In this document: piece by piece, positions 1 to 64,000 of the stretch | Layout: each line of letters begins with the position of its first letter | How positions within the stretch are numbered: position 1 is the stretch's first letter | NCBI GenBank assembly: GCA_035634815.1 | Contig: DASQCF010000009.1 | Span: forward strand, 8,585 to 72,584 | DNA: 64,000 bases | DNA from: Solirubrobacterales bacterium | GTDB lineage: Bacteria > Actinomycetota > Thermoleophilia > Solirubrobacterales > 70-9 | Direction of reading: 5' to 3' | Notes under the pieces: generated by a model | The model's database searches: none | Told to the model about the DNA's origin: nothing | The model's input: the letters and a program-made list of their open reading frames with translations, nothing else | Program-made: the position numbers and the translations under genes

Positions 1-92
1 CAGCACACGGCCCAAGGTTCAAGAGCATTTAGGAAGGAAGCCTCGGGGTCTTCAGCTTCTGTGCTCCGGCTCCCCTCTTCCGGAAGCTCTTC

Positions 93-1754
93 CTAATACG
101 CGTAGTAGCCGGCGTGGATGTGATCGCAGTGGTCCGGCAGCGCGAAGGCCGGGCCGGGGCCGTCGAGGTCGAAGCAGTAGATGAGCTCGGTGGGGTGCAG
201 GGGCGCCGGCAGTTTGGCGAGGGCGTAGCCGAGCTCGGCGCAGGGGGCGGTGGTCGAGGTGTCGGTGCAGGAGACGCCGTCGACCGAGGCGATGTCCATC
301 GCCCGGCCGTAGAAGTGGTTGGAGACGTTGCCCGAGGCGGTCATCTGCGAGTGGTCGGAGCGCAGGGCGGTGATCGTGATCTGGTGTTCCTTGGTCATCA
401 GCGCCAGCAGGCCGGTGACCCGCTGGTCGAGCATGCCCGCCTGGATGTCGCGCAGCTCCAGGTCGTTGGAGAGGGTGAGGTTCTGCCAGTTGATCTGCGA
501 GGCGACGTCGCCGGGGAGGACGATCGTCCAGGCTTTGCTGGTGACCGCGCATTTGCCGGCCAGCTGGTCGGCCTCGGCGGCGACCGCGTCGACGTACCAG
601 GCGGCCTGGTTGTGGGTGAAGACGCCGGGCTCGATGCCGCCGCGCGACCACATCATCCGCGCCAGCGTCGCTGCCGAGTCGTCGATGTCGGCGTGGCGCA
701 GGCGGCCGTCCTTGTCGCCGTCGACCGCGTAGCGGTTCCACTCCATCGGGTCGAGGCCGAGCGGGCCTTCGGTCCGCAGCTGCTCCTTCGTCATCCCGCG
801 GCCGAAGTTCGACTCCAGGCGGGCGATCGCCGCCAGGGTCCAGACCCCGCGCTTGCCGAGTTCGTAGCGGCCGGCGGCGGCCTCGAAGGCGGCCAGGTAC
901 TCCTCGGGGATCTGCTTCTTGAAGTCCTCGGCCGGGCTGCACTTGAAGACTTCGATCTGCGGCGAGAGGGTCAGCATCGCGTAGTTGCTGCCGACTTCGG
1001 CGGCGTAGCAGCCGGCGTTGGCGAGCACCTCTTCGACGTACCAGTCGGCGTGGTTGTAGGCGAAGATCGCGCCCCAGACGTCCTCCGGCATGCCGGCGGC
1101 GTCGAGGTAGCGGGCGGCAGCGTAGATCGCGTCTTCGGGGTTGTTCGGGTCGGCGACGCCGTCGCCGTTGGCGTCGACCCCGTACATCGCCCAGGTTTCC
1201 GGCATGAACTGCATCCAGCCGACGGCGCCGGCGGAGGAGGGGCCGAGGTTGGTGCCGAAGGCGGTCTCGATCGCGTTGATCCCGGCCAGGATCGCCGGGC
1301 CCTGCGGGCCGAGCCCATAGCGCTCCGAGGCGGCCTGGTAGATCGGGATCAGGACCGGCGGCACGCCGTTGATCGCGCAGCTGGAGGCGGGGAGCGAGGG
1401 GATCGTGAAGACGCCGGCGGCCGGGGCGGTCGTCGCCCCGCCCGCGGGAGCTTCTTCGGCTTCGGTTTCTTCGGGAGCTTCCGCTTCGACCCCGCCCGCG
1501 CCGGCGTTGACGCCTCCGTTCGGCGGCGGCGTCTTGGTCGCGGGGGCGGGCGGCGGGACCAGAGTTTCGTTCTGCTTGACGGGCGCTTCGGTCGTTTCCG
1601 GAGCTTCGCTGGGAGCGGGCGCTTCGAGCGCCGCGCCCGCCACCGGGGCCGCGGTCGTCGTCGCCTCGGCGCGCGCCACCGCGACCGGCACCGCCAGCGC
1701 CGCGGTCGCCGCCGCGGTCGCCATCACCGCCCTGATCTTGCTCGCGCGCTCCAT
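93..1754 (-). CDS. Secreted cell-wall hydrolase: two SLT-type lytic transglycosylase-like segments plus a C-terminal LAS (VanY/M15-like) metallopeptidase motif
   Basis: ORF 93..1781 trimmed to the ATG at 1754, which forms an ATGA overlap with the upstream stop. Signal-peptide-like N-terminus (AAATAALAVPVAVARAEA) and a Pro/Ala/Glu-rich linker. Two Glu-containing SLT-like motifs (GINAIETAFG, IARLESNFG). C-terminal SNHFYGRAMD ... DHIHAGY. Confidence 0.7.
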   Translation of the reverse strand: MERASKIRAVMATAAATAALAVPVAVARAEATTTAAPVAGAALEAPAPSEAPETTEAPVKQNETLVPPPAPATKTPPPNGGVNAGAGGVEAEAPEETEAEEAPAGGATTAPAAGVFTIPSLPASSCAINGVPPVLIPIYQAASERYGLGPQGPAILAGINAIETAFGTNLGPSSAGAVGWMQFMPETWAMYGVDANGDGVADPNNPEDAIYAAARYLDAAGMPEDVWGAIFAYNHADWYVEEVLANAGCYAAEVGSNYAMLTLSPQIEVFKCSPAEDFKKQIPEEYLAAFEAAAGRYELGKRGVWTLAAIARLESNFGRGMTKEQLRTEGPLGLDPMEWNRYAVDGDKDGRLRHADIDDSAATLARMMWSRGGIEPGVFTHNQAAWYVDAVAAEADQLAGKCAVTSKAWTIVLPGDVASQINWQNLTLSNDLELRDIQAGMLDQRVTGLLALMTKEHQITITALRSDHSQMTASGNVSNHFYGRAMDIASVDGVSCTDTSTTAPCAELGYALAKLPAPLHPTELIYCFDLDGPGPAFALPDHCDHIHAGYYAY

Positions 1755-2611
1755 CAGCCGAGGACGTTGACCACTCGCCACTGCTTGTTTTTCAGCTGTT
1801 CCATCTCCAGCCGCAGCTCGCTGGTCGCGCCGACCCGCAGCAGCGAGACGCTGACCGGGTAGATGCGATCGTGCGAGGGGGCGGCGACGACGTTCAGGAC
1901 CTTGGCCTTCGGCACCTTGACCCCGGCCGGCTGGCGCGGCGGTCGCTGCAGCAGCGCCTTCGTCACCTGCGGGGCGGCGGTCGCCTTGAACGCCTTGCGG
2001 ACCGTGGCGGTGTCGCCGCCGGTCTCGTAGACGACGAAGGCGCCGGCGAACTTGCGGGCGACGGCGACGGCGGCGGGACCGGCCGGCGGCCCCTCGACGC
2101 TGGCCCGCGAGGCGGTCGCGCCGGCGGTTGCGGTGCCGGCGGCGGTCGGGCTGGTGGAGAAGGTGTCGGTGGCCGGGTTGCCGGTGTTGGCGCCCGAGCT
2201 CGATGCGCTGGCGTCGGCTTCCACGGCTTCGGAGCCGTCGAGCTTCGAGGCCTTGTCGCCGGTAGGCGCCCGGAAGACCGGGTTGGCGCCCTGCAGGGTC
2301 GGTTCGGGCTCCGGCTTCGCGGCGGGCTTCGACGGCGACGGGGTCGGAACCGGCTCGCTCTGTAGGGCGACGGTCGGCGCGCTCGCCGGGTCGCTGCCGC
2401 CGGAGGCGAGCGAGTAGCCGCCGATCCCGATCGCCAGCGCCAGCACGACGGCGCCGCCGGCGATGGCGGCGCGGGCCGCGTCGTCGAGCCCGAGGAAGCG
2501 GTCCCCGAGCGGCCAGAGCACGCGGTCGCGCACGGCCAGGGAGAGGTCCTCGATGGCCTCCGGGGGCTGCCGCTTCGGGCGCGCGTTGATCGGGGTCTGG
2601 TCGTCGCTCAT
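1754..2611 (-). CDS. Single-pass membrane protein, hypothetical (Pro/Ala/Ser-rich linker, small C-terminal domain)
   Basis: ORF with one hydrophobic helix (AAIAGGAVVLALAIGIGGYSLA). Realistic composition compared with the R/G/P-rich shadow ORFs. Coupled to the downstream hydrolase gene. Confidence 0.6.
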   Translation of the reverse strand: MSDDQTPINARPKRQPPEAIEDLSLAVRDRVLWPLGDRFLGLDDAARAAIAGGAVVLALAIGIGGYSLASGGSDPASAPTVALQSEPVPTPSPSKPAAKPEPEPTLQGANPVFRAPTGDKASKLDGSEAVEADASASSSGANTGNPATDTFSTSPTAAGTATAGATASRASVEGPPAGPAAVAVARKFAGAFVVYETGGDTATVRKAFKATAAPQVTKALLQRPPRQPAGVKVPKAKVLNVVAAPSHDRIYPVSVSLLRVGATSELRLEMEQLKNKQWRVVNVLG

Positions 2612-2734
2612 CTGGTCTTGCCGGTGCTCTCCCTAAGCCTACGGTGGCTGGCTCAATTAAAGAGCACCTTTACGAGGTTCTTGTTTCGGCAGAAACAGCC
2701 GCAAAGATGAGCCCTGGAGGCGCTTTCGCCCCGC

Positions 2735-5325
<2,591 letters not shown>

Positions 5326-5326
<1 letters not shown>

Positions 5327-5679
5327 CAGCCCGTCTCTCCGTTCCTCTTCCGGTTCTCCAGTTCCGCGACCCGTTTGCGCAGCCGCTCGCCTTCGGCCCG
5401 CAGCTTCTGCACCTGCGCTTCCAGCGCCAGCACGATTTCCACTCCGGCGAGGTTCAGCCCTTCGGCGGTCATCTGCTGGATCCGCCGCAGCCGTTCGACG
5501 TCGCGCTGGGAGTAGAGCCGGGTGTTCTTCGGCGAGCGCTTCGGCTCGATCAGCCCGCGCTGCTCATAGGTCCGCAGCGTCTGCGGGTGCATCTCGGCCA
5601 GCTCGGCGGCGACCGAGATCATGAACACGCCCTGCTCCTCGTCGAAGGTCGCTTTGACGGTGCGGCGGTAGGTCGCCAT
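5326..5679 (-). CDS. hspR: Heat-shock repressor HspR (MerR family)
   Basis: MerR-type HTH ([23 protein letters not shown]). Sits directly after dnaJ with start/stop overlaps on both sides. Confidence 0.9.
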
Positions 5680-6782
5680 CAGACACCCGCCTTGCGCAGC
5701 AGCTCGGCCCGCGGGTCGGCCCCGTTCAGCGCCTCGGCCAGCTTCTCGACCGCCTCGCTCTGCTCCTCGCTGAGCTCGTCCGGGACCGCGATCTCCAGGC
5801 GGTAGCGGATGTCACCGCGACCGGCGCCCTTCGGCTTCGGCGGGCCCTCGCCGCGCAGCCTCTGGACCGTCCCGTGCTTGGTCCCGGGGGCGACCTTGAT
5901 CTTCTTCGTCCCGTTCAGCGTCGGCACCTCGATCGTGCCGCCGCGCAGCGCCTCGGGGATCGAGATCGGCACCGTCACCTCGAGGTTGCCGCCGTCGAGC
6001 CGTTTGAAGACCGGGGAGGAGGCGACCCGCGTGGTCACGTAGAGGTCGCCGGGAGGGCCGCCACGGGGGCCGTCCTCGCCCTTGCCGGCGAGCCGGATCC
6101 GGGTGCCGTTCTTGACCCCAGCGGGGATGTTGACCTTGTAGCGCTTGTTCTGCTGGGTGAGGCCGGAGCCGCCGCAGGTCGGGCAGGGGTCCTCGATGAT
6201 CTGGCCGGCGCCGCCGCACAGCGAGCAGGGCTGGCTGATCGAGAAGAAGCCCTGGCCCTGGGCCTCGACCCCGCGGCCTTCGCAGCGCGGGCAGGTGGAG
6301 GATCCGGTGCCGGGTTTGGCGCCGCTGCCGTGGCAGGTCGTGCAGCGGCTCTGCTTGGGGACGGTGACGCTGATCTGGGTGCCCTCGATCGCCTGGTCGA
6401 AGCTGAGCTGGACCTCGGTCTCGAGGTCACGGCCGCGGACCTGCTGCGTCTGCGCCCGCCCCCCGCTGCCGCGGTTGAACATGCCGCCGAGGATGTCGCC
6501 GAAGTCGAAGCCGCCGAAGCCGCCAGGGCCGGTCCCGAACGGCGCCTGGCCGCCCTGGCCGAAGCCGGCGAAGACGCCGCCCTCGTCGTACTCCTTGCGC
6601 TTCTCGGCGTCGCCGAGGACGTCGTAGGCGGCGGAGACCTCCTTGAATCGCTCCTCGGCCGCCGCGTCGCCCGGGTTGCGGTCAGGGTGGTACTGCCGGG
6701 CGAGCTTCCGGTAGGCCTTCTTGATCTCCTCCTCGGTCGCCTTCTTGGAGACGCCGAGCGTCTTGTAGAGCTCGTCTGCCAC
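5679..6782 (-). CDS. dnaJ: Molecular chaperone DnaJ
   Basis: J domain with HPD (YHPDRNPGD), a G/F-rich region and four CxxCxGxG zinc-finger repeats. Confidence 0.97.
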
Positions 6783-6789
6783 TCGTCTC

Positions 6790-7391
6790 CTAGCTGCTGA
6801 CCACCACGCGGGCGGGTCGGATCAGTTGCTCGTCAAGCGTGTAGCCCTTCTGCATTACCTCGACGACGATCCCGCTCTCGGTTCCGTCCACGGCCTGGGT
6901 CGAGAGGGCTTCGTGTTTGGTGGGATCGAACTTGTCGCCTTTGGGGTCGACCGCTTCGATCCCGTTCCGCGACAGCGTCTCCCGAAGCCCGCCGAGGACC
7001 ATCTCGACTCCCGAAGAGAGACCCTCGTCATCGCCAGCTGCCTCCAAAGCCCGCTCGAGGTTGTCGACCGCGTCGATCACGCCCCGCGCCATCTCCGCCT
7101 TCCCCCGAGCCTGCGCGGCTTGAAGGTCAGCAGCGACCCGCTTGCGGAAGTTCTCGAAGTCAGCCTTGGTCCGCTTGGCAAGTTCCAGATACTCATCCCG
7201 CTCTTTCTGCGCCTCTCCGAGAAGGGCATCGAAGTCCGCTTCAACCTCGCGAGCCCCGGACTCATCGGCCTCTCCCGTGGGTGGCGTGGTAGGGGGGACC
7301 CCCTCCTGCCGCGCAGGAGGGGGTGGGTCCCCTGCCGCGACAGGACCCGCGGGCCGGGGCTCGTCAGTCCCTGAACCGTCCTGAGGATGCG

Positions 7392-7395
<4 letters not shown>
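6790..7395 (-). CDS. grpE: Nucleotide exchange factor GrpE
   Basis: GrpE-like coiled coil plus C-terminal beta domain. ATGA overlap with the dnaK stop. Confidence 0.95.
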
Positions 7396-9293
<1,898 letters not shown>

Positions 9294-9337
9294 ACCTCCA
9301 GGGGTTTCGTTAGTCAAGCTATAGAAATCTAAGTGGC

Positions 9338-9365
9338 AGTATGGCAGATCGTGAAGGGATTGCAA
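9338..9365 (-). promoter_or_regulatory. Candidate sigma-70-type promoter of the dnaK operon (TTGCAA-N16-CATACT on the minus strand)
   Basis: Read by eye about 45-70 nt upstream of the dnaK ATG. No experimental support. Confidence 0.3.
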
Positions 9366-9373
9366 GCACGCGA

Positions 9374-9398
9374 AAGCGGGCGCCGGCGGCGCCCGCTT
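9374..9398 (-). terminator. GC-rich hairpin after the EEP gene (AAGCGGGCGCC-N3-GGCGCCCGCTT, then TTTC on the minus strand)
   Basis: Perfect 11-bp stem located 24 nt past the stop of the 9422..10585 CDS. Confidence 0.5.
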
Positions 9399-9421
9399 CC
9401 CCCCGTTCGCGTCAGACAGAC

Positions 9422-10585
9422 CTAGCGGAGCAGATCGAGGGCGCTGAACAGCCCCGCGTGGTCGGAGTCCCAGTAGCCGTTGGTCTTGCTGCGGCCGGTG
9501 ACCTTCGAGGTCAGCAGCTTCACCTTCTTGGGGCTGCTGGTCATGATGTGGTCGACCTTGTGGTTCATCTCGGCGTTGCTGCCGGTTTTGAGGTCGTAGG
9601 AGCTGTCGATGCAGCACCCGGTCGGTTTACTCGCCGCCCGCTCGCGGAAGCCGGCTTTGGTCATCACCTGGTAGGCCTGCCCGTCGCCCGGCTTGACTTC
9701 GGTCTTGACGTCGGAGTTGAGGTCGCCGAGCAGGATCACCGGCAGGCCGCTGGTCGCGGGGCCGCCCGGTTCGACCAGCTCGGAGGCCTGCTGGGCGCGG
9801 ACGCTCGGGTATTCCGCCTCGTTGTCGAAGGCCTCGAGATGGGTGTTGACGAAGTGGAACTTCTTGCTGCCGCGGACCTTGGCGTCGACGCTGGTCCAGC
9901 CGCGGGTGACGCTGATTTCTTTGCTGCCGGCGACTTTGACGACAAGCAGGTGGCTGAAGTTGCCGCTCTTCGGGTTGGAGGTGGCGACGCCCGAGTGCAG
10001 TCGCTTGAGGATCACGTCGCGCATCGTCAGCCGGGCGTTGGTCTCGGCGTTAGCGAGCACGCCCTGGCCGCCGCCGGGGCCGTCGCCCGGGACGCCGTTG
10101 GCGTTGGCCGGGGCCTCGAAGTCGAACTCGTCCTGGACGACGACGGGCTTGTAGAGGGCTTTTTTCTTGTTCAGCTGCGCCATCAGCAGCTGCAGGAAGT
10201 CGTACTTGACCGTGGTCGCTTCCGGCTTGCCGGAGAAGACCGGGCCGAGCGAGGGCGGAGCGGTGCGCCACAGCGCCACCTCCTGCAGGCCGACCAGGTC
10301 GGGCTCGTTCTGCAGGATCTCCTTGGCCAGCCCTTTGGCGCGGACCGGGAAGTTGGTCGCTTCGACCTGGCGGTAGATCCCGCCGTTGGCTTCGATGAAT
10401 TCCGAGGTCGATTTGGATTCGATCGCCGGCGTCAGGTCGGCGCCGAGATAGAGGTTGCGCGTCATCACGTTGACGAGCGAGCCTCGGGCCTTGGCCTGGG
10501 CGATGCCGGCGAAAGCGGTGCAGGCGAGTGCGATCGCCAGCAGCGCGACCGCCGTGATCCGGGTCGGTGCGGTTCGGTGAGTCAA
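9422..10585 (-). CDS. Secreted endonuclease/exonuclease/phosphatase (EEP) family protein
   Basis: ORF 9422..10663 trimmed to the TTG at 10585, which lies 8 nt after AGGAGGA. Signal peptide ([20 protein letters not shown]). C-terminal WDSDHAGLF motif. Confidence 0.8.
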
Positions 10586-10724
10586 GTCGGAGCTCCTCCT
10601 GGTTCGCCGCTCCCCTCGCGAGCGGTCTGGATGTGACGGCGCTCCCGCGGGCCTGGAGCCCAACGCCTTACATCTTGTTAACCCAGCTTAAGCGAGTTCG
10701 AATCGCTGCCGGGGAGGAACTCGT

Positions 10725-11150
10725 TCAGCCCTCGCCGGCGGTGCGAGCGACGAATTCGGAGACCTCTTCGGCCTGCTCCTGGTTGAGGATGCCGGCCGGC
10801 ATCCGCCCCGTCGTGGTCGAGCTGTCGACGCCGTTTTCGATCGCGTTGAGGACCCGGCCCTTGGTCGACTTGATCGTCGTCTCGACCGTTTCCTTGTCGC
10901 CTTCCGGCGGCCCGTTGGGCGCCAGCAGTTCGTCGAGGTTGGGGCCGTAGTTGCCGTCGGTGCCGGCGCTGTAGAGCGTGTGGCAGGTGCCGCAGTTGGT
11001 GACGAACAGGGACTGGGCCCCCTCCAGGCTCGCCGGCACCTTGTCCTCGCCGGTCTCGCCGTCGCCCTTGGCGCGGAAGGCCGCGAAGGGGATGACGACC
11101 GCGAGGACGAGGACCAGGACCCCGAACCAGATGAAGGTGCGCTTGCTCAT
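10725..11150 (-). CDS. Membrane-anchored class I cytochrome c
   Basis: N-terminal TM helix, heme-binding CGTCH, distal GRMPAG Met ligand. Confidence 0.85.
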   Translation of the reverse strand: MSKRTFIWFGVLVLVLAVVIPFAAFRAKGDGETGEDKVPASLEGAQSLFVTNCGTCHTLYSAGTDGNYGPNLDELLAPNGPPEGDKETVETTIKSTKGRVLNAIENGVDSSTTTGRMPAGILNQEQAEEVSEFVARTAGEG

Positions 11151-11165
11151 AAGGCGGCGCGGATA

Positions 11166-11876
11166 TTACTGGCGCCCGCCACGGGGCGGCTGTCCCGGCA
11201 GGGCGCCGCGGTTCTCCCGGTACCACGGGCACATCCGCCGCAGGGGGCACTCGCCGCAACGGGGTTTGGGCCGGCAGACCGCCCTGCCGTGGCGGATCAG
11301 GTTGACGTGGAGCTCGTGCGCGTCCTCCGGCGGCACCACCGCGAGCATCTCGTCGTGGGCCTTCTCGAAGGAGGCCTTGGCGGGGAAGAGGCCGAGGCGG
11401 CCGCCGACCCGGTGGACGTGGACATCGACCGGGATCTCCGGGATCCCCCAGGTGAAGATCAGGACGCAGGCGGCGGTTTTGCGGCCGACGCCGGGCAGGT
11501 CGAGGAGGAACTCCAGCGACTCCTCGCGGGGGGCGGTCTCGGTCCAGTCGAGGTCCGGCGGGTCGCCGAGGCGTTCGAGGATCGCCTGGATCCGCGGCGC
11601 CTTCTGCTTCGCCAGGCCGCCGGGGCGGATCGCGTCCTCGAGCGCGCCGAGCGGCGCGTCGCGCACCTCCTCCCAGGTGGGGAAGCGCTCCAGCAGCGCC
11701 GCGTAGGCGACGTCGCGGTTGCGGTCGTTGGTGTGCTGGGAGAGGACCGTCTTGACCAGCTCGCCGACCGGGTCACCGTGCGGCTCCTCAGTGGGCACGC
11801 CATAGGTCTCCCGCAGGCGGTCCCGGATCGCCCGCACCCGCCGCTTGTCCGGCCGCTTCCAGCTCACCGGCGCCAC
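11166..11876 (-). CDS. nth: Endonuclease III
   Basis: HhH-GPD motif (LPGVGRKTAACV) and a C-terminal 4Fe-4S Cys cluster (CRPKPRCGECPLRRMC). Confidence 0.9.
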   Translation of the reverse strand: MAPVSWKRPDKRRVRAIRDRLRETYGVPTEEPHGDPVGELVKTVLSQHTNDRNRDVAYAALLERFPTWEEVRDAPLGALEDAIRPGGLAKQKAPRIQAILERLGDPPDLDWTETAPREESLEFLLDLPGVGRKTAACVLIFTWGIPEIPVDVHVHRVGGRLGLFPAKASFEKAHDEMLAVVPPEDAHELHVNLIRHGRAVCRPKPRCGECPLRRMCPWYRENRGALPGQPPRGGRQ

Positions 11877-11916
11877 CCTATTGAGCCGTTAACGGCCGGG
11901 CTACAATTGGCTGTTC

Positions 11917-12705
11917 GTGTCCCGTTCCTTTGCCGCAATCACCGCTCGCCTGCCCAAGGGGTGGGGCGACCTCGGGCGACAGGTCGTCGTGCTCGTCGGC
12001 GTCGACCTCGCCTACACCGCCGTGCGCGGAATCGCCGACGGCGAGAGGTCGATCGCGATGACGCATGGCCAGCAGGTGATCGATTTCGAGCGCGCGACCC
12101 ACACCTTCTTCGAGCCCAGCCTGCAGGCGTTCTTCCTGCCCGCCCAGGGCCTGATCGACGTCGCCAACCAGATCTACCTCAACGCCCAGTTCTCGATCGC
12201 GCTCGGGTTCCTGGTCTGGCTCTACCTCTTCCGCAACGAGTCCTACTACTTCGTGCGCAACATGTTCGTCGTCTCGATGGGGCTGGCGCTGGTCGGCTAC
12301 TCGCTCTTCCCGACCGCGCCGCCGCGGATGTACCCCCAGTACGGCTTCGTCGACACCCTCAACGCCTTCGCCGGAGTGAACCACGACTCGGCGCTGGCGA
12401 AGAGCTTCATCAACCCCTACGCGGCGGTGCCGAGCATGCACTGCGCCTTCGCGATGATGATCGGCGTCAGCGGGGTCAGGGTCTGCCGCAGCTGGTGGGC
12501 GAAAGGCTGGTGGGCCTTCTGGCCGCTGCTCGTCTCCTGGGTGACGATCGTCACCGCCAACCACTACTGGGCCGACGCCGCGCTCGGCTGGATGGTCGCG
12601 CTCTGCGCCGCCCTCGCCGCCCAGCGCCTCGCCCAGGCCCGGCCCGAAGCCTGGGCGTTCCGGGCGCCCGGCCGCGCCCCGGCCCCGCAAGAGGCCGAGG
12701 CGTAA
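11917..12705 (+). CDS. PAP2-superfamily integral membrane protein (Aur1/inositol-phosphorylceramide-synthase-like)
   Basis: About six hydrophobic segments. PSMHCAFAMM motif typical of the PAP2_C/IPC-synthase-like branch. Confidence 0.7.
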   Translation: MSRSFAAITARLPKGWGDLGRQVVVLVGVDLAYTAVRGIADGERSIAMTHGQQVIDFERATHTFFEPSLQAFFLPAQGLIDVANQIYLNAQFSIALGFLVWLYLFRNESYYFVRNMFVVSMGLALVGYSLFPTAPPRMYPQYGFVDTLNAFAGVNHDSALAKSFINPYAAVPSMHCAFAMMIGVSGVRVCRSWWAKGWWAFWPLLVSWVTIVTANHYWADAALGWMVALCAALAAQRLAQARPEAWAFRAPGRAPAPQEAEA

Positions 12706-12719
12706 TACCCTCAGCGCGA

Positions 12720-13394
12720 ATGGGACCCTCCGCGCCCCCGCGGCGCAGTAACCGTGCCGGTGCCCGCAACGGGCAGGAGCTCCGCTCCTACGCCCGCGAC
12801 CGGCTGATCGAGTCGCGGCTGACCCCGAACGCGATCTCGATGGTCGGCCTGCTCGGCAACCTGGTCGCCGCCGCGCTCGTCACCCAGCGCCTCTTCTTCC
12901 TCGCCGGGGTCGCCTTCGTGCTCGGCTCGGTGATGGACACGCTCGACGGCCGCTACTCGCGGATGTCCGGCAAGGGGACCATGTTCGGCGCCTTCCTCGA
13001 CTCGACCCTCGACCGAATCGAGGAGGGGATCGTGCTCGCCGCGGTCGCCGGCTACTTCGCCGTCGAAGGCGACGACGTCGCCGCGGCGATGTGCGTGGTC
13101 GCGGTGCTCTTCTCGCTGATGGTCTCCTACACCCGCGCCCGGGCCGAGGCGCTGGGGGTCGAATGCAAGGTCGGTTTGGCCACCAGGCCCGTCCGCGTGG
13201 TGATACTTTCGATCGGCCTGATCTTCGCCAAGGGCGCCGGCATCGGCGATTTCGAGCTGCTGGCGCCGGCGGTCTACGCCATCGCCGCCTTGACGATATT
13301 CACCACTTTTCAGCGGGTATGGCATGTAAGGAACGAGCTTTCCGGCGAGGTCTCCGGCGTCAAGGACGACGGCGGCGGCGCGGAGGACGTGTAA
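12720..13394 (+). CDS. CDP-alcohol phosphatidyltransferase (phosphatidylinositol-phosphate synthase-like)
   Basis: C-terminal part of ORF 10980..13394, taken from the in-frame ATG at 12720. Signature DTLDGRYSRMSGKGTMFGAFLDSTLDRIEE. Confidence 0.85.
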   Translation: MGPSAPPRRSNRAGARNGQELRSYARDRLIESRLTPNAISMVGLLGNLVAAALVTQRLFFLAGVAFVLGSVMDTLDGRYSRMSGKGTMFGAFLDSTLDRIEEGIVLAAVAGYFAVEGDDVAAAMCVVAVLFSLMVSYTRARAEALGVECKVGLATRPVRVVILSIGLIFAKGAGIGDFELLAPAVYAIAALTIFTTFQRVWHVRNELSGEVSGVKDDGGGAEDV

Positions 13395-13454
13395 CCAGCG
13401 AAGCCGCAAGGTGTCTAGAGCCACCCAGCGCAATCCAGGAGGACTTCGAATCTC

Positions 13455-14630
13455 ATGAGTGAAAACGGAGCAAACGGCCACACGAACGGCGTCGGCCGCG
13501 GGGACGAGAAGGTCCGCGTCGCGATCGTCGGCGTCGGCAACTGCGCCAACAGCTTCATCCAGGGCGTCCAGTACTACAAGGACGCGGACCCGGGCGACGA
13601 AGTTCCGGGCCTGATGCACGTCGACCTCGGTGGCTACCACGTCCGCGACGTCGAGTTCGTCGCCGCCTTCGACATCGACGCCGAGAAGGTCGGCAAAGAC
13701 CTCGGCGAGGCGATCTGGTCGGGGCAGAACGACACGATCAAGTTCGCCGACGTGCCGAACATGGGGATCACCGTCCAGCGCGGCATGACCCACGACGGCC
13801 TCGGCAAGTACCTGAAAGAGAAGATCACCAAAGCTCCGGGCGAAACCGCGGACGTCGTCGGCATCCTCAAGGAGACCAAGGCCGACGTTCTCGTCTGTTA
13901 CCTGCCGGTCGGCTCCGAGGAGGCGACCAAGTGGTACGTCGAGCAGGCGCTCGCCGCCGGCGTCGGCTTCGTCAACTGCCTGCCGGTCTTCATCGCCCGC
14001 GAGGACTACTGGGACAAGCGCTTCCAGGATGCCGGCCTGCCGATCATCGGCGACGACATCAAGAGCCAGGTCGGGGCGACGATCGTCCACCGCTCGCTTG
14101 CGCGCCTGTTCCATGACCGCGGCGTGCGGCTGGAGCGGACCAGCCAGCTGAACGTCGGCGGCAACATGGACTTCTACAACATGCTCGAGCGCGAGCGGCT
14201 GGACTCGAAGAAGATCTCGAAGACCAACGCCGTCACCTCGATCATGGGGCACGAGCTGCCGCCCGAGAACGTCCACGTCGGCCCCTCCGACTACGTGCCG
14301 TGGCTGACCGACCGCAAGTGGGCGCACATCCGCCTCGAGGGCAAAGCCTTCGGCGACGTGCCGCTGACCGCCGAGCTGAAGCTCGAGGTCTGGGACTCGC
14401 CGAACTCCGCCGGCGTCGTCATCGACGCGGTGCGGCTGATCAAGCTGGCGCTCAACAACGGCGTCGCCGGCCAGCTCGACGGGCCTTCCAGCTACCTGAT
14501 GAAGAGCCCGCACAGCCAGCGCCCCGACGACGAGGCCCGCGAACAGACGGAGGAGTTCATCGCCGCCAACAAGCGCGGCAAGAGCCTTCCGGGCACCCAG
14601 GCTGAGACGCCCAGCACTGCTCAGGCCTAA
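13455..14630 (+). CDS. ino1: myo-Inositol-1-phosphate (inositol-3-phosphate) synthase
   Basis: Rossmann N-terminus ([18 protein letters not shown]) and [15 protein letters not shown]. Length is typical of the bacterial/archaeal enzyme. Confidence 0.9.
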
Positions 14631-14639
14631 AGTTCCGGC

Positions 14640-15944
14640 GTGACTTCCGCGCCGCTGTCGATCGCCCAGGTCTTTCCGGTTCGCCGGAGCGGGGCGAACC
14701 CGGCGGCGCGGTTCGCCGGCGCCCTCTCCGAGGAGCTGGAGCGGCGCGGGCACGAGGTGCTGCGGATCAAGACCGGAGACCCGGTCAAACGGCTGCTGAA
14801 ATCGCGGTCGCTGGACATCGTCCACGTCCACGATCCGTTTGCGCCGAGCGCCCCCTCGGCGGCGCTGCGGCACTCCTTCTCCCTCAACGTCGCCACCTTC
14901 CACGCCCCGCAGGAGCGGGTGCTCTCCACCCAGGTGGCGCGGCCGTTCGTGGAGATCTTCTTCGGCCGCATCGACGCCCGGACGGTCACCCGGCCGCAGA
15001 CGGCGGAGCTGCTGGAACGTTTCTTTCCGGCCGGCTACGAGCAGGTCGGGGACGCGGCCTCGTTCAACGGGGCGGGAGGTGAGCCCGATTGGGCAGATGT
15101 TGCCGACGAGCTGGAAGCGATCTACCGCCGCTTGCTGGCCAGGCGCCACGACCCGACCGGCGACCCCGAGGTGCGCGAGCGGATTGCGGACCGGCCGCTG
15201 ATCGAGGTCGACCTGCACATGCACACCGACCACTCCGGCGACTGCGCCACCCCGGTCGACGTCCTCATCAACACCGCCCGGGACCGGGGGCTGGGGGCGA
15301 TCGCGATCACCGACCACAACGAGGTCTCCGGAGCGCTGGAGGCGCGCAAGCTGGCCGAAGAGCTGGGCGACATCAAGGTGATCGTCGCCGAGGAGGTGAA
15401 GACCGCCGAGCAGGGCGAGGTGATCGGCCTCTTCCTGGAGGAGAAGATCCCGAAGGGGCTGACGATGGCGGAGACGATCCGGGAGATCCGGGCCCAGGGC
15501 GGGCTGGTCTACGTGCCGCACCCCTTCGACCGCTTCCACTCGGTCCCCGACTACGAGCACCTGCTGGACATCGTCGAGGAGATCGACCTGCTGGAGGTCT
15601 TCAACCCGCGGGTGGCGGTGACCTCGTTCAACGAGGAGGCGGTGCGGTTTGCGGCCAAGTACCGGATCGTCCCCGCCGCCGGCTCCGACAGCCACGTCGC
15701 CCAGGGGCTCGGCAGCGTGCGGCAGCGGATCCACGACTTCGACGGGCCGGCGGAGTTCCTGGAGGCGATGCGCGGTGCCGACATCACCCGCAAGCACAAG
15801 AACCTCGTCTACGTCCAGACCCTGAAGTTCCTGCAGACGACGGGGCGGCCGAAGGCGCCGAAACGGCGGGTGCCGAACGCGAAACCGGTGCGGGGCGGCC
15901 GGCCCCGGCGGCGCAAAGAAGGGCGCCGCACGAGCAAGTCCTGA
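14640..15944 (+). CDS. Fusion protein: GT4-type glycosyltransferase N-domain-like region + PHP-family metal-dependent phosphoesterase, with a basic C-terminal tail
   Basis: N-terminal ~170 aa resemble a Glyco_trans_4 N-domain (RRGHEV ... LDIVHVHDP), but no GT C-terminal half follows. PHP motifs present: DLHMHTDHSGD, ITDHNE, GSDSH. Confidence 0.75.
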   Translation: MTSAPLSIAQVFPVRRSGANPAARFAGALSEELERRGHEVLRIKTGDPVKRLLKSRSLDIVHVHDPFAPSAPSAALRHSFSLNVATFHAPQERVLSTQVARPFVEIFFGRIDARTVTRPQTAELLERFFPAGYEQVGDAASFNGAGGEPDWADVADELEAIYRRLLARRHDPTGDPEVRERIADRPLIEVDLHMHTDHSGDCATPVDVLINTARDRGLGAIAITDHNEVSGALEARKLAEELGDIKVIVAEEVKTAEQGEVIGLFLEEKIPKGLTMAETIREIRAQGGLVYVPHPFDRFHSVPDYEHLLDIVEEIDLLEVFNPRVAVTSFNEEAVRFAAKYRIVPAAGSDSHVAQGLGSVRQRIHDFDGPAEFLEAMRGADITRKHKNLVYVQTLKFLQTTGRPKAPKRRVPNAKPVRGGRPRRRKEGRRTSKS

Positions 15945-16603
15945 TGCAGACGGACCGTCGCAAAGGAGCCGCGCCCGCCTCGTCAAAGAGTGCCCCGATG
16001 CGCAGCATCGACGACGAGATACGTGAGAAGTACCTGGAGCGGGCGATCCGCGAGCTCAACCAGATGAGCCGCGAAGTCCAGGAGTGCCCGCACTGTCCGC
16101 GCGGCAAACTGATGCCGGTTCTCGGCTCCGGCCACCCGCAGGCCGACGTCTTCATGCTCAAGCACGCGCCGCTGGCCTCGGAGATCGAGGAGGGGGTCGC
16201 CTTCTACGGCCGCTCCGGCAACGCGCTGATGAAAAGCTTCAAACGCCTCGGCATCGACCCGCTCGGCGTCTACGGCACCCTCTGCGTCAAATGCCCGATC
16301 GCCGAGCCCGACCTCGCCCCCGGCGAGTGCGTCGGCCGCCTGGTCGAGGAGCTGGCGATCGTGCAGCCGAAGATCGTCGTCGTCATGGGCGAACCCGCCC
16401 TCCGCGTCCTCAACGGCCTCAGCGTCCCCCTCTCCCGCCCGATCGAGCAGCGCGAGGGCGAGATCCAGGCCTTCACCCCCACCATCGACGCCCTCTACGT
16501 CCCGGACATCGACGCCTCCCTCGACGAAGAGGGCGCCAAGCAGCGCTTCTGGCGAGCCTTCAAGACGCTCGGCGAGTGGTACGACGACCTGCCGCCGTAC
16601 TGA
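15944..16603 (+). CDS. Uracil-DNA glycosylase superfamily protein (family 4-like)
   Basis: In-frame ATG at 15944 (1-nt overlap with the previous stop). Family-4-like layout (CPHCPRG ... VFMLKHAP ... FYGRSGNAL ... VVVMGEPA). The usual GEAPG motif is divergent. Confidence 0.7.
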   Translation: MQTDRRKGAAPASSKSAPMRSIDDEIREKYLERAIRELNQMSREVQECPHCPRGKLMPVLGSGHPQADVFMLKHAPLASEIEEGVAFYGRSGNALMKSFKRLGIDPLGVYGTLCVKCPIAEPDLAPGECVGRLVEELAIVQPKIVVVMGEPALRVLNGLSVPLSRPIEQREGEIQAFTPTIDALYVPDIDASLDEEGAKQRFWRAFKTLGEWYDDLPPY

Positions 16604-16644
16604 GAGCCTTCTGCATAGCTGCATCATGATGTTAAAGTGCAGTT

Positions 16645-16896
16645 ATGGCGAAGACGCGGACCACGCTGACCGTCGATAAAGAGGTCCTGCGCGCGGTTCG
16701 GATCAAGGCTGCCCGCACGGGCAAGCGCGATTCCGAGGTGATCGAGGAATCGCTGCGGCGGGATCTCGGGCTCGACGAGCTGGAGCGGATTTGGGCGCGG
16801 GTGAAACCAGTGCCGGAAGACGACGACGGCCTCGCGCTGGCTTACGAGGAGCTGCACGCGATGCGCAGGGAGAAGGGTGCGGCGGGCGGTACTTGA
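16645..16896 (+). CDS. Ribbon-helix-helix (CopG-like) antitoxin
   Basis: TLTVDKEVLRAVRIKAARTGKRDSEVIEESLRR. Overlaps the downstream PIN gene by 20 nt. Confidence 0.75.
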   Translation: MAKTRTTLTVDKEVLRAVRIKAARTGKRDSEVIEESLRRDLGLDELERIWARVKPVPEDDDGLALAYEELHAMRREKGAAGGT

Positions 16897-17278
16897 TCCT
16901 GGCGTTCTGATCTCTGCTCTGATCAAGCCCACCGGTCCTCCGGCAATGCTCCTGGCACAGGCCCACGGAGCCGGCTTTGAGCTGATCATCTCCCCGCTGC
17001 TCTTGGAGGAGTTGGAGGGGGTCCTGCTCCGAAAGAAGTTCCGCCGCTACGCGACTGTCGAGGATGTAGCTGGTTATCTCGCCTTCATCCGGCGGCAGGG
17101 GACGCTGGTTCGCGACCCTGACCAACCCGCGCCGTTGCCGTGCTCTGACCCGAAGGACGAGTACCTGCTCGCCCTCGCCTATGGGCAGAAAGCGGTTCTC
17201 GTTACGGGTGACTCACACCTGCTGGGGCTCAGCGGGGGCGCTCCGATCTGTGGGCCGGCGGACTTTCGCGCGAGCTAG
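16877..17278 (+). CDS. PIN-domain toxin (TIGR00305-like)
   Basis: RAVLDPGVLISALI N-terminus and acidic residues (DPKDEYLLAL, VTGDSHLL) typical of the PIN_3 family. Confidence 0.8.
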   Translation: MRRAVLDPGVLISALIKPTGPPAMLLAQAHGAGFELIISPLLLEELEGVLLRKKFRRYATVEDVAGYLAFIRRQGTLVRDPDQPAPLPCSDPKDEYLLALAYGQKAVLVTGDSHLLGLSGGAPICGPADFRAS

Positions 17279-17294
17279 CCGCCGTGTGGCGCAA

Positions 17295-18080
17295 TTAGGA
17301 GTGGGGTGCTGCGGCCGCGGCGAGGGCGGTCATTGGCTCGACCTTTGCTGAGGCCAGGCCCCTGACGACGATCGTGTCGAGGGGGCCCTCGTAGGCGGAC
17401 AGCTGGCGCTGGGCGTCTTCGCTGTCGGCGGCGGCGACGCCGACCGTGCCCTCGGGCTCTGCGAGGCGGTCGAAGTGGTCTCGGTAGCCCTTGTGGAGGT
17501 CGCGGTAGAAGGACTCCTCCTTGGCGAGGCGCTCCGCCGCGTCGGGGCCGACGGCGGTGCGGACGTAGCCGAAGACCGGGGGCGTGGGGCGGCCGGTGTC
17601 CGCGGCGCCGGCTTCTACCTTGGCGCGGGCGCCGGCGGCGAAGCCCGGGGTCATCCAGTTGAAGAAGACGCCGTCGTAGGCGCTGCCGGCGAGTTCGCAC
17701 ATCTTCGGGCCCATCGCGGCGAGCACCAGTTTCACGTCGGGGAGCAGGCGGCGCAGCTCGGGCAGCTGCTCGCGCATCGCCGTCAGCGGCTTCTTGTTGA
17801 AGCCCGCCCCGACCCCGAGCCAGAGCCTGGCCGGGTCGATGCCGAACTCCTCGACGTCGGCGGCGATCTGCTCGGGCGGGGTGCGGTCGAGGGCGATCAC
17901 GGCGACGCCGAGATCGATCGCCGGCGCCGCGGCGGCGAACTCGGCCAGCGTCGCCAGGCCTTTGGCGCCGGGATGGTCGTTGGACCAGACCGAGTCGTAG
18001 CCGAGCTCGGCGCAGCGGGCCGCCAGCGGCCGCGCTACCTCCGGGTCCAGCCCCGCCGCGACTCCGAAGGCGCGGCCCAT
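17295..18080 (-). CDS. LLM-class (luciferase-like) F420-dependent oxidoreductase
   Basis: ORF trimmed to the ATG at 18080 (MGRAFGVAAG), which overlaps the upstream stop. TIM-barrel LLM-like sequence. Confidence 0.8.
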   Translation of the reverse strand: MGRAFGVAAGLDPEVARPLAARCAELGYDSVWSNDHPGAKGLATLAEFAAAAPAIDLGVAVIALDRTPPEQIAADVEEFGIDPARLWLGVGAGFNKKPLTAMREQLPELRRLLPDVKLVLAAMGPKMCELAGSAYDGVFFNWMTPGFAAGARAKVEAGAADTGRPTPPVFGYVRTAVGPDAAERLAKEESFYRDLHKGYRDHFDRLAEPEGTVGVAAADSEDAQRQLSAYEGPLDTIVVRGLASAKVEPMTALAAAAAPHS

Positions 18081-19489
18081 CAGGCGTCGCCTCCGCCGTC
18101 GGCGGTCGCCCCGGCATCGGGCTGCGCGGCGCCGCGGCGTGCCGCCTGGCGCTCGAAAAGGGCGACGCACTCGATGTGGGGAGTCTGGGGAAACATGTCG
18201 ACAGGCCGCACGCGGGCGAGCTTATAACCGGCCTCTCCCAGCTGAGCGGCGTTGGGCGCCAGCGTCGTCGGGTTGCAGGAGACGTAGACGATCTTCTCCG
18301 CCTCGCACTCGAGCACCCGGCGGACGATCTTCTGCGAGAGCCCGGCCCGCGGCGGGTCGACGACGACTACGTCGGGCCGGCCGGCCTTCTCGACCAGCGG
18401 CCGCACCCCGGTGCGCGCGTTGGCGGCCATGAAGTGGGCGTTCCCGATCTTGTTGCGCCGCGCGTTGCGCTCGGCGTCGGCGATCGCCTCGGGGACGATC
18501 TCCAGCCCCCAGACCTCGCCCGCCTGCGCGGCCATCGTCAGCCCGATCGTGCCGATCCCACAGAAGAGGTCGAAGACCCGCTCGCGCCCGCTCAGCCCGG
18601 CGAACTCCGCCGCGACCGCGTAGAGGCGCTCGGCCATCTCGGTGTTGGTCTGGAAGAAGGCGCCGTGGGACATCTCCAGCTTCAGGCCGCAGAGCTCCTC
18701 GCGGAGGCGCTCGGCGCCGAGGACCCCGGTCGGGCCGTCACTGCCGCCCGACTCGGCCTCGACGATCGTGTGCAGGTCGACCGGTGGTCGCGGGAAGCGC
18801 GCTTTGACCGTCACCAGCCGCGTCTGCAACTGGCCGGTGCGCCGGCCCTCGCGCACCGCCAGGTTGCGCAGGACGCCGCGGCCGCCGCGCCGGTCGAAGG
18901 CGGGAATCGATTCCTCCCGCGCCCACTCGCGCACCGCGTTCCGCGCCTCGTTGCCCGCCGCCGAGCCGAGGTGGCAGTCGTCGACGTCGACGATCAGGTC
19001 CCAGCGGCCGCGGGCGTGGAAGCCGAGCGCCAGCCCCTCGTCGCTTTCGCCGAAGCTGTATTCGAGCTTGTTGCGGTAGCGCCACTGCTCGAGGGCCGGG
19101 ACGATCTCCTCGGTCTCGAACCCGTCGAGGCCGCCGATCCGCCGCAGCGCGTCGTCGACCTGCTCCTGCTTGTAGGCGAGCTGGCGCTCGTAGGCGAGGC
19201 CCTGCAGCGGCGCCCCGGGGCAGGGCTCGCCGCCGTGGACGCAGGTGTCCGGCAGGCGCTCCTCGGAGGCGCGGACCAGCTCGACGGCCCGCGCCTCGGC
19301 GAAGCGCTTCTTCGATTTCGTCACCTCGGCGCGGACCCGGTCCCCCGGCAGCGCTCCGGTGACGAAGACGACGAAGCCCCCGGCACGGGCCACGCCCCGG
19401 CCGCCGAAGGCGAGCGAGTCGATCTCCAGATCGAGCAGCTCGCCCCGGCGCGGAGCGCGCGGCTTGGTGGTGCCGGGGGCCGACTCCAC
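18080..19489 (-). CDS. rlmD: TRAM-domain 23S rRNA (uracil-C5)-methyltransferase (RlmD/TrmA family)
   Basis: N-terminal TRAM domain (GGRGVARAGGFVVFVTGALPGDRV). SAM-methyltransferase motifs (DLFCGIGTIG, VVVDPPRAG). Confidence 0.85.
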   Translation of the reverse strand: MESAPGTTKPRAPRRGELLDLEIDSLAFGGRGVARAGGFVVFVTGALPGDRVRAEVTKSKKRFAEARAVELVRASEERLPDTCVHGGEPCPGAPLQGLAYERQLAYKQEQVDDALRRIGGLDGFETEEIVPALEQWRYRNKLEYSFGESDEGLALGFHARGRWDLIVDVDDCHLGSAAGNEARNAVREWAREESIPAFDRRGGRGVLRNLAVREGRRTGQLQTRLVTVKARFPRPPVDLHTIVEAESGGSDGPTGVLGAERLREELCGLKLEMSHGAFFQTNTEMAERLYAVAAEFAGLSGRERVFDLFCGIGTIGLTMAAQAGEVWGLEIVPEAIADAERNARRNKIGNAHFMAANARTGVRPLVEKAGRPDVVVVDPPRAGLSQKIVRRVLECEAEKIVYVSCNPTTLAPNAAQLGEAGYKLARVRPVDMFPQTPHIECVALFERQAARRGAAQPDAGATADGGGDA

Positions 19490-19948
19490 CTACGGCAGCG
19501 CTTTGCGCGCCTGATTGACCAGCCGCTCGAGTTCTTTGATCAGCGAGTCGCGCTGTTTCCTGCCTTTTTTCACCAGGTCGGTGAGCAGTTTCTCGGCGTC
19601 GCTGCGGGTCATCCGGCCGCGTTTGACGGCGTCGTCGACGACGTCCTGGATGCGGTCGCGGCTCAGGGTCACGCTCTGCTCGAGGCTCTCGCGGAACTGC
19701 GCGACGCTCTTGTCGAGGCCACTGGTCGCTTTGCTGGAAGACCGTTTGGCCGAGGCTTTGGCTTTCGAAGCTTTTTTCGCGGCGCGTTTTTTCGTGCCTT
19801 TTTTGGCGGAGCGTTTTTTCGAAGCCGGTTTCGCGGCGGCTTTTTTCGCAGCTTTTTTCGGCGCCGCTTTTTTAGCTTTGGCTTTGGCTTTCGATTTCGC
19901 TTTCGTCGCTTTTTTCGCTTTCGACGATTTGGCTTTTTTCTCCGCCAT
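19490..19948 (-). CDS. Lys/Ala-rich histone-H1-like N-terminus fused to a phasin-like (PHA granule-associated/COG3937-like) domain
   Basis: ORF trimmed to the ATG at 19948, with GGAGGC upstream. AKKA/KKAA repeats are followed by DRIQDVVDDAVKRGRMTRSDAEKLLTDLVKKG. Confidence 0.7.
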   Translation of the reverse strand: MAEKKAKSSKAKKATKAKSKAKAKAKKAAPKKAAKKAAAKPASKKRSAKKGTKKRAAKKASKAKASAKRSSSKATSGLDKSVAQFRESLEQSVTLSRDRIQDVVDDAVKRGRMTRSDAEKLLTDLVKKGRKQRDSLIKELERLVNQARKALP

Positions 19949-19994
19949 CAGTTCTGCCTCCGGTTGGTTGACCGCTGGGTGGAGACCGACTATC

Positions 19995-20834
19995 TCAATT
20001 CCGCAGGAGGTGTGGCTCTTCCGCAAGGAACCGTGCCTGAACCGGTGCATGATCGGAGAGCCGCACAGCGCGCCCGTCGAGCGGCAGCTCGCGCGCCTCG
20101 GGCGGCCAGCGGGTCGGCGGCTCGACCACCTCAAGGCCGCGGCAGAGGATGTGGTCGATCGCGTCCGGCGCCGTCGTCGGCGCCAGCCCGAACTCGTCGC
20201 GCAGCCGCTCGAAGACGCGCGGCTGCTTGCCCGGCCGCAGGTTGAGGTCGCCGCCGAAGACGAGCGGCGCGCTGGCCGCCCACTCCAGCGCCGCCCGCGC
20301 CGCCTTGACCACGTCCTCGGCCGCCAGCTTCGGCCAGTCGTTGGTGGCGTGCAGGTTGGCGACGCAGATGCCGGAGGCGGTGCGGACGAAGCCCATCGCC
20401 CGGCGCTCGGGCTCGCCTTCGTGGATCGCCATCTCGCGCCGCTCGGCGATCCCGCCGAGCTTGCCCGGCACCCGGACCAGGATCAGGTTCGAGCCGCCCT
20501 CGCCCGAGGCCATCAGGTCCGGGTTCTGGCGGGCGAGCAATCGGCGCACCGCGCCGAGGGCATTGCGCGAGGTCAGCGTCCGGTGGGCCTCGGCGCTGCA
20601 GGCCCGTGCCAGCGGCTCGGCGAAGCGCGGCGGGCACTCCTGCAGCATCGCCACGTCCCACTCGGCCGCGGCGAGGACGGTCGCGAACTCCGCGGTGAGG
20701 TCGCGGTTGACCTGGACGTGGGTCGCGTTTCGCTCCTCGATCCGCAGCAGCCGCGAGCGCCAGGTGCGCAGCGCCGGGTCGGGCGGATAGTCGCGCCCGT
20801 GGAAGAGGTTCCAGCTGAGGACCGTCAGCTCCAT
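19995..20834 (-). CDS. Endonuclease/exonuclease/phosphatase (EEP) family protein
   Basis: ORF trimmed to the ATG at 20834 (MELTVLSWNLFHG). C-terminal LSDHAPV motif. Confidence 0.8.
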   Translation of the reverse strand: MELTVLSWNLFHGRDYPPDPALRTWRSRLLRIEERNATHVQVNRDLTAEFATVLAAAEWDVAMLQECPPRFAEPLARACSAEAHRTLTSRNALGAVRRLLARQNPDLMASGEGGSNLILVRVPGKLGGIAERREMAIHEGEPERRAMGFVRTASGICVANLHATNDWPKLAAEDVVKAARAALEWAASAPLVFGGDLNLRPGKQPRVFERLRDEFGLAPTTAPDAIDHILCRGLEVVEPPTRWPPEARELPLDGRAVRLSDHAPVQARFLAEEPHLLRN

Positions 20835-20886
20835 GCGGCGTAGTATCCGCAAGCTTGTTGATCGCGAAGCGAAGCGGAGCGCAAAC

Positions 20887-21768
20887 TTGACCAATTTCCT
20901 CACCGGTGAAGAGCTCGGGGCGTTCGAGCTCGGCAAGCTGCTCGACCGCGCGGCCGAGCTGAAAGCCGGTCGCCGCGACGGCGTCGGGGGCGACGCGCTC
21001 GCCGGCCGCAGCGTCGCCCTCGTCTTCGAGAGGCCCTCGACGCGGACGCGGATCTCCTTCGACGTCGGCGTCGCCGAGCTCGGCGGCCACGGGGTGATGC
21101 TGCGCGGCGACGAACTGCAGCTGGCCCGCGGCGAGTCGGCCGGCGACACCGCCCGCGTCCTCTCCCGCATGGTCGACGCGATCGTGATCCGCTCCGGCTC
21201 CCACGAGACCGTCACCGACCTGGCCGCGGCGGCCGAGGTGCCGGTGGTCAACGGCCTGACGCCGCTGCACCACCCCTGCCAGGCGATCGCCGACCTGCTG
21301 ACCCTGCGCGAGCGCTTCGGCGACCTGCAGGGCCTGCGGCTCGCCTACGTCGGCGACGGCAACAACGTCGCCCGCTCGCTGGCGATCCTCGGCGAGCTCG
21401 CCGGGGTGGAGGTCGTCGTCGCCGCGCCCGAGGGCTACCAGCTGGAGGAGGGCCACGGGGCGAAGCTGACCGGCGACCCGCGCGCCGCCGCCGCCGAGGC
21501 CGACGCGCTCTACACCGACGTCTGGGTCAGCATGGGCGACGAGGAGGAGGCCGCGCGCCGGCGCGCCGACCTCGCCCCGTTCCAGCTCGACGCCGACCTG
21601 CTCGCCGTCGCCAAGGAGCGCGCGATCGTCCTCCACTGCCTGCCCGCCCACCCGGGGGAAGAGATCGCCGCCGACGTCCTCTACGGCGAGCACTCCGCCG
21701 TCTGGGACCAGGCCGAGAACCGCCTGCACGCGCAGAAGGCGCTGTTGGAGCTGCTCCTCAGCGAGTAG
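20887..21768 (+). CDS. argF: Ornithine carbamoyltransferase
   Basis: STRTR, HPCQ and HCLPAH motifs. The ORF opens at 20833, but that would overlap the divergent EEP start. An in-frame TTG at 20887 lies 8 nt after GGAG and is preferred. The start remains uncertain. Confidence 0.88.
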   Translation: MTNFLTGEELGAFELGKLLDRAAELKAGRRDGVGGDALAGRSVALVFERPSTRTRISFDVGVAELGGHGVMLRGDELQLARGESAGDTARVLSRMVDAIVIRSGSHETVTDLAAAAEVPVVNGLTPLHHPCQAIADLLTLRERFGDLQGLRLAYVGDGNNVARSLAILGELAGVEVVVAAPEGYQLEEGHGAKLTGDPRAAAAEADALYTDVWVSMGDEEEAARRRADLAPFQLDADLLAVAKERAIVLHCLPAHPGEEIAADVLYGEHSAVWDQAENRLHAQKALLELLLSE

Positions 21769-21783
21769 CGAAGGCGCCCCGCG

Positions 21784-22407
21784 ATGCCGCTCCTCTACGA
21801 AAACCCGGTCTCCGGCAACTGCCACAAGGTGCGGCTGATCCTCGGCCTGCTCGGGATCGAGTGCGAGCGGCGGGTGCTCTCGGTGACCGACCACTCCGAG
21901 CGCATCGAGGTGCTCGGCGGCTTGAGCCCGACGCTGAACCTGCCGACGGTGGTGCTCGACGACGGCCGGCCGCTGGCCGAGTCGAACGCGATCCTCTGGC
22001 ACTTCGCCGAGGGCACCGAGTACCTGCCGGAGGACAGCTACGAACGCGCCCAGGTGCTGCAGTGGATGTTCTTCGAGCAGTACAAGCACGAGCCTGGGGT
22101 CGCGGTCGTCCGCTTCTGGGACTCGATCGCGCCCGCGCACCTGACGCCGCCGCCCGGCCTGGAGGCGAAGCGGGCCGACGGCCTGGTGGCGCTGAAGGCT
22201 ATGGAGCGGCACCTGCGCGAGCGCGAGTACTTCGTCGGCGAGGGCCTGACGATCGCCGACATCGCCCTCTTCGCCTACACCCACGTCGCCGAGGAGGCCG
22301 GCTTCGACCTCGAGCCGCTGCCGGCGGTGCGCGCCTGGCTGGGGCGGGTCGAAGCCCATCCCGGGATCGTCCCGATGGACCCGCTCGGCGAGCGGCCGGG
22401 GGCCTGA
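21784..22407 (+). CDS. Glutathione S-transferase family protein
   Basis: Thioredoxin-like N-domain plus helical GST C-domain (IADIALFAY). Confidence 0.85.
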   Translation: MPLLYENPVSGNCHKVRLILGLLGIECERRVLSVTDHSERIEVLGGLSPTLNLPTVVLDDGRPLAESNAILWHFAEGTEYLPEDSYERAQVLQWMFFEQYKHEPGVAVVRFWDSIAPAHLTPPPGLEAKRADGLVALKAMERHLREREYFVGEGLTIADIALFAYTHVAEEAGFDLEPLPAVRAWLGRVEAHPGIVPMDPLGERPGA

Positions 22408-22410
22408 GGC

Positions 22411-23196
22411 GTGTACCCCGAGATCCACCTCGGCCCGCTGACCCTGCAGACCTTCGGGCTCTGCTTCGCGCTCGCCTTCCTCGCCGCCGGGGCGCTGATC
22501 TGGAAGCGCTTCGGGGAGATCGGCAAGCCGCCGGACTGGGCCTACGAGATGGGCTTCGCGGCGCTGATCGGCGGCATCGTCGGCTCCCGCGTCTATTTCA
22601 TCGTCCAGAACTACAGCGAGGTCAAGGACGACCTGCTCGGCAACCTCTTCAGCGGCTCGGGCCTGGTCTGGTACGGCGGCGCGATCGGCGGCGCCATCGC
22701 CGTCCTGCTCTGGGCCTGGTACCGCGGCTTCCTCGGCCTGGCGCTGCTCGACGTCGCCGCGCCGGCGCTGGCGCTCGGCTACGCGATCGGCCGCTGCGGC
22801 TGTCAGCTCTCCGGCGACGGCGACTACGGCAAGGCCTGGAACGGGCCCTGGGCGATGTCCTACCCCGACGGCACCGTGCCGACCGACCAGACCGTCCACC
22901 CGACCCCGATTTACGAGACGCTGGCGATGGGGCTCGGCGCCTGGTTCCTCTGGCAGCTGCGCGACCGGGTCCGCGCCGGCATCCTCTTCGCGATCTACCT
23001 GGTGTACGCGGGGGCGGAGCGCTTCCTCGTCGAGTTCCTGCGCCGCAACGCGACCGACGCGATCGGCCTGACCACGGCGCAGCTGGAGAGCTTGGCGATG
23101 ATGGTCGCCGGAGCGCTCTGGATCGCTATCGTGAGCCGTCGCCACGGAGGCATCGGCCGCCCGGCGGCGAACGAAAGGGCTGCGGCAGAGGCATAA
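22411..23196 (+). CDS. lgt: Prolipoprotein diacylglyceryl transferase
   Basis: GTG start. Multi-TM protein with the Lgt signature GRCGCQLSGDGDYG. Confidence 0.9.
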   Translation: MYPEIHLGPLTLQTFGLCFALAFLAAGALIWKRFGEIGKPPDWAYEMGFAALIGGIVGSRVYFIVQNYSEVKDDLLGNLFSGSGLVWYGGAIGGAIAVLLWAWYRGFLGLALLDVAAPALALGYAIGRCGCQLSGDGDYGKAWNGPWAMSYPDGTVPTDQTVHPTPIYETLAMGLGAWFLWQLRDRVRAGILFAIYLVYAGAERFLVEFLRRNATDAIGLTTAQLESLAMMVAGALWIAIVSRRHGGIGRPAANERAAAEA

Positions 23197-23205
23197 ATCT
23201 CTCGC

Positions 23206-23250
23206 CGAGTTGCCCGTTTGTCTCGCTATCCGAGACAAACCGTCAACTGG
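23206..23250. repeat. Imperfect palindromic element (copy 1 of 2; see 50637..50681)
   Basis: CGAGTTGCCCGTTTGTCTCG-N5-CGAGACAAACCGTCAACTGG, with 17/20 arm pairing. The left arm is 19/22 identical to the element at 50636. Confidence 0.6.
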
Positions 23251-23317
23251 GCACCGATCACTGGTATCTTGCGCAAAATCTTTGGAGCGGTCGACTAAGG
23301 GAAGGAATGGCAGGCAG

Positions 23318-24166
23318 ATGGCGGCTATAGACGTTCAGAGCGAGGGGCCCTCGGCTCGCACCGTGGGAGCGATCCTCGACGACGCGGCCGAGCGCATCGC
23401 CGCCGCCGGGGTCGACGACGCCCGCACCGAGGCCGAAATCCTGGTTGCCGACGCGCTCGGCGTCGCCCCCAGCGAGCTCAGCGTCGAGAGCGCCGGCCAG
23501 GTCGGCGCCGAGGCGGCGGAGAAGATCGAGCGCAACGTCCAGCGCCGGGTCGAGCGCGAGCCGATGGCCTACATCCTCGGCCGCGCCCCGTTCCGCGGCC
23601 TGGAGATCTACGTCGACGAGCGCGTCCTCTGGCCGCGCCGCGAGACCGAGCTCCTGGTCGAGGTCGGCACCCAGCTTCCCGAGGGCGCCCGCGTGCACGA
23701 GATCGGCACCGGCTCCGGCGCGATCGCGCTGGCGCTGCTCTCCGAGCGCCCCGACCTCAAGGTCACCGCCTCGGACCTCTCGCCCGAAGCGGTCGAAGCG
23801 GCGCGCGAGAACGCCGAGCGGCTCGGGCTCGACCTCGAGGTCACGGTCGGCAAGGGCCTGCCGGACTCGGTCGAAGCCGAAGACGTCGACCTGGTGATCG
23901 CCAACATGCCCTACGTCACCGACGAGACCATCTTCGAGCGCTCGCCGGAGATCCAGAAGGAGCCGCGGATGGCGGTCACCGGCGACTGCGGCGAGGACGG
24001 CCTCGGCGTGATCCGCGGCGTGATCGCGGAAACGCCGTCGGGCTGGAAGCTGGCGATGGAGCACGACACGCACCACGGGCCGGCGATGCGCGAGCTGCTG
24101 CGCGAGGCGACTACGCTTCAGGACTATGAAGGTGACGACCGGGTCACCGTCGGTCTCGCCCCCTGA
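23318..24166 (+). CDS. prmC: Release-factor glutamine N5-methyltransferase (PrmC/HemK family)
   Basis: ORF trimmed to the ATG at 23318, after AAGGGAAGGA. SAM motif (HEIGTGSGAI). The catalytic tetrad reads NMPY instead of the usual NPPY. Confidence 0.85.
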   Translation: MAAIDVQSEGPSARTVGAILDDAAERIAAAGVDDARTEAEILVADALGVAPSELSVESAGQVGAEAAEKIERNVQRRVEREPMAYILGRAPFRGLEIYVDERVLWPRRETELLVEVGTQLPEGARVHEIGTGSGAIALALLSERPDLKVTASDLSPEAVEAARENAERLGLDLEVTVGKGLPDSVEAEDVDLVIANMPYVTDETIFERSPEIQKEPRMAVTGDCGEDGLGVIRGVIAETPSGWKLAMEHDTHHGPAMRELLREATTLQDYEGDDRVTVGLAP

Positions 24167-24178
24167 GGTAGGACGACG

Positions 24179-25702
24179 ATGAGCGAGGCGCCGACGGGGG
24201 CGGAGACGCCGCCGCAGAGCGGCGACCGCTCGGTCGCCGTCTCCACCGAGGAGCAGCGCCGGGCGAAGCTGGAGCGGCTGCGCGCGGAAGGGATCGATCC
24301 CTACCCGCACGCGTTCCCCGGCCGCACCCACGTCGAGGAGATCGAGGCGGCCCACGACCCGGCGGCGCTGGGCGAGGGCGAGCACGAGGACTTCACCTAC
24401 CGGGTGATGGGCCGGGTGACCGGCAAGCGGGGGCACGGCAAGACCGCCTTCCTCGACGTCCGCGACATCACCGGCACGATCCAGGCCTACGCTCGGCGCG
24501 ACGCGCTGGGGGAGGAGGCGTTCGCGCGGGTCGAGGACCTCGACATCGGCGACCTGGTCGGGATCGAGGGGCCGCTGCACGTGACCAAGCGCGGGCAGCT
24601 GGCGATCGGGGTGCGCGAGTGCACCCTGCTGGCGAAGGCGCTGAAAGACCCGCCGGACCTCTTCCACGGGATCTCCGACCCGGACACCCGTTACCGCCAG
24701 CGCGAACTCGACCTGATGGCGAACGAGGACTCGCGGGAGATCTTCAAGAAGCGCGACGACCTGCTGTTCGCGATCCGCACCCACATGCACGAGCGCGGCT
24801 GGGTCGAGCTGGAAACGCCGGTCCTGCAGCGGCTGACCGGCGGCGCCGCGGCGCGACCGTTCGTCACCCACCACAACGCGCTCGACCGCGAGCTGTTCCT
24901 GCGCACCGCGACCGAGCTGTACCTGAAGCGGGCGATCGTCGGCGGCTTCGAGGACGTCTACGAGTTCGGCAAGTTCTTCCGCAACGAGGGGATGTCGCCT
25001 CAGCACAACCCCGAGTTCACGATGCTGGAGATGTTCGTGGGCGCCGCCGACTACAACGGCGTCATGGAGTTCATCGAGGTGCTGGTCGCGAGCGTGGTCG
25101 AGAAGGTGATGGGGACGACGGTGGTGGAGCGCGACGGCGTCGAGATCGACTTCGCGGCGCCGTGGCCGCGGGTGCGGCTGCGCGACGAGCTGCTGCGCGA
25201 GATCGGGCTCGACATCTACGAGGCGAGCCGCGACGAGCTGGCCGAGGCGGCGGGCGACGCGGTCGGCCCCGACGACGACTGGGCCGGCGTCGTCGACACC
25301 CTGCAGGGCAAGTTCGTCGAGCCGAAGCTAATCCAGCCGACCTACATCATCGACCTGCCGATCGACATCTGGCCGCTGGTCAAGGTGCACCCGGAGAGCG
25401 ACCGCGTCTGCGAGGCCTTCGACGGCATCGTCGCCGGGATGGAGATCGTCGGCGGCGGCACCGACCTCAACGACCCGGTCGAGCAGCGCGAGCGCTTCAT
25501 CAAGCAGCGCGAACGGCAGGAGACCGGGGCGGAGGCCGACCCGCACCCCCACGACGAAGAGTTCGTGCGGGCGCTCGAATACGGAATGCCGCCGGCGAGC
25601 GGCTGCGGCCTGGGGATCGACCGGCTGCTGATGCTGATGACCGGCGCGAAGACCTTGCGGGACGTGATCATCTATCCCGCGATGCGCGAGCTGGGGGAGT
25701 AG
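24179..25702 (+). CDS. lysS: Lysine--tRNA ligase (class II)
   Basis: OB-fold N-domain and class II motifs (FRNEGMSPQHNPEFTMLE, GCGLGIDRLLM). Confidence 0.95.
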   Translation: MSEAPTGAETPPQSGDRSVAVSTEEQRRAKLERLRAEGIDPYPHAFPGRTHVEEIEAAHDPAALGEGEHEDFTYRVMGRVTGKRGHGKTAFLDVRDITGTIQAYARRDALGEEAFARVEDLDIGDLVGIEGPLHVTKRGQLAIGVRECTLLAKALKDPPDLFHGISDPDTRYRQRELDLMANEDSREIFKKRDDLLFAIRTHMHERGWVELETPVLQRLTGGAAARPFVTHHNALDRELFLRTATELYLKRAIVGGFEDVYEFGKFFRNEGMSPQHNPEFTMLEMFVGAADYNGVMEFIEVLVASVVEKVMGTTVVERDGVEIDFAAPWPRVRLRDELLREIGLDIYEASRDELAEAAGDAVGPDDDWAGVVDTLQGKFVEPKLIQPTYIIDLPIDIWPLVKVHPESDRVCEAFDGIVAGMEIVGGGTDLNDPVEQRERFIKQRERQETGAEADPHPHDEEFVRALEYGMPPASGCGLGIDRLLMLMTGAKTLRDVIIYPAMRELGE

Positions 25703-25712
25703 GGTCAGCGGT

Positions 25713-25976
25713 ATGGCCGTAAAGCTCCACCGCTGCTCGCTGATGTTCGTGAAGATCGGCGCCCACCCCTGCTGGAATGTGCAGAAGGCGCTCGACGAGC
25801 AGGGGGTCGATTACGAGGTCGTCAAGGGGCCGCTGCGGCCGGGGAAGCGCGAGGAGCTGGAGCAGCTCTCCGGGCAGGGCAAATACCCGGTGATCGAGTT
25901 CGAGGACGGCAGCGTCTACCGCGAGGAATCCGCCGACATGGCGAAGCGGATCCGCGCGGGCAAGCTTTTCTCCTAG
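25713..25976 (+). CDS. Glutaredoxin/GST-N-like thioredoxin-fold protein
   Basis: 87 aa. HPCWNVQKALDEQGVDYEVV resembles a glutaredoxin-like fold with a single Cys. Confidence 0.6.
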   Translation: MAVKLHRCSLMFVKIGAHPCWNVQKALDEQGVDYEVVKGPLRPGKREELEQLSGQGKYPVIEFEDGSVYREESADMAKRIRAGKLFS

Positions 25977-26083
25977 TCGGTCGAGACTCGCAGCCGACTC
26001 TCGACCCACCCTGGTGTGTTCAAAGTCGGATGCGCCGTTAGTGGGCGATCACCAGGCGCACACGCGGGTTTCGCCAATCCCTC

Positions 26084-26836
26084 CTAGACGGCACGCAGCA
26101 GCCCGCCGTCGATCGGGATCTCGGTGCCGGTGATGTAGGCGGCGCGCTGGGAGCAGAGGAAGGCGACGAGGTCGCCGTATTCCTCGACGGTGCCGAGCCG
26201 GCCGGCGGGCACTTCGGAGCGGGCGGCCGCTTCCACGTTCTCCAGCGAGCCGCCGAGCTCGGCCATCCGGTCGGTGGCGAAGCGGCCGGTGGCGACGGTG
26301 TTGACGGTGATCCCGTCGCCGGCGACCTCGCGCGCGAGCGTCTTCAGGAAGCCGACGGTGGCGAGGCGGTGAGCGTTGGAGAGCCCGAGCGCGGGGTTGA
26401 TCTCGATAGTCGTCGTGGAGCCGACGTTGACGATCCGCCCCCAGCCCTCGCCGCGCATGCCGGGGACGACGGCGCCGGCGAGGACGCGGGGGGCGAGGAC
26501 CAGCGAGCGGTAGGCCTCCTCCCATTCCTCGAAGCCGTGGTCGAGCGCGCCGCCAGGGGGAGGGCCGCCGGTATTCGTGACGAGGATGTCGACGGACCCC
26601 AGCGCCTCGGCGACCTCGAGCGGCAACCGCGCCAGGCGCTCCAGGTCGGTGGCGTCGGCGACGAAGGCGCCCGCCCCCTCGCCGATTTCGGCCACCGCCA
26701 CGTCCAGGCGCTCCTGCGAGCGGCTCGCCAGCGCAACCCGCGCCCCTTCCCGCGCCAGAGCGGCGGCCACGCCCCGCCCGATCCCCTTGCTGGCGCCCAT
26801 CACCAGCGCGACTTTGCCTCCAAGGCCCAGGTCCAT
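26084..26836 (-). CDS. Short-chain dehydrogenase/reductase family protein (atypical active site)
   Basis: GASKGIGRG cofactor motif and an SDR-length fold. At the position of the canonical YxxxK the sequence reads SNAHR (by alignment to the FabG-type ...YAAAKAGVIGFTKSLA pattern). Confidence 0.85.
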   Translation of the reverse strand: MDLGLGGKVALVMGASKGIGRGVAAALAREGARVALASRSQERLDVAVAEIGEGAGAFVADATDLERLARLPLEVAEALGSVDILVTNTGGPPPGGALDHGFEEWEEAYRSLVLAPRVLAGAVVPGMRGEGWGRIVNVGSTTTIEINPALGLSNAHRLATVGFLKTLAREVAGDGITVNTVATGRFATDRMAELGGSLENVEAAARSEVPAGRLGTVEEYGDLVAFLCSQRAAYITGTEIPIDGGLLRAV

Positions 26837-26898
26837 CCCCCAACCCTAGCCCCGCCAGAGATGCTCAGAACCCCTTGCGCGGGTATCGTTCCTTGCGA

Positions 26899-26994
26899 GC
26901 GCCCGTAGCTCAGTGGTCAACGGGTCCTTTCGGGGGCCCAAAGAGCGTCGGTCTTTCAAGCCGAAGGTCGCGGGTTCGACTCCCGTCGGGCGCA
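26899..26994 (+). tRNA. tRNA-Glu(UUC)-like gene with a ~20-nt hairpin insertion in the D loop (96 nt; possibly non-canonical or a pseudogene)
   Basis: Hand-folded. Acceptor GCGCCCG/CGGGCGC + A. D stem GCTC/GAGC enclosing a 31-nt loop. Anticodon arm TCGGT-CTTTCAA-GCCGA. Variable region AGGTC. T arm GCGGG-TTCGACT-CCCGT. No encoded CCA. Confidence 0.6.
26948..26989 (+). repeat. attL-like direct repeat (tRNA anticodon loop to acceptor 3' strand)
   Basis: 38/42 identical to 37457..37498 in the same orientation. Exact blocks of 18 nt and 17 nt. Confidence 0.75.
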
Positions 26995-27218
26995 TTCCTT
27001 GGTGTTCCGGGCCGTGCCGCGCATTGCGCGGTGCAGAGCCAAGTCTTCGGTCTAGTGCTGAACCGGTGTTCCGTTGGCCTCCGCGCGCTTCCGCGCGGTT
27101 CCAGGGCATCTCCGTCTCATTTCCGTCTCAGTAACGGGACCAGCACGTTCTGGCCCATCCGACCCCAGTGGTACCAATTGGGGTTGCAGAGATACCGAAA
27201 CGAAGGATCGGGGAGCCG

Positions 27219-28685
27219 ATGACGCAGGCGAAGGGCGTAATCCCGCGTGGCGAAGACAAAGAGTTGCTGTACAAGAATCCGCAGACGTGCGGCTATTTCG
27301 TTTTTGCGAAGCTCAAACCCGAACTTGATCGGGCCGGGCTGGAGAGCCTTTTTGGCTCCCTTGACCAATTGATCGCGGCTTTGGTTGAGCGTGAACCCCC
27401 CGGCGAGGGAATGGAAAGAGGGCGCAAGGTGGCTGCAGTCGCTGTTGGCCTCGCCCCTTCCCTGTTCGAGCCAGAACGGTTCACGCCTCCGCTTGCCAAG
27501 CCGGCAGGATTTCGGACCAGCGCCCCCTCTGGGGCTGAACTTCCTGAAGTTGCAACGCCCCCGCCTTACGAGGTCGCCCCGCTCTCGGAAGCTCCGAAGG
27601 TCGAGGCTGACATCCTCTTCTACGTTGCCGCGACGATGGAGGCGCGGGTTAACCACTTCCTGTCTGAACTTGCAGCGCTACCCGCAATCCAAGGGCTCGA
27701 CCTCGAGCGCGGCTATCAACGGCTCGATGGGACCGAGCCCTTCGGTTACAAAGATGGCCTACGCAACATCAAGAGCTCGGAACGCTCCACCAGAGTCTTC
27801 GTCCATCGCGACGATCGTCATCTTGAGGAGCCTCAATGGGCCGACGACGGCACCTACTTGGCCTTCATAAGAATCGTCCAGAATCCCGAAACTTTCGCCG
27901 CCCTCCCCGACGATGCTGCTCGCGACGCTGTGATTGGTCGCCTCAAAAACGAGAACGGTGATCGGCTGGATTTAGCTGGCAAAGGCATTGACCCTCATGA
28001 CGAGCCGCCGGATCCTCCGCAGCCTCCCAGCGGTCACGTTGCCAATGTCGGTCCACGCGGAAGTCACGACGACAATGAGATCTACCGCCGGGGACTGCCC
28101 TTCGTGGAAACCGTGGAAGGGCGGCTACGGGTGGGACTTCAGTTCGTCAGCTTCCAAGCCTCTCTGGATCAGTTCGACGTCATCTTCAATGACTGGGCCA
28201 TGAACTTGAACTTCCCCTTGCCTGAAATCGGTCGGGATGCGCTTCTTGACCCGAGCAAAGGCATCGTGACTTTCGAGAAGGTCGGGTTCTTCTTCGTCCC
28301 GCCCTACGATGCTGGAGGCCTCGCTGCTGCCGTGCTGCGTCCAGAGCCTGGAGGCGGAAAACCCAAAACCGGCAAGGTCGTCGTTCGCAAGAGGATTGTC
28401 GACCCCAACGATCCATCACGGCGCTTCGAGCGAGGCGGCTTCACCTTCCAGATCAACGACTCGAACGGCCAGCCAGTCGGTGGTCGATTCACCACCGACT
28501 CCACTGGCCGTGCGCTTGCTCCCGAGGAGTTGACCATCGGAGAGAACTACACGCTCCAGGAGGTCTCTACGCCGTTCGGGGAAAAATTGCAGCTTGTAAA
28601 TGTCTCGTTCGCCATGGACCAGCCTCACAAGGAGCTCGCGATCGAGAACCGCTTCTCCCAACCGAATAACCAGTACGGCGCCTGA
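27219..28685 (+). CDS. Dyp-type peroxidase fused to a C-terminal ~100-aa beta-rich (Cna-B/prealbumin-like) domain
   Basis: ORF trimmed to the ATG at 27219. Dyp motifs GTEPFGYKDGLRN and SGHVANVGPRG...IYRRGLPF. C-terminal GKVVVRKRIVDPND...FTFQINDSNGQPVGGRFTTDSTGRA...YTLQEVSTPFG. Confidence 0.85.
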   Translation: MTQAKGVIPRGEDKELLYKNPQTCGYFVFAKLKPELDRAGLESLFGSLDQLIAALVEREPPGEGMERGRKVAAVAVGLAPSLFEPERFTPPLAKPAGFRTSAPSGAELPEVATPPPYEVAPLSEAPKVEADILFYVAATMEARVNHFLSELAALPAIQGLDLERGYQRLDGTEPFGYKDGLRNIKSSERSTRVFVHRDDRHLEEPQWADDGTYLAFIRIVQNPETFAALPDDAARDAVIGRLKNENGDRLDLAGKGIDPHDEPPDPPQPPSGHVANVGPRGSHDDNEIYRRGLPFVETVEGRLRVGLQFVSFQASLDQFDVIFNDWAMNLNFPLPEIGRDALLDPSKGIVTFEKVGFFFVPPYDAGGLAAAVLRPEPGGGKPKTGKVVVRKRIVDPNDPSRRFERGGFTFQINDSNGQPVGGRFTTDSTGRALAPEELTIGENYTLQEVSTPFGEKLQLVNVSFAMDQPHKELAIENRFSQPNNQYGA

Positions 28686-28730
28686 GGCGTTGGCTAAGCG
28701 GTAGCTGACCCTGTCTCTCGCGCCCGAGCG

Positions 28731-28967
28731 TTAGCGCTTGAGCTTGTCGGCGAGCTTCCCGACCTCGCCCATTGACGACCCGAGCGCTTCCGCGATCCGG
28801 CTGACGGTTCCCCACGCTGGATTCGACTGACCGCGCTCGATCAGCGAGAGGGTGCCGGTGGTGATGCCCGCCTCATGCGAAAGGGCTTCCTGCGTCAGTC
28901 CGCGCTTCTCCCGGAGCTGTCGGATCGCTTTACCGAGCGCGGGCTGAGGTTCATCGGCTCGTCCCAT
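28731..28967 (-). CDS. XRE-family helix-turn-helix regulator
   Basis: LREKRGLTQEALSHEAGITTGTLSLIERGQSNP. Divergent from the wHTH/RHH/xis/int genes. Confidence 0.85.
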   Translation of the reverse strand: MGRADEPQPALGKAIRQLREKRGLTQEALSHEAGITTGTLSLIERGQSNPAWGTVSRIAEALGSSMGEVGKLADKLKR

Positions 28968-29119
28968 GATCGATTACAGGTTTTCAATGACCTGCGTTTA
29001 GCGCCACCTGATTTAAAACTAGTGGTTAAACGACAAAACGGTGCTAGGCTTGACGCTTAGACAAAGCGCCCCCGCGCTGCGCGAACAGCCGGGGGCATGG
29101 CACAGGAGGGTGAACTCCC

Positions 29120-29410
29120 ATGCACGACAAGCCTAGTGGCGCTCATGATGAGCGCGCCACGACCACCGCCGACCAGGACGATCGCGACCAGGCGGCAGTT
29201 CTGCAAGAAGTCTTGTTCATCTACCCCGAGGTTCTGACGCTCGACGAGCTGGCGCGTCAGATGGTCTTCGCTTCTGATGTGTTCAACCAGGCCGACCGAA
29301 TCGAGCGAGCCGTGCGTGACCTCACGAGAGCCGGTCTCTTGCATCAGGTCGGCCCGCTCGTCCTCCCGACGAGGACCGCCGTGGTCTTCGCTCGGCTGGT
29401 GGAACTCTGA
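29120..29410 (+). CDS. Hypothetical small protein, possible winged-helix DNA binder
   Basis: 96 aa. LTLDELARQM...RAVRDLTRAGLLHQVG pattern. GGAGGG ribosome-binding site upstream. Confidence 0.55.
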   Translation: MHDKPSGAHDERATTTADQDDRDQAAVLQEVLFIYPEVLTLDELARQMVFASDVFNQADRIERAVRDLTRAGLLHQVGPLVLPTRTAVVFARLVEL

Positions 29411-29435
29411 TGGGCCGTCGATGGAGGCGGAAGGC

Positions 29436-29663
29436 ATGAGCGACGTGGTGGTCTCGACCGTCCGGCTCTCAAGGGAAATGGCGGCCGCGCTCAGCGCGGT
29501 CGCCCGCGCCGACGAGATGCCGGTATCCGAGGCCCTCAGAGAAGCGATTGACAGGCACATCGCAATCCGAAGAGCTGATCACGCATTCCAAGAACGCCTG
29601 AAGAAGTGCCTCGCAGAAGACCGAGAGGTCCTTGAACTCATAAGTGGAGGAGGCACCAAGTGA
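29436..29663 (+). CDS. Ribbon-helix-helix-like small protein
   Basis: STVRLSREMAAALSAVARADEMPVSEALREAI. ATG at 29436 follows GGAGGCGGAAGG. An alternative in-frame ATG lies at 29421. Confidence 0.6.
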   Translation: MSDVVVSTVRLSREMAAALSAVARADEMPVSEALREAIDRHIAIRRADHAFQERLKKCLAEDREVLELISGGGTK

Positions 29664-29941
29664 CCCCTCACGCACTATCGCCGGAGAGCCTCCGAACCTC
29701 CAACCTCGACCCCCGACACACTACGAACCCTCCGGATTCGTGCCTGAGCGGCCCGTTTCCGAGCCGCGGGCAAAACCTCCGCCGGGAGGAGCCGACCGCC
29801 CCTCCGGGCGGCCGATTTTGGCACGGCTTCGCCGTGCGGAGGCCGCCTGTAGGGAGGGGCGGTAGGGGTCTGACCTTCGGTCTCCTGAAGGCGCCGAAAT
29901 CTTGGCCGATGCAGATGACCCCCACCTTGGACAGTGGTGGC

Positions 29942-30136
29942 ATGGAGAGGAAATCCAGCAAGCCGAGTTTCTTCACCGAGCGCACCCTCGCCGACTTCCT
30001 CGCGGTCAGCGACCGGACCATCCGCAACTGGATCAGGCGCGGCGACCTGCCCAGCTACAAGCTCGGAGCGGCGAGGCGGATAGATCCCGCCGACGTCGAG
30101 GCCTTCCTTGCTCGGCACAGGGACGAGACGGCATGA
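29942..30136 (+). CDS. xis: Excisionase-family (MerR/HTH_17-like) DNA-binding protein
   Basis: FFTERTLADFLAVSDRTIRNWIRRGDLPSYKLG. Its stop overlaps the integrase ATG (ATGA). Start uncertain; alternatives at 29909 and 29915. Confidence 0.75.
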   Translation: MERKSSKPSFFTERTLADFLAVSDRTIRNWIRRGDLPSYKLGAARRIDPADVEAFLARHRDETA

Positions 30137-31224
30137 GGCGCGAGGCGCCGCTCAAACGGCGCAACCCCTCGGGCAAGATTGTGTGGGTCGCCCGTTATAC
30201 GGGCCGCGATGGCAAGTACCGCATCGCCAAGCCCACCTGGAACCGCGGCAAGGGCACCTTCACCAGGAAGGCCGATGCTCAGAGAGCTATCGACGAGGCC
30301 TACGGTCTCTCCGACCGACCCGACACCCTCGGCGACTATGCCGCCACCTGGACCGAGCGCCACCCACGCTCCGAACGGACCAATGCAACGAACGACCACC
30401 GCATCAGCCGTGTCGCCGACGTAGAGATCGAGGGCATCCCGCTGAAGGACTGGCCGCTGCGCGAGCTACGCCGCCGTCACACGCTGGCCCTGGTCGATCA
30501 CATGCTGAGGACCGAAGGTCGAACCACCACCGGAGCCGTCGGCATCCTCCGGGCTCTTTCAGCAATGGCCGAGGATGCGATCACCGACGAAGTCTGCGAC
30601 CTCAACCCCTTCAAGGGCATCCGCATCCGAGCCAACGACCCGCGAGCGAAGAAGAAGCCAAGACCGATCCGCGTCTTCACCTTCGAGGAGATGCACCGCT
30701 TCGCGAAAGCTGCCGGTCGCTACGAGGCAATGGTTCGCGTCTTCACCGACTGCGGCTTGAGGCTGGGGGAGGTGCTGCCCCTCCGCCCCGAAGATTTCGA
30801 CGGCGAAACGCTCCAGGTCCGCCGCACCGCCCACGAGGGACAGATTCTCGAGGGCACCAAGACCGACCACGGCGAGCCCGACGCCGGCCGCGTCGTTCCC
30901 GTCCCCGCAACCCTCGCCTGGATGCTAGAAGCCCAGATCAACCTCAACGGCCCCGACTGCCACCTCCTCTTCCCGACCCCGCGCGGTCGCCTCTGGCGCG
31001 AGCGCACCTTCTACCGCGACCTCTGGAAGCCCGCTCAAGAAGCTTCCGGCCTAGACATCCGCCCCCACGAGTGCCGCCACAGCTACGTCACGCACCTAAG
31101 AGCTGCTGGGGTGAACGACGCCGACTTGGCGGAAATCGCGGGCCATAGGGTCGAGACGATGCTGGCGCGGTATACGCACGCGTTGGGAAATAGCTTCGGT
31201 CAGGTTAGGGAGGTGATCGACTAG
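30133..31224 (+). CDS. int: Tyrosine-type site-specific integrase
   Basis: In-frame ATG at 30133. N-terminal SAM-like/arm-binding region. Catalytic LRLGEV (Arg), HECRHSYVTHL and GHRVETMLARYTH (R..HxxR..Y). Confidence 0.92.
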   Translation: MRREAPLKRRNPSGKIVWVARYTGRDGKYRIAKPTWNRGKGTFTRKADAQRAIDEAYGLSDRPDTLGDYAATWTERHPRSERTNATNDHRISRVADVEIEGIPLKDWPLRELRRRHTLALVDHMLRTEGRTTTGAVGILRALSAMAEDAITDEVCDLNPFKGIRIRANDPRAKKKPRPIRVFTFEEMHRFAKAAGRYEAMVRVFTDCGLRLGEVLPLRPEDFDGETLQVRRTAHEGQILEGTKTDHGEPDAGRVVPVPATLAWMLEAQINLNGPDCHLLFPTPRGRLWRERTFYRDLWKPAQEASGLDIRPHECRHSYVTHLRAAGVNDADLAEIAGHRVETMLARYTHALGNSFGQVREVID

Positions 31225-31423
31225 GTCGCGGGTCCCATTGGGGCCAGGCCGCACCCCTCTGGTGTCTCAGCAACGAGATCAGCTTGACGCTTGCCTGTAA
31301 TCGGCAATCCGATTTCCACCACTTTAAGGTATTCGTGGGGTAGGCTTCACCTATCTCTCGCGTATCGCTAACCAAATGGGGCTCCCCTATAAGGAGCAAC
31401 CGTCCTTGATCCCCTGAAAAGAG

Positions 31424-31801
31424 TTGGTTGATTTGGTTCCCAATCTGGCTGCGGCAGGTGGATCTACCGGCGCGACTGAAGCGCTTTCGTCGGCAGAAGC
31501 GCTTGCTGTCTCAATAACGATGGAGGGCCTGCTGTTCGCGGCATTCGCGGTTGGGAACAAGCTCACCGAGGCGACGGAGAAGGGTCGAAGCCCCTTCTAC
31601 ACGCAGGGTTGGTTCGGGTGGGGCATCGTCGTGGTGATCGCACTCGTAGCCGCCGGTGCCGCGGGGGCCTGGTGGGAACAGTTTGGCCATGATTGGCCAA
31701 CTAACTTTCGAGACCTACTTCTAGGGCTTGGACTGGCAATAGGAATCGTGAGCCAGCCAGCCTTTGCAGCCGTAATCAATTACGAGTCGAAGAGGACCTA
31801 G
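31424..31801 (+). CDS. Small integral membrane protein (about 3 TM), hypothetical
   Basis: TTG at 31424, with an alternative ATG at 31520. Hydrophobic segments GLLFAAFAV, WGIVVVIALVAAGAAGAWW and LLLGLGLAIGIV. The stop lies 2 nt before the next ATG. Confidence 0.55.
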   Translation: MVDLVPNLAAAGGSTGATEALSSAEALAVSITMEGLLFAAFAVGNKLTEATEKGRSPFYTQGWFGWGIVVVIALVAAGAAGAWWEQFGHDWPTNFRDLLLGLGLAIGIVSQPAFAAVINYESKRT

Positions 31802-31803
31802 TC

Positions 31804-33594
31804 ATGCCCACTTTCATGACCGCTGCGGAGAAGCAGAAGGCGAAAGATATGGGTGTCCCATCCTTCTTCAAAGGAAAGAGGTTCCGAAGCATTAGGGAGG
31901 AGCATCTATTCGCTGCCCTCGATGGTGCAGTGGCGGCGATGAAGGGACTTTCATCGCCAGATCCGTATAACGGTCGGATTCTTGGTGCCATGGCCGTGCA
32001 GCTGGTGATGAACGATCCGCGAGCTCTAGGTGACATCAGTAAGAGAAAGATCCTCTCTTTTTCGCAATCATCAGAAGAGGACCGGGCGCAGTTCTTCGAG
32101 TTGCTTGGCTTCGAAATCAGCGAACGGTACTTACAGGCACGAAAGGAGGAGATTCCAGAGGAGACTCTGTTTATGTCGTCTGAGTCACTCGTGGAGAAGT
32201 TGGGTGACATTTTTGAGGAAATGACGGAACTCGGTAAGCAGATGGGGAATGTTGTGGTGATGGCAGACGAGATCTCGCTGATCGTTGAAAATGATATGCC
32301 GGACGCTGTGAATATCGCTCAGGGCATTGTTGAAGGGGTCGTCGGGTCTTTCGAGAGCTTGGTGCCATCCGTTGACGCCAGTGGTGAGATCCCGAATCCT
32401 GTTCAGCGTCGGGCTGTTGCCAAAGCCGCCTTTCTTCGGCTTGGAGTAGAGGACTTGGTTCAGCTTGCCGCCGAAAGAGACATCACTAATCTTCCCAACA
32501 AGGCGGCACTTGCGAAAGCGCTCGCGGAGGCCTACCAAGATGATCTGGACGAGGTCGCACGGCTGACGGTCAGAGAAGCTGAAGGTGAGGCTGCTTTCGG
32601 ATTGGTATCTCGTCTCCTTCCCTTGTCGAAAGCCCCCGATCTTGCCGCTGCAAAGAAAGGGTTTGAGTCCCTCCGGGGGCATTACGTCGAGGTCAAGCCA
32701 GCGGTGTTCTTCGTCTACCGGGATGTTTCGCTTTCGCCAGATGGGGCGTTCTTAACGATCACTGGCGCAATGCGCTCCTTCCATGTCGCGCCAGTCGAAG
32801 TCATGGGAACGGTCCAGCTCAATCCAAAGCCGCGAAAAGATGACATCACCATCAAACTTCAGAATGACGAGAAGTGGGCAGTCGTGACGGCTCGGCGGGC
32901 ATCCGACCTAGCGTCGATAGGAGCGGTCTTACGGAGAAGTGGTGAGGTCTCAACGGCAGGCGCTGTGGCAGCGCCAGATCCTCTTGCGGATGCCCCATTC
33001 AATACTTGGGACCCACGGTCACTCTGGATTTTGGAATTGTTCCGCCGGAACTTTCAAGCCGACGCACTGACTCTCCAGGACACCCTAATGGCGAACTTTG
33101 ACTCCCCGAAAGGCTCTGACTTGGCAGACGAGGAGGGGGAAGGAGAGGGGATTCCACCAAGGCTGGCGTCCGTGAAACTCAAAGGGCAAAGACTTCACGA
33201 CCACCCGGAGGTGTGTAGCCGACTTGTGCAGCGGTCACATCTAAAGGACGTTGAATTCCGCCTTCGCAAAGTAACCGATCAAGAGAAGAACTTCTCGACT
33301 CTTACTCGTGTCCGACTTGCATGGGAACGTGACCACCTTGCGGTGATGACCGGGGACAGCGGGGCAACTTATGATCCAGACCTGCACCAGCTTCTTGTTC
33401 GCCTTGTTCGAGCTGCGGCCGAGCGCCCCCTTAGCACCGAGCTGATTCCAATTCTCAAGAATGTTCAGGCTAGGTCGAAAGAGACTGATGTCAAAGCTGG
33501 AGCAAAAGGCGTCCTTGATAACGGGTCGGCTGTTCCCCCTGAGCCGGAAGACGGGCAAATCACCGTCACTGCCGCAGGGGAGACGGCTTCCTAG
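31804..33594 (+). CDS. Hypothetical 596-aa protein, no domain recognised (possible SAP-like helix pair near residues 215-245)
   Basis: Long ORF with ordinary amino-acid composition in a ~50% G+C stretch. Coupled to the preceding membrane-protein gene. Confidence 0.75.
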   Translation: MPTFMTAAEKQKAKDMGVPSFFKGKRFRSIREEHLFAALDGAVAAMKGLSSPDPYNGRILGAMAVQLVMNDPRALGDISKRKILSFSQSSEEDRAQFFELLGFEISERYLQARKEEIPEETLFMSSESLVEKLGDIFEEMTELGKQMGNVVVMADEISLIVENDMPDAVNIAQGIVEGVVGSFESLVPSVDASGEIPNPVQRRAVAKAAFLRLGVEDLVQLAAERDITNLPNKAALAKALAEAYQDDLDEVARLTVREAEGEAAFGLVSRLLPLSKAPDLAAAKKGFESLRGHYVEVKPAVFFVYRDVSLSPDGAFLTITGAMRSFHVAPVEVMGTVQLNPKPRKDDITIKLQNDEKWAVVTARRASDLASIGAVLRRSGEVSTAGAVAAPDPLADAPFNTWDPRSLWILELFRRNFQADALTLQDTLMANFDSPKGSDLADEEGEGEGIPPRLASVKLKGQRLHDHPEVCSRLVQRSHLKDVEFRLRKVTDQEKNFSTLTRVRLAWERDHLAVMTGDSGATYDPDLHQLLVRLVRAAAERPLSTELIPILKNVQARSKETDVKAGAKGVLDNGSAVPPEPEDGQITVTAAGETAS

Positions 33595-33795
33595 CTTGAG
33601 AGTAAGCCGTGATGCCGAGGGACGCCTATTTGGCGGTCGCAATCGAATCGCATGGCTGTTGGGAGTCATTCCCTGCGCAGATGTTCCGGCGAAACCTAGC
33701 TCTACAGCGGTCAACATCAGACGCAGCCAGCAGGTTATCCCGAAGGATTGTGACTGAAGTCTCGATTCGGGGCTCGTCGGCGGTACCATGAGCCG

Positions 33796-34041
33796 ATGAC
33801 CACGAAGGAGCGACTTCACAAGCTGGTCGATGAGCTTTCTGACCAGGAGGCCGAGGCCGCGTTGGTGATTGTTGAGCGTCGGCGCGATGACCCGATGCTG
33901 CATGCGCTTGCGTCCGCTCCGCTTGATGACGAGCCCTCTGACGCCGATGAGGACGCTAGCGCGACTGAGGCGCTTGCCGCTCATATTCGGGGAGAGTCAA
34001 TTTCCTCGGAGCAGTTGCGCGCCGAACTCGATCTCGATTGA
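33796..34041 (+). CDS. Type II antitoxin (partner of the RelE/ParE toxin)
   Basis: 81 aa and acidic. 4-nt overlap with the downstream RelE/ParE gene. Confidence 0.7.
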   Translation: MTTKERLHKLVDELSDQEAEAALVIVERRRDDPMLHALASAPLDDEPSDADEDASATEALAAHIRGESISSEQLRAELDLD

Positions 34042-34298
34042 CCACCGGTTGGTCACTGCGTATTGCGCCACCGGCTCGGCGTGATCTGAAGCGACTTGAT
34101 CCACCGGTTCGGAGGCGGATTCTGGATGCCCTCGACAAGTTCGTGGCAGCGCCGCGCCAGGGGGACATTCGGAAACTCAACCCAGTCCAATGGCGTCTAC
34201 GGGTTGGCGACTGGCGCGTGCGCTTCAGCTTCGATGACGAGAATCAGGTGATCATCGTCTTGCGGGTGCTTCCACGCGGTCGAGCATACGATCGGTGA
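34038..34298 (+). CDS. RelE/ParE-family toxin
   Basis: LRIAPPARRDLKRLDPPVRRRI...WRLRVGDWRVRFSFDDENQVIIVLRVLPRGRAY. Confidence 0.85.
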   Translation: MTTGWSLRIAPPARRDLKRLDPPVRRRILDALDKFVAAPRQGDIRKLNPVQWRLRVGDWRVRFSFDDENQVIIVLRVLPRGRAYDR

Positions 34299-34404
34299 TG
34301 ACGATTCATGCGGTGCGTGAAGATCACCATCGGCTCGGCACCTTCCGGATGGCAGAGGGTGTACGGACGCACACCTTTGAAACGACATCTGCGACCATAT
34401 TCTC

Positions 34405-37374
34405 ATGGGAACTGCCGCGACAAATTCCGACCCAGGCGCGAGTCCTTCTCCGAGCAAAGGACAGCAACCTCAGATTCCGGCGGATCTCTTACAAGCCCCG
34501 GAATCCACGGTTCAGCCGCCCGCGGCGACGGCGCGCCAGTTGCTTCCGATAGCAGAACTCTCATGGCAAGATTTCGAGCGCTTATGTACGCAGATCGCGG
34601 TCGAAGAAGGAGATGCGGAGATTGTGAAGCGCTTCGGTTCTCCTGGGCAGGCGCAGAGTGGAATAGATATATACGCTCGAAAGAAGAACGGACGATACGT
34701 TGTTTACCAATGCCGCCAGCGAAAATCGCTGACGTCGCGGGACATCAAGGCGGCCGTGGAGGACTTCGCCAAAGGTGAGTGGGCTCCTCTCGCTGAAGAG
34801 TTTGTGATCTGCACTTCGGCCGATGGCTCCTCGGCTCAGGTGTTGAAAGAGCTTGAGAAGCAAGCTTCGGCAATGCGCACCGCGCATCCGGGGCTCTCTG
34901 TGAGGCTTGATGATCGGGCCGACCTATCCATGCGATTAAAGGGGTGTCCGGACCTTGTACTCGATTTCTTTGGGCCAGCCTGGGTTGATCAATTTCTAAA
35001 GAAGAGCTCGCAACAACCGTTGAGCCCAGAGATTGTGAGGAAGTTACCTCGTCTTAAGGACCTGTCATGGCGAGAGCTAGGAGTGCGACGTGCCGGGCGA
35101 GCGTGCGATGCAGATGGATGGACCCCAAAGTTGGAGCGCCCGGTCGATAGCAAGCTTCGCGCTTTGCTTCGCAGGGCGGTGAAGCCCGCGCAAGAAGAAC
35201 GAGACAGCATGAGGTTCATTGTCCTAATTGGAGAGCCGGGCACCGGGAAGTCTCGTGCCATGTTCGATGCGGTGACTGCCATCTGTCCTGAGGCTTGGAT
35301 TTACCGGCCGAATCATCACGATCCATCGAGTCTCGCCGCAGTGCTGGATCGCGGCGACCTAGCGCGGTTCGCGCCAGAGCCGCGGACTCCCCTTTTGATC
35401 TGGCTGGATGATTTGGAGTTATTCGTACCTCCTGATGAAACTGGACTGACTGCGGCTCGCATAAACACCCTTCGTTACTCGAATAGGCCTATCGTGGTAC
35501 TAGCCACTGCTGGCGGAAAGTCGGCAGACATCGCGCGCGCTCGACGGTCAGCTCCCGACGATAAGGGGACCGTATTATCCTTAGTTCTGGCAGAGCGTAC
35601 CGTTCAGGTGCGTGTGGCAGCAAAGGGCCTCACTACGGCGGTAATAGAGAAGGGGGTCGACGCAGGGGACTACCAGCGGGATGATGCTGCGGCAATCCGC
35701 GCTCACGGTGTTGGCCCCTTCGTCCTCGGAGCCGACCTGCTGTTCTTGAAGCTTCACACCGGCCGCTTCCCTCCGGAGGCGCCACCATCGAGCGCAGGCG
35801 TGGCTGTAACCAAAGCAGTGCTGGCCTGGAACGCATGCGGTATACCTAGGCCAATTGATCGGGAACGCTTGAAGAAGTTGTGGATGCATTACTTTCAAGG
35901 CGAGCCATCTGAGGTTGAATTTGAGGAAGGTCTTGCTTGGGCTCAAGAGCCTGTTATTGGTGACATGGCTTTACTTGAGCGAGAGGAGTTGCAGTACCGT
36001 TGTAACGATCTAGTTGTGGCAGCGAGTCGGCTTACCATGGAAAAAGGCGACTACCTTAGAGTTCTCAATGCTGCAGGCCCCTCGGAGGCTGCATGGATCC
36101 CATACGGGGGTGGAGGCTTTCAACCGCGGGTGGACGCGCTGAAGGAGTTCCTGCGTCAACACGAGCCTTTGGATGATGCATGGTGGCCATTTGAGGTAGC
36201 CATGGGTCATGTATGGCGAACGCTGAGTCAGCCGGAGCTTGCCCGAAAATCGTGGGAGAAAGGGCTTGCAGACGGCTGTTTTTGCGCGGCAGTGTCTATT
36301 TCGCGGATGAAATCTGATGAAGGCGATCTATCCGGTGCTGCTGAGGCTTTGCAGCGGCTTTTGGATGGGGGCTTCGGTGGAGTCGCGATCGAGGCGAGCA
36401 GTCTCTACACCCGAATGGGAGACCACAAGGGGTCGTTGGCCGCACTTGAATCTGGGGCGGAGGCTGGAGATGGGGAGAGTGCTTTCGTCCTTGGGCGTCG
36501 GCTTAGGCGGGTTGACGAGAAGCAGGCAGAGTGGGCCCTACGAAAGGCTCTGGAACTAGGCTTTGGAGGCGCGTGGAGTTCCTTGTGGTCTATCTACATG
36601 GGGCGGGAAGAGTACGCATCTGCAGAGAAGGTTGCGCTGCAAGGAGCCGACTTAGGTATAGGGGAAGCGGCATGTGTATTAGGTCTTTTGAGAGAGGAAC
36701 ATCTTCGGGACCAACAAGGTGCCATTGAGGCATACCGCCATGCCTGTGACCTTGAAGAGTTGATCGCCTATGCATTGCTCGGAAATCTCTATCGGAGCCG
36801 AGGCGAGGACGGGGACGATGAGCGCGCGATCGCTGCGTTCGAAACGGGGGCAACCCTTGGCTCGGCAGAGAGCAGTCACATGCTTGGCCACCATTTAGAA
36901 GATGGCGGAGATATCGATGGAGCAGCCAATGCCTTTGAGGAGGCCATAACGCTAGGGGGGCTACAACCCGTTGCCTGCTTAGGGAAGCTCAATAGCACGA
37001 GGAATCTCGTGTTGGCGCGAGAGCGAGCCCAATCTGCGGCAGAACGCCGATCAACGCCTTCGGTGCTCTTTTGGCTGGCCAGTGCTACGCAGGCAGTGGA
37101 TGGCATAGAGGCTGCGGACCCGATTTGGCAAGCAGTACTGGATACTCGCCATAGAGAGACCATCTATCGAGCGGGAGTGTACCGTCGCGATGAAGGCGAC
37201 TTTGAGGGTGCTGAGCGCATGTTGCTCGAGGCCGACGAGTTAGGGTTTCCCGCCGCCGCATGCGCCATCGGACACATGTGGGAGAAAAGGGGTCGAAAGG
37301 AGCTTGCCCGTGAAGCTGGCCGACGCGCGAGAGCCCTCGGGCACGAGTGCACGCTCGCAGAGGCCAGAAAGTAG
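34405..37374 (+). CDS. Mrr-like restriction-endonuclease domain + P-loop NTPase + Sel1/TPR-like repeat protein (STAND/Avs-like)
   Basis: WQDFERLC...SGIDIYARKKNGRYVVYQCRQ nuclease signature. Walker A LIGEPGTGKS and Walker B-like LLIWLDDLE. C-terminal degenerate Sel1-like repeats (ESAFVLGRRL, GEAACVLGLL, AESSHMLGHHLE, AAACAIGHMWE). Confidence 0.85.
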   Translation: MGTAATNSDPGASPSPSKGQQPQIPADLLQAPESTVQPPAATARQLLPIAELSWQDFERLCTQIAVEEGDAEIVKRFGSPGQAQSGIDIYARKKNGRYVVYQCRQRKSLTSRDIKAAVEDFAKGEWAPLAEEFVICTSADGSSAQVLKELEKQASAMRTAHPGLSVRLDDRADLSMRLKGCPDLVLDFFGPAWVDQFLKKSSQQPLSPEIVRKLPRLKDLSWRELGVRRAGRACDADGWTPKLERPVDSKLRALLRRAVKPAQEERDSMRFIVLIGEPGTGKSRAMFDAVTAICPEAWIYRPNHHDPSSLAAVLDRGDLARFAPEPRTPLLIWLDDLELFVPPDETGLTAARINTLRYSNRPIVVLATAGGKSADIARARRSAPDDKGTVLSLVLAERTVQVRVAAKGLTTAVIEKGVDAGDYQRDDAAAIRAHGVGPFVLGADLLFLKLHTGRFPPEAPPSSAGVAVTKAVLAWNACGIPRPIDRERLKKLWMHYFQGEPSEVEFEEGLAWAQEPVIGDMALLEREELQYRCNDLVVAASRLTMEKGDYLRVLNAAGPSEAAWIPYGGGGFQPRVDALKEFLRQHEPLDDAWWPFEVAMGHVWRTLSQPELARKSWEKGLADGCFCAAVSISRMKSDEGDLSGAAEALQRLLDGGFGGVAIEASSLYTRMGDHKGSLAALESGAEAGDGESAFVLGRRLRRVDEKQAEWALRKALELGFGGAWSSLWSIYMGREEYASAEKVALQGADLGIGEAACVLGLLREEHLRDQQGAIEAYRHACDLEELIAYALLGNLYRSRGEDGDDERAIAAFETGATLGSAESSHMLGHHLEDGGDIDGAANAFEEAITLGGLQPVACLGKLNSTRNLVLARERAQSAAERRSTPSVLFWLASATQAVDGIEAADPIWQAVLDTRHRETIYRAGVYRRDEGDFEGAERMLLEADELGFPAAACAIGHMWEKRGRKELAREAGRRARALGHECTLAEARK

Positions 37375-37456
37375 ACCTTTTGATCCAGTAGATCCCGGTC
37401 CCAGTCTCATCTCGGTCGCATCGCTTCTGGAATCCCACTCCTCACGCGACGGTCAT

Positions 37457-37498
37457 TCGTCCTTTCAAGCCGAAGGTCGGAGGTTCGACTCCCGTCGG
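37457..37498 (+). repeat. attR-like degenerate copy of the tRNA 3' half
   Basis: TCGTCCTTTCAAGCCGAAGGTCGGAGGTTCGACTCCCGTCGG is 38/42 identical to 26948..26989. It cannot form an intact T stem, and no tRNA 5' half lies upstream. Confidence 0.75.
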
Positions 37499-37517
37499 TT
37501 TTCCCCGAACGCGGCCC

Positions 37518-38996
37518 TCACGGTTCCACGAGTGCTTTTACCTCGGCGCGATTGGTGCGTGCTTCGCCGGACCAGCGGTGGGGGGTCCCTCCGATTTTCG
37601 CTTCGCAGGTGAGTAGGGAGGGGAGGCAGTGGACCGTTGCGACGATTCCGGCCTCGGTGCTGCGGAGGGCGAAACGCTCTTCATCCCCATTGGCGGTGCC
37701 GTCGGCTATCGGATACACGCCACCTGGCGTGACTGATGCGATCGCCTGCCACGGTCCCAGTAGGCCTGGCCCCGCGACGGTGTAGGCGACGTCACGGTCG
37801 GTGTATTGCCCGCACCCCGTCTTATTGTCGCCATCGCGAATCGGCCCGGCGGAGGCGTCGTCGCGGACCAGGACAAAGGAACCGTCGCGGCTGTCGATCA
37901 CGTAGGCGTCGCCGTCGCCACCCACACTGAAGCGGTCTTCGGCGGAGATCAGTTGCTTGTTGCGGATCATCGGCAAGGCGAATTCGGCTGCTTGTTCCAG
38001 TAGGTATACGGGGTGCTCCAAGCCATCGAAGGCGAGCGCGATGCCCCTCAACTGACCTTCGCAATAGCCAGGCACATACCACGAGTTGGACAGTCCGGGT
38101 ATCGGGCGCGCCCGCCCGGGGCAGCCGGCGATGTCGAAGCCCAGCGCCTCCATCGGCCCGGTTTCCAGGCCGTGCACTTCATGCCAGGCAAGGGCCAGCG
38201 CCTCCCGCTGGGGTTCGGGAACCCCGACCGGCAGGTACCGACTGCTGCAGTCTTCACTCACCGGCCGGGTGTGATGCACGTTGCCTCCGCCTTTGGATTC
38301 GTCTGGTGGTTCCGGCGCCACGGTGCTTCCGACGGCGCCCGCGACCGCGATCAGGCTGATCGCAAAGGTCGAGCACCAGAGAGCCCAGCTTGTATGGCTG
38401 AGGTTGCCGTCCTCGGTGTCCCGACCGTTGAGCCTCTCCCGAAGCGCGTCGACGGTGTCGTCCTTGGCTTGAGCCAGCCGGTTGTCGAGCTCGACCCATA
38501 TGAACGAGCCGCGGATTACATCGGTGGCGCGCGGGGCCCGGTAGCCGGTCTTCTCTTTCAAGGCTTCGCGGTCAATCTCCATCTGGGTCGCCGACCAGAA
38601 CAGGAGCCCAGTACTGAGCAGCCAGATCCCAGCGAGCATGTAGAGCTTTGGGTCCGGGTGGAGGTCAAGGACACCGACGCCGCAGGTCCAGACCACGAGG
38701 AGGGCGAATTCGAACCAGGTCGCGCGCGCGAGGCCGATCGAGAAGTAGCGCTCGTAGAGGTGCAGGCAGTGGTGGCAGAGGAGCAGCGCCCAGCCGAGTT
38801 GGTAGGCGATGGTGAGCAGATGCGAGAGCCCTTCCCAGCCGCCTGACCGCAGGGCGGAGCCGCAGAGGACGAGTGCCGACGACCCGATCGTCGCCGCCGT
38901 CTTGCGGCCGATCGGAACCTTGGAAACGTCTCCTTGAAGCCACGCCTTCATCCCCATCTCCCCCTCTGTCTCTCGGTTGACTGGCGAGTCAGCCAA
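37518..38996 (-). CDS. Multi-pass membrane protein with a large C-terminal soluble domain, hypothetical
   Basis: 492 aa. About five hydrophobic segments in the first 250 aa, then a Cys-containing soluble region. Intermediate G+C. Confidence 0.65.
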   Translation of the reverse strand: MADSPVNRETEGEMGMKAWLQGDVSKVPIGRKTAATIGSSALVLCGSALRSGGWEGLSHLLTIAYQLGWALLLCHHCLHLYERYFSIGLARATWFEFALLVVWTCGVGVLDLHPDPKLYMLAGIWLLSTGLLFWSATQMEIDREALKEKTGYRAPRATDVIRGSFIWVELDNRLAQAKDDTVDALRERLNGRDTEDGNLSHTSWALWCSTFAISLIAVAGAVGSTVAPEPPDESKGGGNVHHTRPVSEDCSSRYLPVGVPEPQREALALAWHEVHGLETGPMEALGFDIAGCPGRARPIPGLSNSWYVPGYCEGQLRGIALAFDGLEHPVYLLEQAAEFALPMIRNKQLISAEDRFSVGGDGDAYVIDSRDGSFVLVRDDASAGPIRDGDNKTGCGQYTDRDVAYTVAGPGLLGPWQAIASVTPGGVYPIADGTANGDEERFALRSTEAGIVATVHCLPSLLTCEAKIGGTPHRWSGEARTNRAEVKALVEP

Positions 38997-39056
38997 ACCG
39001 ATCCTCTAGCGCCCCAAAGGCGGTTGTAAAGACCCGTTCCTCATTAGGTACGAGCC

Positions 39057-40559
39057 GTGCGTGAAGCAACCGGTTCCAATACGGTGGTCCACCTCGACGA
39101 TGCACCGAACTGGGGGAGGCAGAGCGTGAGAAGGGCAGAGCGGATTCATCAGGTGATCGCGGCGGTTTCGAAAGAGGGGCCGCTGCCTTTCCCCGAGCTC
39201 GTCGACCGCCTGCCCGACATTCAGGACAAAGACCATCTGCGAAAAGAAATCGTCGCCGACGCTGCTGCGGCGGAAATCCTGATGGCCGCGACGGGTAAGC
39301 ATTGGGATCTGCCGAAGGCACTAACGGCGGCGAACGGGAATAGGACCCACTATGTGGGCGTGGGTCGTGAGGTTGGCTGCGTACTGGGAATCAGCGTCGG
39401 TCGGACCTACTTCGCGCTCGGCGTCGCCGACTCCAACGGCCGCCTGATCTCACAGCACGATCGGAAGGCGCTGAAGGAGGAAGGGGCGAAGGCGGCTGAC
39501 GCCCAGGCCCAATACGTGCAGGGGCAGATCGTCACCTATGCGCGGAACGAGGATGTCGTCGGTGAGGCGCTGCTGAGCGAGATAGCGGCCGCCGCGAAGC
39601 AGTGGATGAAAGAGGTGGACGTCGAGCCGCGCGAGATCCGTGGTGTGACGATCGGCCTCCCTGTGCCGGTCAGCACGACCCGGAGCAAGGTCCTCACCAA
39701 GTCGCTCGAAATCCCCCTCTCCAGCGTTCCCCACATCGCTTCGAGCTTCGAAGAGGAGCTCGGCGAGGACTTCACCAGCCTCCAGAAAGTGATCGTGTCC
39801 AACGATGCCGACATCGCCGCGCGCGCCGAGGTCCGCTACGGCGAGGCTTACGGGATGAAGGACGTCGTCGTCCTCCATGCCGCCTACGGAATCGGCGCCG
39901 GTGTCCTCGCCGAGGGCAAGGTTCTGCGGACCACCGCAGGCGGGGGGATCGGTGAGGTGGGTCACTGCATGCCGATGATCCGCCGCGACGATGGCCAGCG
40001 GTTCGGTCTGCTTCCACTGTCGGTCGAGCATCCTGTCTACAAGTGCGCATGTGGACAGCTGGGGCACCTGGAGGCGCTCGCCGGCGGCAGCGCGATCATC
40101 GGGCGGATCAAGCACTCCCCCGGGATCGACCCGGCGCCACCCGATGACGTGGCCAAGCTCCTCAAGGACGAGAAAGCCAACGACGCTGACGTGCTCGGGG
40201 CGATCCTCGACGCCTCTTTCGGCAGCCCGGCTTGGGAACCGGGTCGCGCCGCGGTGTTAGATGCCGCCCGACTGATCGGCTGCAGCATCCACACCCTCAC
40301 CCTCGTCTTCCGTCCGGAAGCCGTCTACCTGGGCGGCAAGCTGAGCGAGGCCGGCAACTCCTTCCTCAAAGAGGTCAAAGCCTCCTTCACCAAATGCGGC
40401 CCACTGACCGGCTACGAACCGAAGATCGCCCTGGGCACCGCCGGCAGCCAGTTCGGGCGACGCCACGTAATGGTCCGGGGGGCGGCAATGACTGCGGTGC
40501 GGGGGACCGAGAGCTTGGTCGACGTCAAGGAAATCGCTGAGAAGCTGGCGGCCGTTTAG
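39057..40559 (+). CDS. ROK-family protein (N-terminal winged-helix-like region + ASKHA sugar-kinase fold)
   Basis: GTG start. LGISVGRTYFALGVAD phosphate-1 motif. GIGAGVLAEGKVLRTTAGGGIGEVGHC. Zn motif CACGQLGHLEA. Confidence 0.85.
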   Translation: MREATGSNTVVHLDDAPNWGRQSVRRAERIHQVIAAVSKEGPLPFPELVDRLPDIQDKDHLRKEIVADAAAAEILMAATGKHWDLPKALTAANGNRTHYVGVGREVGCVLGISVGRTYFALGVADSNGRLISQHDRKALKEEGAKAADAQAQYVQGQIVTYARNEDVVGEALLSEIAAAAKQWMKEVDVEPREIRGVTIGLPVPVSTTRSKVLTKSLEIPLSSVPHIASSFEEELGEDFTSLQKVIVSNDADIAARAEVRYGEAYGMKDVVVLHAAYGIGAGVLAEGKVLRTTAGGGIGEVGHCMPMIRRDDGQRFGLLPLSVEHPVYKCACGQLGHLEALAGGSAIIGRIKHSPGIDPAPPDDVAKLLKDEKANDADVLGAILDASFGSPAWEPGRAAVLDAARLIGCSIHTLTLVFRPEAVYLGGKLSEAGNSFLKEVKASFTKCGPLTGYEPKIALGTAGSQFGRRHVMVRGAAMTAVRGTESLVDVKEIAEKLAAV

Positions 40560-40572
40560 GAGGGCTGCTCAT

Positions 40573-41274
40573 ATGCCGAGAGACGCGCTGAGGAAATCGC
40601 ATGTTGGGATCCAGCTGAACGACCGTTCGGCCAAGATGGAGCGCCGGCTGGGGGTTGCGCTGGGGGAGATGGAGGAGGCGATCCAGGCTGACTTTGGGCT
40701 GACGGCGGTGGTCGAGAAGAGGATGATGCTGTCGACGATCGTTGATGCGATGAACGCGCATTACGGCGCTCAGGCTCCGGTTTCGTTCGAGCCGGCCTAT
40801 CGCGGTGGTGACACCTGGCTGCAGCCCGATGGGGGTTTTTGGACCATCGAGGAGTGGGACGACCCCTCGCGAGTGATTCTTGTCGCCGAGGTGAAGCGGC
40901 AGGGAACCAATGACGCTCGGGCGCGGGAAGGGAAGGAGAAACAGTCGCGGGGCAATGCGATCGAGCGCCTGGGGAAGAACATGCGGGGGATCGACGCGCT
41001 CTTCTCCGGCGAGCGGATAACGCCGTTCGTCTGCTTCGGCGAGGGGTGCGATTTCGGCGAGGACAGCTCCATCCGCGACCGGGTGGCGACCCTGAACGGG
41101 TTCTTCCCCCTCAACGAGATCTTCGTCGACAAGGTCGCGGTGGGGGATGACACGCTGAAGCCGACCTCCATGTACTTTCGCGAAGAACCCTGGACGCCGG
41201 CTGAGATGGCAGAGGTGCTGATCCCGGTGGCGCGGCGGTCGATCGAGTACTACCGGGAGAAATACAAACTCTAG
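40573..41274 (+). CDS. EcoRI-family type II restriction endonuclease-like protein
   Basis: Collinear with recalled EcoRI motifs. LQPDGGFW...VILVAEVKRQG matches IKPDGGIV...VVLVAEAKHQG. GNAIERLGKNMRGI matches GNAIERSHKNISEI. PFVCFGEGCDF matches PYVLFLEGSNF. Catalytic D and E-x-K are retained. AGGAGGG ribosome-binding site lies 9 nt upstream. Confidence 0.8.
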   Translation: MPRDALRKSHVGIQLNDRSAKMERRLGVALGEMEEAIQADFGLTAVVEKRMMLSTIVDAMNAHYGAQAPVSFEPAYRGGDTWLQPDGGFWTIEEWDDPSRVILVAEVKRQGTNDARAREGKEKQSRGNAIERLGKNMRGIDALFSGERITPFVCFGEGCDFGEDSSIRDRVATLNGFFPLNEIFVDKVAVGDDTLKPTSMYFREEPWTPAEMAEVLIPVARRSIEYYREKYKL

Positions 41275-41945
41275 GCGGCCCCCTCGCCGTATTCGTCGTG
41301 CCGGTTCCACCAGCTGTAGGGCTTGTCCTGCGGGTAGCCCTCGGGTGAGTCCTCCCAGGTCTCCTGCCGCCCGAGGGGGGTGACGTCGAGGTAGTTCCAG
41401 GTGCTGCCCATCTGCTCGTCGCCCCGCGCGTCGACGAAGTAGGTGCGGAAGATCGCGCCACCCTCGCGGAGGAAGACGTTGGTTCCGTGCCATTCGTCGA
41501 CGTCGAAGTCGGCGTCGAAGCTGTCGGTGAGCGTGTACCAGGGCATCTCCCAGCCCATCCGCTCCTTCAGGCGCGCGATCTCCGCCTGCGGGGCGCGGGA
41601 GACGAAGGCCAGCGTCGTGTCGCGGGCGTTGAGGTGGGCGAGGTGGGCGCCCTGATCGGCGACCATCGAGCAGCCGGGGCAGCCCTTCTCGGGAAAGCCC
41701 TTCACGTCCGGGTCGAAGAAGAAGCGGTAGACGATCAGCTGGCGGCGCCCGGCGAAGAGGTCCTCCAGGTCGACCGGGCCCGACGGGCCCTCGAAGCGGT
41801 ACTCGCGCTCGACGGCCATCCGCGGCATCTGCCGCCGTTCGGCCGCCAGCGCGTCGCGGGCGCGGGTCAGCTCCTTCTCCTTGACCAGCATCTCCTCGCG
41901 GGCAGACCTCCACTCCTGCGGCGAGACCACGGGCGGCAAATCCAT
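41271..41945 (-). CDS. DUF899 thioredoxin-like protein
   Basis: VVSPQEWRSAREEMLVKEKELTRARDALAAERR...GCPGCSMVADQ. Confidence 0.85.
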   Translation of the reverse strand: MDLPPVVSPQEWRSAREEMLVKEKELTRARDALAAERRQMPRMAVEREYRFEGPSGPVDLEDLFAGRRQLIVYRFFFDPDVKGFPEKGCPGCSMVADQGAHLAHLNARDTTLAFVSRAPQAEIARLKERMGWEMPWYTLTDSFDADFDVDEWHGTNVFLREGGAIFRTYFVDARGDEQMGSTWNYLDVTPLGRQETWEDSPEGYPQDKPYSWWNRHDEYGEGAA

Positions 41946-42016
41946 CGAGTCCTCCTTCGGTTGGTCATCGACATCCTCCCTTCGACTACCCGCCTGGCGC
42001 CAGCTAAGGTGGCCCG

Positions 42017-43204
42017 ATGGCCAAGGCGAGGGTGCAGCGGCGCGGCAGCGGAGCCCGTTCCGGGGGGGATGCGCGAGCCCGGGTGGCGGCGCAGATGCGC
42101 GAGCGGCTGCCGGAGATCCAGGCGGCGGTGGCGACCCGGGTGTACGCGATCGCCGACCCGCACGAGGTAACCGACCCTGCCTACGTGGAGGGGCTGAAAG
42201 CCGCCCTGGCCGCCGCGGTCGAGTACCGGCTCGCGGTCCTGGAGCTCGGCGAGCGGCGGGCGCCCGCCGTGCCCGAGGTGCTGCTGGCGCAGGCGCGCCT
42301 CGACGCCCGCGACGGGGTGGCGCTGGAGACCGTGCTGCGCCGCTACTTCGCCGGCAACACCCACTTCGGCGACTTCTTGGCCGAAGAGGCCGAACGGGCC
42401 GAGATGCCGAGCGCGACCCTGCGCTCGCTGCTGCGCGAGCAGGCGACGCTCGGCGACCGGCTGCTCGCCGCGATCAGCGCCGAACACGCGCGTGAGGCGG
42501 CGAACCGGCCGAGCGGCAACGCCGAGGAGCGGCGGCGGGAGATCGTCAAGAGCCTGCTCGCCGGCGAGCTCGTCGACCACTCCGAGATCGAGTACGACTT
42601 CGACGGCCACCACCTGGCGCTGATGGCCAAAGGCGAGGGGGCCGAGGGGCCGATGCGGGAGCTGGCGAGCCGCCTCGACCGCCGGCTGCTGATCGTCCAG
42701 CGCGAGGAAGAGGCGAAGTGGGCCTGCTGGCTCGGCGGGCGGCGCGAGCTCGACCCCGCGGAGGCGCTGCGGGCGCTACGTGAGCTCGACCCCAAGGGCG
42801 TCTTCGTCACGCTCGGGGAGCCCGCGGAGGCGCTCGCCGGCTGGCGCTTCAGCCACCTGCAGGCGAAGGCGGCGCTGGCGATCGCCGAACGGCGGCGCGA
42901 GCCGTTCCTGCGCTACGCCGACGTCGCCGTCCTCGCCGCGGTCCTCCGTGACGACCTCGTCGCCGACTCGCTGCGGCGCATCTACCTGGAGCCGCTGGCG
43001 CGCTCGCGCGACAACGGCGAGGTCGCGCGGGAGACGCTGCGCGCCTGGTTCGCGGCCGAGCGGAACATCTCCTCGACCGCCGCCGCGCTCGGCGTCGACC
43101 GCCGCACCGTGCGCAACCGCTTGGGCGCGATCGAGGGCCTGCTCGGCCGGCCGCTGCGCGGCTCGCTGGCCGACCTCGAGATCGCCCTGCGGCTCGAGGG
43201 CTAA
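42017..43204 (+). CDS. PucR-family transcriptional regulator
   Basis: C-terminal PucR HTH (ETLRAWFAAERNISSTAAALGVDRRTVRNRL). Confidence 0.8.
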   Translation: MAKARVQRRGSGARSGGDARARVAAQMRERLPEIQAAVATRVYAIADPHEVTDPAYVEGLKAALAAAVEYRLAVLELGERRAPAVPEVLLAQARLDARDGVALETVLRRYFAGNTHFGDFLAEEAERAEMPSATLRSLLREQATLGDRLLAAISAEHAREAANRPSGNAEERRREIVKSLLAGELVDHSEIEYDFDGHHLALMAKGEGAEGPMRELASRLDRRLLIVQREEEAKWACWLGGRRELDPAEALRALRELDPKGVFVTLGEPAEALAGWRFSHLQAKAALAIAERRREPFLRYADVAVLAAVLRDDLVADSLRRIYLEPLARSRDNGEVARETLRAWFAAERNISSTAAALGVDRRTVRNRLGAIEGLLGRPLRGSLADLEIALRLEG

Positions 43205-43302
43205 CCGCCTCACCCCTCGCCTTTCCCACATTGGTGCACCGGCGCCGTGCGAGGCTCCAAATCGGGGAGGCGGCGGGGACGCCCCGGGCGGAGGATCGGG
43301 GC

Positions 43303-44082
43303 ATGAACCGGAAACCGATCCTCCTCCTCGCGCTCCTCGCCCTCGCCGCCCTGATCCTCTCCGCAGTCGCCTCCGGCAGCTCCAACCGCAGGCTCTGGTG
43401 TGTCGACAACCTCTGCGTCGCCGACGACGGCGGCATCTCCCCGACCAAGCTGCCGCGCCACGGGAAAGCGCCGATCACCGCGGCGCTGAAAGGGGAAGTG
43501 ACGACCAAAGACGGGACCCATCCGCCCCCGGTGCAGAGCCTCGACATCGAAATCGACAAGACGATCGGCGTCGACGCCGTCGGCCTGCCGACCTGCAGGA
43601 TCGGCCAGCTCGAGTCGCGCGACACCGCGACGGCGAAGAAGGCCTGCGGCGACGCGATCGTCGGCTCCGGCTCCGCCGAAGTCGAGGTCGCCTTCCCCGA
43701 ACAGGCGCCGTTCCGCTCGACCGGACCGCTGGTCCTCTTCAACGCCGGCGCCAAGGGGAAGACGACGACCGTCCTCCTCCACGCCTACGTCAACGTGCCG
43801 GCGCCGACCGCGATCGTCGTCCAGGCCACGATCACCCGGGTCCACCACGGGCGCTTCGGCCTGGAGATCGAGGCGGCCATCCCGCGGATCGCCGGCGGCT
43901 CGGGCTCGGTCACCAACTTCGAACTCAAGGTCGGCCGCAAGTACGCCTACAAGGGCCGCAAGAAGAGCTTCCTCACCGCCAGCTGCCCCACGGGCACCTG
44001 GCTCACCCGCGGCCACGTCCGCTTCGGCGACGACACCGAGCTCTCCATCCTCCACCCGTTCAGCTGCACGCCGCAGGGCTAG
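43303..44082 (+). CDS. Secreted hypothetical protein
   Basis: ORF trimmed to the ATG at 43303 (MNRKPILLLALLALAALILSAVASG signal peptide). Confidence 0.6.
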   Translation: MNRKPILLLALLALAALILSAVASGSSNRRLWCVDNLCVADDGGISPTKLPRHGKAPITAALKGEVTTKDGTHPPPVQSLDIEIDKTIGVDAVGLPTCRIGQLESRDTATAKKACGDAIVGSGSAEVEVAFPEQAPFRSTGPLVLFNAGAKGKTTTVLLHAYVNVPAPTAIVVQATITRVHHGRFGLEIEAAIPRIAGGSGSVTNFELKVGRKYAYKGRKKSFLTASCPTGTWLTRGHVRFGDDTELSILHPFSCTPQG

Positions 44083-44145
44083 CGCCCTTCGTCTCTCCGG
44101 GGCGAGCCGGCCGGTTTCTTCCCCGAGGGACCGGCCGACTGGGCC

Positions 44146-44400
44146 CTACCCGCGCAGCCGGTCGGCCCGGCTGGTCATCTCGCCGACGCTGGTGCCCAGC
44201 GCGCCGGCCAGGCGCAGCAGGGTCGTGTAGCTGGGGTTGCGCACGCCGCGCTCGACGCCGCCGACCTGGGTGAGGTCGGTGCCGGCGGCTTCGGCCAGTT
44301 GCTCCTGGCTCATCTCCGCCTCCAGGCGCAGCTGGCGGACCGCCTCGCCGAGGGCAGCGTGCTCGGGGGAGCGGGGTTTGCTGCGACGCGGGGGCGGCAT
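44146..44400 (-). CDS. XRE-family HTH regulator
   Basis: LRLEAEMSQEQLAEAAGTDLTQVGGVERGVRNPS. Confidence 0.8.
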   Translation of the reverse strand: MPPPRRSKPRSPEHAALGEAVRQLRLEAEMSQEQLAEAAGTDLTQVGGVERGVRNPSYTTLLRLAGALGTSVGEMTSRADRLRG

Positions 44401-44504
44401 CGCCCCGGAGCCTCTCTATTAAAAGACTCCAGTGTTAGGGTATTTATGCCATAACATCTGGAGCGCCGGAAACGGGTTGAGCTTTTGACTTTTCCGGGTC
44501 GCTC

Positions 44505-44813
44505 ATGCCGCCTTCTTCTTCAGAGCTGATCAGCGCCGTCGGCCATCCCTTGCGCCGGCGGATCCTGCTTGCCTACCTCGACCGCCCGCTGGAGCGTGCC
44601 TCGGCGAGCGAGCTGGCGGAAATCATGGATCAGCGCATCGGGCAGGTTGCCTACCACCTGAAGACGCTGGCGAAGAGCGAGATCCTGCGGCCGGTCGAGG
44701 GTGGCGATGGGACCGAAGCGAAGCAGGGTCACTACCGCTGGGCCCTCGACGTCGAGGCGGTCTGGCTGCGGCTGGTGCTCGAGGTCTGGGCGGAGGCCGA
44801 CCGCACGCCTTAG
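44505..44813 (+). CDS. ArsR-like winged-helix regulator
   Basis: HPLRRRILLAYL...ASELAEIMDQRIGQVAYHLKTLAKSEIL. Confidence 0.75.
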   Translation: MPPSSSELISAVGHPLRRRILLAYLDRPLERASASELAEIMDQRIGQVAYHLKTLAKSEILRPVEGGDGTEAKQGHYRWALDVEAVWLRLVLEVWAEADRTP

Positions 44814-44840
44814 CTCTGAGGCCGACCTAGACTGGGAGGG

Positions 44841-45851
44841 ATGCCGCCGCTGCTCGAGCGCCTGGGGGTGGAGCTGCCCGTCGTCCAGGCGGGGATGGGC
44901 GGTGGGATCAGCCGGCACGAGCTGGCCGCGGCTGTCTCCGAGGCCGGCGGCCTGGGGACGATCGCCGTCAGCGGGGCGGCGGCGATCCGCAGCGAGCTGG
45001 CGGCGGCGCGGGCGCTCACCGGGCGCCCGCTCGCGGTCAACGTGCTGCTGCCGTTTGCGCGGCGGGACTGGTTCGAGGCGGCCGGCGAGGCCGACGTCGT
45101 CGTCACCTTTTGGGGCAGGCCGCGGCGCCGGACCCCGGGGGTCTGGCTGCACCAATGTGGCTCGGTTGCGGAGGCGCAGCAGGCGCAGGCCGCGGGCGCC
45201 GACGGCGTCATTGTCCAGGGCGTCGAGGCTGGTGGGCACCTGCGTGGGACCGCCCCGGCGATGCGCCTGTTCGAGGAGGTGCGCGCGGCGCTGCCCGCGG
45301 ACTACCCGCTGCTGCTCGCCGGCGGTGTCGCTGAGCCTGGCGACGTACGGGCGGCGCTCGATGCAGGCGCCTGCGCCGCGGTCGCCGGCACCCGCTTCCT
45401 GCTCAGCGAGGAGAGCCGCGCCCACGCTCTTTATAAGGAGCGACTGCTCGCCGCGGAGCGGACGCTCCTCACCGACCTCTTCGGCGCCGCCTGGCCGGCG
45501 CCGCACCGCGTCGTCCCAAACGCCGCCACGGAGCGATGGCTGGGCGGCGTTCGTCCTTTGTTAGCCAGAGGACGAACAAAGGACGAACGCCGGGTACTGA
45601 ACCGCGCCCCGGCCGCTAATCGCGCCCTGAACCACTTCCTCGCGCCGGGCGCTCGCTACACGCCGGCGTCGCTGCAAGTGCGGATGATCCGGGCGCAGCG
45701 GCCCGGGAGCCGCCTGCTCACTCCTGCGGGGCCGACCGACGACGGGCCGCCGACGCTGGTCGATGCCGGCGCGCTCTACGCAGGAGAGACGGTCGCCCGG
45801 ATCGACACGGTGAGACCCGCAGCCGAGCTGGTCCGCGAGCTCGCCGGCTGA
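44841..45851 (+). CDS. Nitronate monooxygenase (NMO/2-nitropropane dioxygenase family)
   Basis: VVQAGMGGGIS and GADGVIVQGVEAGGH motifs. Confidence 0.85.
   Translation: MPPLLERLGVELPVVQAGMGGGISRHELAAAVSEAGGLGTIAVSGAAAIRSELAAARALTGRPLAVNVLLPFARRDWFEAAGEADVVVTFWGRPRRRTPGVWLHQCGSVAEAQQAQAAGADGVIVQGVEAGGHLRGTAPAMRLFEEVRAALPADYPLLLAGGVAEPGDVRAALDAGACAAVAGTRFLLSEESRAHALYKERLLAAERTLLTDLFGAAWPAPHRVVPNAATERWLGGVRPLLARGRTKDERRVLNRAPAANRALNHFLAPGARYTPASLQVRMIRAQRPGSRLLTPAGPTDDGPPTLVDAGALYAGETVARIDTVRPAAELVRELAG
45545..45592. repeat. 48-nt perfect palindromic element lying in frame inside the NMO CDS
   Basis: 18-bp perfect arms (CGGCGTTCGTCCTTTGTT / AACAAAGGACGAACGCCG) with a 12-nt loop. AT-richer than its context. 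48 nt equals 16 codons. Confidence 0.7.
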
Positions 45852-45893
45852 GGATGTTCATCGCCCTCGGTTAGGGGGTATTTCCAGGGCGGT

Positions 45894-46352
45894 TTGTCCG
45901 CGACGGGCCGCAAGAGAGTTCGGTCGGCAGCGCTGCTCACTCTTCTGGTTGCCCTGCTCATCGGCGGCAGCGGCTGCGGCGACCTCAGCAACGACGAGCT
46001 GAACCGCGGGGTCGAATCGCTCAGCGCGCTCGCCGCCCAGGGGCGGCTGGTCGCCAACGGCGTCGCCCGCGACGCGACCAAAACCACCTACGCGCGGGCG
46101 ATGGCGCGGACGCTCTCCGAGCAGGCCGAGCATGAGGCCGAAAAGCTCGCCGACGCCACCCTCGAAGAACCCGGGACCGCCGACCAGCGCCACGCGGCGG
46201 TTGCCGTCGCCGAGGAAATCTCCGGCCTGCTCTCGACCCTGCAGACCTTCCCCGGCGACGAGCGCCACGGGGAACTGGTCGAAAAGCACCTCGGCGAAGC
46301 GGGGGAAAAGGCCGACGCGATCGTCGCCCAGCTGAGCGGGGACGCGCCGTGA
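45894..46352 (+). CDS. Putative lipoprotein
   Basis: TTG start. Lipobox-like LLIGGSGC after a hydrophobic N-terminus. Confidence 0.6.
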   Translation: MSATGRKRVRSAALLTLLVALLIGGSGCGDLSNDELNRGVESLSALAAQGRLVANGVARDATKTTYARAMARTLSEQAEHEAEKLADATLEEPGTADQRHAAVAVAEEISGLLSTLQTFPGDERHGELVEKHLGEAGEKADAIVAQLSGDAP

Positions 46353-47569
46353 GGGCGATCCTCAAAATCGCCCTCGGGATCATCGCCGCGATCGGCGGCT
46401 TCCTCGACATCGGCGACCTCGTCTTCACCACCCAGGCCGGGGCGCTGTTCCGCTACGACCTGCTCTGGGCGGTCGTCCTCGGCGTCGTCGGGATCGCCGT
46501 CTACGCGGAGATGTCGGGACGCGTCGCCGCGGTCAGCGGCCGGCCGGTCTTCGACGTGATCCGGATGCGGATGGGCTTCGGGATGGGGCTGGCGGCGCTG
46601 ATCGCCAGCACGATCGTCAACGTCCTCACCCTCGCCGCCGAGCTGGGCGGGATCGCGATCGTCCTCGAACTTCTCTTCGACGCCCCGTACAGCATGTTCG
46701 TCGTCGCCGCGGCGATCGCCCTGGTCGGGATCGTCGCCCTGCTGCCCTTCGGCGGCATCGAGCGCTTCTTCGGCTACGGCGGGCTGCTGCTGCTCGTCGT
46801 CGTCGCCACCGTCTTCCACCAGAACCCCGACTGGGGCGAAGTCGGCCGCGGCTTCATCCCCTCGATCGACTCCTCGACGCTCTACCTCTACTTCGTCGTC
46901 GGCGTCTTCGCCGCGGCGCTGATGCCCTACGAGGTCCACTTCTATTCCTCGGGCGCGATCGAGGAGAGGTGGACCGAGGAGAACCTGAAAGAGAACCGGC
47001 TGAACGCGATCGTCGGCTACGGCGTCGGCGGCATCCTCGCCGTCGGCCTGGTGATCGTCTCCGGCTTTCTCTTCCACCCGCTCGGGGTCGAACCGGACAA
47101 CCTCGGCACCGTGGCGCTGCCGATGCAGGGCGCCTTCGGCGAGACCGGGCTGCTGCTGGCGCTCGGCGGCATGCTCTTCTGCGTCGGCGGCGCCGCGATC
47201 GACTCCAGCTTCGCCGCCTCCTACAACCTCGCCCAGTTCCTCGGCTGGGAGTGGGGGCGCTACCAGGGCCCGCGCAAGGCGCCGCGCTTCACCGCCTCCT
47301 GGCTGGTCTTCCTCCTGCTCGGGATCGCGATCGCCCAGAGCGGGATCAACCCGGTCGACATCACCGAGTACAGCGTCGTGCTCGCGGTCGTGGCGCTGCC
47401 GCTCACCTACCTGCCGGTGCTGCTGATCGCCGGCGATCGCTCGTTCATGGACCGCTACGCGAACGGGCGCGTCGCCAGCTTCCTCGGCTGGCTCTACTTC
47501 GCGGTGATCGTCGTCCTGGCGCTCGCCGCGATCCCGCTGCTGCTGGCGACCAACGCGGGGGGCGGATGA
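46349..47569 (+). CDS. NRAMP-family divalent metal transporter (divergent)
   Basis: GTG start overlapping the previous stop. About 11 TM segments. NRAMP-like N-terminal motif region (GGFLDIGDLVFTTQAG). Confidence 0.85.
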   Translation: MRAILKIALGIIAAIGGFLDIGDLVFTTQAGALFRYDLLWAVVLGVVGIAVYAEMSGRVAAVSGRPVFDVIRMRMGFGMGLAALIASTIVNVLTLAAELGGIAIVLELLFDAPYSMFVVAAAIALVGIVALLPFGGIERFFGYGGLLLLVVVATVFHQNPDWGEVGRGFIPSIDSSTLYLYFVVGVFAAALMPYEVHFYSSGAIEERWTEENLKENRLNAIVGYGVGGILAVGLVIVSGFLFHPLGVEPDNLGTVALPMQGAFGETGLLLALGGMLFCVGGAAIDSSFAASYNLAQFLGWEWGRYQGPRKAPRFTASWLVFLLLGIAIAQSGINPVDITEYSVVLAVVALPLTYLPVLLIAGDRSFMDRYANGRVASFLGWLYFAVIVVLALAAIPLLLATNAGGG

Positions 47570-47925
47570 AGGCGGAGGGCGACATCTATGTGGTCCACCG
47601 CCTGCTCGACGAGCAGATCTGCGACTCCGAGGGGAAACGCGTCGGCCGCGTCGACGACATCGAGCTGAGCGGCGACCCGCCACGTATCACCGCCCTGCTG
47701 GTCGGTGAGGGGCTCTACCCCCGACGGCTGCCGCGCAGCCTGGCCCGGCTCGCGCGCCGGATCTCCGGGCCGGAGGTCTGGGGCAAGAATGCGTTGCGGA
47801 TTCCCTGGGAGGAGGTCGACGAGCTGACCTCGACCGTGAAGCTGCGCAAGAAAGCCGAGGAGCTCGGCCTGGGTCTGGGCGACGACCCGGATCGCTGGAT
47901 CGTCAGGAGGCTGCCGTGGAACTGA
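47566..47925 (+). CDS. PRC-barrel domain protein
   Basis: ATGA overlap with the NRAMP stop. GKRVGRVDDIEL motif. Confidence 0.7.
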   Translation: MKAEGDIYVVHRLLDEQICDSEGKRVGRVDDIELSGDPPRITALLVGEGLYPRRLPRSLARLARRISGPEVWGKNALRIPWEEVDELTSTVKLRKKAEELGLGLGDDPDRWIVRRLPWN

Positions 47926-48170
47926 GCGAGCCGCGGGCGCTGAGCGAGCTGCTGGGACGCAAGGTCGTCGACCAGTCCGGCCGCCGCCTCGGCCGGGTGC
48001 GCGAGGCGAAGGCGCACTGGGAGGGCGAGGCGGTGGTGATCGACGAGCTGATCCTCGACCGCGGCGGCTTCCGGCGGCGGCTGCGCGGGCCGGGTGGGCC
48101 GGAGGAGCAGACGATCCCGTGGGAGGCGGTCGTCGAGCTGCCCGACGAAACCGTGGTGGTGCGCCGCTAA
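47916..48170 (+). CDS. PRC-barrel domain protein
   Basis: GTG start. LLGRKVVDQSGRRLGRVREA motif. Confidence 0.7.
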   Translation: MELSEPRALSELLGRKVVDQSGRRLGRVREAKAHWEGEAVVIDELILDRGGFRRRLRGPGGPEEQTIPWEAVVELPDETVVVRR

Positions 48171-48225
48171 CCCGAACTGCATCAACTTCTACTCCTGCTG
48201 GGTGTAGAAGTTGATGCAGTTCGGG
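48171..48225 (+). terminator. 22-bp perfect inverted repeat (11-nt loop) immediately after the PRC-barrel stop codon
   Basis: CCCGAACTGCATCAACTTCTAC-N11-GTAGAAGTTGATGCAGTTCGGG. No U tract follows. Confidence 0.5.
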
Positions 48226-48256
48226 CCGAGGAGGCCGGCCTGGGAGAATCCTGGGC

Positions 48257-48619
48257 ATGGCGGGGGGACAGATCCTGCAGGTCGCCGAGCGCGATCTCGG
48301 CGGCGGCCGCTGCGAGCTGCAGCTGGAGGGCGAGCTCGACCTCTGGAGCGTCGAGCGGCTGCAGGCGGTGCTGCAGCGGGTGGCGCGCCAGAACGACGCG
48401 ATCCTCGTCGGCCTGCAGAGCTGCGAGTTCGTCGACTCGACCGGCATCGCCCTCTTCCTCCAGGTCCGCCGCCAGCTTGAAGGCGAGGGCGGCCGCCTCG
48501 TCATCTACGGCTGCTCGGACCAGGTTCTGCGGATCTTCACCGTCGCCGGCCTGACCGAGGCCGGGATCGTCTTCGCCGACCGCGACGAGGCGCTGGCCGA
48601 GCTGGCGGCCGTCGAGTAG
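48257..48619 (+). CDS. STAS-domain anti-sigma-factor antagonist
   Basis: SpoIIAA-like (LQSCEFVDSTGIALFL). Confidence 0.85.
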   Translation: MAGGQILQVAERDLGGGRCELQLEGELDLWSVERLQAVLQRVARQNDAILVGLQSCEFVDSTGIALFLQVRRQLEGEGGRLVIYGCSDQVLRIFTVAGLTEAGIVFADRDEALAELAAVE

Positions 48620-48626
48620 TGCCGGC

Positions 48627-48962
48627 TCAGTATTCGCGCAGCAGCTGAGCCCGCAGCCAGCCGCACCAGAGACCGAAGAGGATTACCGCCAGCAGGGCGC
48701 CGGCCCAGTGCAGGCCGACGATGACGGCGAGGACGCTGGGCAGCCCGGCCAGCGCCGCGCCGAGCAGGACCAGCTTCAGCGGCAGCCGCACGAACCAGGA
48801 CGTGATCGCGGCGCAGAGCAGCCAAGACAGCGGGCCGGCGATCCAGCCCCAGTCCTCGAAGAAGCTCTTTGGCAGGGCGGCGCCCAGGATCCCCGCCAGC
48901 AGCAGGACCGCGAGGAGCTGAATCGACGCGGCGCGCCAGACGGTCGGGAGGCTCATCCCCAC
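48627..48962 (-). CDS. Small membrane protein, hypothetical
   Basis: Three to four hydrophobic helices. Realistic composition. Confidence 0.55.
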   Translation of the reverse strand: MGMSLPTVWRAASIQLLAVLLLAGILGAALPKSFFEDWGWIAGPLSWLLCAAITSWFVRLPLKLVLLGAALAGLPSVLAVIVGLHWAGALLAVILFGLWCGWLRAQLLREY

Positions 48963-48967
48963 CGAGG

Positions 48968-49330
48968 CTATTCGACGACGATCTTGCCCTTCATGAAGGG
49001 GTGGATCTTGCAGTGGTAGGCGAAGGTCCCGCGCTTGTTGAACTGGATCGTCTTCGACTTCCCGGGAGCGATCCCCTTGGTGTCGAAGCTGCCGGCCTTG
49101 GTCGCCGTGTGGGTGGTGTTGCTGGTGTTGGAGAAGGCGACGCGGGCGCCGCGCTTGACCTTCAGCGTGCCGGGCTTGAAAGCGAAGCTGACGATGGTGA
49201 CGGTCTTGGCGGCGCTGGCGCCGGCGGTCGGTTCGGCCGCTCCGCCCCTGCTCGCGGCGAAGCCGGCGAGGGAGAGGGCGGCGAGCGCGGCGAGGAGCAA
49301 GAGCGTGGGTCGCTGCAGTGAGGTCGTCAT
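48968..49330 (-). CDS. Cupredoxin (plastocyanin/amicyanin-like blue copper protein)
   Basis: ORF trimmed to the ATG at 49330, which gives a signal peptide. Type-1 copper ligand pattern HTAT ... YHCKIHPFM. Confidence 0.8.
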   Translation of the reverse strand: MTTSLQRPTLLLLAALAALSLAGFAASRGGAAEPTAGASAAKTVTIVSFAFKPGTLKVKRGARVAFSNTSNTTHTATKAGSFDTKGIAPGKSKTIQFNKRGTFAYHCKIHPFMKGKIVVE

Positions 49331-49400
49331 GGCGAGAGATACGCAGCCTGGCCGGCAGGGGTTCAAATGCCGTTCCCTCCCAGCCATAATGGGCTCCCGG

Positions 49401-49473
49401 GGGCGGTTAGCTCAGTTGGGAGAGCACTTCCCTTACAAGGAAGGGGTCACTGGTTCGAGCCCAGTACCGCCCA
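49401..49473 (+). tRNA. tRNA-Val(UAC)
   Basis: Canonical cloverleaf by hand. GGGCGGT/ACCGCCC + A. GCTC-AGTTGGGA-GAGC. CTTCC-CTTACAA-GGAAG. ACTGG-TTCGAGC-CCAGT. Confidence 0.93.
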
Positions 49474-49475
49474 TC

Positions 49476-49871
49476 GTGAAGCACCCGGCACGCGCGAAGA
49501 CGACGGCGATCGAGCGCCTCTTCGAGGCAGTGGGGCGCAACGACCCCGAGCGCGTCCTCGAACTGGTCCACCCGCGGGCCGAATGGTCGCCGACGGTCTG
49601 GAGCGGCGAACCGATGTACCGCGGCGAGGAAGGGGTCCACCTCTGGCTCTCCCAGTTCGGCGAAGAGCTTGAACACCTCGACATCCAGGTGCGGGACGTC
49701 GAGGTCCGCGGCGACCGCGGCGCCGTCCGCGGGATCGTCTTCGATACCCGCGGGTCGCAGACATTTGCCGTCGAGGTCTCCTGGAGCTTCGAGATGGAGG
49801 AAGGGCTGGTGCGCCGCGGCCGCGCGCACGGCAGTTGGGAGGACGCGCTGGGCGCGGCCGGCCTGCGCTGA
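49476..49871 (+). CDS. SnoaL/NTF2-like protein
   Basis: GTG at 49476, only 3 nt after the tRNA, so the start is doubtful. AIERLFEAVGRNDPERVLELVHPRAEW is an NTF2-like N-terminus. Confidence 0.5.
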   Translation: MKHPARAKTTAIERLFEAVGRNDPERVLELVHPRAEWSPTVWSGEPMYRGEEGVHLWLSQFGEELEHLDIQVRDVEVRGDRGAVRGIVFDTRGSQTFAVEVSWSFEMEEGLVRRGRAHGSWEDALGAAGLR

Positions 49872-49878
49872 GGCCGCG

Positions 49879-50622
49879 TCAGAGCGCGCGGAGCGCCAGC
49901 ACCACCGCCACCGCGAGCCCGAAGACGGCGATCCCGATCCGCAGCGGGTCGGCGGGGATGCGGCGTGCGTAGTGGGCGCCGACGCGGCCCCCGGCCAGCG
50001 AGGAGACCATCAGGGTCAGCGCGTAGCGCCACTCGACCGGGGCGAGGAAGGCGTAGGCGAGCGCGGCGAGCAGGTTGGCGCAGCCGACGAGGACGATCTT
50101 CATCGCGTTCAAGTGCTGGAGCGTGTCGGCGACGAAGAGGGCGAGGATCGCGAAGAGGAGGATGCTGACGGCGGAGCCGAAGTAGGCGCCGTAGGCGCCG
50201 CAGAAGACGACGCCGGCGGTGAGGTAGGGGGAGTGCTCGTTGCCCGCGTGCGAGAGCCGGGCCGTCAGCCGCGGCTGCAGGAGCAGCAGCAGGCAGGAGG
50301 CGGCGATCAGGACCGGGACGATCGCTTCGAAGGCGGCGTCGGAGGTGAGCAGCAGTGCCACCGTGCCGGCGACTGCGCCGACCAGCATCGGCACCAGCAG
50401 GCGGGCGAAGCGCTCGCCTTGGGCGCGAAGCAGGTCGCTGTAGCCGAGGGCGCCGCCGACGGCACCGGGGACGATCCCGACGGTGTTGGTGACGTTGGCC
50501 GAGAGCGGCGTCAGCCCGAGGGCGACCATCGTCGGGAAGGTGATCAGCGAGCCGGCGCCGGCGATGGAGTTCGACGCCCCCGCCGCGGCTCCGGCCGCCG
50601 CGACGGCGAGCAGCTCGAGCAT
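49879..50622 (-). CDS. TauE/SafE-family sulfite/anion exporter
   Basis: 247 aa. About 7-8 TM segments with duplicated Gly-rich halves. Confidence 0.85.
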   Translation of the reverse strand: MLELLAVAAAGAAAGASNSIAGAGSLITFPTMVALGLTPLSANVTNTVGIVPGAVGGALGYSDLLRAQGERFARLLVPMLVGAVAGTVALLLTSDAAFEAIVPVLIAASCLLLLLQPRLTARLSHAGNEHSPYLTAGVVFCGAYGAYFGSAVSILLFAILALFVADTLQHLNAMKIVLVGCANLLAALAYAFLAPVEWRYALTLMVSSLAGGRVGAHYARRIPADPLRIGIAVFGLAVAVVLALRAL

Positions 50623-50636
50623 CGGCTCACCCTAGG

Positions 50637-50681
50637 CGAGTTGCCGTTTTGTCTCGCCTGCCGCGACAAAGCGGCAACTCG
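50637..50681. repeat. Imperfect palindromic element (copy 2 of 2; see 23206..23250)
   Basis: CGAGTTGCCGTTTTGTC ... GACAAAGCGGCAACTCG, with 16/17 arm pairing. Lies 15 nt upstream of the TauE start. Confidence 0.6.
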
Positions 50682-50686
50682 GCGTG

Positions 50687-51559
50687 TCAGGCTGCGGCGC
50701 GGGGGACGTCGGTGCCGCCGCGGCGCTTCTCGCGCTGGGTGACGACGTTGAAGAAGTAGTCGTTGCGGCCGCGGCGCAGTGGGCGCGGCATCGCGCGGCG
50801 GGCGCCGCGGTGGGCAGCGGTCACCGAGCGGAAGGCGCGCTCGTGGGCGGCGGTCCAGCGGATGCCGAAGATCTCGCGGACCCGCGGCGGCAGGGTGCCC
50901 TTGATGATCAGGTTCTGCGTCTCCAGGTTGAGCCGGGCCGGTAGCGGCACCGGCTGGCGGAAGGCGACCAGCGGCGCCATCTCCAGCGCGTGCTCGGTCG
51001 CGTGCAGGTCGGGCGAGGCGAGTTTGCCGTCCCACCAGGCTTTGAACTCGAGGTAGGTGGCGGGGACCGCGTCGCGGGGCAGCCCGAAGAGCTCGCCGAA
51101 GCGGACGTAGTCCTGCCAGAGGGCTTCGCGCTCGGCCGCGCTCAGCGGGCGGGCCATCGTCTCGTACATCGCGCGGCCGGAGTCGGCGATCACCGCCAGC
51201 GTCCAGAGCATCAGCTCGGGGTCGAAGGCCGAGTACGCGGCCCCGGCGGCATGGGCGCCGGCTGCCTCGGGCAGCTCGCCCTCGATCCGCTCGTGCAGGC
51301 GGTGGACCGCCCCCAGCGCCTTGTCGGCCTCGGCCTTGGTGCCGAGGAAGACCGTCTCCTGGATCTTGGCGGTGCGGGCGAGGCGGGTAAAGGGATGGTC
51401 GCCGGCGTTGGTGCTGAGCATCGTGCCGGTGTAGGTGAGGGGTTCCAGCGCCCCGATCAACAGCGCCCGCTGCCCGTAGAGAAGGCCGACCGAACGCTCG
51501 CCGTGGACCCGGCGAGCCATCGATCGGCCGGGCGGGAAGTAGTACTCGGGGTCGCTCAC
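50687..51559 (-). CDS. DUF2236/MpaB-family oxygenase-like protein
   Basis: MARRVHGERSVGLLYGQRALLIGALEPL is typical of the family N-terminus. Confidence 0.75.
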   Translation of the reverse strand: MSDPEYYFPPGRSMARRVHGERSVGLLYGQRALLIGALEPLTYTGTMLSTNAGDHPFTRLARTAKIQETVFLGTKAEADKALGAVHRLHERIEGELPEAAGAHAAGAAYSAFDPELMLWTLAVIADSGRAMYETMARPLSAAEREALWQDYVRFGELFGLPRDAVPATYLEFKAWWDGKLASPDLHATEHALEMAPLVAFRQPVPLPARLNLETQNLIIKGTLPPRVREIFGIRWTAAHERAFRSVTAAHRGARRAMPRPLRRGRNDYFFNVVTQREKRRGGTDVPRAAA

Positions 51560-51597
51560 TGGCCGTCTGGTCAGCCAGTCTAACTCAAGGGTGACAA

Positions 51598-53166
51598 TTA
51601 GGCCGAATGGTCTAGACCGGTGCGACCGGTCGGCATCTCGCGGCTCATCGCGACCAGCGCCGCACCGGAGCCGGGGGCGGCCAGGCCGCGCAGCTCGTGG
51701 GCGTCGAAGATTTCGTCGAGCTCCTCGCGGGTCAGCGTCTCGCGCTCCAGGGCGAGGACGGCCAGGTGGTCGAGGACCTCGAGGTTGGCCGAGAGCAGGG
51801 CGCGGGCGCGGCGGTAGGCCTCCCGCGCCAGCGTCATCGCCGCCTGGTCGACCTCGCGGCGGGTCTGGTCGGAGACCGCGTAGTCGCCGGTCGGCAGCGC
51901 GATCGGCGCCGGGCCGTCGTGGTCGAGCGCGACCCCCATCCCGAATTCGGAGACCATCTGCTTGCAGACCAGGTGGACCCGGTTGAGGTCGTCGGAGGCG
52001 CCCGAATAGGACTCGCCGAGGACGATCTCCTCGGCGGCGCGGCCGCCCAGCAGGGTGACGATCTCGTCGAGCAGTTCGTCGCGGGACTTCAGGTAGCTGT
52101 CCTCCTGCGGCGAGTGGGCGACGAAGCCGAGCGCCGGGCCGCGGGGGACGATGCTGAGGATCTCCGGCGGGTCGAGGCCGAGCAGCCGGCGGCAGAGGGC
52201 GTGGCCCGCCTCGTGGTAGGCGACGATCCGCCGCTCCTTGGCGTTGAGGCGCCGCGCCTGCTGGGAGCCGACGGCCTGGCGCAGCAGCGCCTCGTCGAGG
52301 TCCTCGCGGGTCATGTAGAAGCGGCCGGCGCGGCCGGCGATGATCGCCCCCTCGTTGAGCGCGTTGGCGAGCTGGGCGCCGGTCATCCCGGTCGTCTTAC
52401 GGGCGACGTCGCCGAGGTCGAGGTCGGGGGCCAGCGGCTTGTTCTTGGCGTGGCTGCGGAGGATCGCCTCGCGGCCGGCGCGGTCGGGCGGCGAGACCAG
52501 CACCAGGCGGTCGAAGCGGCCGGGACGCAGCAGCGCCTTGTCGAGCTTTTCGACGTAGTTGGAGGCGGCGATCACGATCACCATCCCCGGGTCTTTCTCA
52601 AAGCCGTCGAGCTCGACCAGCAGCTGGTTCAGCGCCTGCTCGCGCTCGCTGGTGCCGCCGTCGCCGCTACCACCGCCGCGGGAGCCGCCGATCGCGTCGA
52701 GCTCGTCGATGAAGATCACCGCGCGGCCGCTCTTCCGCGCCTCCTTGAAGAGGCGGCGGATGCGGGCGGCGCCGCGGCCGACGAACATCTCGACGAAGCT
52801 CGATCCCGAGGCGGCGTAGAAGTCGACTCCGGCCTGGGCGGCGACGGCGCGGGCGAGCATCGTCTTGCCGGTGCCGGGGGGGCCGTGGAGGAGGACGCCG
52901 CGCGGCGCCTGGGCGCCGAGGGCGGCGAAGCGTTCCGGTTCGCGCAGCCAGGCGGCGACGTCCATCAGCTCCTCTTTGGCGGCGTCGACCCCCTGGACCT
53001 CGTCCCAGAGGACGGCCTCGGTCTTCGAAGCTTTGACCGTCTCCGGCTTGGTCGTCCCCATCATCCCCCGCGCCATTTTCAAGAAGACGAAGCAGAGGAT
53101 CGACATGAAGACGACCCCGAAGACGGGGTACCAGTTGAAAAAGAATTCCTGCACGCGAGTGGCCAT
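51598..53166 (-). CDS. FtsH-like AAA+ zinc metalloprotease paralog with a single N-terminal TM and no extracytoplasmic domain
   Basis: ORF trimmed to the ATG at 53166. GPPGTGKT, an SRH region and HEAGHA zinc motif. The AAA module starts about 45 aa after the only TM helix. Confidence 0.85.
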   Translation of the reverse strand: MATRVQEFFFNWYPVFGVVFMSILCFVFLKMARGMMGTTKPETVKASKTEAVLWDEVQGVDAAKEELMDVAAWLREPERFAALGAQAPRGVLLHGPPGTGKTMLARAVAAQAGVDFYAASGSSFVEMFVGRGAARIRRLFKEARKSGRAVIFIDELDAIGGSRGGGSGDGGTSEREQALNQLLVELDGFEKDPGMVIVIAASNYVEKLDKALLRPGRFDRLVLVSPPDRAGREAILRSHAKNKPLAPDLDLGDVARKTTGMTGAQLANALNEGAIIAGRAGRFYMTREDLDEALLRQAVGSQQARRLNAKERRIVAYHEAGHALCRRLLGLDPPEILSIVPRGPALGFVAHSPQEDSYLKSRDELLDEIVTLLGGRAAEEIVLGESYSGASDDLNRVHLVCKQMVSEFGMGVALDHDGPAPIALPTGDYAVSDQTRREVDQAAMTLAREAYRRARALLSANLEVLDHLAVLALERETLTREELDEIFDAHELRGLAAPGSGAALVAMSREMPTGRTGLDHSA

Positions 53167-53251
53167 CGCTGCAGTGTGGAGACAAATGTGCGATTTCCCC
53201 ATCGCACATCCGTCCAAATGTGCAGAAATCGCTAAAGGTCGTGCCTGAGAG

Positions 53252-53995
53252 CTACCTCTCGACCTGGGAGCCGCCGACGATCGCGTCCTCGCCGGAGTCG
53301 CCGAAGACGACCCAGGCCTTGTTGCCGCCGTCGTAGTCGGGGGCCCAGAGCTTCAGGGTCGCGGGGCGGCCCCAGACGGTGACCTGCTCCTCGCCGGTCG
53401 AGTCGAGGCCGCGCCAGATCCGCACGAAGGGGTTGCCTTCCCACTCGGCGGCGATCGTGGTCGGCTCGCGGTGGCCGGGGTGGACGGTCGTGTTCGGCGG
53501 CAGCTCCATCAGCCGCATCACCGAGGCCTGCAGGTCGGCGAAGCCGCTGGCGCCGGGGGCCATCGTTCCGCCCACCGTCCCCTTGAAGAGGACGTCGGCG
53601 GTGAAGACGTCGCTGCCGTTGACGAGGAAGGCGAGGTGGCCGGCGGCGTGGCCGGGGGTGTAGATCGCCTCGACCTCGAGGCCGCCGGCGTCGAGCTTCT
53701 CGCCGTCGCCGAGGATGATCTCGACCTCGTCTTCGAGCTCCGCCGCGCAGGCCTCGTGGGCGACCAGCGGCGGGTTGCCGAGCTGCGCCCGCGCCTCAGC
53801 GAGGCCGGCGACGTGGTCGCCGTGGGGATGGGTGACGAGGACGTGGGTGATCTCGATCCCGTCGCGCTCAGCCCGCTCCAGCAGCGGCCCCAGCTCGTCG
53901 TTGCCGTCGATCAGGACGCCGGTGCCCCGCCCCGGGTCGGCGACCAGGTAGGCGTTCGACAGCCACATCGGGTTCTCGGTCCTCTCGACGATCAC
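53252..53995 (-). CDS. MBL-fold metallo-hydrolase
   Basis: GTG at 53995 (GTGA overlap with the upstream stop; GAGGAGG upstream). THPHGDHV motif. Confidence 0.8.
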   Translation of the reverse strand: MIVERTENPMWLSNAYLVADPGRGTGVLIDGNDELGPLLERAERDGIEITHVLVTHPHGDHVAGLAEARAQLGNPPLVAHEACAAELEDEVEIILGDGEKLDAGGLEVEAIYTPGHAAGHLAFLVNGSDVFTADVLFKGTVGGTMAPGASGFADLQASVMRLMELPPNTTVHPGHREPTTIAAEWEGNPFVRIWRGLDSTGEEQVTVWGRPATLKLWAPDYDGGNKAWVVFGDSGEDAIVGGSQVER

Positions 53996-54810
53996 TGTTC
54001 CTCCTCGTTCGCGGAAACGGCCGCCCGGGAGGTTACGGCGCTGCCCTCGAGGAGGGTCCGGGCGACGAGCTCGGGATCGTCCCAGGTGGGGGTGTGGCCG
54101 ACCTCGGGGAGGACGAGGAAGCGGGCGCCGGCGGGACGGCGGTGGCGCTTCGGCGGCCCGACCAGGCGGTCGCGCTCGCACCAGGCGATCGTCACCGGCA
54201 CGTCCTCCGGGTAACCCGCGGGGTCGAAGACGTGGTTTCGCATCGCCCGGTTGGCAGCGTCGTAGCCCTCGCCGTCGAGCCAGCCGAGGGCGAGCGCCCG
54301 CGCCGCGTCGGGCGGGATCCGCTCCGGGTGGGCGGCGATCGACTGGAAGGCGGCCCGGCGGGTGGGCGGGAACCGGAGGGCGAGGGAGAGGAACGGGCGC
54401 GCCGCCTTCACCCAGGGGGAGCCGCGCAGCAGCATCCGGGCGCCGCCGCCGGCGGGCTCGCCGAGCGGGCGTGACCAGAGCCCGGCGGGGGAGAGGGCGG
54501 TGACCGAGGCCGCCCAGCCGAAGCGGCCCATTTCCAGCGCCACCCAGCCGCCGAGCGAGTTGCCGGCGACGTGCGGGCGCTCCACTCCGTGCCGGGCGCA
54601 CTCCTCGTGCACCGCCCGCGCCAGGTTGGCGGCGGTCGGCTCGACGTCGGGCGGCAGCGGCGGCGCGCCGCCGAACCCCGGCATGTCGATCGCGTGCACT
54701 TCGCGCTCGCGCTCCAGCAGCGGGATCACCGGCTCCCAGATGCTGCGGGTGCCGCCGAGGCCGTGGATCAGCAGCAGCGGCTCGCGGTCTCCCGTCCCGG
54801 CAGCGCTCAC
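53992..54810 (-). CDS. Alpha/beta hydrolase
   Basis: GTG at 54810 (GTGA overlap). LLLIHGLGG and the nucleophile elbow GNSLGG. Confidence 0.8.
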   Translation of the reverse strand: MSAAGTGDREPLLLIHGLGGTRSIWEPVIPLLEREREVHAIDMPGFGGAPPLPPDVEPTAANLARAVHEECARHGVERPHVAGNSLGGWVALEMGRFGWAASVTALSPAGLWSRPLGEPAGGGARMLLRGSPWVKAARPFLSLALRFPPTRRAAFQSIAAHPERIPPDAARALALGWLDGEGYDAANRAMRNHVFDPAGYPEDVPVTIAWCERDRLVGPPKRHRRPAGARFLVLPEVGHTPTWDDPELVARTLLEGSAVTSRAAVSANEEEQ

Positions 54811-56009
54811 CGCGCCCCCGGCTTGGCGAAGAGCGCCTGCACGTCGCCGATCCGCCGCTCGCGGAAGCCCGCCTCCGAGGAGCTCAGGTAGAAGTCCCAG
54901 AGACGCCGGAAGCGCTCGTCGTAGCCGCGGTCGCGCAGCTTCTCCCAGGCGGCGAAGAAGCGCCCGCGCCACTCCGCCAGGGTGGGCGGGTAGTGGGCGG
55001 TGATGTCGTCGCGCCAGACCTGCTTCATCGAGGTCACCCGCTCCAGGCAGCCGGCGATCATCCCCTCCGAGGGCAGGCAGCCGCCGGGGAAGACGTGGGT
55101 GTTGGCGAAGCTCCGCGCCGCCTTCTCCAGCTCGTAGATGCGGTCGTCGATCGTGATCGCCTGCAGCAGCATCAGGCCGTCGTCGGTGAGCAGCTCGTCG
55201 CAGCGGCGGAAGTAGTCGTCGAAGTACTGCCAGCCGACGGCCTCGATCATCTCGACGCTGACCAGCCGGTCGTAGCGCCCGTCGAGGTCGCGGTAGTCCT
55301 GGAGCAGGACGGTGACCTGGTCGCCGAGGCCGGCCTCGCGGACCCGCTCGGTCGCCAGGTCGAACTGCTGCTGGGAGATCGTCGTCGTCGTCACCCGGCA
55401 GCCGCTGCGCCGGGCGGCGTGGATCGCCATCCCGCCCCAGCCGGTGCCGATCTCCAGCAGGTGGTTCTCGGGGCTGAGCCGGAGGCGGTCGCAGATGCGG
55501 TCGAGCTTCGCCAGCTGGGCCTGCTCCAGGCTCGCCGCCTCGTCGGGAAAGTAGGCGCAGGAATACATCATCCGCTCGTCGAGGAAGGCGGCGAAGAGGT
55601 CGTTGCCGAGGTCGTAGTGGGCGGAGATGTTGCGCCGGGCGCCGGTGCGGCTGTTCTCGGGGACGAGGTGGCGGACCCGGTGCCAGAGCCCGCGCGGGGC
55701 GGCGACCGCGCGGCGGACGCCGTCCATCTCGCGCAGCTCGCGGGCGGCGATGCGGATCAGGCCGACCAGGTCGTCGGTCTCCCAGCGGCCCTCGACGTAG
55801 CCCTCGCCGAGGCCGACGCTGCCGTGCAGCGGGTCGCGCCAGGCGGCCGGGTCGTTGATCGTCACCCTCGCCGTCAGTTCGGCGTCGGGCGGCCCGAAGC
55901 TCCGTTCGCGGCCGCCTTCGACCACGTCGATGCGGCCGTTGCGCAGGCGGCCGAGGACGGCGCCGACGCCGGCCCGGGCGAGCGCGTCGCGGGTCGCGAG
56001 CGAGCTCAT
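54807..56009 (-). CDS. cfa: Cyclopropane-fatty-acyl-phospholipid synthase
   Basis: SAM motif LLEIGTGWGG. CFA-synthase-length protein downstream of the DUF1365 and amine-oxidase genes. Confidence 0.9.
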   Translation of the reverse strand: MSSLATRDALARAGVGAVLGRLRNGRIDVVEGGRERSFGPPDAELTARVTINDPAAWRDPLHGSVGLGEGYVEGRWETDDLVGLIRIAARELREMDGVRRAVAAPRGLWHRVRHLVPENSRTGARRNISAHYDLGNDLFAAFLDERMMYSCAYFPDEAASLEQAQLAKLDRICDRLRLSPENHLLEIGTGWGGMAIHAARRSGCRVTTTTISQQQFDLATERVREAGLGDQVTVLLQDYRDLDGRYDRLVSVEMIEAVGWQYFDDYFRRCDELLTDDGLMLLQAITIDDRIYELEKAARSFANTHVFPGGCLPSEGMIAGCLERVTSMKQVWRDDITAHYPPTLAEWRGRFFAAWEKLRDRGYDERFRRLWDFYLSSSEAGFRERRIGDVQALFAKPGAR

Positions 56010-56827
56010 GGCGAGACGAACCCCTTCGGGCGGCTGCCGTCGGGGTGCGGGTGGTACTTCGCCCCCTTCAGCTTCAACCGCAGCGACTGCGCGTAGATCT
56101 TCGCCACCACCTGCAGCGACATCGCCGGGTAGCGGGCGAGCATCGCGGCCAGGGTGCCCCCAGAGAGCTCCCGCCGCCGCAGGTTGAGCGTCGCGTCAAA
56201 GGTCTTCGCCCCCCGGCTCCGCCGAGACCGCGAAAATACGTCCTGACGACGTATTTCTGCGGTTTCGGCATCAGCGCGCGGGCGGGACTCGATGTGGACG
56301 GCGATGCTCTCGCCGGGCTCCGAGGCGCGGAAGGAGTAGGTCTGGTCCATGCCCATCAGCGGGGAGACGTGGAAGCTCTTGTCGAGCTCTTCACCGAGCA
56401 CCGTACCCCGCCGTTCTCCGCGTGCCAAGACGTAGGGATGGCGCTCTCCCCAGGGAATGTTCTGCACGTCGGCCACGACTGCATCTACCCGTTCGCCGCT
56501 TCCGTCGAAGCAGTAGTAGAAGGAGACCGGGTTGAAGGAGTGGCCGAAGTAGCGCAGGCCGGTCAGCAGTCGAACCGGCCCCTCGGGACGCTCGCCGGTG
56601 GCGGCGGCGACCACCCCGCGCGCGCACTCGTCGAGCGGCCGCGCCGGGTCGCCCATGAAGTCGGCGCGGCGGAAGCGGGCGGGGGCGGCGCGGCGGGCGG
56701 AGAAGAGCGGGAAGCGGTCGAGCAGCTGCGGCAGCTCGCCGAGGTCGAGGTACATGAGGAAGAGCCGGTAGCTGAACGAGTGGTCGACCGGCTCGAAGCG
56801 CCGGTGGCGGATGGTCCCCTCATACAC
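56006..56827 (-). CDS. DUF1365 family protein
   Basis: VYEGTIRHRRF...FSYRLFLMYLDLGEL. GTG at 56827 is preferred because the ATG at 56914 would place a 21-bp perfect hairpin inside the N-terminus. Confidence 0.75.
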   Translation of the reverse strand: MYEGTIRHRRFEPVDHSFSYRLFLMYLDLGELPQLLDRFPLFSARRAAPARFRRADFMGDPARPLDECARGVVAAATGERPEGPVRLLTGLRYFGHSFNPVSFYYCFDGSGERVDAVVADVQNIPWGERHPYVLARGERRGTVLGEELDKSFHVSPLMGMDQTYSFRASEPGESIAVHIESRPRADAETAEIRRQDVFSRSRRSRGAKTFDATLNLRRRELSGGTLAAMLARYPAMSLQVVAKIYAQSLRLKLKGAKYHPHPDGSRPKGFVSP

Positions 56828-56843
56828 CGCTGACGCGGGCGGT

Positions 56844-56910
56844 CGGGACGAGGGGTGGGGGTCGGCGGACAACAGCGGGGAGGGTCCGGCGACCCCCACC
56901 CCTCGTCCCG
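56844..56910. repeat. GC-rich 21-bp perfect inverted repeat with a 25-nt loop
   Basis: CGGGACGAGGGGTGGGGGTCG ... CGACCCCCACCCCTCGTCCCG, between the amine-oxidase stop and the DUF1365 start. Confidence 0.7.
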
Positions 56911-56922
56911 CCATCACCGGGC

Positions 56923-58191
56923 TCAAGCTGCAAGCACCTCCTCGATGTGGGGAGCTGCGGCGAGGGAGTTGGAGACGCGCTCGGCGCTGATTACGCCGTC
57001 CTCGTGGAAGCCCCAGCCCCAGTAGGCGCCGCAGTAGTGGGTGCGGTGGGCGGGGCCGGAGATCTCGGCGTGGCGGGTCTGGGCGGCGACGCCCTCCTTG
57101 GTGTAGACCGGGTGGTCGTAGGAGATGCGGCGGATCACCTTCGCCGGGTCGATTTCGTCGCCGCGGTTGAGGGTGACGAAGTAGTGACGCCGTGCCCGCA
57201 GCTTCTGCAGATTGTTCATCCAGTAGGTGACCGTGGTCCCCCGCGCGGGCTCGTCGCTGAGGTGGAAGTTCCAGCTCGACCAGGCGGCGCGGCGGCGCGG
57301 CATCATCGAGGCGTCGGTGTGGAGGACGGCTTCGTTCGGCTGGTAGGGGATGGCGCCGAGGATCTCTCGCTCGGCCTCGCTCGGGTCGGCGAGCATCGCC
57401 AGCGCCTGGTCGGAGTGGGTGGCGACGACGACCTGGTCGAACTCCTCGCTCTCGCAGCCGTCGGCCTCGATCCGCACCCCGTCGGGGAGCCGCTCGATCC
57501 GCCGCACCGGCGCCCGCAGCCGCACCCGGTCGCGCCAAGGCGCGACGATCGCCTCGACGTAGCTGCGCGAGCCGCCGCTCACCGTCCGCCACTTCGGCCG
57601 GTCCCGCAGGCTGTACATGCCGTGGTTCTCGAAGAACTCGGCCATGAAGCTGGCCGGGAAGTTCCACATCTGCTCGGGGTCGGCCGACCAGACGGCGCTC
57701 GCCTGGGGGACGATCAGCCGCTCGACGAAGTGCCGGGAGAACCCCTGCTGCTCCAGCCAGTGGCCGAGCGAGGGCGCGGTCCCGTTCATCCCGATCAGCG
57801 CCCGCGCCTCGCGGTTGAAGCGGCGCCAGTCGCGCAGCATCCCGAGGAAGGTCGGGCTGAGCAGGTGCGCGGGGCGGGCGAAGAGCCCCCAGGGGGTGCC
57901 GGAGTACTCGAAACGGCCGCGCCCGTCGGCGACCGAGAAGCCCATGTGCGAGGGCTGGCTCGCGACCCCGAGCTCCGCCAGCAGCGCTTCGAAGGCGGGG
58001 TAGTTACGGTCGTTGAAGACGATGAACCCGGTGTCGATCCAGTGGATTCCATCCTCGGCCGCGACCGGGACGGTGTGGGTGTGGCCGCCGATCCGCTCGC
58101 CCGCCTCGTAAACGACGATCTCGTGCTCGGGCGCCAGCCTGTGGGCAGCCGTCAGCCCCGAGATACCGGTTCCGACGATCGCGATCCTCAT
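56923..58191 (-). CDS. FAD-dependent amine-oxidase-like oxidoreductase
   Basis: ORF trimmed to the ATG at 58191 (MRIAIVGTGISGLTAA dinucleotide-binding motif). Confidence 0.85.
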   Translation of the reverse strand: MRIAIVGTGISGLTAAHRLAPEHEIVVYEAGERIGGHTHTVPVAAEDGIHWIDTGFIVFNDRNYPAFEALLAELGVASQPSHMGFSVADGRGRFEYSGTPWGLFARPAHLLSPTFLGMLRDWRRFNREARALIGMNGTAPSLGHWLEQQGFSRHFVERLIVPQASAVWSADPEQMWNFPASFMAEFFENHGMYSLRDRPKWRTVSGGSRSYVEAIVAPWRDRVRLRAPVRRIERLPDGVRIEADGCESEEFDQVVVATHSDQALAMLADPSEAEREILGAIPYQPNEAVLHTDASMMPRRRAAWSSWNFHLSDEPARGTTVTYWMNNLQKLRARRHYFVTLNRGDEIDPAKVIRRISYDHPVYTKEGVAAQTRHAEISGPAHRTHYCGAYWGWGFHEDGVISAERVSNSLAAAPHIEEVLAA

Positions 58192-58253
58192 CGGCAGTTC
58201 CCTACGAGGGACGCCGCCAATCGGTTGCATCGGATCTCCAAACCAGTTGTCGG

Positions 58254-59438
58254 CTACCCGTAGGGGCGATAGAGGATGCGACCGCCGAGCAGTTCGGTGA
58301 CGGTGGCGAAGCGGTAGCCGCGGCCGCGCAGGGTGTCGATGATCCGCGGCAGCGCGGCCAGGGTCTCGCCCCGCGGGCCGCCGCCGTCGTGCATGACGAC
58401 GATCGAGCCGGGCCGGGCGTGGCCGACGACGTTGGCGTAGATCGCCTCGCTGCCGGGGGTGGACCAGTCGCGCGGGTCGACGTCCCAGTTGACCGTCCGC
58501 ATCCCGAGGCTGCCGGCGGTGGCGACGACGCCCGCGTCGATCGCGCCGCCCGGCGGCCGGAACAGGCACGGCTGGAAGTGGGTGTAGTCCCGGATCCGCG
58601 CCGCGGCGCCGGCGATCTGCGCGTAGCCGGGAAGTTCGACGTGGTCCATGGTGTGGTCGCCGATCTCGCTGCCCTGGGCGAGGATCTGCCGCATCGCCTC
58701 TTCGCGTCCCGGCATCACCTGGCCGACCTCGAAGAAGGTCGCCTCGACGTCCTTTTCGCGCAGCACCCGGAGGAAGTCGTCGGTGTAGTCGCTGGGGCCG
58801 TCGTCGAAGGTGAGGGCGACGACCGGGCGGTCGCGGGGGCCGTTGGTGACCAGGCCGGCGCTGCCGCCGGTGCAGCCAACGGCGCGCACCGGGCGCAGGC
58901 GGAAGGCCTCGGCGCCCTCGGCGGGCAGCGTCTGGGCGCAGCGCCGCCGCACCGCGCAACCGTTGCTCTGCAGCGCCCGCCACTGGTAGCGGCCGGGGGA
59001 GAGGCCGGCGTCGGCGGGGTCGAAGGCGACGACGAGCTTGCCCGGGTTCGGGCGCCTGACCGTGGCCGCGACGGCGCTTCGTTCCACCGGCTTCCCCTTG
59101 CCGTCGAGGACGACGAGCCCGACCCGCCTGTGGGCCTTGCGGCCGCCGAGGCAGAGCAGGCGCGACCCTGCCGCGCCCTTCTCCCCGAGACCGAGGCAGA
59201 GGTAGCGGGCCCGGGCGCGCCGCACGTCGGGCCGCGCCTCCAGCTTCGCCAGTGCGACCGGCTTCGCCGTCCGCACCGTGAAGACCAGCTCCCGGCCCGC
59301 CTGGAAGAGGTCGGCGTGCTGCAGCCGCTGGCGGCGGGCCGACGCCCCCGCCGGCGCGAGCAGGAGGACGCCCGCGGCGAGCGCGGCGGCGCACAGGATC
59401 TTGCGGGAGAGGGAGACGGGCAGGCGCACCCATTTCAT
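58254..59438 (-). CDS. Secreted polysaccharide deacetylase (NodB/CE4 domain)
   Basis: ORF trimmed to the ATG at 59438, which gives a signal peptide. TFDDGP and IGDHTMDH motifs. Confidence 0.85.
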   Translation of the reverse strand: MKWVRLPVSLSRKILCAAALAAGVLLLAPAGASARRQRLQHADLFQAGRELVFTVRTAKPVALAKLEARPDVRRARARYLCLGLGEKGAAGSRLLCLGGRKAHRRVGLVVLDGKGKPVERSAVAATVRRPNPGKLVVAFDPADAGLSPGRYQWRALQSNGCAVRRRCAQTLPAEGAEAFRLRPVRAVGCTGGSAGLVTNGPRDRPVVALTFDDGPSDYTDDFLRVLREKDVEATFFEVGQVMPGREEAMRQILAQGSEIGDHTMDHVELPGYAQIAGAAARIRDYTHFQPCLFRPPGGAIDAGVVATAGSLGMRTVNWDVDPRDWSTPGSEAIYANVVGHARPGSIVVMHDGGGPRGETLAALPRIIDTLRGRGYRFATVTELLGGRILYRPYG

Positions 59439-59460
59439 CACTACCGTGTTCGGACCAGTT

Positions 59461-60696
59461 GTGATCCTCCTCCGGCAGAAGAAGCGCATCCTCCTGGCGC
59501 TCCCCCTCGCTCTCGTCGTTCTCGCAGCCGCCGCGGCGGGCGGTGGCGGTGCGGTTGCCGAGACCGGCGGCGCCGGGCAGATCGAAAGCGGCGGCAACGT
59601 CAGCAACTCGGCCTTCGACCGCCAGGGCCAGTGGGTCTGGTACGTCTCCCGCTCGGAGGGCGGCAGCGTCGGCGCGATCATCGCCCGTGCCAAGCGCAAC
59701 GACGTCGGCACGGTCTATATAAAGGCCGGCGACGGCAGCGGCGCCTGGAGCCAGTTCAGCCGCGGCCTCGTCACCGCCCTGCACCGCGGCGGCCTCAGCG
59801 TCTGCGCCTGGCAGTTCGTCTACGGCGACAATCCCCTCGCCGAGGCCAGGGTCGCCGCCGCGGCGGTGAAGAAGGGCGCCGACTGCTTCGTGATCGACGC
59901 CGAGGGCGACTACGAGGGCAAGTACGCCTCCGCCGACCGCTACATCCGCGCCCTGCGCGCCCGCATCGGCGACGCCTACCCGCTCGGCCTCGCCGGCTTC
60001 CCCTACGTCGACTACCACCCCTCGTTCCCCTACTCGGTGTTCTTCGGCCCCGGCGGCGCGACCTACAACCTGCCGCAGATGTACTGGAAGACGATCGGCA
60101 CCTCGGTCCGCACCGTCTTCGAGCACACCTACCTCTACAACCGCATCTACGGCCACCCGATCTACCCGCTCGGCCAGACCTACGAAGCGCCGGGCAGCGC
60201 CGCGATCAAGCTCTTTCGCCGCTTCGCCGCCAGCTACGGCGGCCTGGCGCCGAGCTGGTGGTCCTGGCAGGAGACCAGCGGCCAGGAGTGGGGGGCGCTC
60301 GGCGCCGACAGCGCCCTGCGGCCGGTCGCCGGCTCCCGGCTCGAAGTCGTCCATCCGCTGCTGAAGCGCAAAGCCGCAGGCGACATGGTCGTCTGGGCGC
60401 AGGAGCACCTCGTCGCCGCCGGCGCCGACCTGCCGATCACCGGCATCTTCGGCCGCCAGACCGCCCGCGCGGTCCGTCTCTTCAAGGAAGACCACGGCCT
60501 GCCGGCCAACGGCATCATCGACACCGAAACCTGGAACGCGCTCCTCGCCTTCACCCCCTACCGGCCCCGCTGGACCGCCGCCGGGGCGAGCGGTGTGACG
60601 ACCGCCCGCGCCAAGCCGGCGACCCGCCCGCTCTCCGCGAGCCTGCCGGCGAAGGCCTACGAGATCCCGCCCGGCCCCAGAGGCCCGCAGCCGTAA
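59461..60696 (+). CDS. Secreted protein with a TIM-barrel-like glycoside-hydrolase-like region and a C-terminal peptidoglycan-binding domain
   Basis: GTG at 59461, signal peptide. C-terminal PG_binding_1-like GIFGRQTARAVRLFKEDHGLPANGIIDTETWNAL. Confidence 0.7.
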   Translation: MILLRQKKRILLALPLALVVLAAAAAGGGGAVAETGGAGQIESGGNVSNSAFDRQGQWVWYVSRSEGGSVGAIIARAKRNDVGTVYIKAGDGSGAWSQFSRGLVTALHRGGLSVCAWQFVYGDNPLAEARVAAAAVKKGADCFVIDAEGDYEGKYASADRYIRALRARIGDAYPLGLAGFPYVDYHPSFPYSVFFGPGGATYNLPQMYWKTIGTSVRTVFEHTYLYNRIYGHPIYPLGQTYEAPGSAAIKLFRRFAASYGGLAPSWWSWQETSGQEWGALGADSALRPVAGSRLEVVHPLLKRKAAGDMVVWAQEHLVAAGADLPITGIFGRQTARAVRLFKEDHGLPANGIIDTETWNALLAFTPYRPRWTAAGASGVTTARAKPATRPLSASLPAKAYEIPPGPRGPQP

Positions 60697-60744
60697 TTCG
60701 TCTGTTCCTTATCGGTCCCGGGCACGGATAAGGAACAGACGAAT
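60694..60744. terminator. 19-bp perfect AT-rich inverted repeat (13-nt loop) between convergent genes
   Basis: AATTCGTCTGTTCCTTATC-N13-GATAAGGAACAGACGAATT. The left arm includes the TAA stop of the 59461..60696 CDS. Confidence 0.55.
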
Positions 60745-60748
60745 TGCG

Positions 60749-61603
60749 TTAGGCGCTGATCCGCGTCGTCAGCCGGCCGAGCTGGGGCGAGGTGACGACG
60801 ACCTCGTCGCCGTTGGCGAGCCAGACGCGGGGCTTGCGACCCATGCCGACGCCCTCCGGGGTGCCGGTGGAGACGACGTCGCCGGGCTCGAGGGTCATCA
60901 GCTTGGAGAGCTGCGCGACCAGCTGCGGGACGCTGAAGATCAGGTCGTCGGTGGCGCCGCTCTGCATCTCCTCGCCGTTGAGGGTGAGGCCGATCCCGAT
61001 CCCGTCGGGCGGTCCCGCCTCGTCGGGCGTCACCAGGTAGGGACCGCAGGGCGCCGAGCCGTCGAAGACCTTGCCCGCCATCCACTGCGGAGTCGCCCCC
61101 TGCAGGTCGCGGGCCGAGAGGTCGTTGAGGAGCGTGTAGCCGGCGACGTAGTCGAGCGCCTCGGCCTCCGGCACGTCCTTCGCCCGCTTGCCGACGACGA
61201 AGGCGACCTCCGCCTCGTAGTCGGTCTTGCCGGTCGGCACCCGCACCGTCGCCCCGTCCGCCACCAGCGCGTTCGGGTACTTGGCGAAGATCGTCGGCAC
61301 GTCGGGCAGCGAGTCGACGTCGACCCCCACCTCGGCCGCGTGCTTGCGGTAGTTCAACCCGATGCAGACGATCTTCTCCGGGTCCGGGATCGGCGGCAGC
61401 AACTCAACCGCGGAGAGCGGATGCGAAGGCGCCCCCGTGTCACCCATCCGGCCACGCAGGTCCTCGACTCGCCCGTCAGCGATGAGCTCTTTGAGTCCTC
61501 CCCGATGTGGCTCCCCAAGCAGAGCCCAGGCATCCACAACCCGCTCATCCTCAAGCAACCCCGCCCGAGGTCCATCCCCGGCATCGAACGAAAGCAACCT
61601 CAC
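60749..61603 (-). CDS. Fumarylacetoacetate hydrolase (FAH) family protein
   Basis: GTG at 61603 (VRLLSFDAGDG). FAH C-terminal catalytic domain (GTPEGVG). Confidence 0.85.
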   Translation of the reverse strand: MRLLSFDAGDGPRAGLLEDERVVDAWALLGEPHRGGLKELIADGRVEDLRGRMGDTGAPSHPLSAVELLPPIPDPEKIVCIGLNYRKHAAEVGVDVDSLPDVPTIFAKYPNALVADGATVRVPTGKTDYEAEVAFVVGKRAKDVPEAEALDYVAGYTLLNDLSARDLQGATPQWMAGKVFDGSAPCGPYLVTPDEAGPPDGIGIGLTLNGEEMQSGATDDLIFSVPQLVAQLSKLMTLEPGDVVSTGTPEGVGMGRKPRVWLANGDEVVVTSPQLGRLTTRISA

Positions 61604-61627
61604 AAGCCGAACCCTAAAGACTGTCGA

Positions 61628-61708
61628 GAGGGGTCGTGGGGTCCCTCTCCAGACACTCAACATCGAGCCATAGCGAGATGTGTCTGGGGAGGGACCCCAC
61701 GACCCCTC
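61628..61708 (-). terminator. 29-bp inverted repeat (1 mismatch, 23-nt loop) just downstream of the MFS gene stop
   Basis: GAGGGGTCGTGGGGTCCCTCTCCAGACAC ... GTGTCTGGGGAGGGACCCCACGACCCCTC. Confidence 0.5.
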
Positions 61709-61723
61709 CCCAACCAACAGCCC

Positions 61724-63319
61724 TTAGGCCCGAGCCGGCTCCGGCTCCGCCTCGACCTCGAAAGCGGTGTCGACCAGCGTCTCCCGCTCGATGTCGCTCT
61801 CGCGCACCAGCCACAACGCCAGCACGGCGCCCGCGAAGGACAGCAGCCCGCCGAGCACGAGGATCTCGTTCAGGCCGTGGATGAAGCCCTGTTCGGCGGC
61901 GTTGCGCGCCGCGTCCCGGGCCCCGGCCGGCAGCGCGGAGACCGCTTGCGGCAGCGCCCCCGACGAGGTCGCCTCGACGAGGCCGCGGGCCTGGTCGTGG
62001 TCGAGGGAGCCGCCGGCGACCGATTGCGTCTTCGCGGCCCCGGCGCCGAGGAAGATCGCTCCCCAGGCGGCGATGCCGACCGCGATCCCGACCTGGCGGA
62101 AGGTGTCGTTGATCCCGGCCGCCATCCCGCTCTGCTCTTTCGGCACGACGCTGAGGGCGACGTCGGCGATCACCGGGTTCAGCAGACCGACCCCGACGCC
62201 GCTGAGGAGGAAGCCGAGCAGCAGCGCGGTCCACTCCGAGTCGACCTGCAGGCCGGACATCAGCAGCAGCCCGACTCCCGTCAGCGCCAGCCCGGCCGCC
62301 ATCAGGTAGCGGGCCTGGACCCGCGCCAGCGCCATCCCCGAGAGCGGCGCGACGATGAAGGAGGCGACGGTGATCGGCAGGTAGCGCAGCCCCGCTTCGA
62401 TCGGCGAGAGGCCGAGGAAGCTCTGCAGGAAGAGGGTCAGGTAGAGGAACAGCGCGAACATCGATCCCGAGACCGCGAAGGCCGCCAGCTGGACGCCGGT
62501 GAAGGCGCGGCGGCGGAAGAAGCCGAGCGGCAGCATCGGCTCGGCGACCCGGCGCTCGATCGCGAAGAACGCCGCCATCAGCACCGCCGCGGCGGCGAAG
62601 AGGGAGACGATCAGGGCGCTGCCCCAGCTCTCGTCGTTGCCGCGGACCAGCGCTAGCACGAGGACGAAGAGGGCGCTGGAGAAGGTGACGAGCCCGCCCC
62701 AGTCGATCCGGGTCGCGTTCGGGTCGCGGGACTCGGCGACCTTCCAGTAGGTGACGGCGATCGCCGCCAACCCGATCGGCACGTTGAGCAGGAAGACCGA
62801 CTCCCAGCCGAGGCCGTCGGTGAGGACGCCGCCGACCAGCGGGCCGACCGCGACCGCGATCCCGATCGTGCCGCCGTAGATCCCCATCGCCATCCCGCGT
62901 TCGGGGCCGCTGGGGAACTCCTGGGCGACCAGTGCCAGGGAGACGGCGAACATCACCGCGCCGCCGACCCCCTGCAGGCCGCGGGCGAGGTTGAGGAAGG
63001 TCGGGTCCGGCGCCAGCGCGCAGAGCAACGAGGCGACGGAGAAGATGCCGAGGCCGATCGCGAAGACGCGCCGGCGGCCGAGCCGGTCGGCGAGCGAGCC
63101 GGCGGTCAGCACCAGCGCCGCCAGCGAGAGTGCGTAGGCGTCGATCACCCACTGCAGGTCGGTGAAGCTGCCGCCGAGGTCCTGCTGGATTGCGGGCAGC
63201 GCCGTGTTGACCACGGTGATGTCGAGCAAAAGCATGAAGGTGGCGACGCAAACCGCGCCGAGCGTCCACCACTTGCGATTGATGGCGCCGGGGTCGTTGG
63301 TTGCGAGGGTCGAATCCAT
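61724..63319 (-). CDS. MFS transporter, DHA2 (EmrB/QacA, 14-TMS) family
   Basis: ATG at 63319 lies 7 nt after AGGAG; the ORF opens at 63346. Motif GSLADRLGRRRVF. Confidence 0.9.
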   Translation of the reverse strand: MDSTLATNDPGAINRKWWTLGAVCVATFMLLLDITVVNTALPAIQQDLGGSFTDLQWVIDAYALSLAALVLTAGSLADRLGRRRVFAIGLGIFSVASLLCALAPDPTFLNLARGLQGVGGAVMFAVSLALVAQEFPSGPERGMAMGIYGGTIGIAVAVGPLVGGVLTDGLGWESVFLLNVPIGLAAIAVTYWKVAESRDPNATRIDWGGLVTFSSALFVLVLALVRGNDESWGSALIVSLFAAAAVLMAAFFAIERRVAEPMLPLGFFRRRAFTGVQLAAFAVSGSMFALFLYLTLFLQSFLGLSPIEAGLRYLPITVASFIVAPLSGMALARVQARYLMAAGLALTGVGLLLMSGLQVDSEWTALLLGFLLSGVGVGLLNPVIADVALSVVPKEQSGMAAGINDTFRQVGIAVGIAAWGAIFLGAGAAKTQSVAGGSLDHDQARGLVEATSSGALPQAVSALPAGARDAARNAAEQGFIHGLNEILVLGGLLSFAGAVLALWLVRESDIERETLVDTAFEVEAEPEPARA

Positions 63320-63350
63320 TTGAGGTCTCCTGGTCATCGAGTACAATTCG

Positions 63351-63399
63351 TAAGGTAACCTGGTCAGGCTGCCTTACAACAAGGCAACCTTATCAGGCT
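63351..63399. promoter_or_regulatory. Candidate MarR operator in the MFS/MarR divergent intergenic region
   Basis: Inverted TAAGGTAACC (63351-63360) and GGCAACCTTA (63383-63392). Each is followed by the direct repeat TCAGGCT (63364-63370 and 63393-63399). Confidence 0.45.
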
Positions 63400-63409
63400 C
63401 CCTGACGAA

Positions 63410-63901
63410 ATGACGCGAGACCCGAAAGACACCTCCGCCTGGATCCCCCTCCCGGGGCTGCTCGACGTCGCCTCCGAGGCGCTGTTCGTCGAGTTCCGGG
63501 CCGAGCTGGAGCAGAGCGAGTACGGCGACATCAGGCCGACCCACGGCTGCGTCTTCCGCTTCGTCCAGGGCGAGGGCCTGCGCCTCACCGACATCGCCGA
63601 GCGGGCGGGGATGACCAAGCAGTCGGTGGGGGAGATCGTCGACGACCTGGTGGAGCGCGGCTACGCGCAGCGCGTCCCGGCCCCCGGCGACCGGCGGGCG
63701 AAGCTGATCTGCCTGACCGAGCGCGGCGAAGCGGCGCAGGCCCACGGCCGCAAGCTCTTCGCCAAGGTCGAGAAGCGCTGGGCCGAGCGCTACGGCGCCG
63801 AGCGGATCGCCGCCCTGCGCGGCCTCCTGGAGGAGATCGTCGCCGCCGAGGCGCCCTACGCCGTTCCCGAGCTCGCCAAGCCCGAGCCCGCCGTCGCCTG
63901 A
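63410..63901 (+). CDS. MarR-family transcriptional regulator
   Basis: Winged helix (LRLTDIAERAGMTKQSVGEIVDDLVERGYAQRVPAPGDRRAKL). Confidence 0.85.
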   Translation: MTRDPKDTSAWIPLPGLLDVASEALFVEFRAELEQSEYGDIRPTHGCVFRFVQGEGLRLTDIAERAGMTKQSVGEIVDDLVERGYAQRVPAPGDRRAKLICLTERGEAAQAHGRKLFAKVEKRWAERYGAERIAALRGLLEEIVAAEAPYAVPELAKPEPAVA

Positions 63902-63939
63902 CCGGCAGGGAACCAAGGCCACCCGCCGAATCCCCCACC

Positions 63940-64000
63940 ATGCCATTCGACCTGCGCTCGACCGAGAAGCTCCTGGAGGGCCTCGTCATCCTCTTCTACG
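63940..64000 (+). CDS. 5' end of an unidentified CDS running off the window
   Basis: ATG at 63940 (MPFDLRSTEKLLEGLVILFY). Too short to classify. Confidence 0.3.
   Translation, partial: MPFDLRSTEKLLEGLVILFY

Follow-up and report, generated by a model that had tools for sequence, protein, structure and literature searches.

A 989-aa protein encoded in the window, as the whole stretch of 64,000 nucleotides analysed here is called, is probably a single-gene Avs-like abortive-infection sensor that is carried as accessory cargo of a tRNA-integrating element. The probability of this reading is put at about 0.6. The combination of a nuclease, an ATP switch, and a helical-repeat sensor is the standard layout of antiviral STAND proteins, which makes the protein a plausible candidate of a known kind. 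Module swapping among its relatives, its position as cargo of a mobile element, and a nuclease relative located beside CBASS favor a role in defense, whereas the predominance of TM-hairpin forms without a defense-island signal and the lack of a PADLOC match count against it. Conceptually, the protein remains within the established Avs paradigm and opens no new question. If active, it would represent a further Avs-like receptor, in this case from Solirubrobacterales/Thermoleophilia, a lineage of soil bacteria for which, to our knowledge, essentially no phage defense has been studied experimentally.

The gene and its protein

The ORF is located at positions 34405-37374 on the forward strand, starts with ATG, and ends with the stop codon at 37372-37374. 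Judging from its sequence, it is a genuine coding gene, because it has a full-length orthologue (P0002, 60% identical over residues 17-984) and 2,521 relatives in a protein sequence search (E≤1e-3), and because its codon-position GC is of the coding type, with GC1 (0.67) exceeding GC2 (0.49). The GC3 of about 0.56-0.57 in both the gene and its orthologue looks foreign, as the GC3 of the hosts is above 0.9. The following features were assigned within the gene:

34405-34548, + strand: low-confidence N-terminus followed by a Pro-rich leader, residues 1-48 (pLDDT and column conservation)
34549-35004, + strand: Mrr-type PD-(D/E)xK domain, predicted effector, residues 49-200 (Mrr_cat, topology, Foldseek)
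34576-34578, 34666-34668, 34708-34710, and 34714-34716, + strand: catalytic-motif codons for E58, D88, Q102, and R104, respectively (family conservation)
35137-35619, + strand: P-loop nucleotide-binding domain with five strands, residues 245-405 (alignments, AF2, Pfam, hhalign)
35230-35253, + strand: Walker A, G276-S283 (GEPGTGKS; conserved in clade alignments)
35392-35418, + strand: Walker B, L330-E338 (LLIWLDDLE; conserved in clade alignments)
35620-36039, + strand: helical lid (residues 406-480) and winged helix with β-hairpin (residues 481-545) (AF2, conserved columns)
36040-37371, + strand: TPR/SLR-type α-solenoid, predicted sensor, residues 546-989, 444 aa (AF2, PDB profile, Foldseek)

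The coordinates and motifs given in a preliminary description of this DNA are exact: WQDFERLC, SGIDIYARKKNGRYVVYQCRQ, FVICTS, LIGEPGTGKS, and LLIWLDDLE all occur in the translation, as do the repeat peptides ESAFVLGRRL, GEAACVLGLL, AESSHMLGHHLE, and AAACAIGHMWE. The AF2 model of the full-length protein has a mean pLDDT of 83.5 and contains both the nuclease fold and the NTPase fold, on whose prediction that description had staked its case. Of its three-part layout, the Mrr-type nuclease and the STAND-like NTPase with a P-loop can be kept, and so can a C-terminus of helical repeats, but not the specific Sel1 label for the repeats. Residues 1-24 are modeled with a pLDDT below 50. In the Pro-rich leader, the columns P25, L28, P32, P38, P39, T42, Q45, L47, and P48 are conserved in an alignment of 143 N-domains. 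A Pfam scan of the protein detected no HTH for DNA binding and no other domain with a regulatory output, nor did it reveal a DNA-recognition domain such as SRA, YTH, or a winged helix preceding the nuclease.

The N-terminal nuclease domain

Profile matches and structural models identify the N-terminal domain as an Mrr-type PD-(D/E)xK nuclease fold. The Mrr_cat-like pattern that had been noticed in the sequence passes the Pfam threshold when residues 21-210 are scanned alone (PF04471, 23.7 bits vs GA 21) and is also matched by 19 of 22 relatives (best E 1.5e-7); in the full-length scan, the score is 20.1 bits and thus just under GA. The Mrr_cat family is typical of modification-dependent restriction enzymes. 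Both the full-length model and a model of the nuclease domain alone (pLDDT 89.7, pTM 0.85) have the topology α-β-β-β-α-β. The separate model was required because full-length Foldseek searches are swamped by generic TPR proteins. Its Foldseek matches are the N-domain of RPB5, EndoMS/NucS, Avs4 (8dgf_A), EcoO109I, Cap4, Card1, Can2, and MUS81, with E-values that are modest (2e-4 to 0.08) but with a restriction-endonuclease fold that is consistent across the matches. The comparison with Avs structures suggested in the preliminary description thus had a positive outcome for this domain, which aligns with the Avs4 chain over 163 columns at a probability of 0.98. A PDB sequence-profile search found no relative of the N-domain and therefore provides no classification.

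The catalytic signature of the fold is E...D...(E/Q)xK, of which E58, D88, and Q102 are present while the lysine position is occupied by R104. Across the 143 N-domains, E58 is conserved in 141, D88 in 142, and Q102 in all; position 104 is a lysine in 116 (81%) and an arginine in 27. Proteins with R104 are found in several architectures, among them NACHT fusions, and E58-D88-Q102 has been kept in 25 of the 26 other than the present one. This retention across architectures suggests that purifying selection acts on a working site. The nuclease domain of P0002 is 67% identical and also has R104.

The NTPase core, lid, and winged helix

Walker A and a Walker B-like motif had been pointed out in the central part of the protein, and both turned out to be conserved across the family. 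Alignments and the AF2 model agree on a P-loop domain whose Walker A is accompanied by a Walker B of the type hhhhDD/DE. The modeled strands comprise residues 269-275, 298-300, 330-336, 363-369, and 399-403; a conserved strand with the pattern VVLATxGGK lies at residues 363-372. The domain is followed in the model by helices at 411-477, a winged helix and hairpin at 486-542, and the TPR solenoid from about residue 572. The lid contains an invariant G435 within an HGVGP motif. On the basis of this model, residues 406-545 may represent the HD1 and WHD of STAND proteins, and the predicted order of nucleotide-binding domain, helical domain, winged helix, and repeat sensor is that of NOD-type proteins.

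The central domain looks STAND-like, with a weak relationship to named families according to profile and model comparisons. The best Pfam matches of the NTPase core are AAA_16 (24.5-27.4 bits vs GA 32.6) and nSTAND_NTPase5 (PF25199; 19.6-22 bits vs GA 34), and these sub-threshold scores place the protein outside both families by their curated thresholds. At E≤0.01, AAA_16 is matched by 15 and nSTAND_NTPase5 by 11 of 21 clade members; P0136, a distant member of the clade, passes the gathering score of nSTAND_NTPase5 (37.6 vs 34). An hhalign comparison with NACHT reached 67% probability (E=5e-5, 128 columns). A PDB sequence-profile search with the NTPase core found faint AAA+ similarity only and supplies no classification. 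According to the Pfam and PDB profile searches, the NTPase is not of the translocase or helicase type.

The C-terminal repeats

The solenoid is modeled as about 25 helices forming about 13 pairs with a period of 32-34 aa. The preliminary description had assigned the C-terminal part to degenerate Sel1-like repeats. Helical repeats indeed extend over the C-terminal ~440 aa, but the Sel1 label is a loose one: Pfam Sel1 (PF08238) has no match at E≤0.1 in the protein, and the period differs from the 36-44 aa of Sel1-like repeats. When the family profile was compared with the PDB, a consensus TPR scored E=2.9e-44 and Sel1-like proteins scored 1e-7 to 1e-4. Structural matches to TPR-annotated and Sel1-annotated proteins were found in about equal numbers by Foldseek and include OGT, SPINDLY, CTPR, and Sel1-annotated viral proteins. 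Some repeats have an SLR-like A-x-x-G-x3-A-x3-LG motif. Given these motifs and the Sel1-annotated matches, the solenoid is most safely described as generic TPR/SLR-type. The sensor had also been regarded as unusual, a view that was abandoned since the repeats are generic and TPR-like repeats are the commonest sensor type of Avs proteins (PMC13581612). The solenoid is the part of the protein that has diverged most from P0002, with 53% identity compared to 65-72% elsewhere.

Comparison with known antiviral STAND proteins

Avs2 and Avs4 were reportedly described by Gao et al. in 2022 as antiviral STAND proteins whose N-terminus is an Mrr-like nuclease (structure 8dgf). Like these, the 989-aa protein is encoded by a single gene and has a predicted N-terminal nuclease of the Mrr/REase fold, an NTPase with helical domain and winged helix, and a TPR-like sensor that spans at least 400 aa at the C-terminus. 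In contrast to them, it is 989 rather than about 1,500 aa long, its NTPase has AAA_16 and nSTAND5 and not the Avs2/4 clades as its closest matches, its catalytic lysine is replaced by arginine, and its host belongs to the Actinomycetota. Membership in Avs1-4, for which a PADLOC search had been proposed, was not supported: the Avs2 model matched residues 55-148 weakly with its positions 18-113 (E=0.006, 12.3 bits), eight relatives scored no better, and no other Avs model matched at E≤0.1. Neither the NTPase nor the sensor of the protein or of these eight relatives is matched by any PADLOC model, and the compact NTPase lies outside the coverage of the PADLOC 2.0 models. Avs3 and Avs4 were also absent from the best 50 PDB matches in the full-length Foldseek search.

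The same concept of effector, NTPase, and sensor is found in NACHT (bNACHT/NLR-related) proteins. The nuclease module is also fused to NACHT proteins of about 1,600 aa and Solirubrobacterales type, which have the same N-domain at 35-47% identity. However, the NTPase of these proteins is Pfam-positive for NACHT and their C-termini are unrelated in sequence to the TPR array. The sole near-full-length structural matches in Foldseek were 9zjs, which is of SAMD9/Avs5 type (1,007 columns, E=8e-11), and the STAND-TPR protein 6mfv from archaea (741 columns, E=2e-9). Both share the succession of NTPase and TPR solenoid, but they have different N-terminal modules and align with TM-scores of only 0.22-0.25 and identities of 9-13%; much of the score may come from the TPR part. 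Avs proteins in the broad sense of Lee et al. 2026 unite three parts in a single polypeptide, namely an N-terminal defense-type effector (an effector criterion taken from PMC13581612), a STAND NTPase, and a sensor of 400 aa or more at the C-terminus. According to Pfam and AF2, the 989-aa protein has this layout, with an Mrr effector, a NOD-like module, and a TPR-type C-terminus of 444 aa.

The integrated element

Several features in the region upstream and downstream of the gene belong to a mobile element:

26899-26994: tRNA gene (ARAGORN, Rfam)
26953-26989, + strand: attL, 3' part of the tRNA gene (37-bp direct repeat; ARAGORN and Rfam for the tRNA)
30133-31224, + strand: tyrosine integrase, element backbone (NCBIfam Xer/integrase)
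31424-33594, + strand: gene pair encoding proteins of 125 and 596 aa, element backbone (conserved in the sister elements L092 and L093)
33796-34298, + strand: antitoxin (81 aa) and ParE/RelE-family toxin (86 aa), neighboring cargo in the variable slot (ParE_toxin, PHROG)
37462-37498, + strand: attR, copy of the tRNA 3' part (37-bp direct repeat)

The two 37-bp att repeats are identical at 35 of 37 positions (E=1.4e-11). From this arrangement, the gene is cargo of a ~10.5-kb element integrated at the tRNA, in which it occupies a variable slot as the last gene, with attR located 88 bp downstream of its stop codon. Rfam aligns the general tRNA model to the 96-nt tRNA with a 25-nt insertion in the D-loop, which ruled out an assignment as tRNA-Sec. 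The integrase is 84.5% identical to that of L092, which has its own 47-bp attR. The 125/596-aa pair, for which Pfam, PADLOC, NCBIfam, and PHROG contain no family match, is conserved beside different cargo in L092 and L093, with identities of 55-62%. In the sister elements, the same slot holds either DUF4145 with MNT/HepT or a HEPN gene; the 989-aa gene is missing there and consequently lies outside the element backbone. Such tRNA-integrating elements of about 10 kb with a variable slot before attR offer a possible handle on further defense cargo in these genomes.

The toxin of the neighboring pair was assigned by ParE_toxin (46.4 bits) and by a PHROG match to a RelE-like toxin. Besides a single-gene system in an island, the preliminary description had considered a multi-gene system comprising this toxin-antitoxin pair and the 125/596-aa pair. 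Both partners were rejected, as neither adjoins P0002 and the 125/596-aa pair is backbone that is common to elements with other cargo. The island context and the single-gene reading were supported. P0002 has no neighbor in common with the window and adjoins an integrase and a relaxase. An EcoRI-like REase gene is located 3 kb downstream of the 989-aa gene, outside the element. In the region from 33.5 to 37.7 kb, no Rfam RNA family was found at E≤0.01 and no sigma-70-type promoter was matched; terminator-like sites were not in excess (4 vs 3.2 expected from shuffling).

Relatives and exchange of N-terminal modules

In species-representative genomes, at least 307 loci belong to the clade defined by the NTPase core with the motif hhWLDDLE. 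The clade members mostly consist of a 2-TM hairpin, NTPase, WHD, and TPR; a TM hairpin is present at the N-terminus of 64 of 78 genomic relatives with the same NTPase-TPR chassis. Other N-terminal modules on this chassis are TIR (P0070), NNH2 (P0009, P0030), and Mrr, so that the clade represents a natural experiment in effector exchange. Mrr, TIR, and TM hairpins are typical cell-killing effectors. Further Mrr-fused orthologues were not found in a single-sequence metagenome scan, and no Mrr-like N-domain occurred among 40 loci from an alignment-based metagenome scan or 80 loci from a genome scan. Tentatively, and with less confidence than for the protein itself, the clade could be an undescribed, Actinomycetota-restricted family of Avs type with a swappable N-terminal killing module (TM hairpin, Mrr, TIR, NNH2) and a TPR sensor for a conserved actinophage protein. 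The 989-aa protein would then be its rare nuclease-armed form borne by a mobile element.

The defense-island association proposed for homologs was only partly recovered. One NACHT relative with the same nuclease module adjoins type II CBASS, a Cap15-like gene, and HipBA, and one paralogue adjoins a Wadjet-like JetABCD cluster, but the 140 immediate neighbors of 73 genomic clade members include no recurrent partner and no convincing defense genes. Among these neighbors are about seven mobile-element genes and four generic Ser/Thr kinases, the PADLOC matches of which were not counted as evidence for defense. Several paralogues are located among metabolic genes. Defense and non-defense STAND clades are interspersed (PMC13581612).

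Proposed mechanism and alternative explanations

By analogy with Avs3, Avs4, and Avs7, the resting protein would be an autoinhibited monomer; ligand, oligomerization, nuclease activity, and protective effect are likewise put forward by analogy. The ligand bound by the TPR-type solenoid would come from the invader and would most likely be a phage protein. Binding would free the module of NTPase, lid, and winged helix for ATP binding and oligomerization, and the N-terminal Mrr-type nuclease domains gathered in this way would degrade DNA indiscriminately. Phage replication would thereby be halted at a cost to the cell.

A non-immune role is unlikely but has several observations in its favor. The protein could serve signaling or regulation in Actinomycetota or benefit the element through maintenance, addiction, or exclusion, and the action of its Mrr domain on DNA would serve this role. 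The interspersed STAND clades mentioned above are compatible with such a role, as is the dominance of TM-hairpin forms among ordinary metabolic genes without defense enrichment in their neighborhoods, and the gene adjoins a toxin-antitoxin addiction module on an integrative element. However, the protein has no detectable HTH or regulatory output domain in Pfam, the alternative N-terminal modules of the clade are of the killing type, and the sister elements do without the gene. An NTP-dependent restriction-like enzyme of type IV or Mrr-like kind, which would recognize foreign or modified DNA directly, with the NTPase regulating cleavage and the TPR part mediating self-assembly, is improbable. 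The Mrr_cat nuclease and the nearby EcoRI-like gene point in this direction, but the latter lies outside the element, the Pfam scan revealed no DNA-recognition domain, the NTPase is of neither the translocase nor the helicase type, and the same chassis is combined with TM or TIR modules, which do not act on DNA.

Lysine is usually essential in PD-(D/E)xK enzymes, and its replacement in the 989-aa protein would fit a decaying or repurposed relative with an impaired site that acts as a DNA binder, scaffold, or decoy. There is little chance that this is the case, as arginine recurs at this position across architectures together with an otherwise preserved site, is retained in P0002, and occurs here in an ORF that is intact over 989 codons. 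With R104, the protein offers a naturally occurring K-to-R exchange in the catalytic site of an Mrr domain.

Gene and domain order

The 989-aa protein is chimeric: it joins two modules that are each widely distributed, an Mrr-like nuclease and an NTPase-TPR chassis. Its ORF, 34405-37374 (+), is a real gene: all peptide motifs quoted in the preliminary description are found in its translation, its codon-position GC of 0.67/0.49/0.57 follows the coding pattern GC1 > GC2, and it has a full-length orthologue with 60% identity (P0002). When 1.84 billion cluster representatives were searched exhaustively with HMMER, 2,521 relatives were found at E<=1e-3. The sole identical public protein, P0001 (586 aa, JGI), has its start called at a GTG inside the gene, at residue 404 (window 35614). 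The nuclease and Walker motifs are missing from this annotation, and the architecture would thus escape screens that rely on annotated genes. An AlphaFold2 model based on a 27-row alignment (mean pLDDT 83.5) predicts the following order, which together with the Mrr_cat match agrees with the nuclease, NTPase and repeat architecture proposed from the sequence.

Predicted anatomy of the 989-aa protein
Residues 1-24: disordered start
After residues 1-24: conserved Pro-rich leader
Residues ~49-200: alpha-beta-beta-beta-alpha-beta domain, then a linker
Residues 245-405: five-stranded P-loop domain
Residues 276-283: Walker A, GEPGTGKS, within the P-loop domain
Residues 330-338: Walker B, LLIWLDDLE, within the P-loop domain
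Residues 406-480: helical lid
Residues 481-545: winged helix with beta-hairpin
Residue 546 to C-terminus: ~25 helices forming ~13 pairs with a 32-34-residue period

Nuclease, NTPase and repeats

Mrr_cat falls marginally short of its threshold of 21 bits in the full-length scan (20.1 bits) and exceeds it when the nuclease domain is scanned by itself (23.7 bits). Among 22 relatives, Mrr_cat matches 19 and Mrr_cat_2 six. A nuclease-only structure model (pLDDT 89.7, pTM 0.85) retrieves the restriction-endonuclease fold of the RPB5 N-domain, EndoMS/NucS, EcoO109I, Cap4, Card1, Can2 and MUS81, with modest E-values (2e-4 to 0.08) and a consistent fold assignment, and aligns with Avs4 (8dgf_A) at a probability of 0.98 over 163 columns. 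The proposed Mrr-like nuclease fold is thereby supported. It represents a divergent Mrr branch, since a PDB sequence-profile search with the N-domain gave no match.

The NTPase core is, by sequence, only weakly related to named families. Its nearest Pfam families are AAA_16 and nSTAND_NTPase5, and the query stays under both gathering scores (24.5-27.4 vs 32.6 bits and 19.6-22 vs 34 bits, respectively). At E<=0.01 these models match 15/21 and 11/21 clade members, and the distant member P0136 lies above the nSTAND5 threshold. A comparison by hhalign with the NACHT modules of nuclease-sharing proteins gave 67% probability (E=5e-5) from Walker A to strand 4, and a PDB profile search with the core detected only faint AAA+ similarity. 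Near-full-length Foldseek matches to SAMD9 and the archaeal STAND-TPR protein 6mfv, together with the predicted NBD-lid-WHD-repeat order, support a STAND-like central module.

The repeats are safely described as a TPR/SLR-type solenoid. The Pfam Sel1 model had no match on the protein at E<=0.1, and TPR models are faint on the query and significant in relatives. A family profile matches consensus TPR (E=2.9e-44), OGT (1e-14) and Sel1-like proteins (1e-7 to 1e-4); Foldseek retrieves both TPR-annotated and Sel1-annotated proteins. The earlier idea of an unusual Sel1 sensor is not supported. According to a 2026 survey of prokaryotic STANDs (PMC13581612) most Avs sensors are TPR-like, so a sensor of this type is nothing out of the ordinary. 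The TPR array is also the most divergent part between the orthologues (53% vs 65-72% identity).

Exchange of modules

The nuclease module (residues ~24-205) also occurs in NACHT proteins of ~1,600 aa, as well as in further architectures. The NTPase-TPR chassis is confined to Actinomycetota; in species-representative genomes at least 307 loci were confirmed, most of them from Solirubrobacterales/Thermoleophilia. None of 120 NTPase-related loci carried the Mrr module, and only about six representatives combine it with this NTPase (P0002, P0031, P0034, P0143, P0027/28). At 64 of 78 NTPase-clade loci at least one TM segment, usually a hairpin, is predicted ahead of Walker A; other members carry TIR (P0070), NNH2 (P0009, P0030) or KAP fusions. 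Abortive-infection effectors usually show this pattern, in which TM, TIR and nuclease modules replace one another at a single position. The dominant form (loci L009-L088) has two predicted TM helices ~85-125 residues upstream of Walker A, and some MAGs harbor two or more clade copies (e.g., L040/L047 and L053/L058).

The integrated element

Across the region, GC falls from ~70% to ~57%. A 37-bp direct repeat of the 3' part of a tRNA (26953-26989) recurs at 37462-37498, 88 bp past the stop of the 989-aa ORF, and thus delimits an integrated element of ~10.5 kb that contains a tyrosine integrase. The sister element L092 (4603-13887) occupies the same tRNA (98% identical), has its own 47-bp attR and shares with the window element the integrase (84.5%), the HTH gene (67%) and a pair of genes for 125/130-aa and 596/593-aa proteins (62%). 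Its slot before attR holds a 185-aa gene, a DUF4145 gene, a 418-aa gene and an MNT/HepT pair. The second sister element, L093, has a 125/596-aa-type pair followed by a HEPN gene. From this comparison the 125/596-aa pair belongs to the backbone, and the ParE TA and the 989-aa gene are variable cargo.

Organization of the element (window 26953-37498; L092 4603-13887)
Backbone: HTH gene, excisionase-like gene, integrase, 125-aa gene, 596-aa gene
Cargo slot, window: ParE TA and Mrr-STAND gene
Cargo slot, L092: DUF4145 gene, 418-aa gene, MNT/HepT

The 989-aa gene has 13 TTA codons and a GC3 of 0.57, compared with 0.93-0.96 in flanking host genes and 0.82 in the integrase. The cargo block at 31.4-37.4 kb has a GC3 of 0.57-0.65, and P0002 (L001 10001-12919) one of 0.56 in another host of ~70% GC. 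Such codon usage points to circulation within a mobile gene pool of lower GC content, or to selection that favors poor expression.

Elements of ~10 kb with a variable slot before attR form a family at this tRNA in Solirubrobacterales. The 125-aa and 596-aa proteins (31424-33594, +) had no match in Pfam, NCBIfam, PADLOC or PHROGs; 29 homologues have 45-79% identity and are all ~590 aa long. A hypothetical protein from a Solirubrobacterales MAG matches the 596-aa protein at 100% identity. The pair, found together in L092 and L093, may serve element maintenance or replication or form its own system. Between attL and the HTH gene lies a 505-aa fusion of a Dyp-type peroxidase C-terminal domain and a SpaA-like prealbumin-fold domain (27168-28685, GC3 0.67), which is missing from L092. 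ARAGORN assigns the 96-nt tRNA (26899-26994) to Pro(GGG). In its alignment to the Rfam tRNA model (65.6 bits) the gene shows a 25-nt D-loop insertion and the anticodon loop CUUUCAA, implying anticodon UUC (Glu). The insertion is conserved rather than decayed, since it is included in the 98% identical L092 tRNA (4554-4649).

Function and genomic context

The 989-aa protein is probably an Avs-like single-gene sensor, a reading to which we assign a probability of roughly 0.6. By analogy with Avs3, Avs4 and Avs7, the TPR solenoid, once it has bound a ligand, would allow the NOD-like module to oligomerize in an ATP-dependent manner, and the clustered Mrr nuclease domains would thereby be activated and confer protection. 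It would work like Avs2 and Avs4 but is not a member of either by PADLOC models. Nor is it a new kind against the background of the 589 STAND clades and the structurally distinct Avs families, at least 90 in number, described to date (PMC13581612). That a single gene suffices, as initially proposed, agrees with the backbone status of the 125/596-aa pair in L092 and L093 and with the orthologue P0002, which adjoins an integrase and a relaxase and shares no neighbors with the window; the suggested multi-gene system is disfavored on the same grounds.

An impaired nuclease is one rival reading. Among 143 aligned N-domains, E58 (141), D88 (142) and Q102 (143) are near-invariant, and position 104 carries K in 116 sequences and R in the other 27, among them the query and P0002. 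R104 variants are spread over several architectures and 25 of 26 others keep E-D-Q, which argues for a functional catalytic site. A DNA-sensing restriction-like enzyme is a second rival. A non-immune or element-serving role is the third: among the 140 immediate neighbors of 73 genomic clade members no partner recurred and none was a convincing defence gene, and several paralogues are situated among metabolic genes, both of which speak against defence. On the other side, a NACHT protein of 1,634 aa that shares the Mrr-like N-domain adjoins type II CBASS, a Cap15-like gene, HipBA and an integrase (L090 432-7518, L091 1512-9065; DncV-like cyclase, E1/E2 and patatin, with a JAB gene in L091), a textbook defence island. 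The nuclease-less paralogue P0006 has a JetABCD-like, Wadjet-like four-gene cluster directly upstream (L004 1286-9361, L005 1020-9095; DUF2397, DUF2398, an SbcC-like 1,347-aa gene and DUF3323/DUF2399). At the same chromosomal spot, by AMP-binding and HpaB genes, L002 and L003 carry hydrogenase genes instead of this cluster.

Outside attR, a 63-65% GC stretch (37.5-41 kb), which may be an older island remnant, contains a 233-aa ORF that matches the EcoRI restriction endonuclease family (40573-41274; Pfam 44 bits, PADLOC REase_II E=1.8e-13), although over no more of the 257 profile positions than 71-159. Its immediate neighbors yielded no methyltransferase in a scan that covered the upstream one, a ROK-family gene (Pfam, NCBIfam); a 224-aa ORF lies downstream. 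The 492-aa ORF immediately outside attR (37518-38996, -) matched no family in any library, and its N-terminal third appears hydrophobic by eye.

Follow-up and report, generated by a model that had tools for sequence, protein, structure and literature searches.

An EcoRI-family restriction endonuclease gene, probably stranded by loss of its methyltransferase and rearranged behind an unrelated ROK gene in a Solirubrobacterales bacterium

The window, namely the whole stretch of 64,000 nucleotides of Solirubrobacterales DNA analysed here, contains a gene for an EcoRI-family type II restriction endonuclease, preceded on the same strand by a gene for a ROK-family protein and followed by a convergent DUF899 gene (Table 1). 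The pair is located in a low-GC island that begins at a tRNA gene, and a segment of the 3' half of this tRNA gene (26953-26989) is repeated further downstream with 35 of 37 nt identical, a match never obtained in 100 shuffles. The repeat, which ends 20 nt before the cassette containing the ROK gene, is likely the distal att site of a 10.5-kb integrative element that also encodes a tyrosine integrase. At L081, the locus of a close relative of the nuclease, no att-like repeat of its tRNA was found.

Table 1. Features of the ROK-nuclease locus and of the adjoining island (positions in the window)
Feature	Position	Strand	Evidence
tRNA gene with proximal att repeat; start of low-GC island region	26899..26994	+	ARAGORN; Rfam tRNA, 65.6 bits; GC profile
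Tyrosine integrase gene of the integrative element	29902..31224	+	Pfam Phage_integrase, 59.6 bits
37-nt repeat of the tRNA 3' half	37462..37498	+	0 matches in 100 shuffles
Gene for a 492-aa membrane protein	37518..38996	-	Divergent from the ROK gene; no Pfam match
Gene for a ROK-family repressor-type protein, 500 aa	39057..40559	+	Pfam ROK; AF2 model; C-terminal comparison
Recombination junction: ROK stop codon TAG, overlapping AGGAGGG, spacer	40557..40572	+	blastn breakpoints; junction alignments; sequence
Gene for an EcoRI-family type II restriction endonuclease, 233 aa	40573..41274	+	Pfam; alignment to EcoRI PDB chains; AF2 and Foldseek
DUF899 gene, first gene of the core genome	41271..41945	-	Pfam DUF899, 277 bits; synteny with L081

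The assignment of the nuclease to the EcoRI family, proposed in a first-pass annotation from the sequence alone, is borne out by profile, sequence and structure comparisons. The protein matches the Pfam EcoRI profile PF02963 with 44.1 bits (threshold 22) over residues 82-162, corresponding to profile positions 71-159 only, and the PADLOC profile REase_II with 48 bits; NCBIfam holds no model for it, and no homologue was found in the phage collection searched. In phmmer the nuclease matches EcoRI chains of the PDB (E 5e-6) with alignment of the PDGG, E-x-K and GNAIER motifs. In particular, D86, E106 and K108 are aligned with the catalytic residues D91, E111 and K113 of EcoRI and are invariant across the family; loss of catalytic residues, which would have undermined the assignment, is thus excluded. 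The GNAIER segment (residues 127-132) is identical to the recognition segment of EcoRI (140-145) and conserved in the family. The AF2 model (pLDDT 86.9, pTM 0.83) gives significant Foldseek matches (E < 0.001) to EcoRI chains alone, with a best E of 2e-12 and TM-scores of 0.70-0.72 over 229-250 columns, and in this predicted structure the EcoRI fold covers the whole chain.

The upstream gene encodes a ROK protein, as had been annotated, with a Pfam ROK match of 79 bits (threshold 22.9) over residues 110-446. Homologues align only from residue 24 of the window protein onwards, so that translation probably starts at 39084-39126. About 43 full-length homologues were found and the protein belongs to a small distinct subfamily. 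Its AF2 model (Foldseek E 2e-20) is aligned over 460-488 columns with the repressors Lmo0178 (operator-bound), Mlc and MecR2, versus about 375 columns for ROK kinases; no Pfam match, including any helix-turn-helix, was found in the first 120 aa. The metal-binding consensus of ROK proteins is GH...CxCGxxGCxE; the previously noted metal motif is confirmed here in the form GH...CxCGxxGHLE, in which the third cysteine is replaced by histidine; the subfamily shows no variation at H303, C330, C332 and GHLE 336-339. A membrane-protein gene of about 480 codons is divergently oriented to the ROK gene in all six other ROK loci (55-82% amino acid identity) and is the conserved partner of this subfamily.

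The ROK and nuclease genes are separated by a spacer of 13 nt. The AGGAGGG ribosome-binding site reported earlier is present at 40558-40564, where it overlaps the ROK stop codon TAG (40557-40559) and ends 8 nt before the nuclease ATG. In blastn comparisons, positions 37517-40563 are homologous to the ROK locus L088 and positions 40565-45544 to the ROK-less nuclease locus L081, so that homology changes partner within the spacer, as confirmed by the junction alignments. Comparison of C-termini indicates that the ROK protein of the window is without its last 3-6 codons, lost at the junction. In relatives the nuclease ATG is preceded by a -10-like element, which is conserved at L081, L084 and L086 but absent from the window; a scan of 38800-41500 with promoter consensus and terminator searches yielded neither a promoter nor a meaningful terminator.

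The first-pass annotation had suggested that ROK plus nuclease might form a new kind of regulated nuclease or defence module, that is, a dedicated two-gene system in which the ROK protein replaces the methyltransferase or the controller. The shared strand, the 13-nt spacer and the overlap of a strong ribosome-binding site with the ROK stop codon are compatible with this, as is the content of the island, which besides the integrase holds a ParE toxin and an Mrr/STAND protein; the pair also persists in a 97% identical variant. However, the pair was found only in the window lineage, in copies 100% and 97% identical; the nuclease relative L081 (87%) shares the downstream genes, but its upstream neighbour is a HEPN gene, the relative L084 (85%) is not paired with a ROK gene, none of the 80 nuclease loci searched with the ROK query has an adjacent homologue, and the nuclease is absent from six loci of ROK relatives (62-87%). 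Because the pairing is confined to one lineage, the module reading fails the refutation test set for it by the annotation itself. The breakpoints in the spacer, the truncated ROK C-terminus and the loss of the native element upstream of the nuclease also stand against it, and neither PADLOC nor NCBIfam gave any match for the ROK protein as a defence protein. No small helix-turn-helix controller gene adjoins the nuclease, the ROK gene being its sole upstream neighbour. The two genes are therefore almost certainly not a conserved module, and a dedicated ROK-nuclease system, already close to refuted, is very improbable; a ROK-controlled defence system would have been new, and the evidence does not support it.

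The usual partner of this nuclease family is a different one. In 79 of 80 genome loci examined by tblastn the nuclease is adjoined by a D12-class adenine methyltransferase (Pfam MethyltransfD12; annotated as "DNA adenine methylase" on a Paracoccus plasmid), which is also adjacent in metagenome relatives of 40-73% identity, and a separated arrangement occurs in at most 1 of the 80 loci. In the closest linked relatives the methyltransferase gene is convergent and just downstream; in the window this slot is occupied by the DUF899 gene, which overlaps the nuclease gene by 4 nt and has a GC3 of 0.96 versus 0.83 for the nuclease. The absence of a DNA methyltransferase from the window, already claimed in the annotation, holds: no tblastn match had an E below 0.15 when four of the family's partner methyltransferases served as queries, no (D/N/S/T)PP(Y/F/W/H) motif in a plausible coding frame and no C5-methyltransferase motifs were found, and the Pfam tables of matching contigs list no methyltransferase between about 26 and 52 kb. 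A PDB sequence search with a partner methyltransferase gave no match. In a large protein database the partner from locus L102, the closest available query, has at least 3995 homologues; among the matches listed none exceeds 73% identity, and none of the homologues could be assigned to the genome of the window. The nuclease is very probably an intact orphan of a nuclease-methyltransferase pair.

The same state is found in a small orphan clade consisting of the window lineage, L081 and L084. No methyltransferase is present within 8 kb on either side at L081, which shares with the window the order nuclease-DUF899-PucR, and none at L084 and L085, where the nuclease lies in another context; at L086 (77%) the sequence extends only 85 nt downstream of the nuclease gene. 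Between the contexts of the orphan clade, homology does not extend beyond the gene and some 20 nt in front of it. All 46 positions at least 95% conserved among 89 methyltransferase-linked relatives are kept in the clade, and dN/dS is 0.15-0.20 (dS 0.35-0.95), similar to that of flanking core genes. These data suggest that the solitary nucleases are probably still functional. Other orphans of the family are decaying: truncation and the variant motifs LVAGAK and GNGIER are seen at L103 and L104, and PDGDF and GNAIGR at L101.

As listed in the annotation, GAATTC occurs seven times in the window (10397, 10752, 33253, 37980, 38706, 51943 and 53143), twice within the neighbouring 492-aa gene (37980 and 38706). 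This number is neither depleted nor enriched with respect to expectations of 11.25 +/- 3.3 from dinucleotide shuffles and 5.3 from a Markov model, and AATT is not avoided either (32 observed versus 19.9 expected). An active enzyme with an AATT core would thus need protection of the host DNA. Palindrome avoidance was evaluated in 1.07 Mb of relatives' loci, in the four closest linked loci and in the window. Under the Markov model, AATT is mildly rarer than expected in the relatives' loci (z -8.5), and GAATTC has a z of -0.8; most 4-mer palindromes are under-represented alongside AATT, and deduction of the recognition site from avoidance was rejected.

The reading that we prefer, with a probability of roughly 0.6, is that of a stranded EcoRI-type gene that lost its methyltransferase and was rearranged behind an unrelated ROK gene. 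The nuclease is a solitary member of a widespread family combining an EcoRI-fold nuclease with a D12-class N6-adenine methyltransferase; in the orphan clade the methyltransferase gene would have disappeared, leaving the nuclease against the core DUF899 gene in the window and at L081. The ROK gene is part of an independent two-gene cassette, composed of the divergent membrane-protein gene and the repressor-type gene, which in the window lineage only would have been joined to the nuclease by a break in the spacer that removed both the end of the ROK gene and the -10-like element. Transcription of the nuclease gene might then depend on read-through from the ROK promoter, with the new AGGAGGG site serving for translation, and the enzyme may still be active. 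Protection of host DNA would be presumed to come from an unlinked methyltransferase whose gene lies elsewhere in the genome and whose specificity matches, a step to which we give slightly better than even odds. On this reading, a restriction gene has been left stranded by loss of the methyltransferase and rearrangement behind an unrelated gene, and the locus is no new defence system under ROK control.

Two other readings concern the activity of the nuclease. The gene could be a silent or inactive relic, untranscribed or subtly inactivated, that decays after the loss of the methyltransferase; the lack of a methyltransferase nearby, the unavoided sites and the decay of other family orphans point in this direction, and full-length solitary restriction genes without detectable activity have been reported (PMC3488263). 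Purifying selection argues against a dead gene, however, since the low dN/dS also holds between the window and L081, which have the junction without a methyltransferase in common, and the complete retention of conserved positions, the -10-like element kept by L081, L084 and L086 and the strong ribosome-binding site gained in the window weigh in the same sense, so that a relic appears unlikely. The clade may also have been domesticated as an active nuclease needing no cognate methyltransferase, owing to a changed or very rare specificity, dependence on a feature of foreign DNA or tight host control. Purifying selection without a linked methyltransferase in at least three contexts, with homology across them limited to the gene and its immediate upstream nucleotides, is in line with this proposal, and a changed function has been proposed in the literature for some conserved solitary restriction enzymes. 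Yet no conserved position, GNAIER included, bears a clade-specific substitution, the protein has the fold and motifs of an orthodox EcoRI-type enzyme, and nothing positively indicates a new role; domestication is accordingly rather improbable. Its more specific form, in which host regulators would have taken over the expression of the nucleases of the window, L081 and L084 (in the window through read-through from a ROK repressor), is more doubtful still; if true, the protein would be no restriction enzyme but a chromosomal nuclease expressed only under certain conditions.

The stranded gene offers a clear case in nature of a type II restriction gene outliving its linked methyltransferase while still evolving under constraint, with the breakpoints of the rearrangement mapped exactly. 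It is a possible test case for the tolerance of cells to solitary restriction enzymes, a phenomenon that is already documented.

Among known systems, the ROK protein is comparable to the repressors Mlc, NagC and Lmo0178, with which it shares a ROK domain following an N-terminal domain, the metal motif and a divergent target-like gene; it differs in its length of about 480 aa with insertions, in having no Pfam helix-turn-helix, and in its neighbour, which is an uncharacterised membrane protein and not a sugar gene. The nuclease is similar to R.EcoRI (PDB 1ERI, 1CKQ; PF02963) in its fold over the whole chain and in the aligned catalytic D, E and K and GNAIER, but identity is only 21-23%, the chain is shorter (233 versus 277 aa) and the loop before GNAIER is 8 residues shorter. 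The partner also differs, being a D12-class methyltransferase in the family of the window nuclease; M.EcoRI is a methyltransferase of a different type. A pair on the Paracoccus marcusii plasmid pCP157_17 (in RefSeq "EcoRI family type II restriction endonuclease" and "DNA adenine methylase") belongs to the same family as the window nuclease, with 41% identity over 97% of the query, and has the canonical two-gene arrangement, whereas the window copy is without the methyltransferase and has the ROK gene joined upstream. Solitary restriction genes, some with distant methyltransferases, have been documented (Ershova et al. 2012, PMC3488263). As in those cases, a full-length type II gene has no methyltransferase linked to it and has orthologues within complete systems. 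The candidate causes are also shared, namely that the methyltransferase lies far away, that the gene is silenced or that its function has changed; the difference is that here the orphan state is common to a small clade under measurable purifying selection.

An EcoRI-family nuclease gene following a ROK-family gene had been proposed in the first-pass annotation, and both reading frames lie where it put them, with matches to Pfam ROK and, at 44.1 bits (threshold 22), to Pfam EcoRI. The PADLOC type II restriction endonuclease model also matches the nuclease (48 bits), whose residues 81-164 are aligned by phmmer to EcoRI PDB chains (E 5e-6) with PDGG, VLVAE-x-K-x-QG and GNAIER in register; the loop preceding GNAIER is 8 residues shorter, owing to a deletion. 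The AlphaFold2 model, built from 29 homologues (pLDDT 86.9, pTM 0.83), has significant PDB matches to EcoRI chains only (E 2e-12, TM 0.70-0.72), and the predicted match covers 229-250 columns, i.e., the entire chain. The profile match, the fold, the catalytic residues and the recognition motif all place the protein in the EcoRI family, which comprises 1114 proteins at E<=1e-3 and 408 genomic loci in many phyla, is most strongly conserved in the PDGG, E-x-K-x-QGTN and GNAIERLGKN regions and includes members already named 'EcoRI family type II restriction endonuclease' in RefSeq. No phage homologue was found.

Among the 80 best genome loci, 79 have a methyltransferase gene (~385-450 aa) directly adjoining the nuclease; it lies upstream in the same orientation in some and downstream in convergent orientation in others. 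Its product is a Pfam MethyltransfD12 N6-adenine DNA methyltransferase with the motifs YIGNKR and DPPYNQHPYGSNY, and a Paracoccus plasmid of 6 kb carries it under the annotation 'DNA adenine methylase'. The closest still-linked relatives of the window nuclease (52-73% identity; loci L001-L004, L087, L093-L100 and L102) all show the convergent arrangement. The window itself was said to lack a methyltransferase, and this holds: tblastn with four partner enzymes gave nothing better than E 0.15, and neither an N6/N4 motif IV nor a C5 motif occurs in any frame that plausibly codes for protein. When the closest available partner was used as a database query, no match could be attributed to the window's genome. 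Since no methyltransferase is linked to it, the nuclease does not constitute a complete restriction-modification system.

The methyltransferase is absent from nuclease loci above ~77% identity to the window: L081 (87%) has none within +/-8 kb, and none accompanies the nuclease in L084, L085 and L092 (85%), whose context is different again; in L086 (77%) the downstream sequence is too short to judge. The window and L081 share nuclease-DUF899-PucR synteny and unbroken homology from 40565 to 45544, and the methyltransferase loss is therefore older than their split. Inside this orphan clade dN/dS is 0.15-0.20 (dN 0.070 and dS 0.352 for the window-L081 pair), the same range as in the flanking core genes, and the window nuclease retains 46/46 family-conserved positions, defined as those at least 95% conserved among 89 methyltransferase-linked relatives, with no clade-specific change at any of them. 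In contrast, decay is visible in family members elsewhere that also lack a methyltransferase: in L103 (1652-1996) and L104 (84-428) the nuclease is truncated, with the catalytic Glu replaced by Gly (LVAGAK) and GNGIER, and L101 (5519-6220) reads PDGDF and GNAIGR. The low dN/dS and the complete set of conserved positions, set against these decaying orphans, make the window gene look like one for a functional protein rather than a pseudogene.

The ROK protein belongs to a small, distinct subfamily (~43 full-length homologues of at least 44% identity, generic ROK proteins following at 30%) across which the motif GH...CxCGxxGHLE is kept. Its model (pLDDT 86.4) aligns with three repressors, Lmo0178 (operator-bound), Mlc and MecR2, across 460-488 columns and with ROK kinases across only ~375; from this longer alignment, its N-terminal domain would be the counterpart of the repressors' DNA-binding domain, a region where Pfam detects no helix-turn-helix. 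None of the six other ROK loci examined (L088, L089, L090, L116, L117 and L118; ROK identity 62-87%) contains the nuclease, DUF899 or a methyltransferase, and all six carry, divergent from ROK, a ~480-aa gene without a Pfam match that is homologous to the 492-aa membrane-protein gene. What is conserved is therefore the pairing of membrane protein and ROK, which by analogy would be the textbook arrangement of a repressor with a divergently transcribed target. The surroundings of this cassette (window 37518-40559) are very different among loci, and several look mobile or defence-related (SMC_N/AAA_21 ATPases, PIN-RHH, transposase, DUF4007); PADLOC gave no support for ROK as a defence protein. 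Across 80 nuclease loci, tblastn with the ROK protein gave one match (26% identity), non-adjacent and on the opposite strand; this generic ROK sequence (L038, 9702-10466, -) lies 1 kb downstream of a nuclease-methyltransferase pair, most likely by coincidence.

At the junction, window 37517-40563 maps by blastn to the ROK locus L088 and 40565-45544 to the ROK-less locus L081, the switch falling within the 13-nt ROK-nuclease spacer. Close ROK homologues extend 3-6 codons further (...AAV-PEDDWQ*) where the window has TAG (40557-40559); this stop shares bases with AGGAGGG (40558-40564), which is the ribosome-binding site recognized previously and is separated from the nuclease ATG by 8 nt. Actinobacterial relatives of the nuclease (the orphans L081, L084 and L086 and the loci L093, L095, L004, L094 and L096) carry TGGCAnnnT 7-9 nt before the ATG, an element whose sequence suggests an extended -10 from which transcription would start with a short leader or none. 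In the window and its 97% variant L091 this element has been lost and the ROK 3' end stands in its place; between these two copies the spacer has already diverged (TAGGAGGGCTGCTCAT vs TAATAGGTTCCTGAA). Only copies 97-100% identical to the window have ROK next to the nuclease, and a scan of 38800-41500 for promoters and terminators gave no promoter and no meaningful terminator. The position of ROK beside the nuclease is an accident of island assembly.

Between ~27000 and 41270 the GC content falls from 0.70-0.75 to 0.54-0.66, and GC3 is 0.79-0.83 in the membrane-protein, ROK and nuclease genes vs 0.93-0.97 in core genes such as DUF899. The 3' half of a tRNA gene (26953-26989) is directly repeated at 37462-37498 (35/37 identical over 37 nt), a match without a comparable counterpart in shuffled sequence; the two copies, likely attL and attR, flank a 10.5-kb low-GC integrative element, and the ROK cassette starts 20 nt past the distal one. 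These positions give the order tRNA, integrative element, ROK cassette, nuclease, core genome, and the island is a mosaic from successive insertions. No att repeat of its tRNA was found in L081.

Features of the island and of the ROK-nuclease junction in the window
Feature	Coordinates	Strand	Evidence or remark
tRNA gene	26899-26994		Rfam tRNA, 65.6 bits
Dyp peroxidase gene			inside 10.5-kb element
Tyrosine integrase	29902-31224		inside 10.5-kb element
93-aa ORF and 596-aa ORF	31520-33594	+	after integrase; no Pfam match
81-aa ORF	33796-34041	+	no Pfam match; upstream of ParE gene, overlapping
ParE toxin	34038-34298	+	Pfam, 46 bits
989-aa protein	34405-37374	+	sub-threshold Mrr_cat (N-terminus), AAA_16/STAND NTPase, C-terminal TPR
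Membrane-protein gene, 492 aa	37518-38996	-	no Pfam match; divergent from ROK
ROK-family protein gene	39057-40559	+	Pfam ROK, 79 bits, residues 110-446
EcoRI-family nuclease, 233 aa	40573-41274	+	Pfam EcoRI PF02963

In the element, the 93-aa and 596-aa ORFs occupy the window's lowest-GC stretch (0.54-0.58), the 81-aa product is presumably the ParE antitoxin, and the 989-aa protein, with a faint PADLOC Avs2 match, is possibly an Avs-like nuclease-STAND defence protein. The tRNA is unusually long (96 nt), as in L081 (1204-1299). Its D arm is followed by an extra 7-bp hairpin, whose tetraloop is UUCG in the window and UACG in L081, and then by a second arm with the loop CUUUCAA. The ARAGORN assignment is Pro(GGG), whereas this second arm resembles the anticodon loop of a Glu(UUC) tRNA. 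Both sides of the T-stem are changed between the two loci, with the pairs preserved.

GAATTC is present seven times in the window, at the positions listed earlier, vs 11.25 +/- 3.3 expected from dinucleotide shuffles and 5.3 from a Markov model, so that GAATTC is neither avoided nor in excess and the reported lack of avoidance is upheld. The palindrome-avoidance analysis did not reveal the nuclease specificity.

We favour, with a probability of about 0.6, a stranded functional EcoRI-type nuclease: transcribed in the window lineage by read-through from the ROK gene, it would be translated from the newly gained ribosome-binding site and enzymatically active, the chromosome being shielded by a methyltransferase encoded elsewhere in the genome. 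A silent or inactive relic is unlikely in view of the purifying selection and the intact motifs. Domestication, such that the nuclease needs no methyltransferase, is less likely still, as nothing speaks positively for it and the conserved positions show no clade-specific change. The suggestion that ROK and nuclease form a new module is very improbable, being opposed by the distribution of the two genes and by the homology breakpoints.

The stranded nuclease gene is thus a solitary type II restriction gene whose family had been annotated before, and such genes are a known phenomenon: an analysis of 272 solitary genes predicted a distant methyltransferase for 57, counted 99 as fragments and left the others without an explanation (PMC3488263). 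The question for specialists is how an apparently intact nuclease of the AATT-core type is tolerated amid 32 AATT and 7 GAATTC in 64 kb. In comparison to EcoRI, the window nuclease differs in size and shares 21-23% identity, and the partner methyltransferase of its relatives probably belongs to a class other than that of EcoRI's partner.
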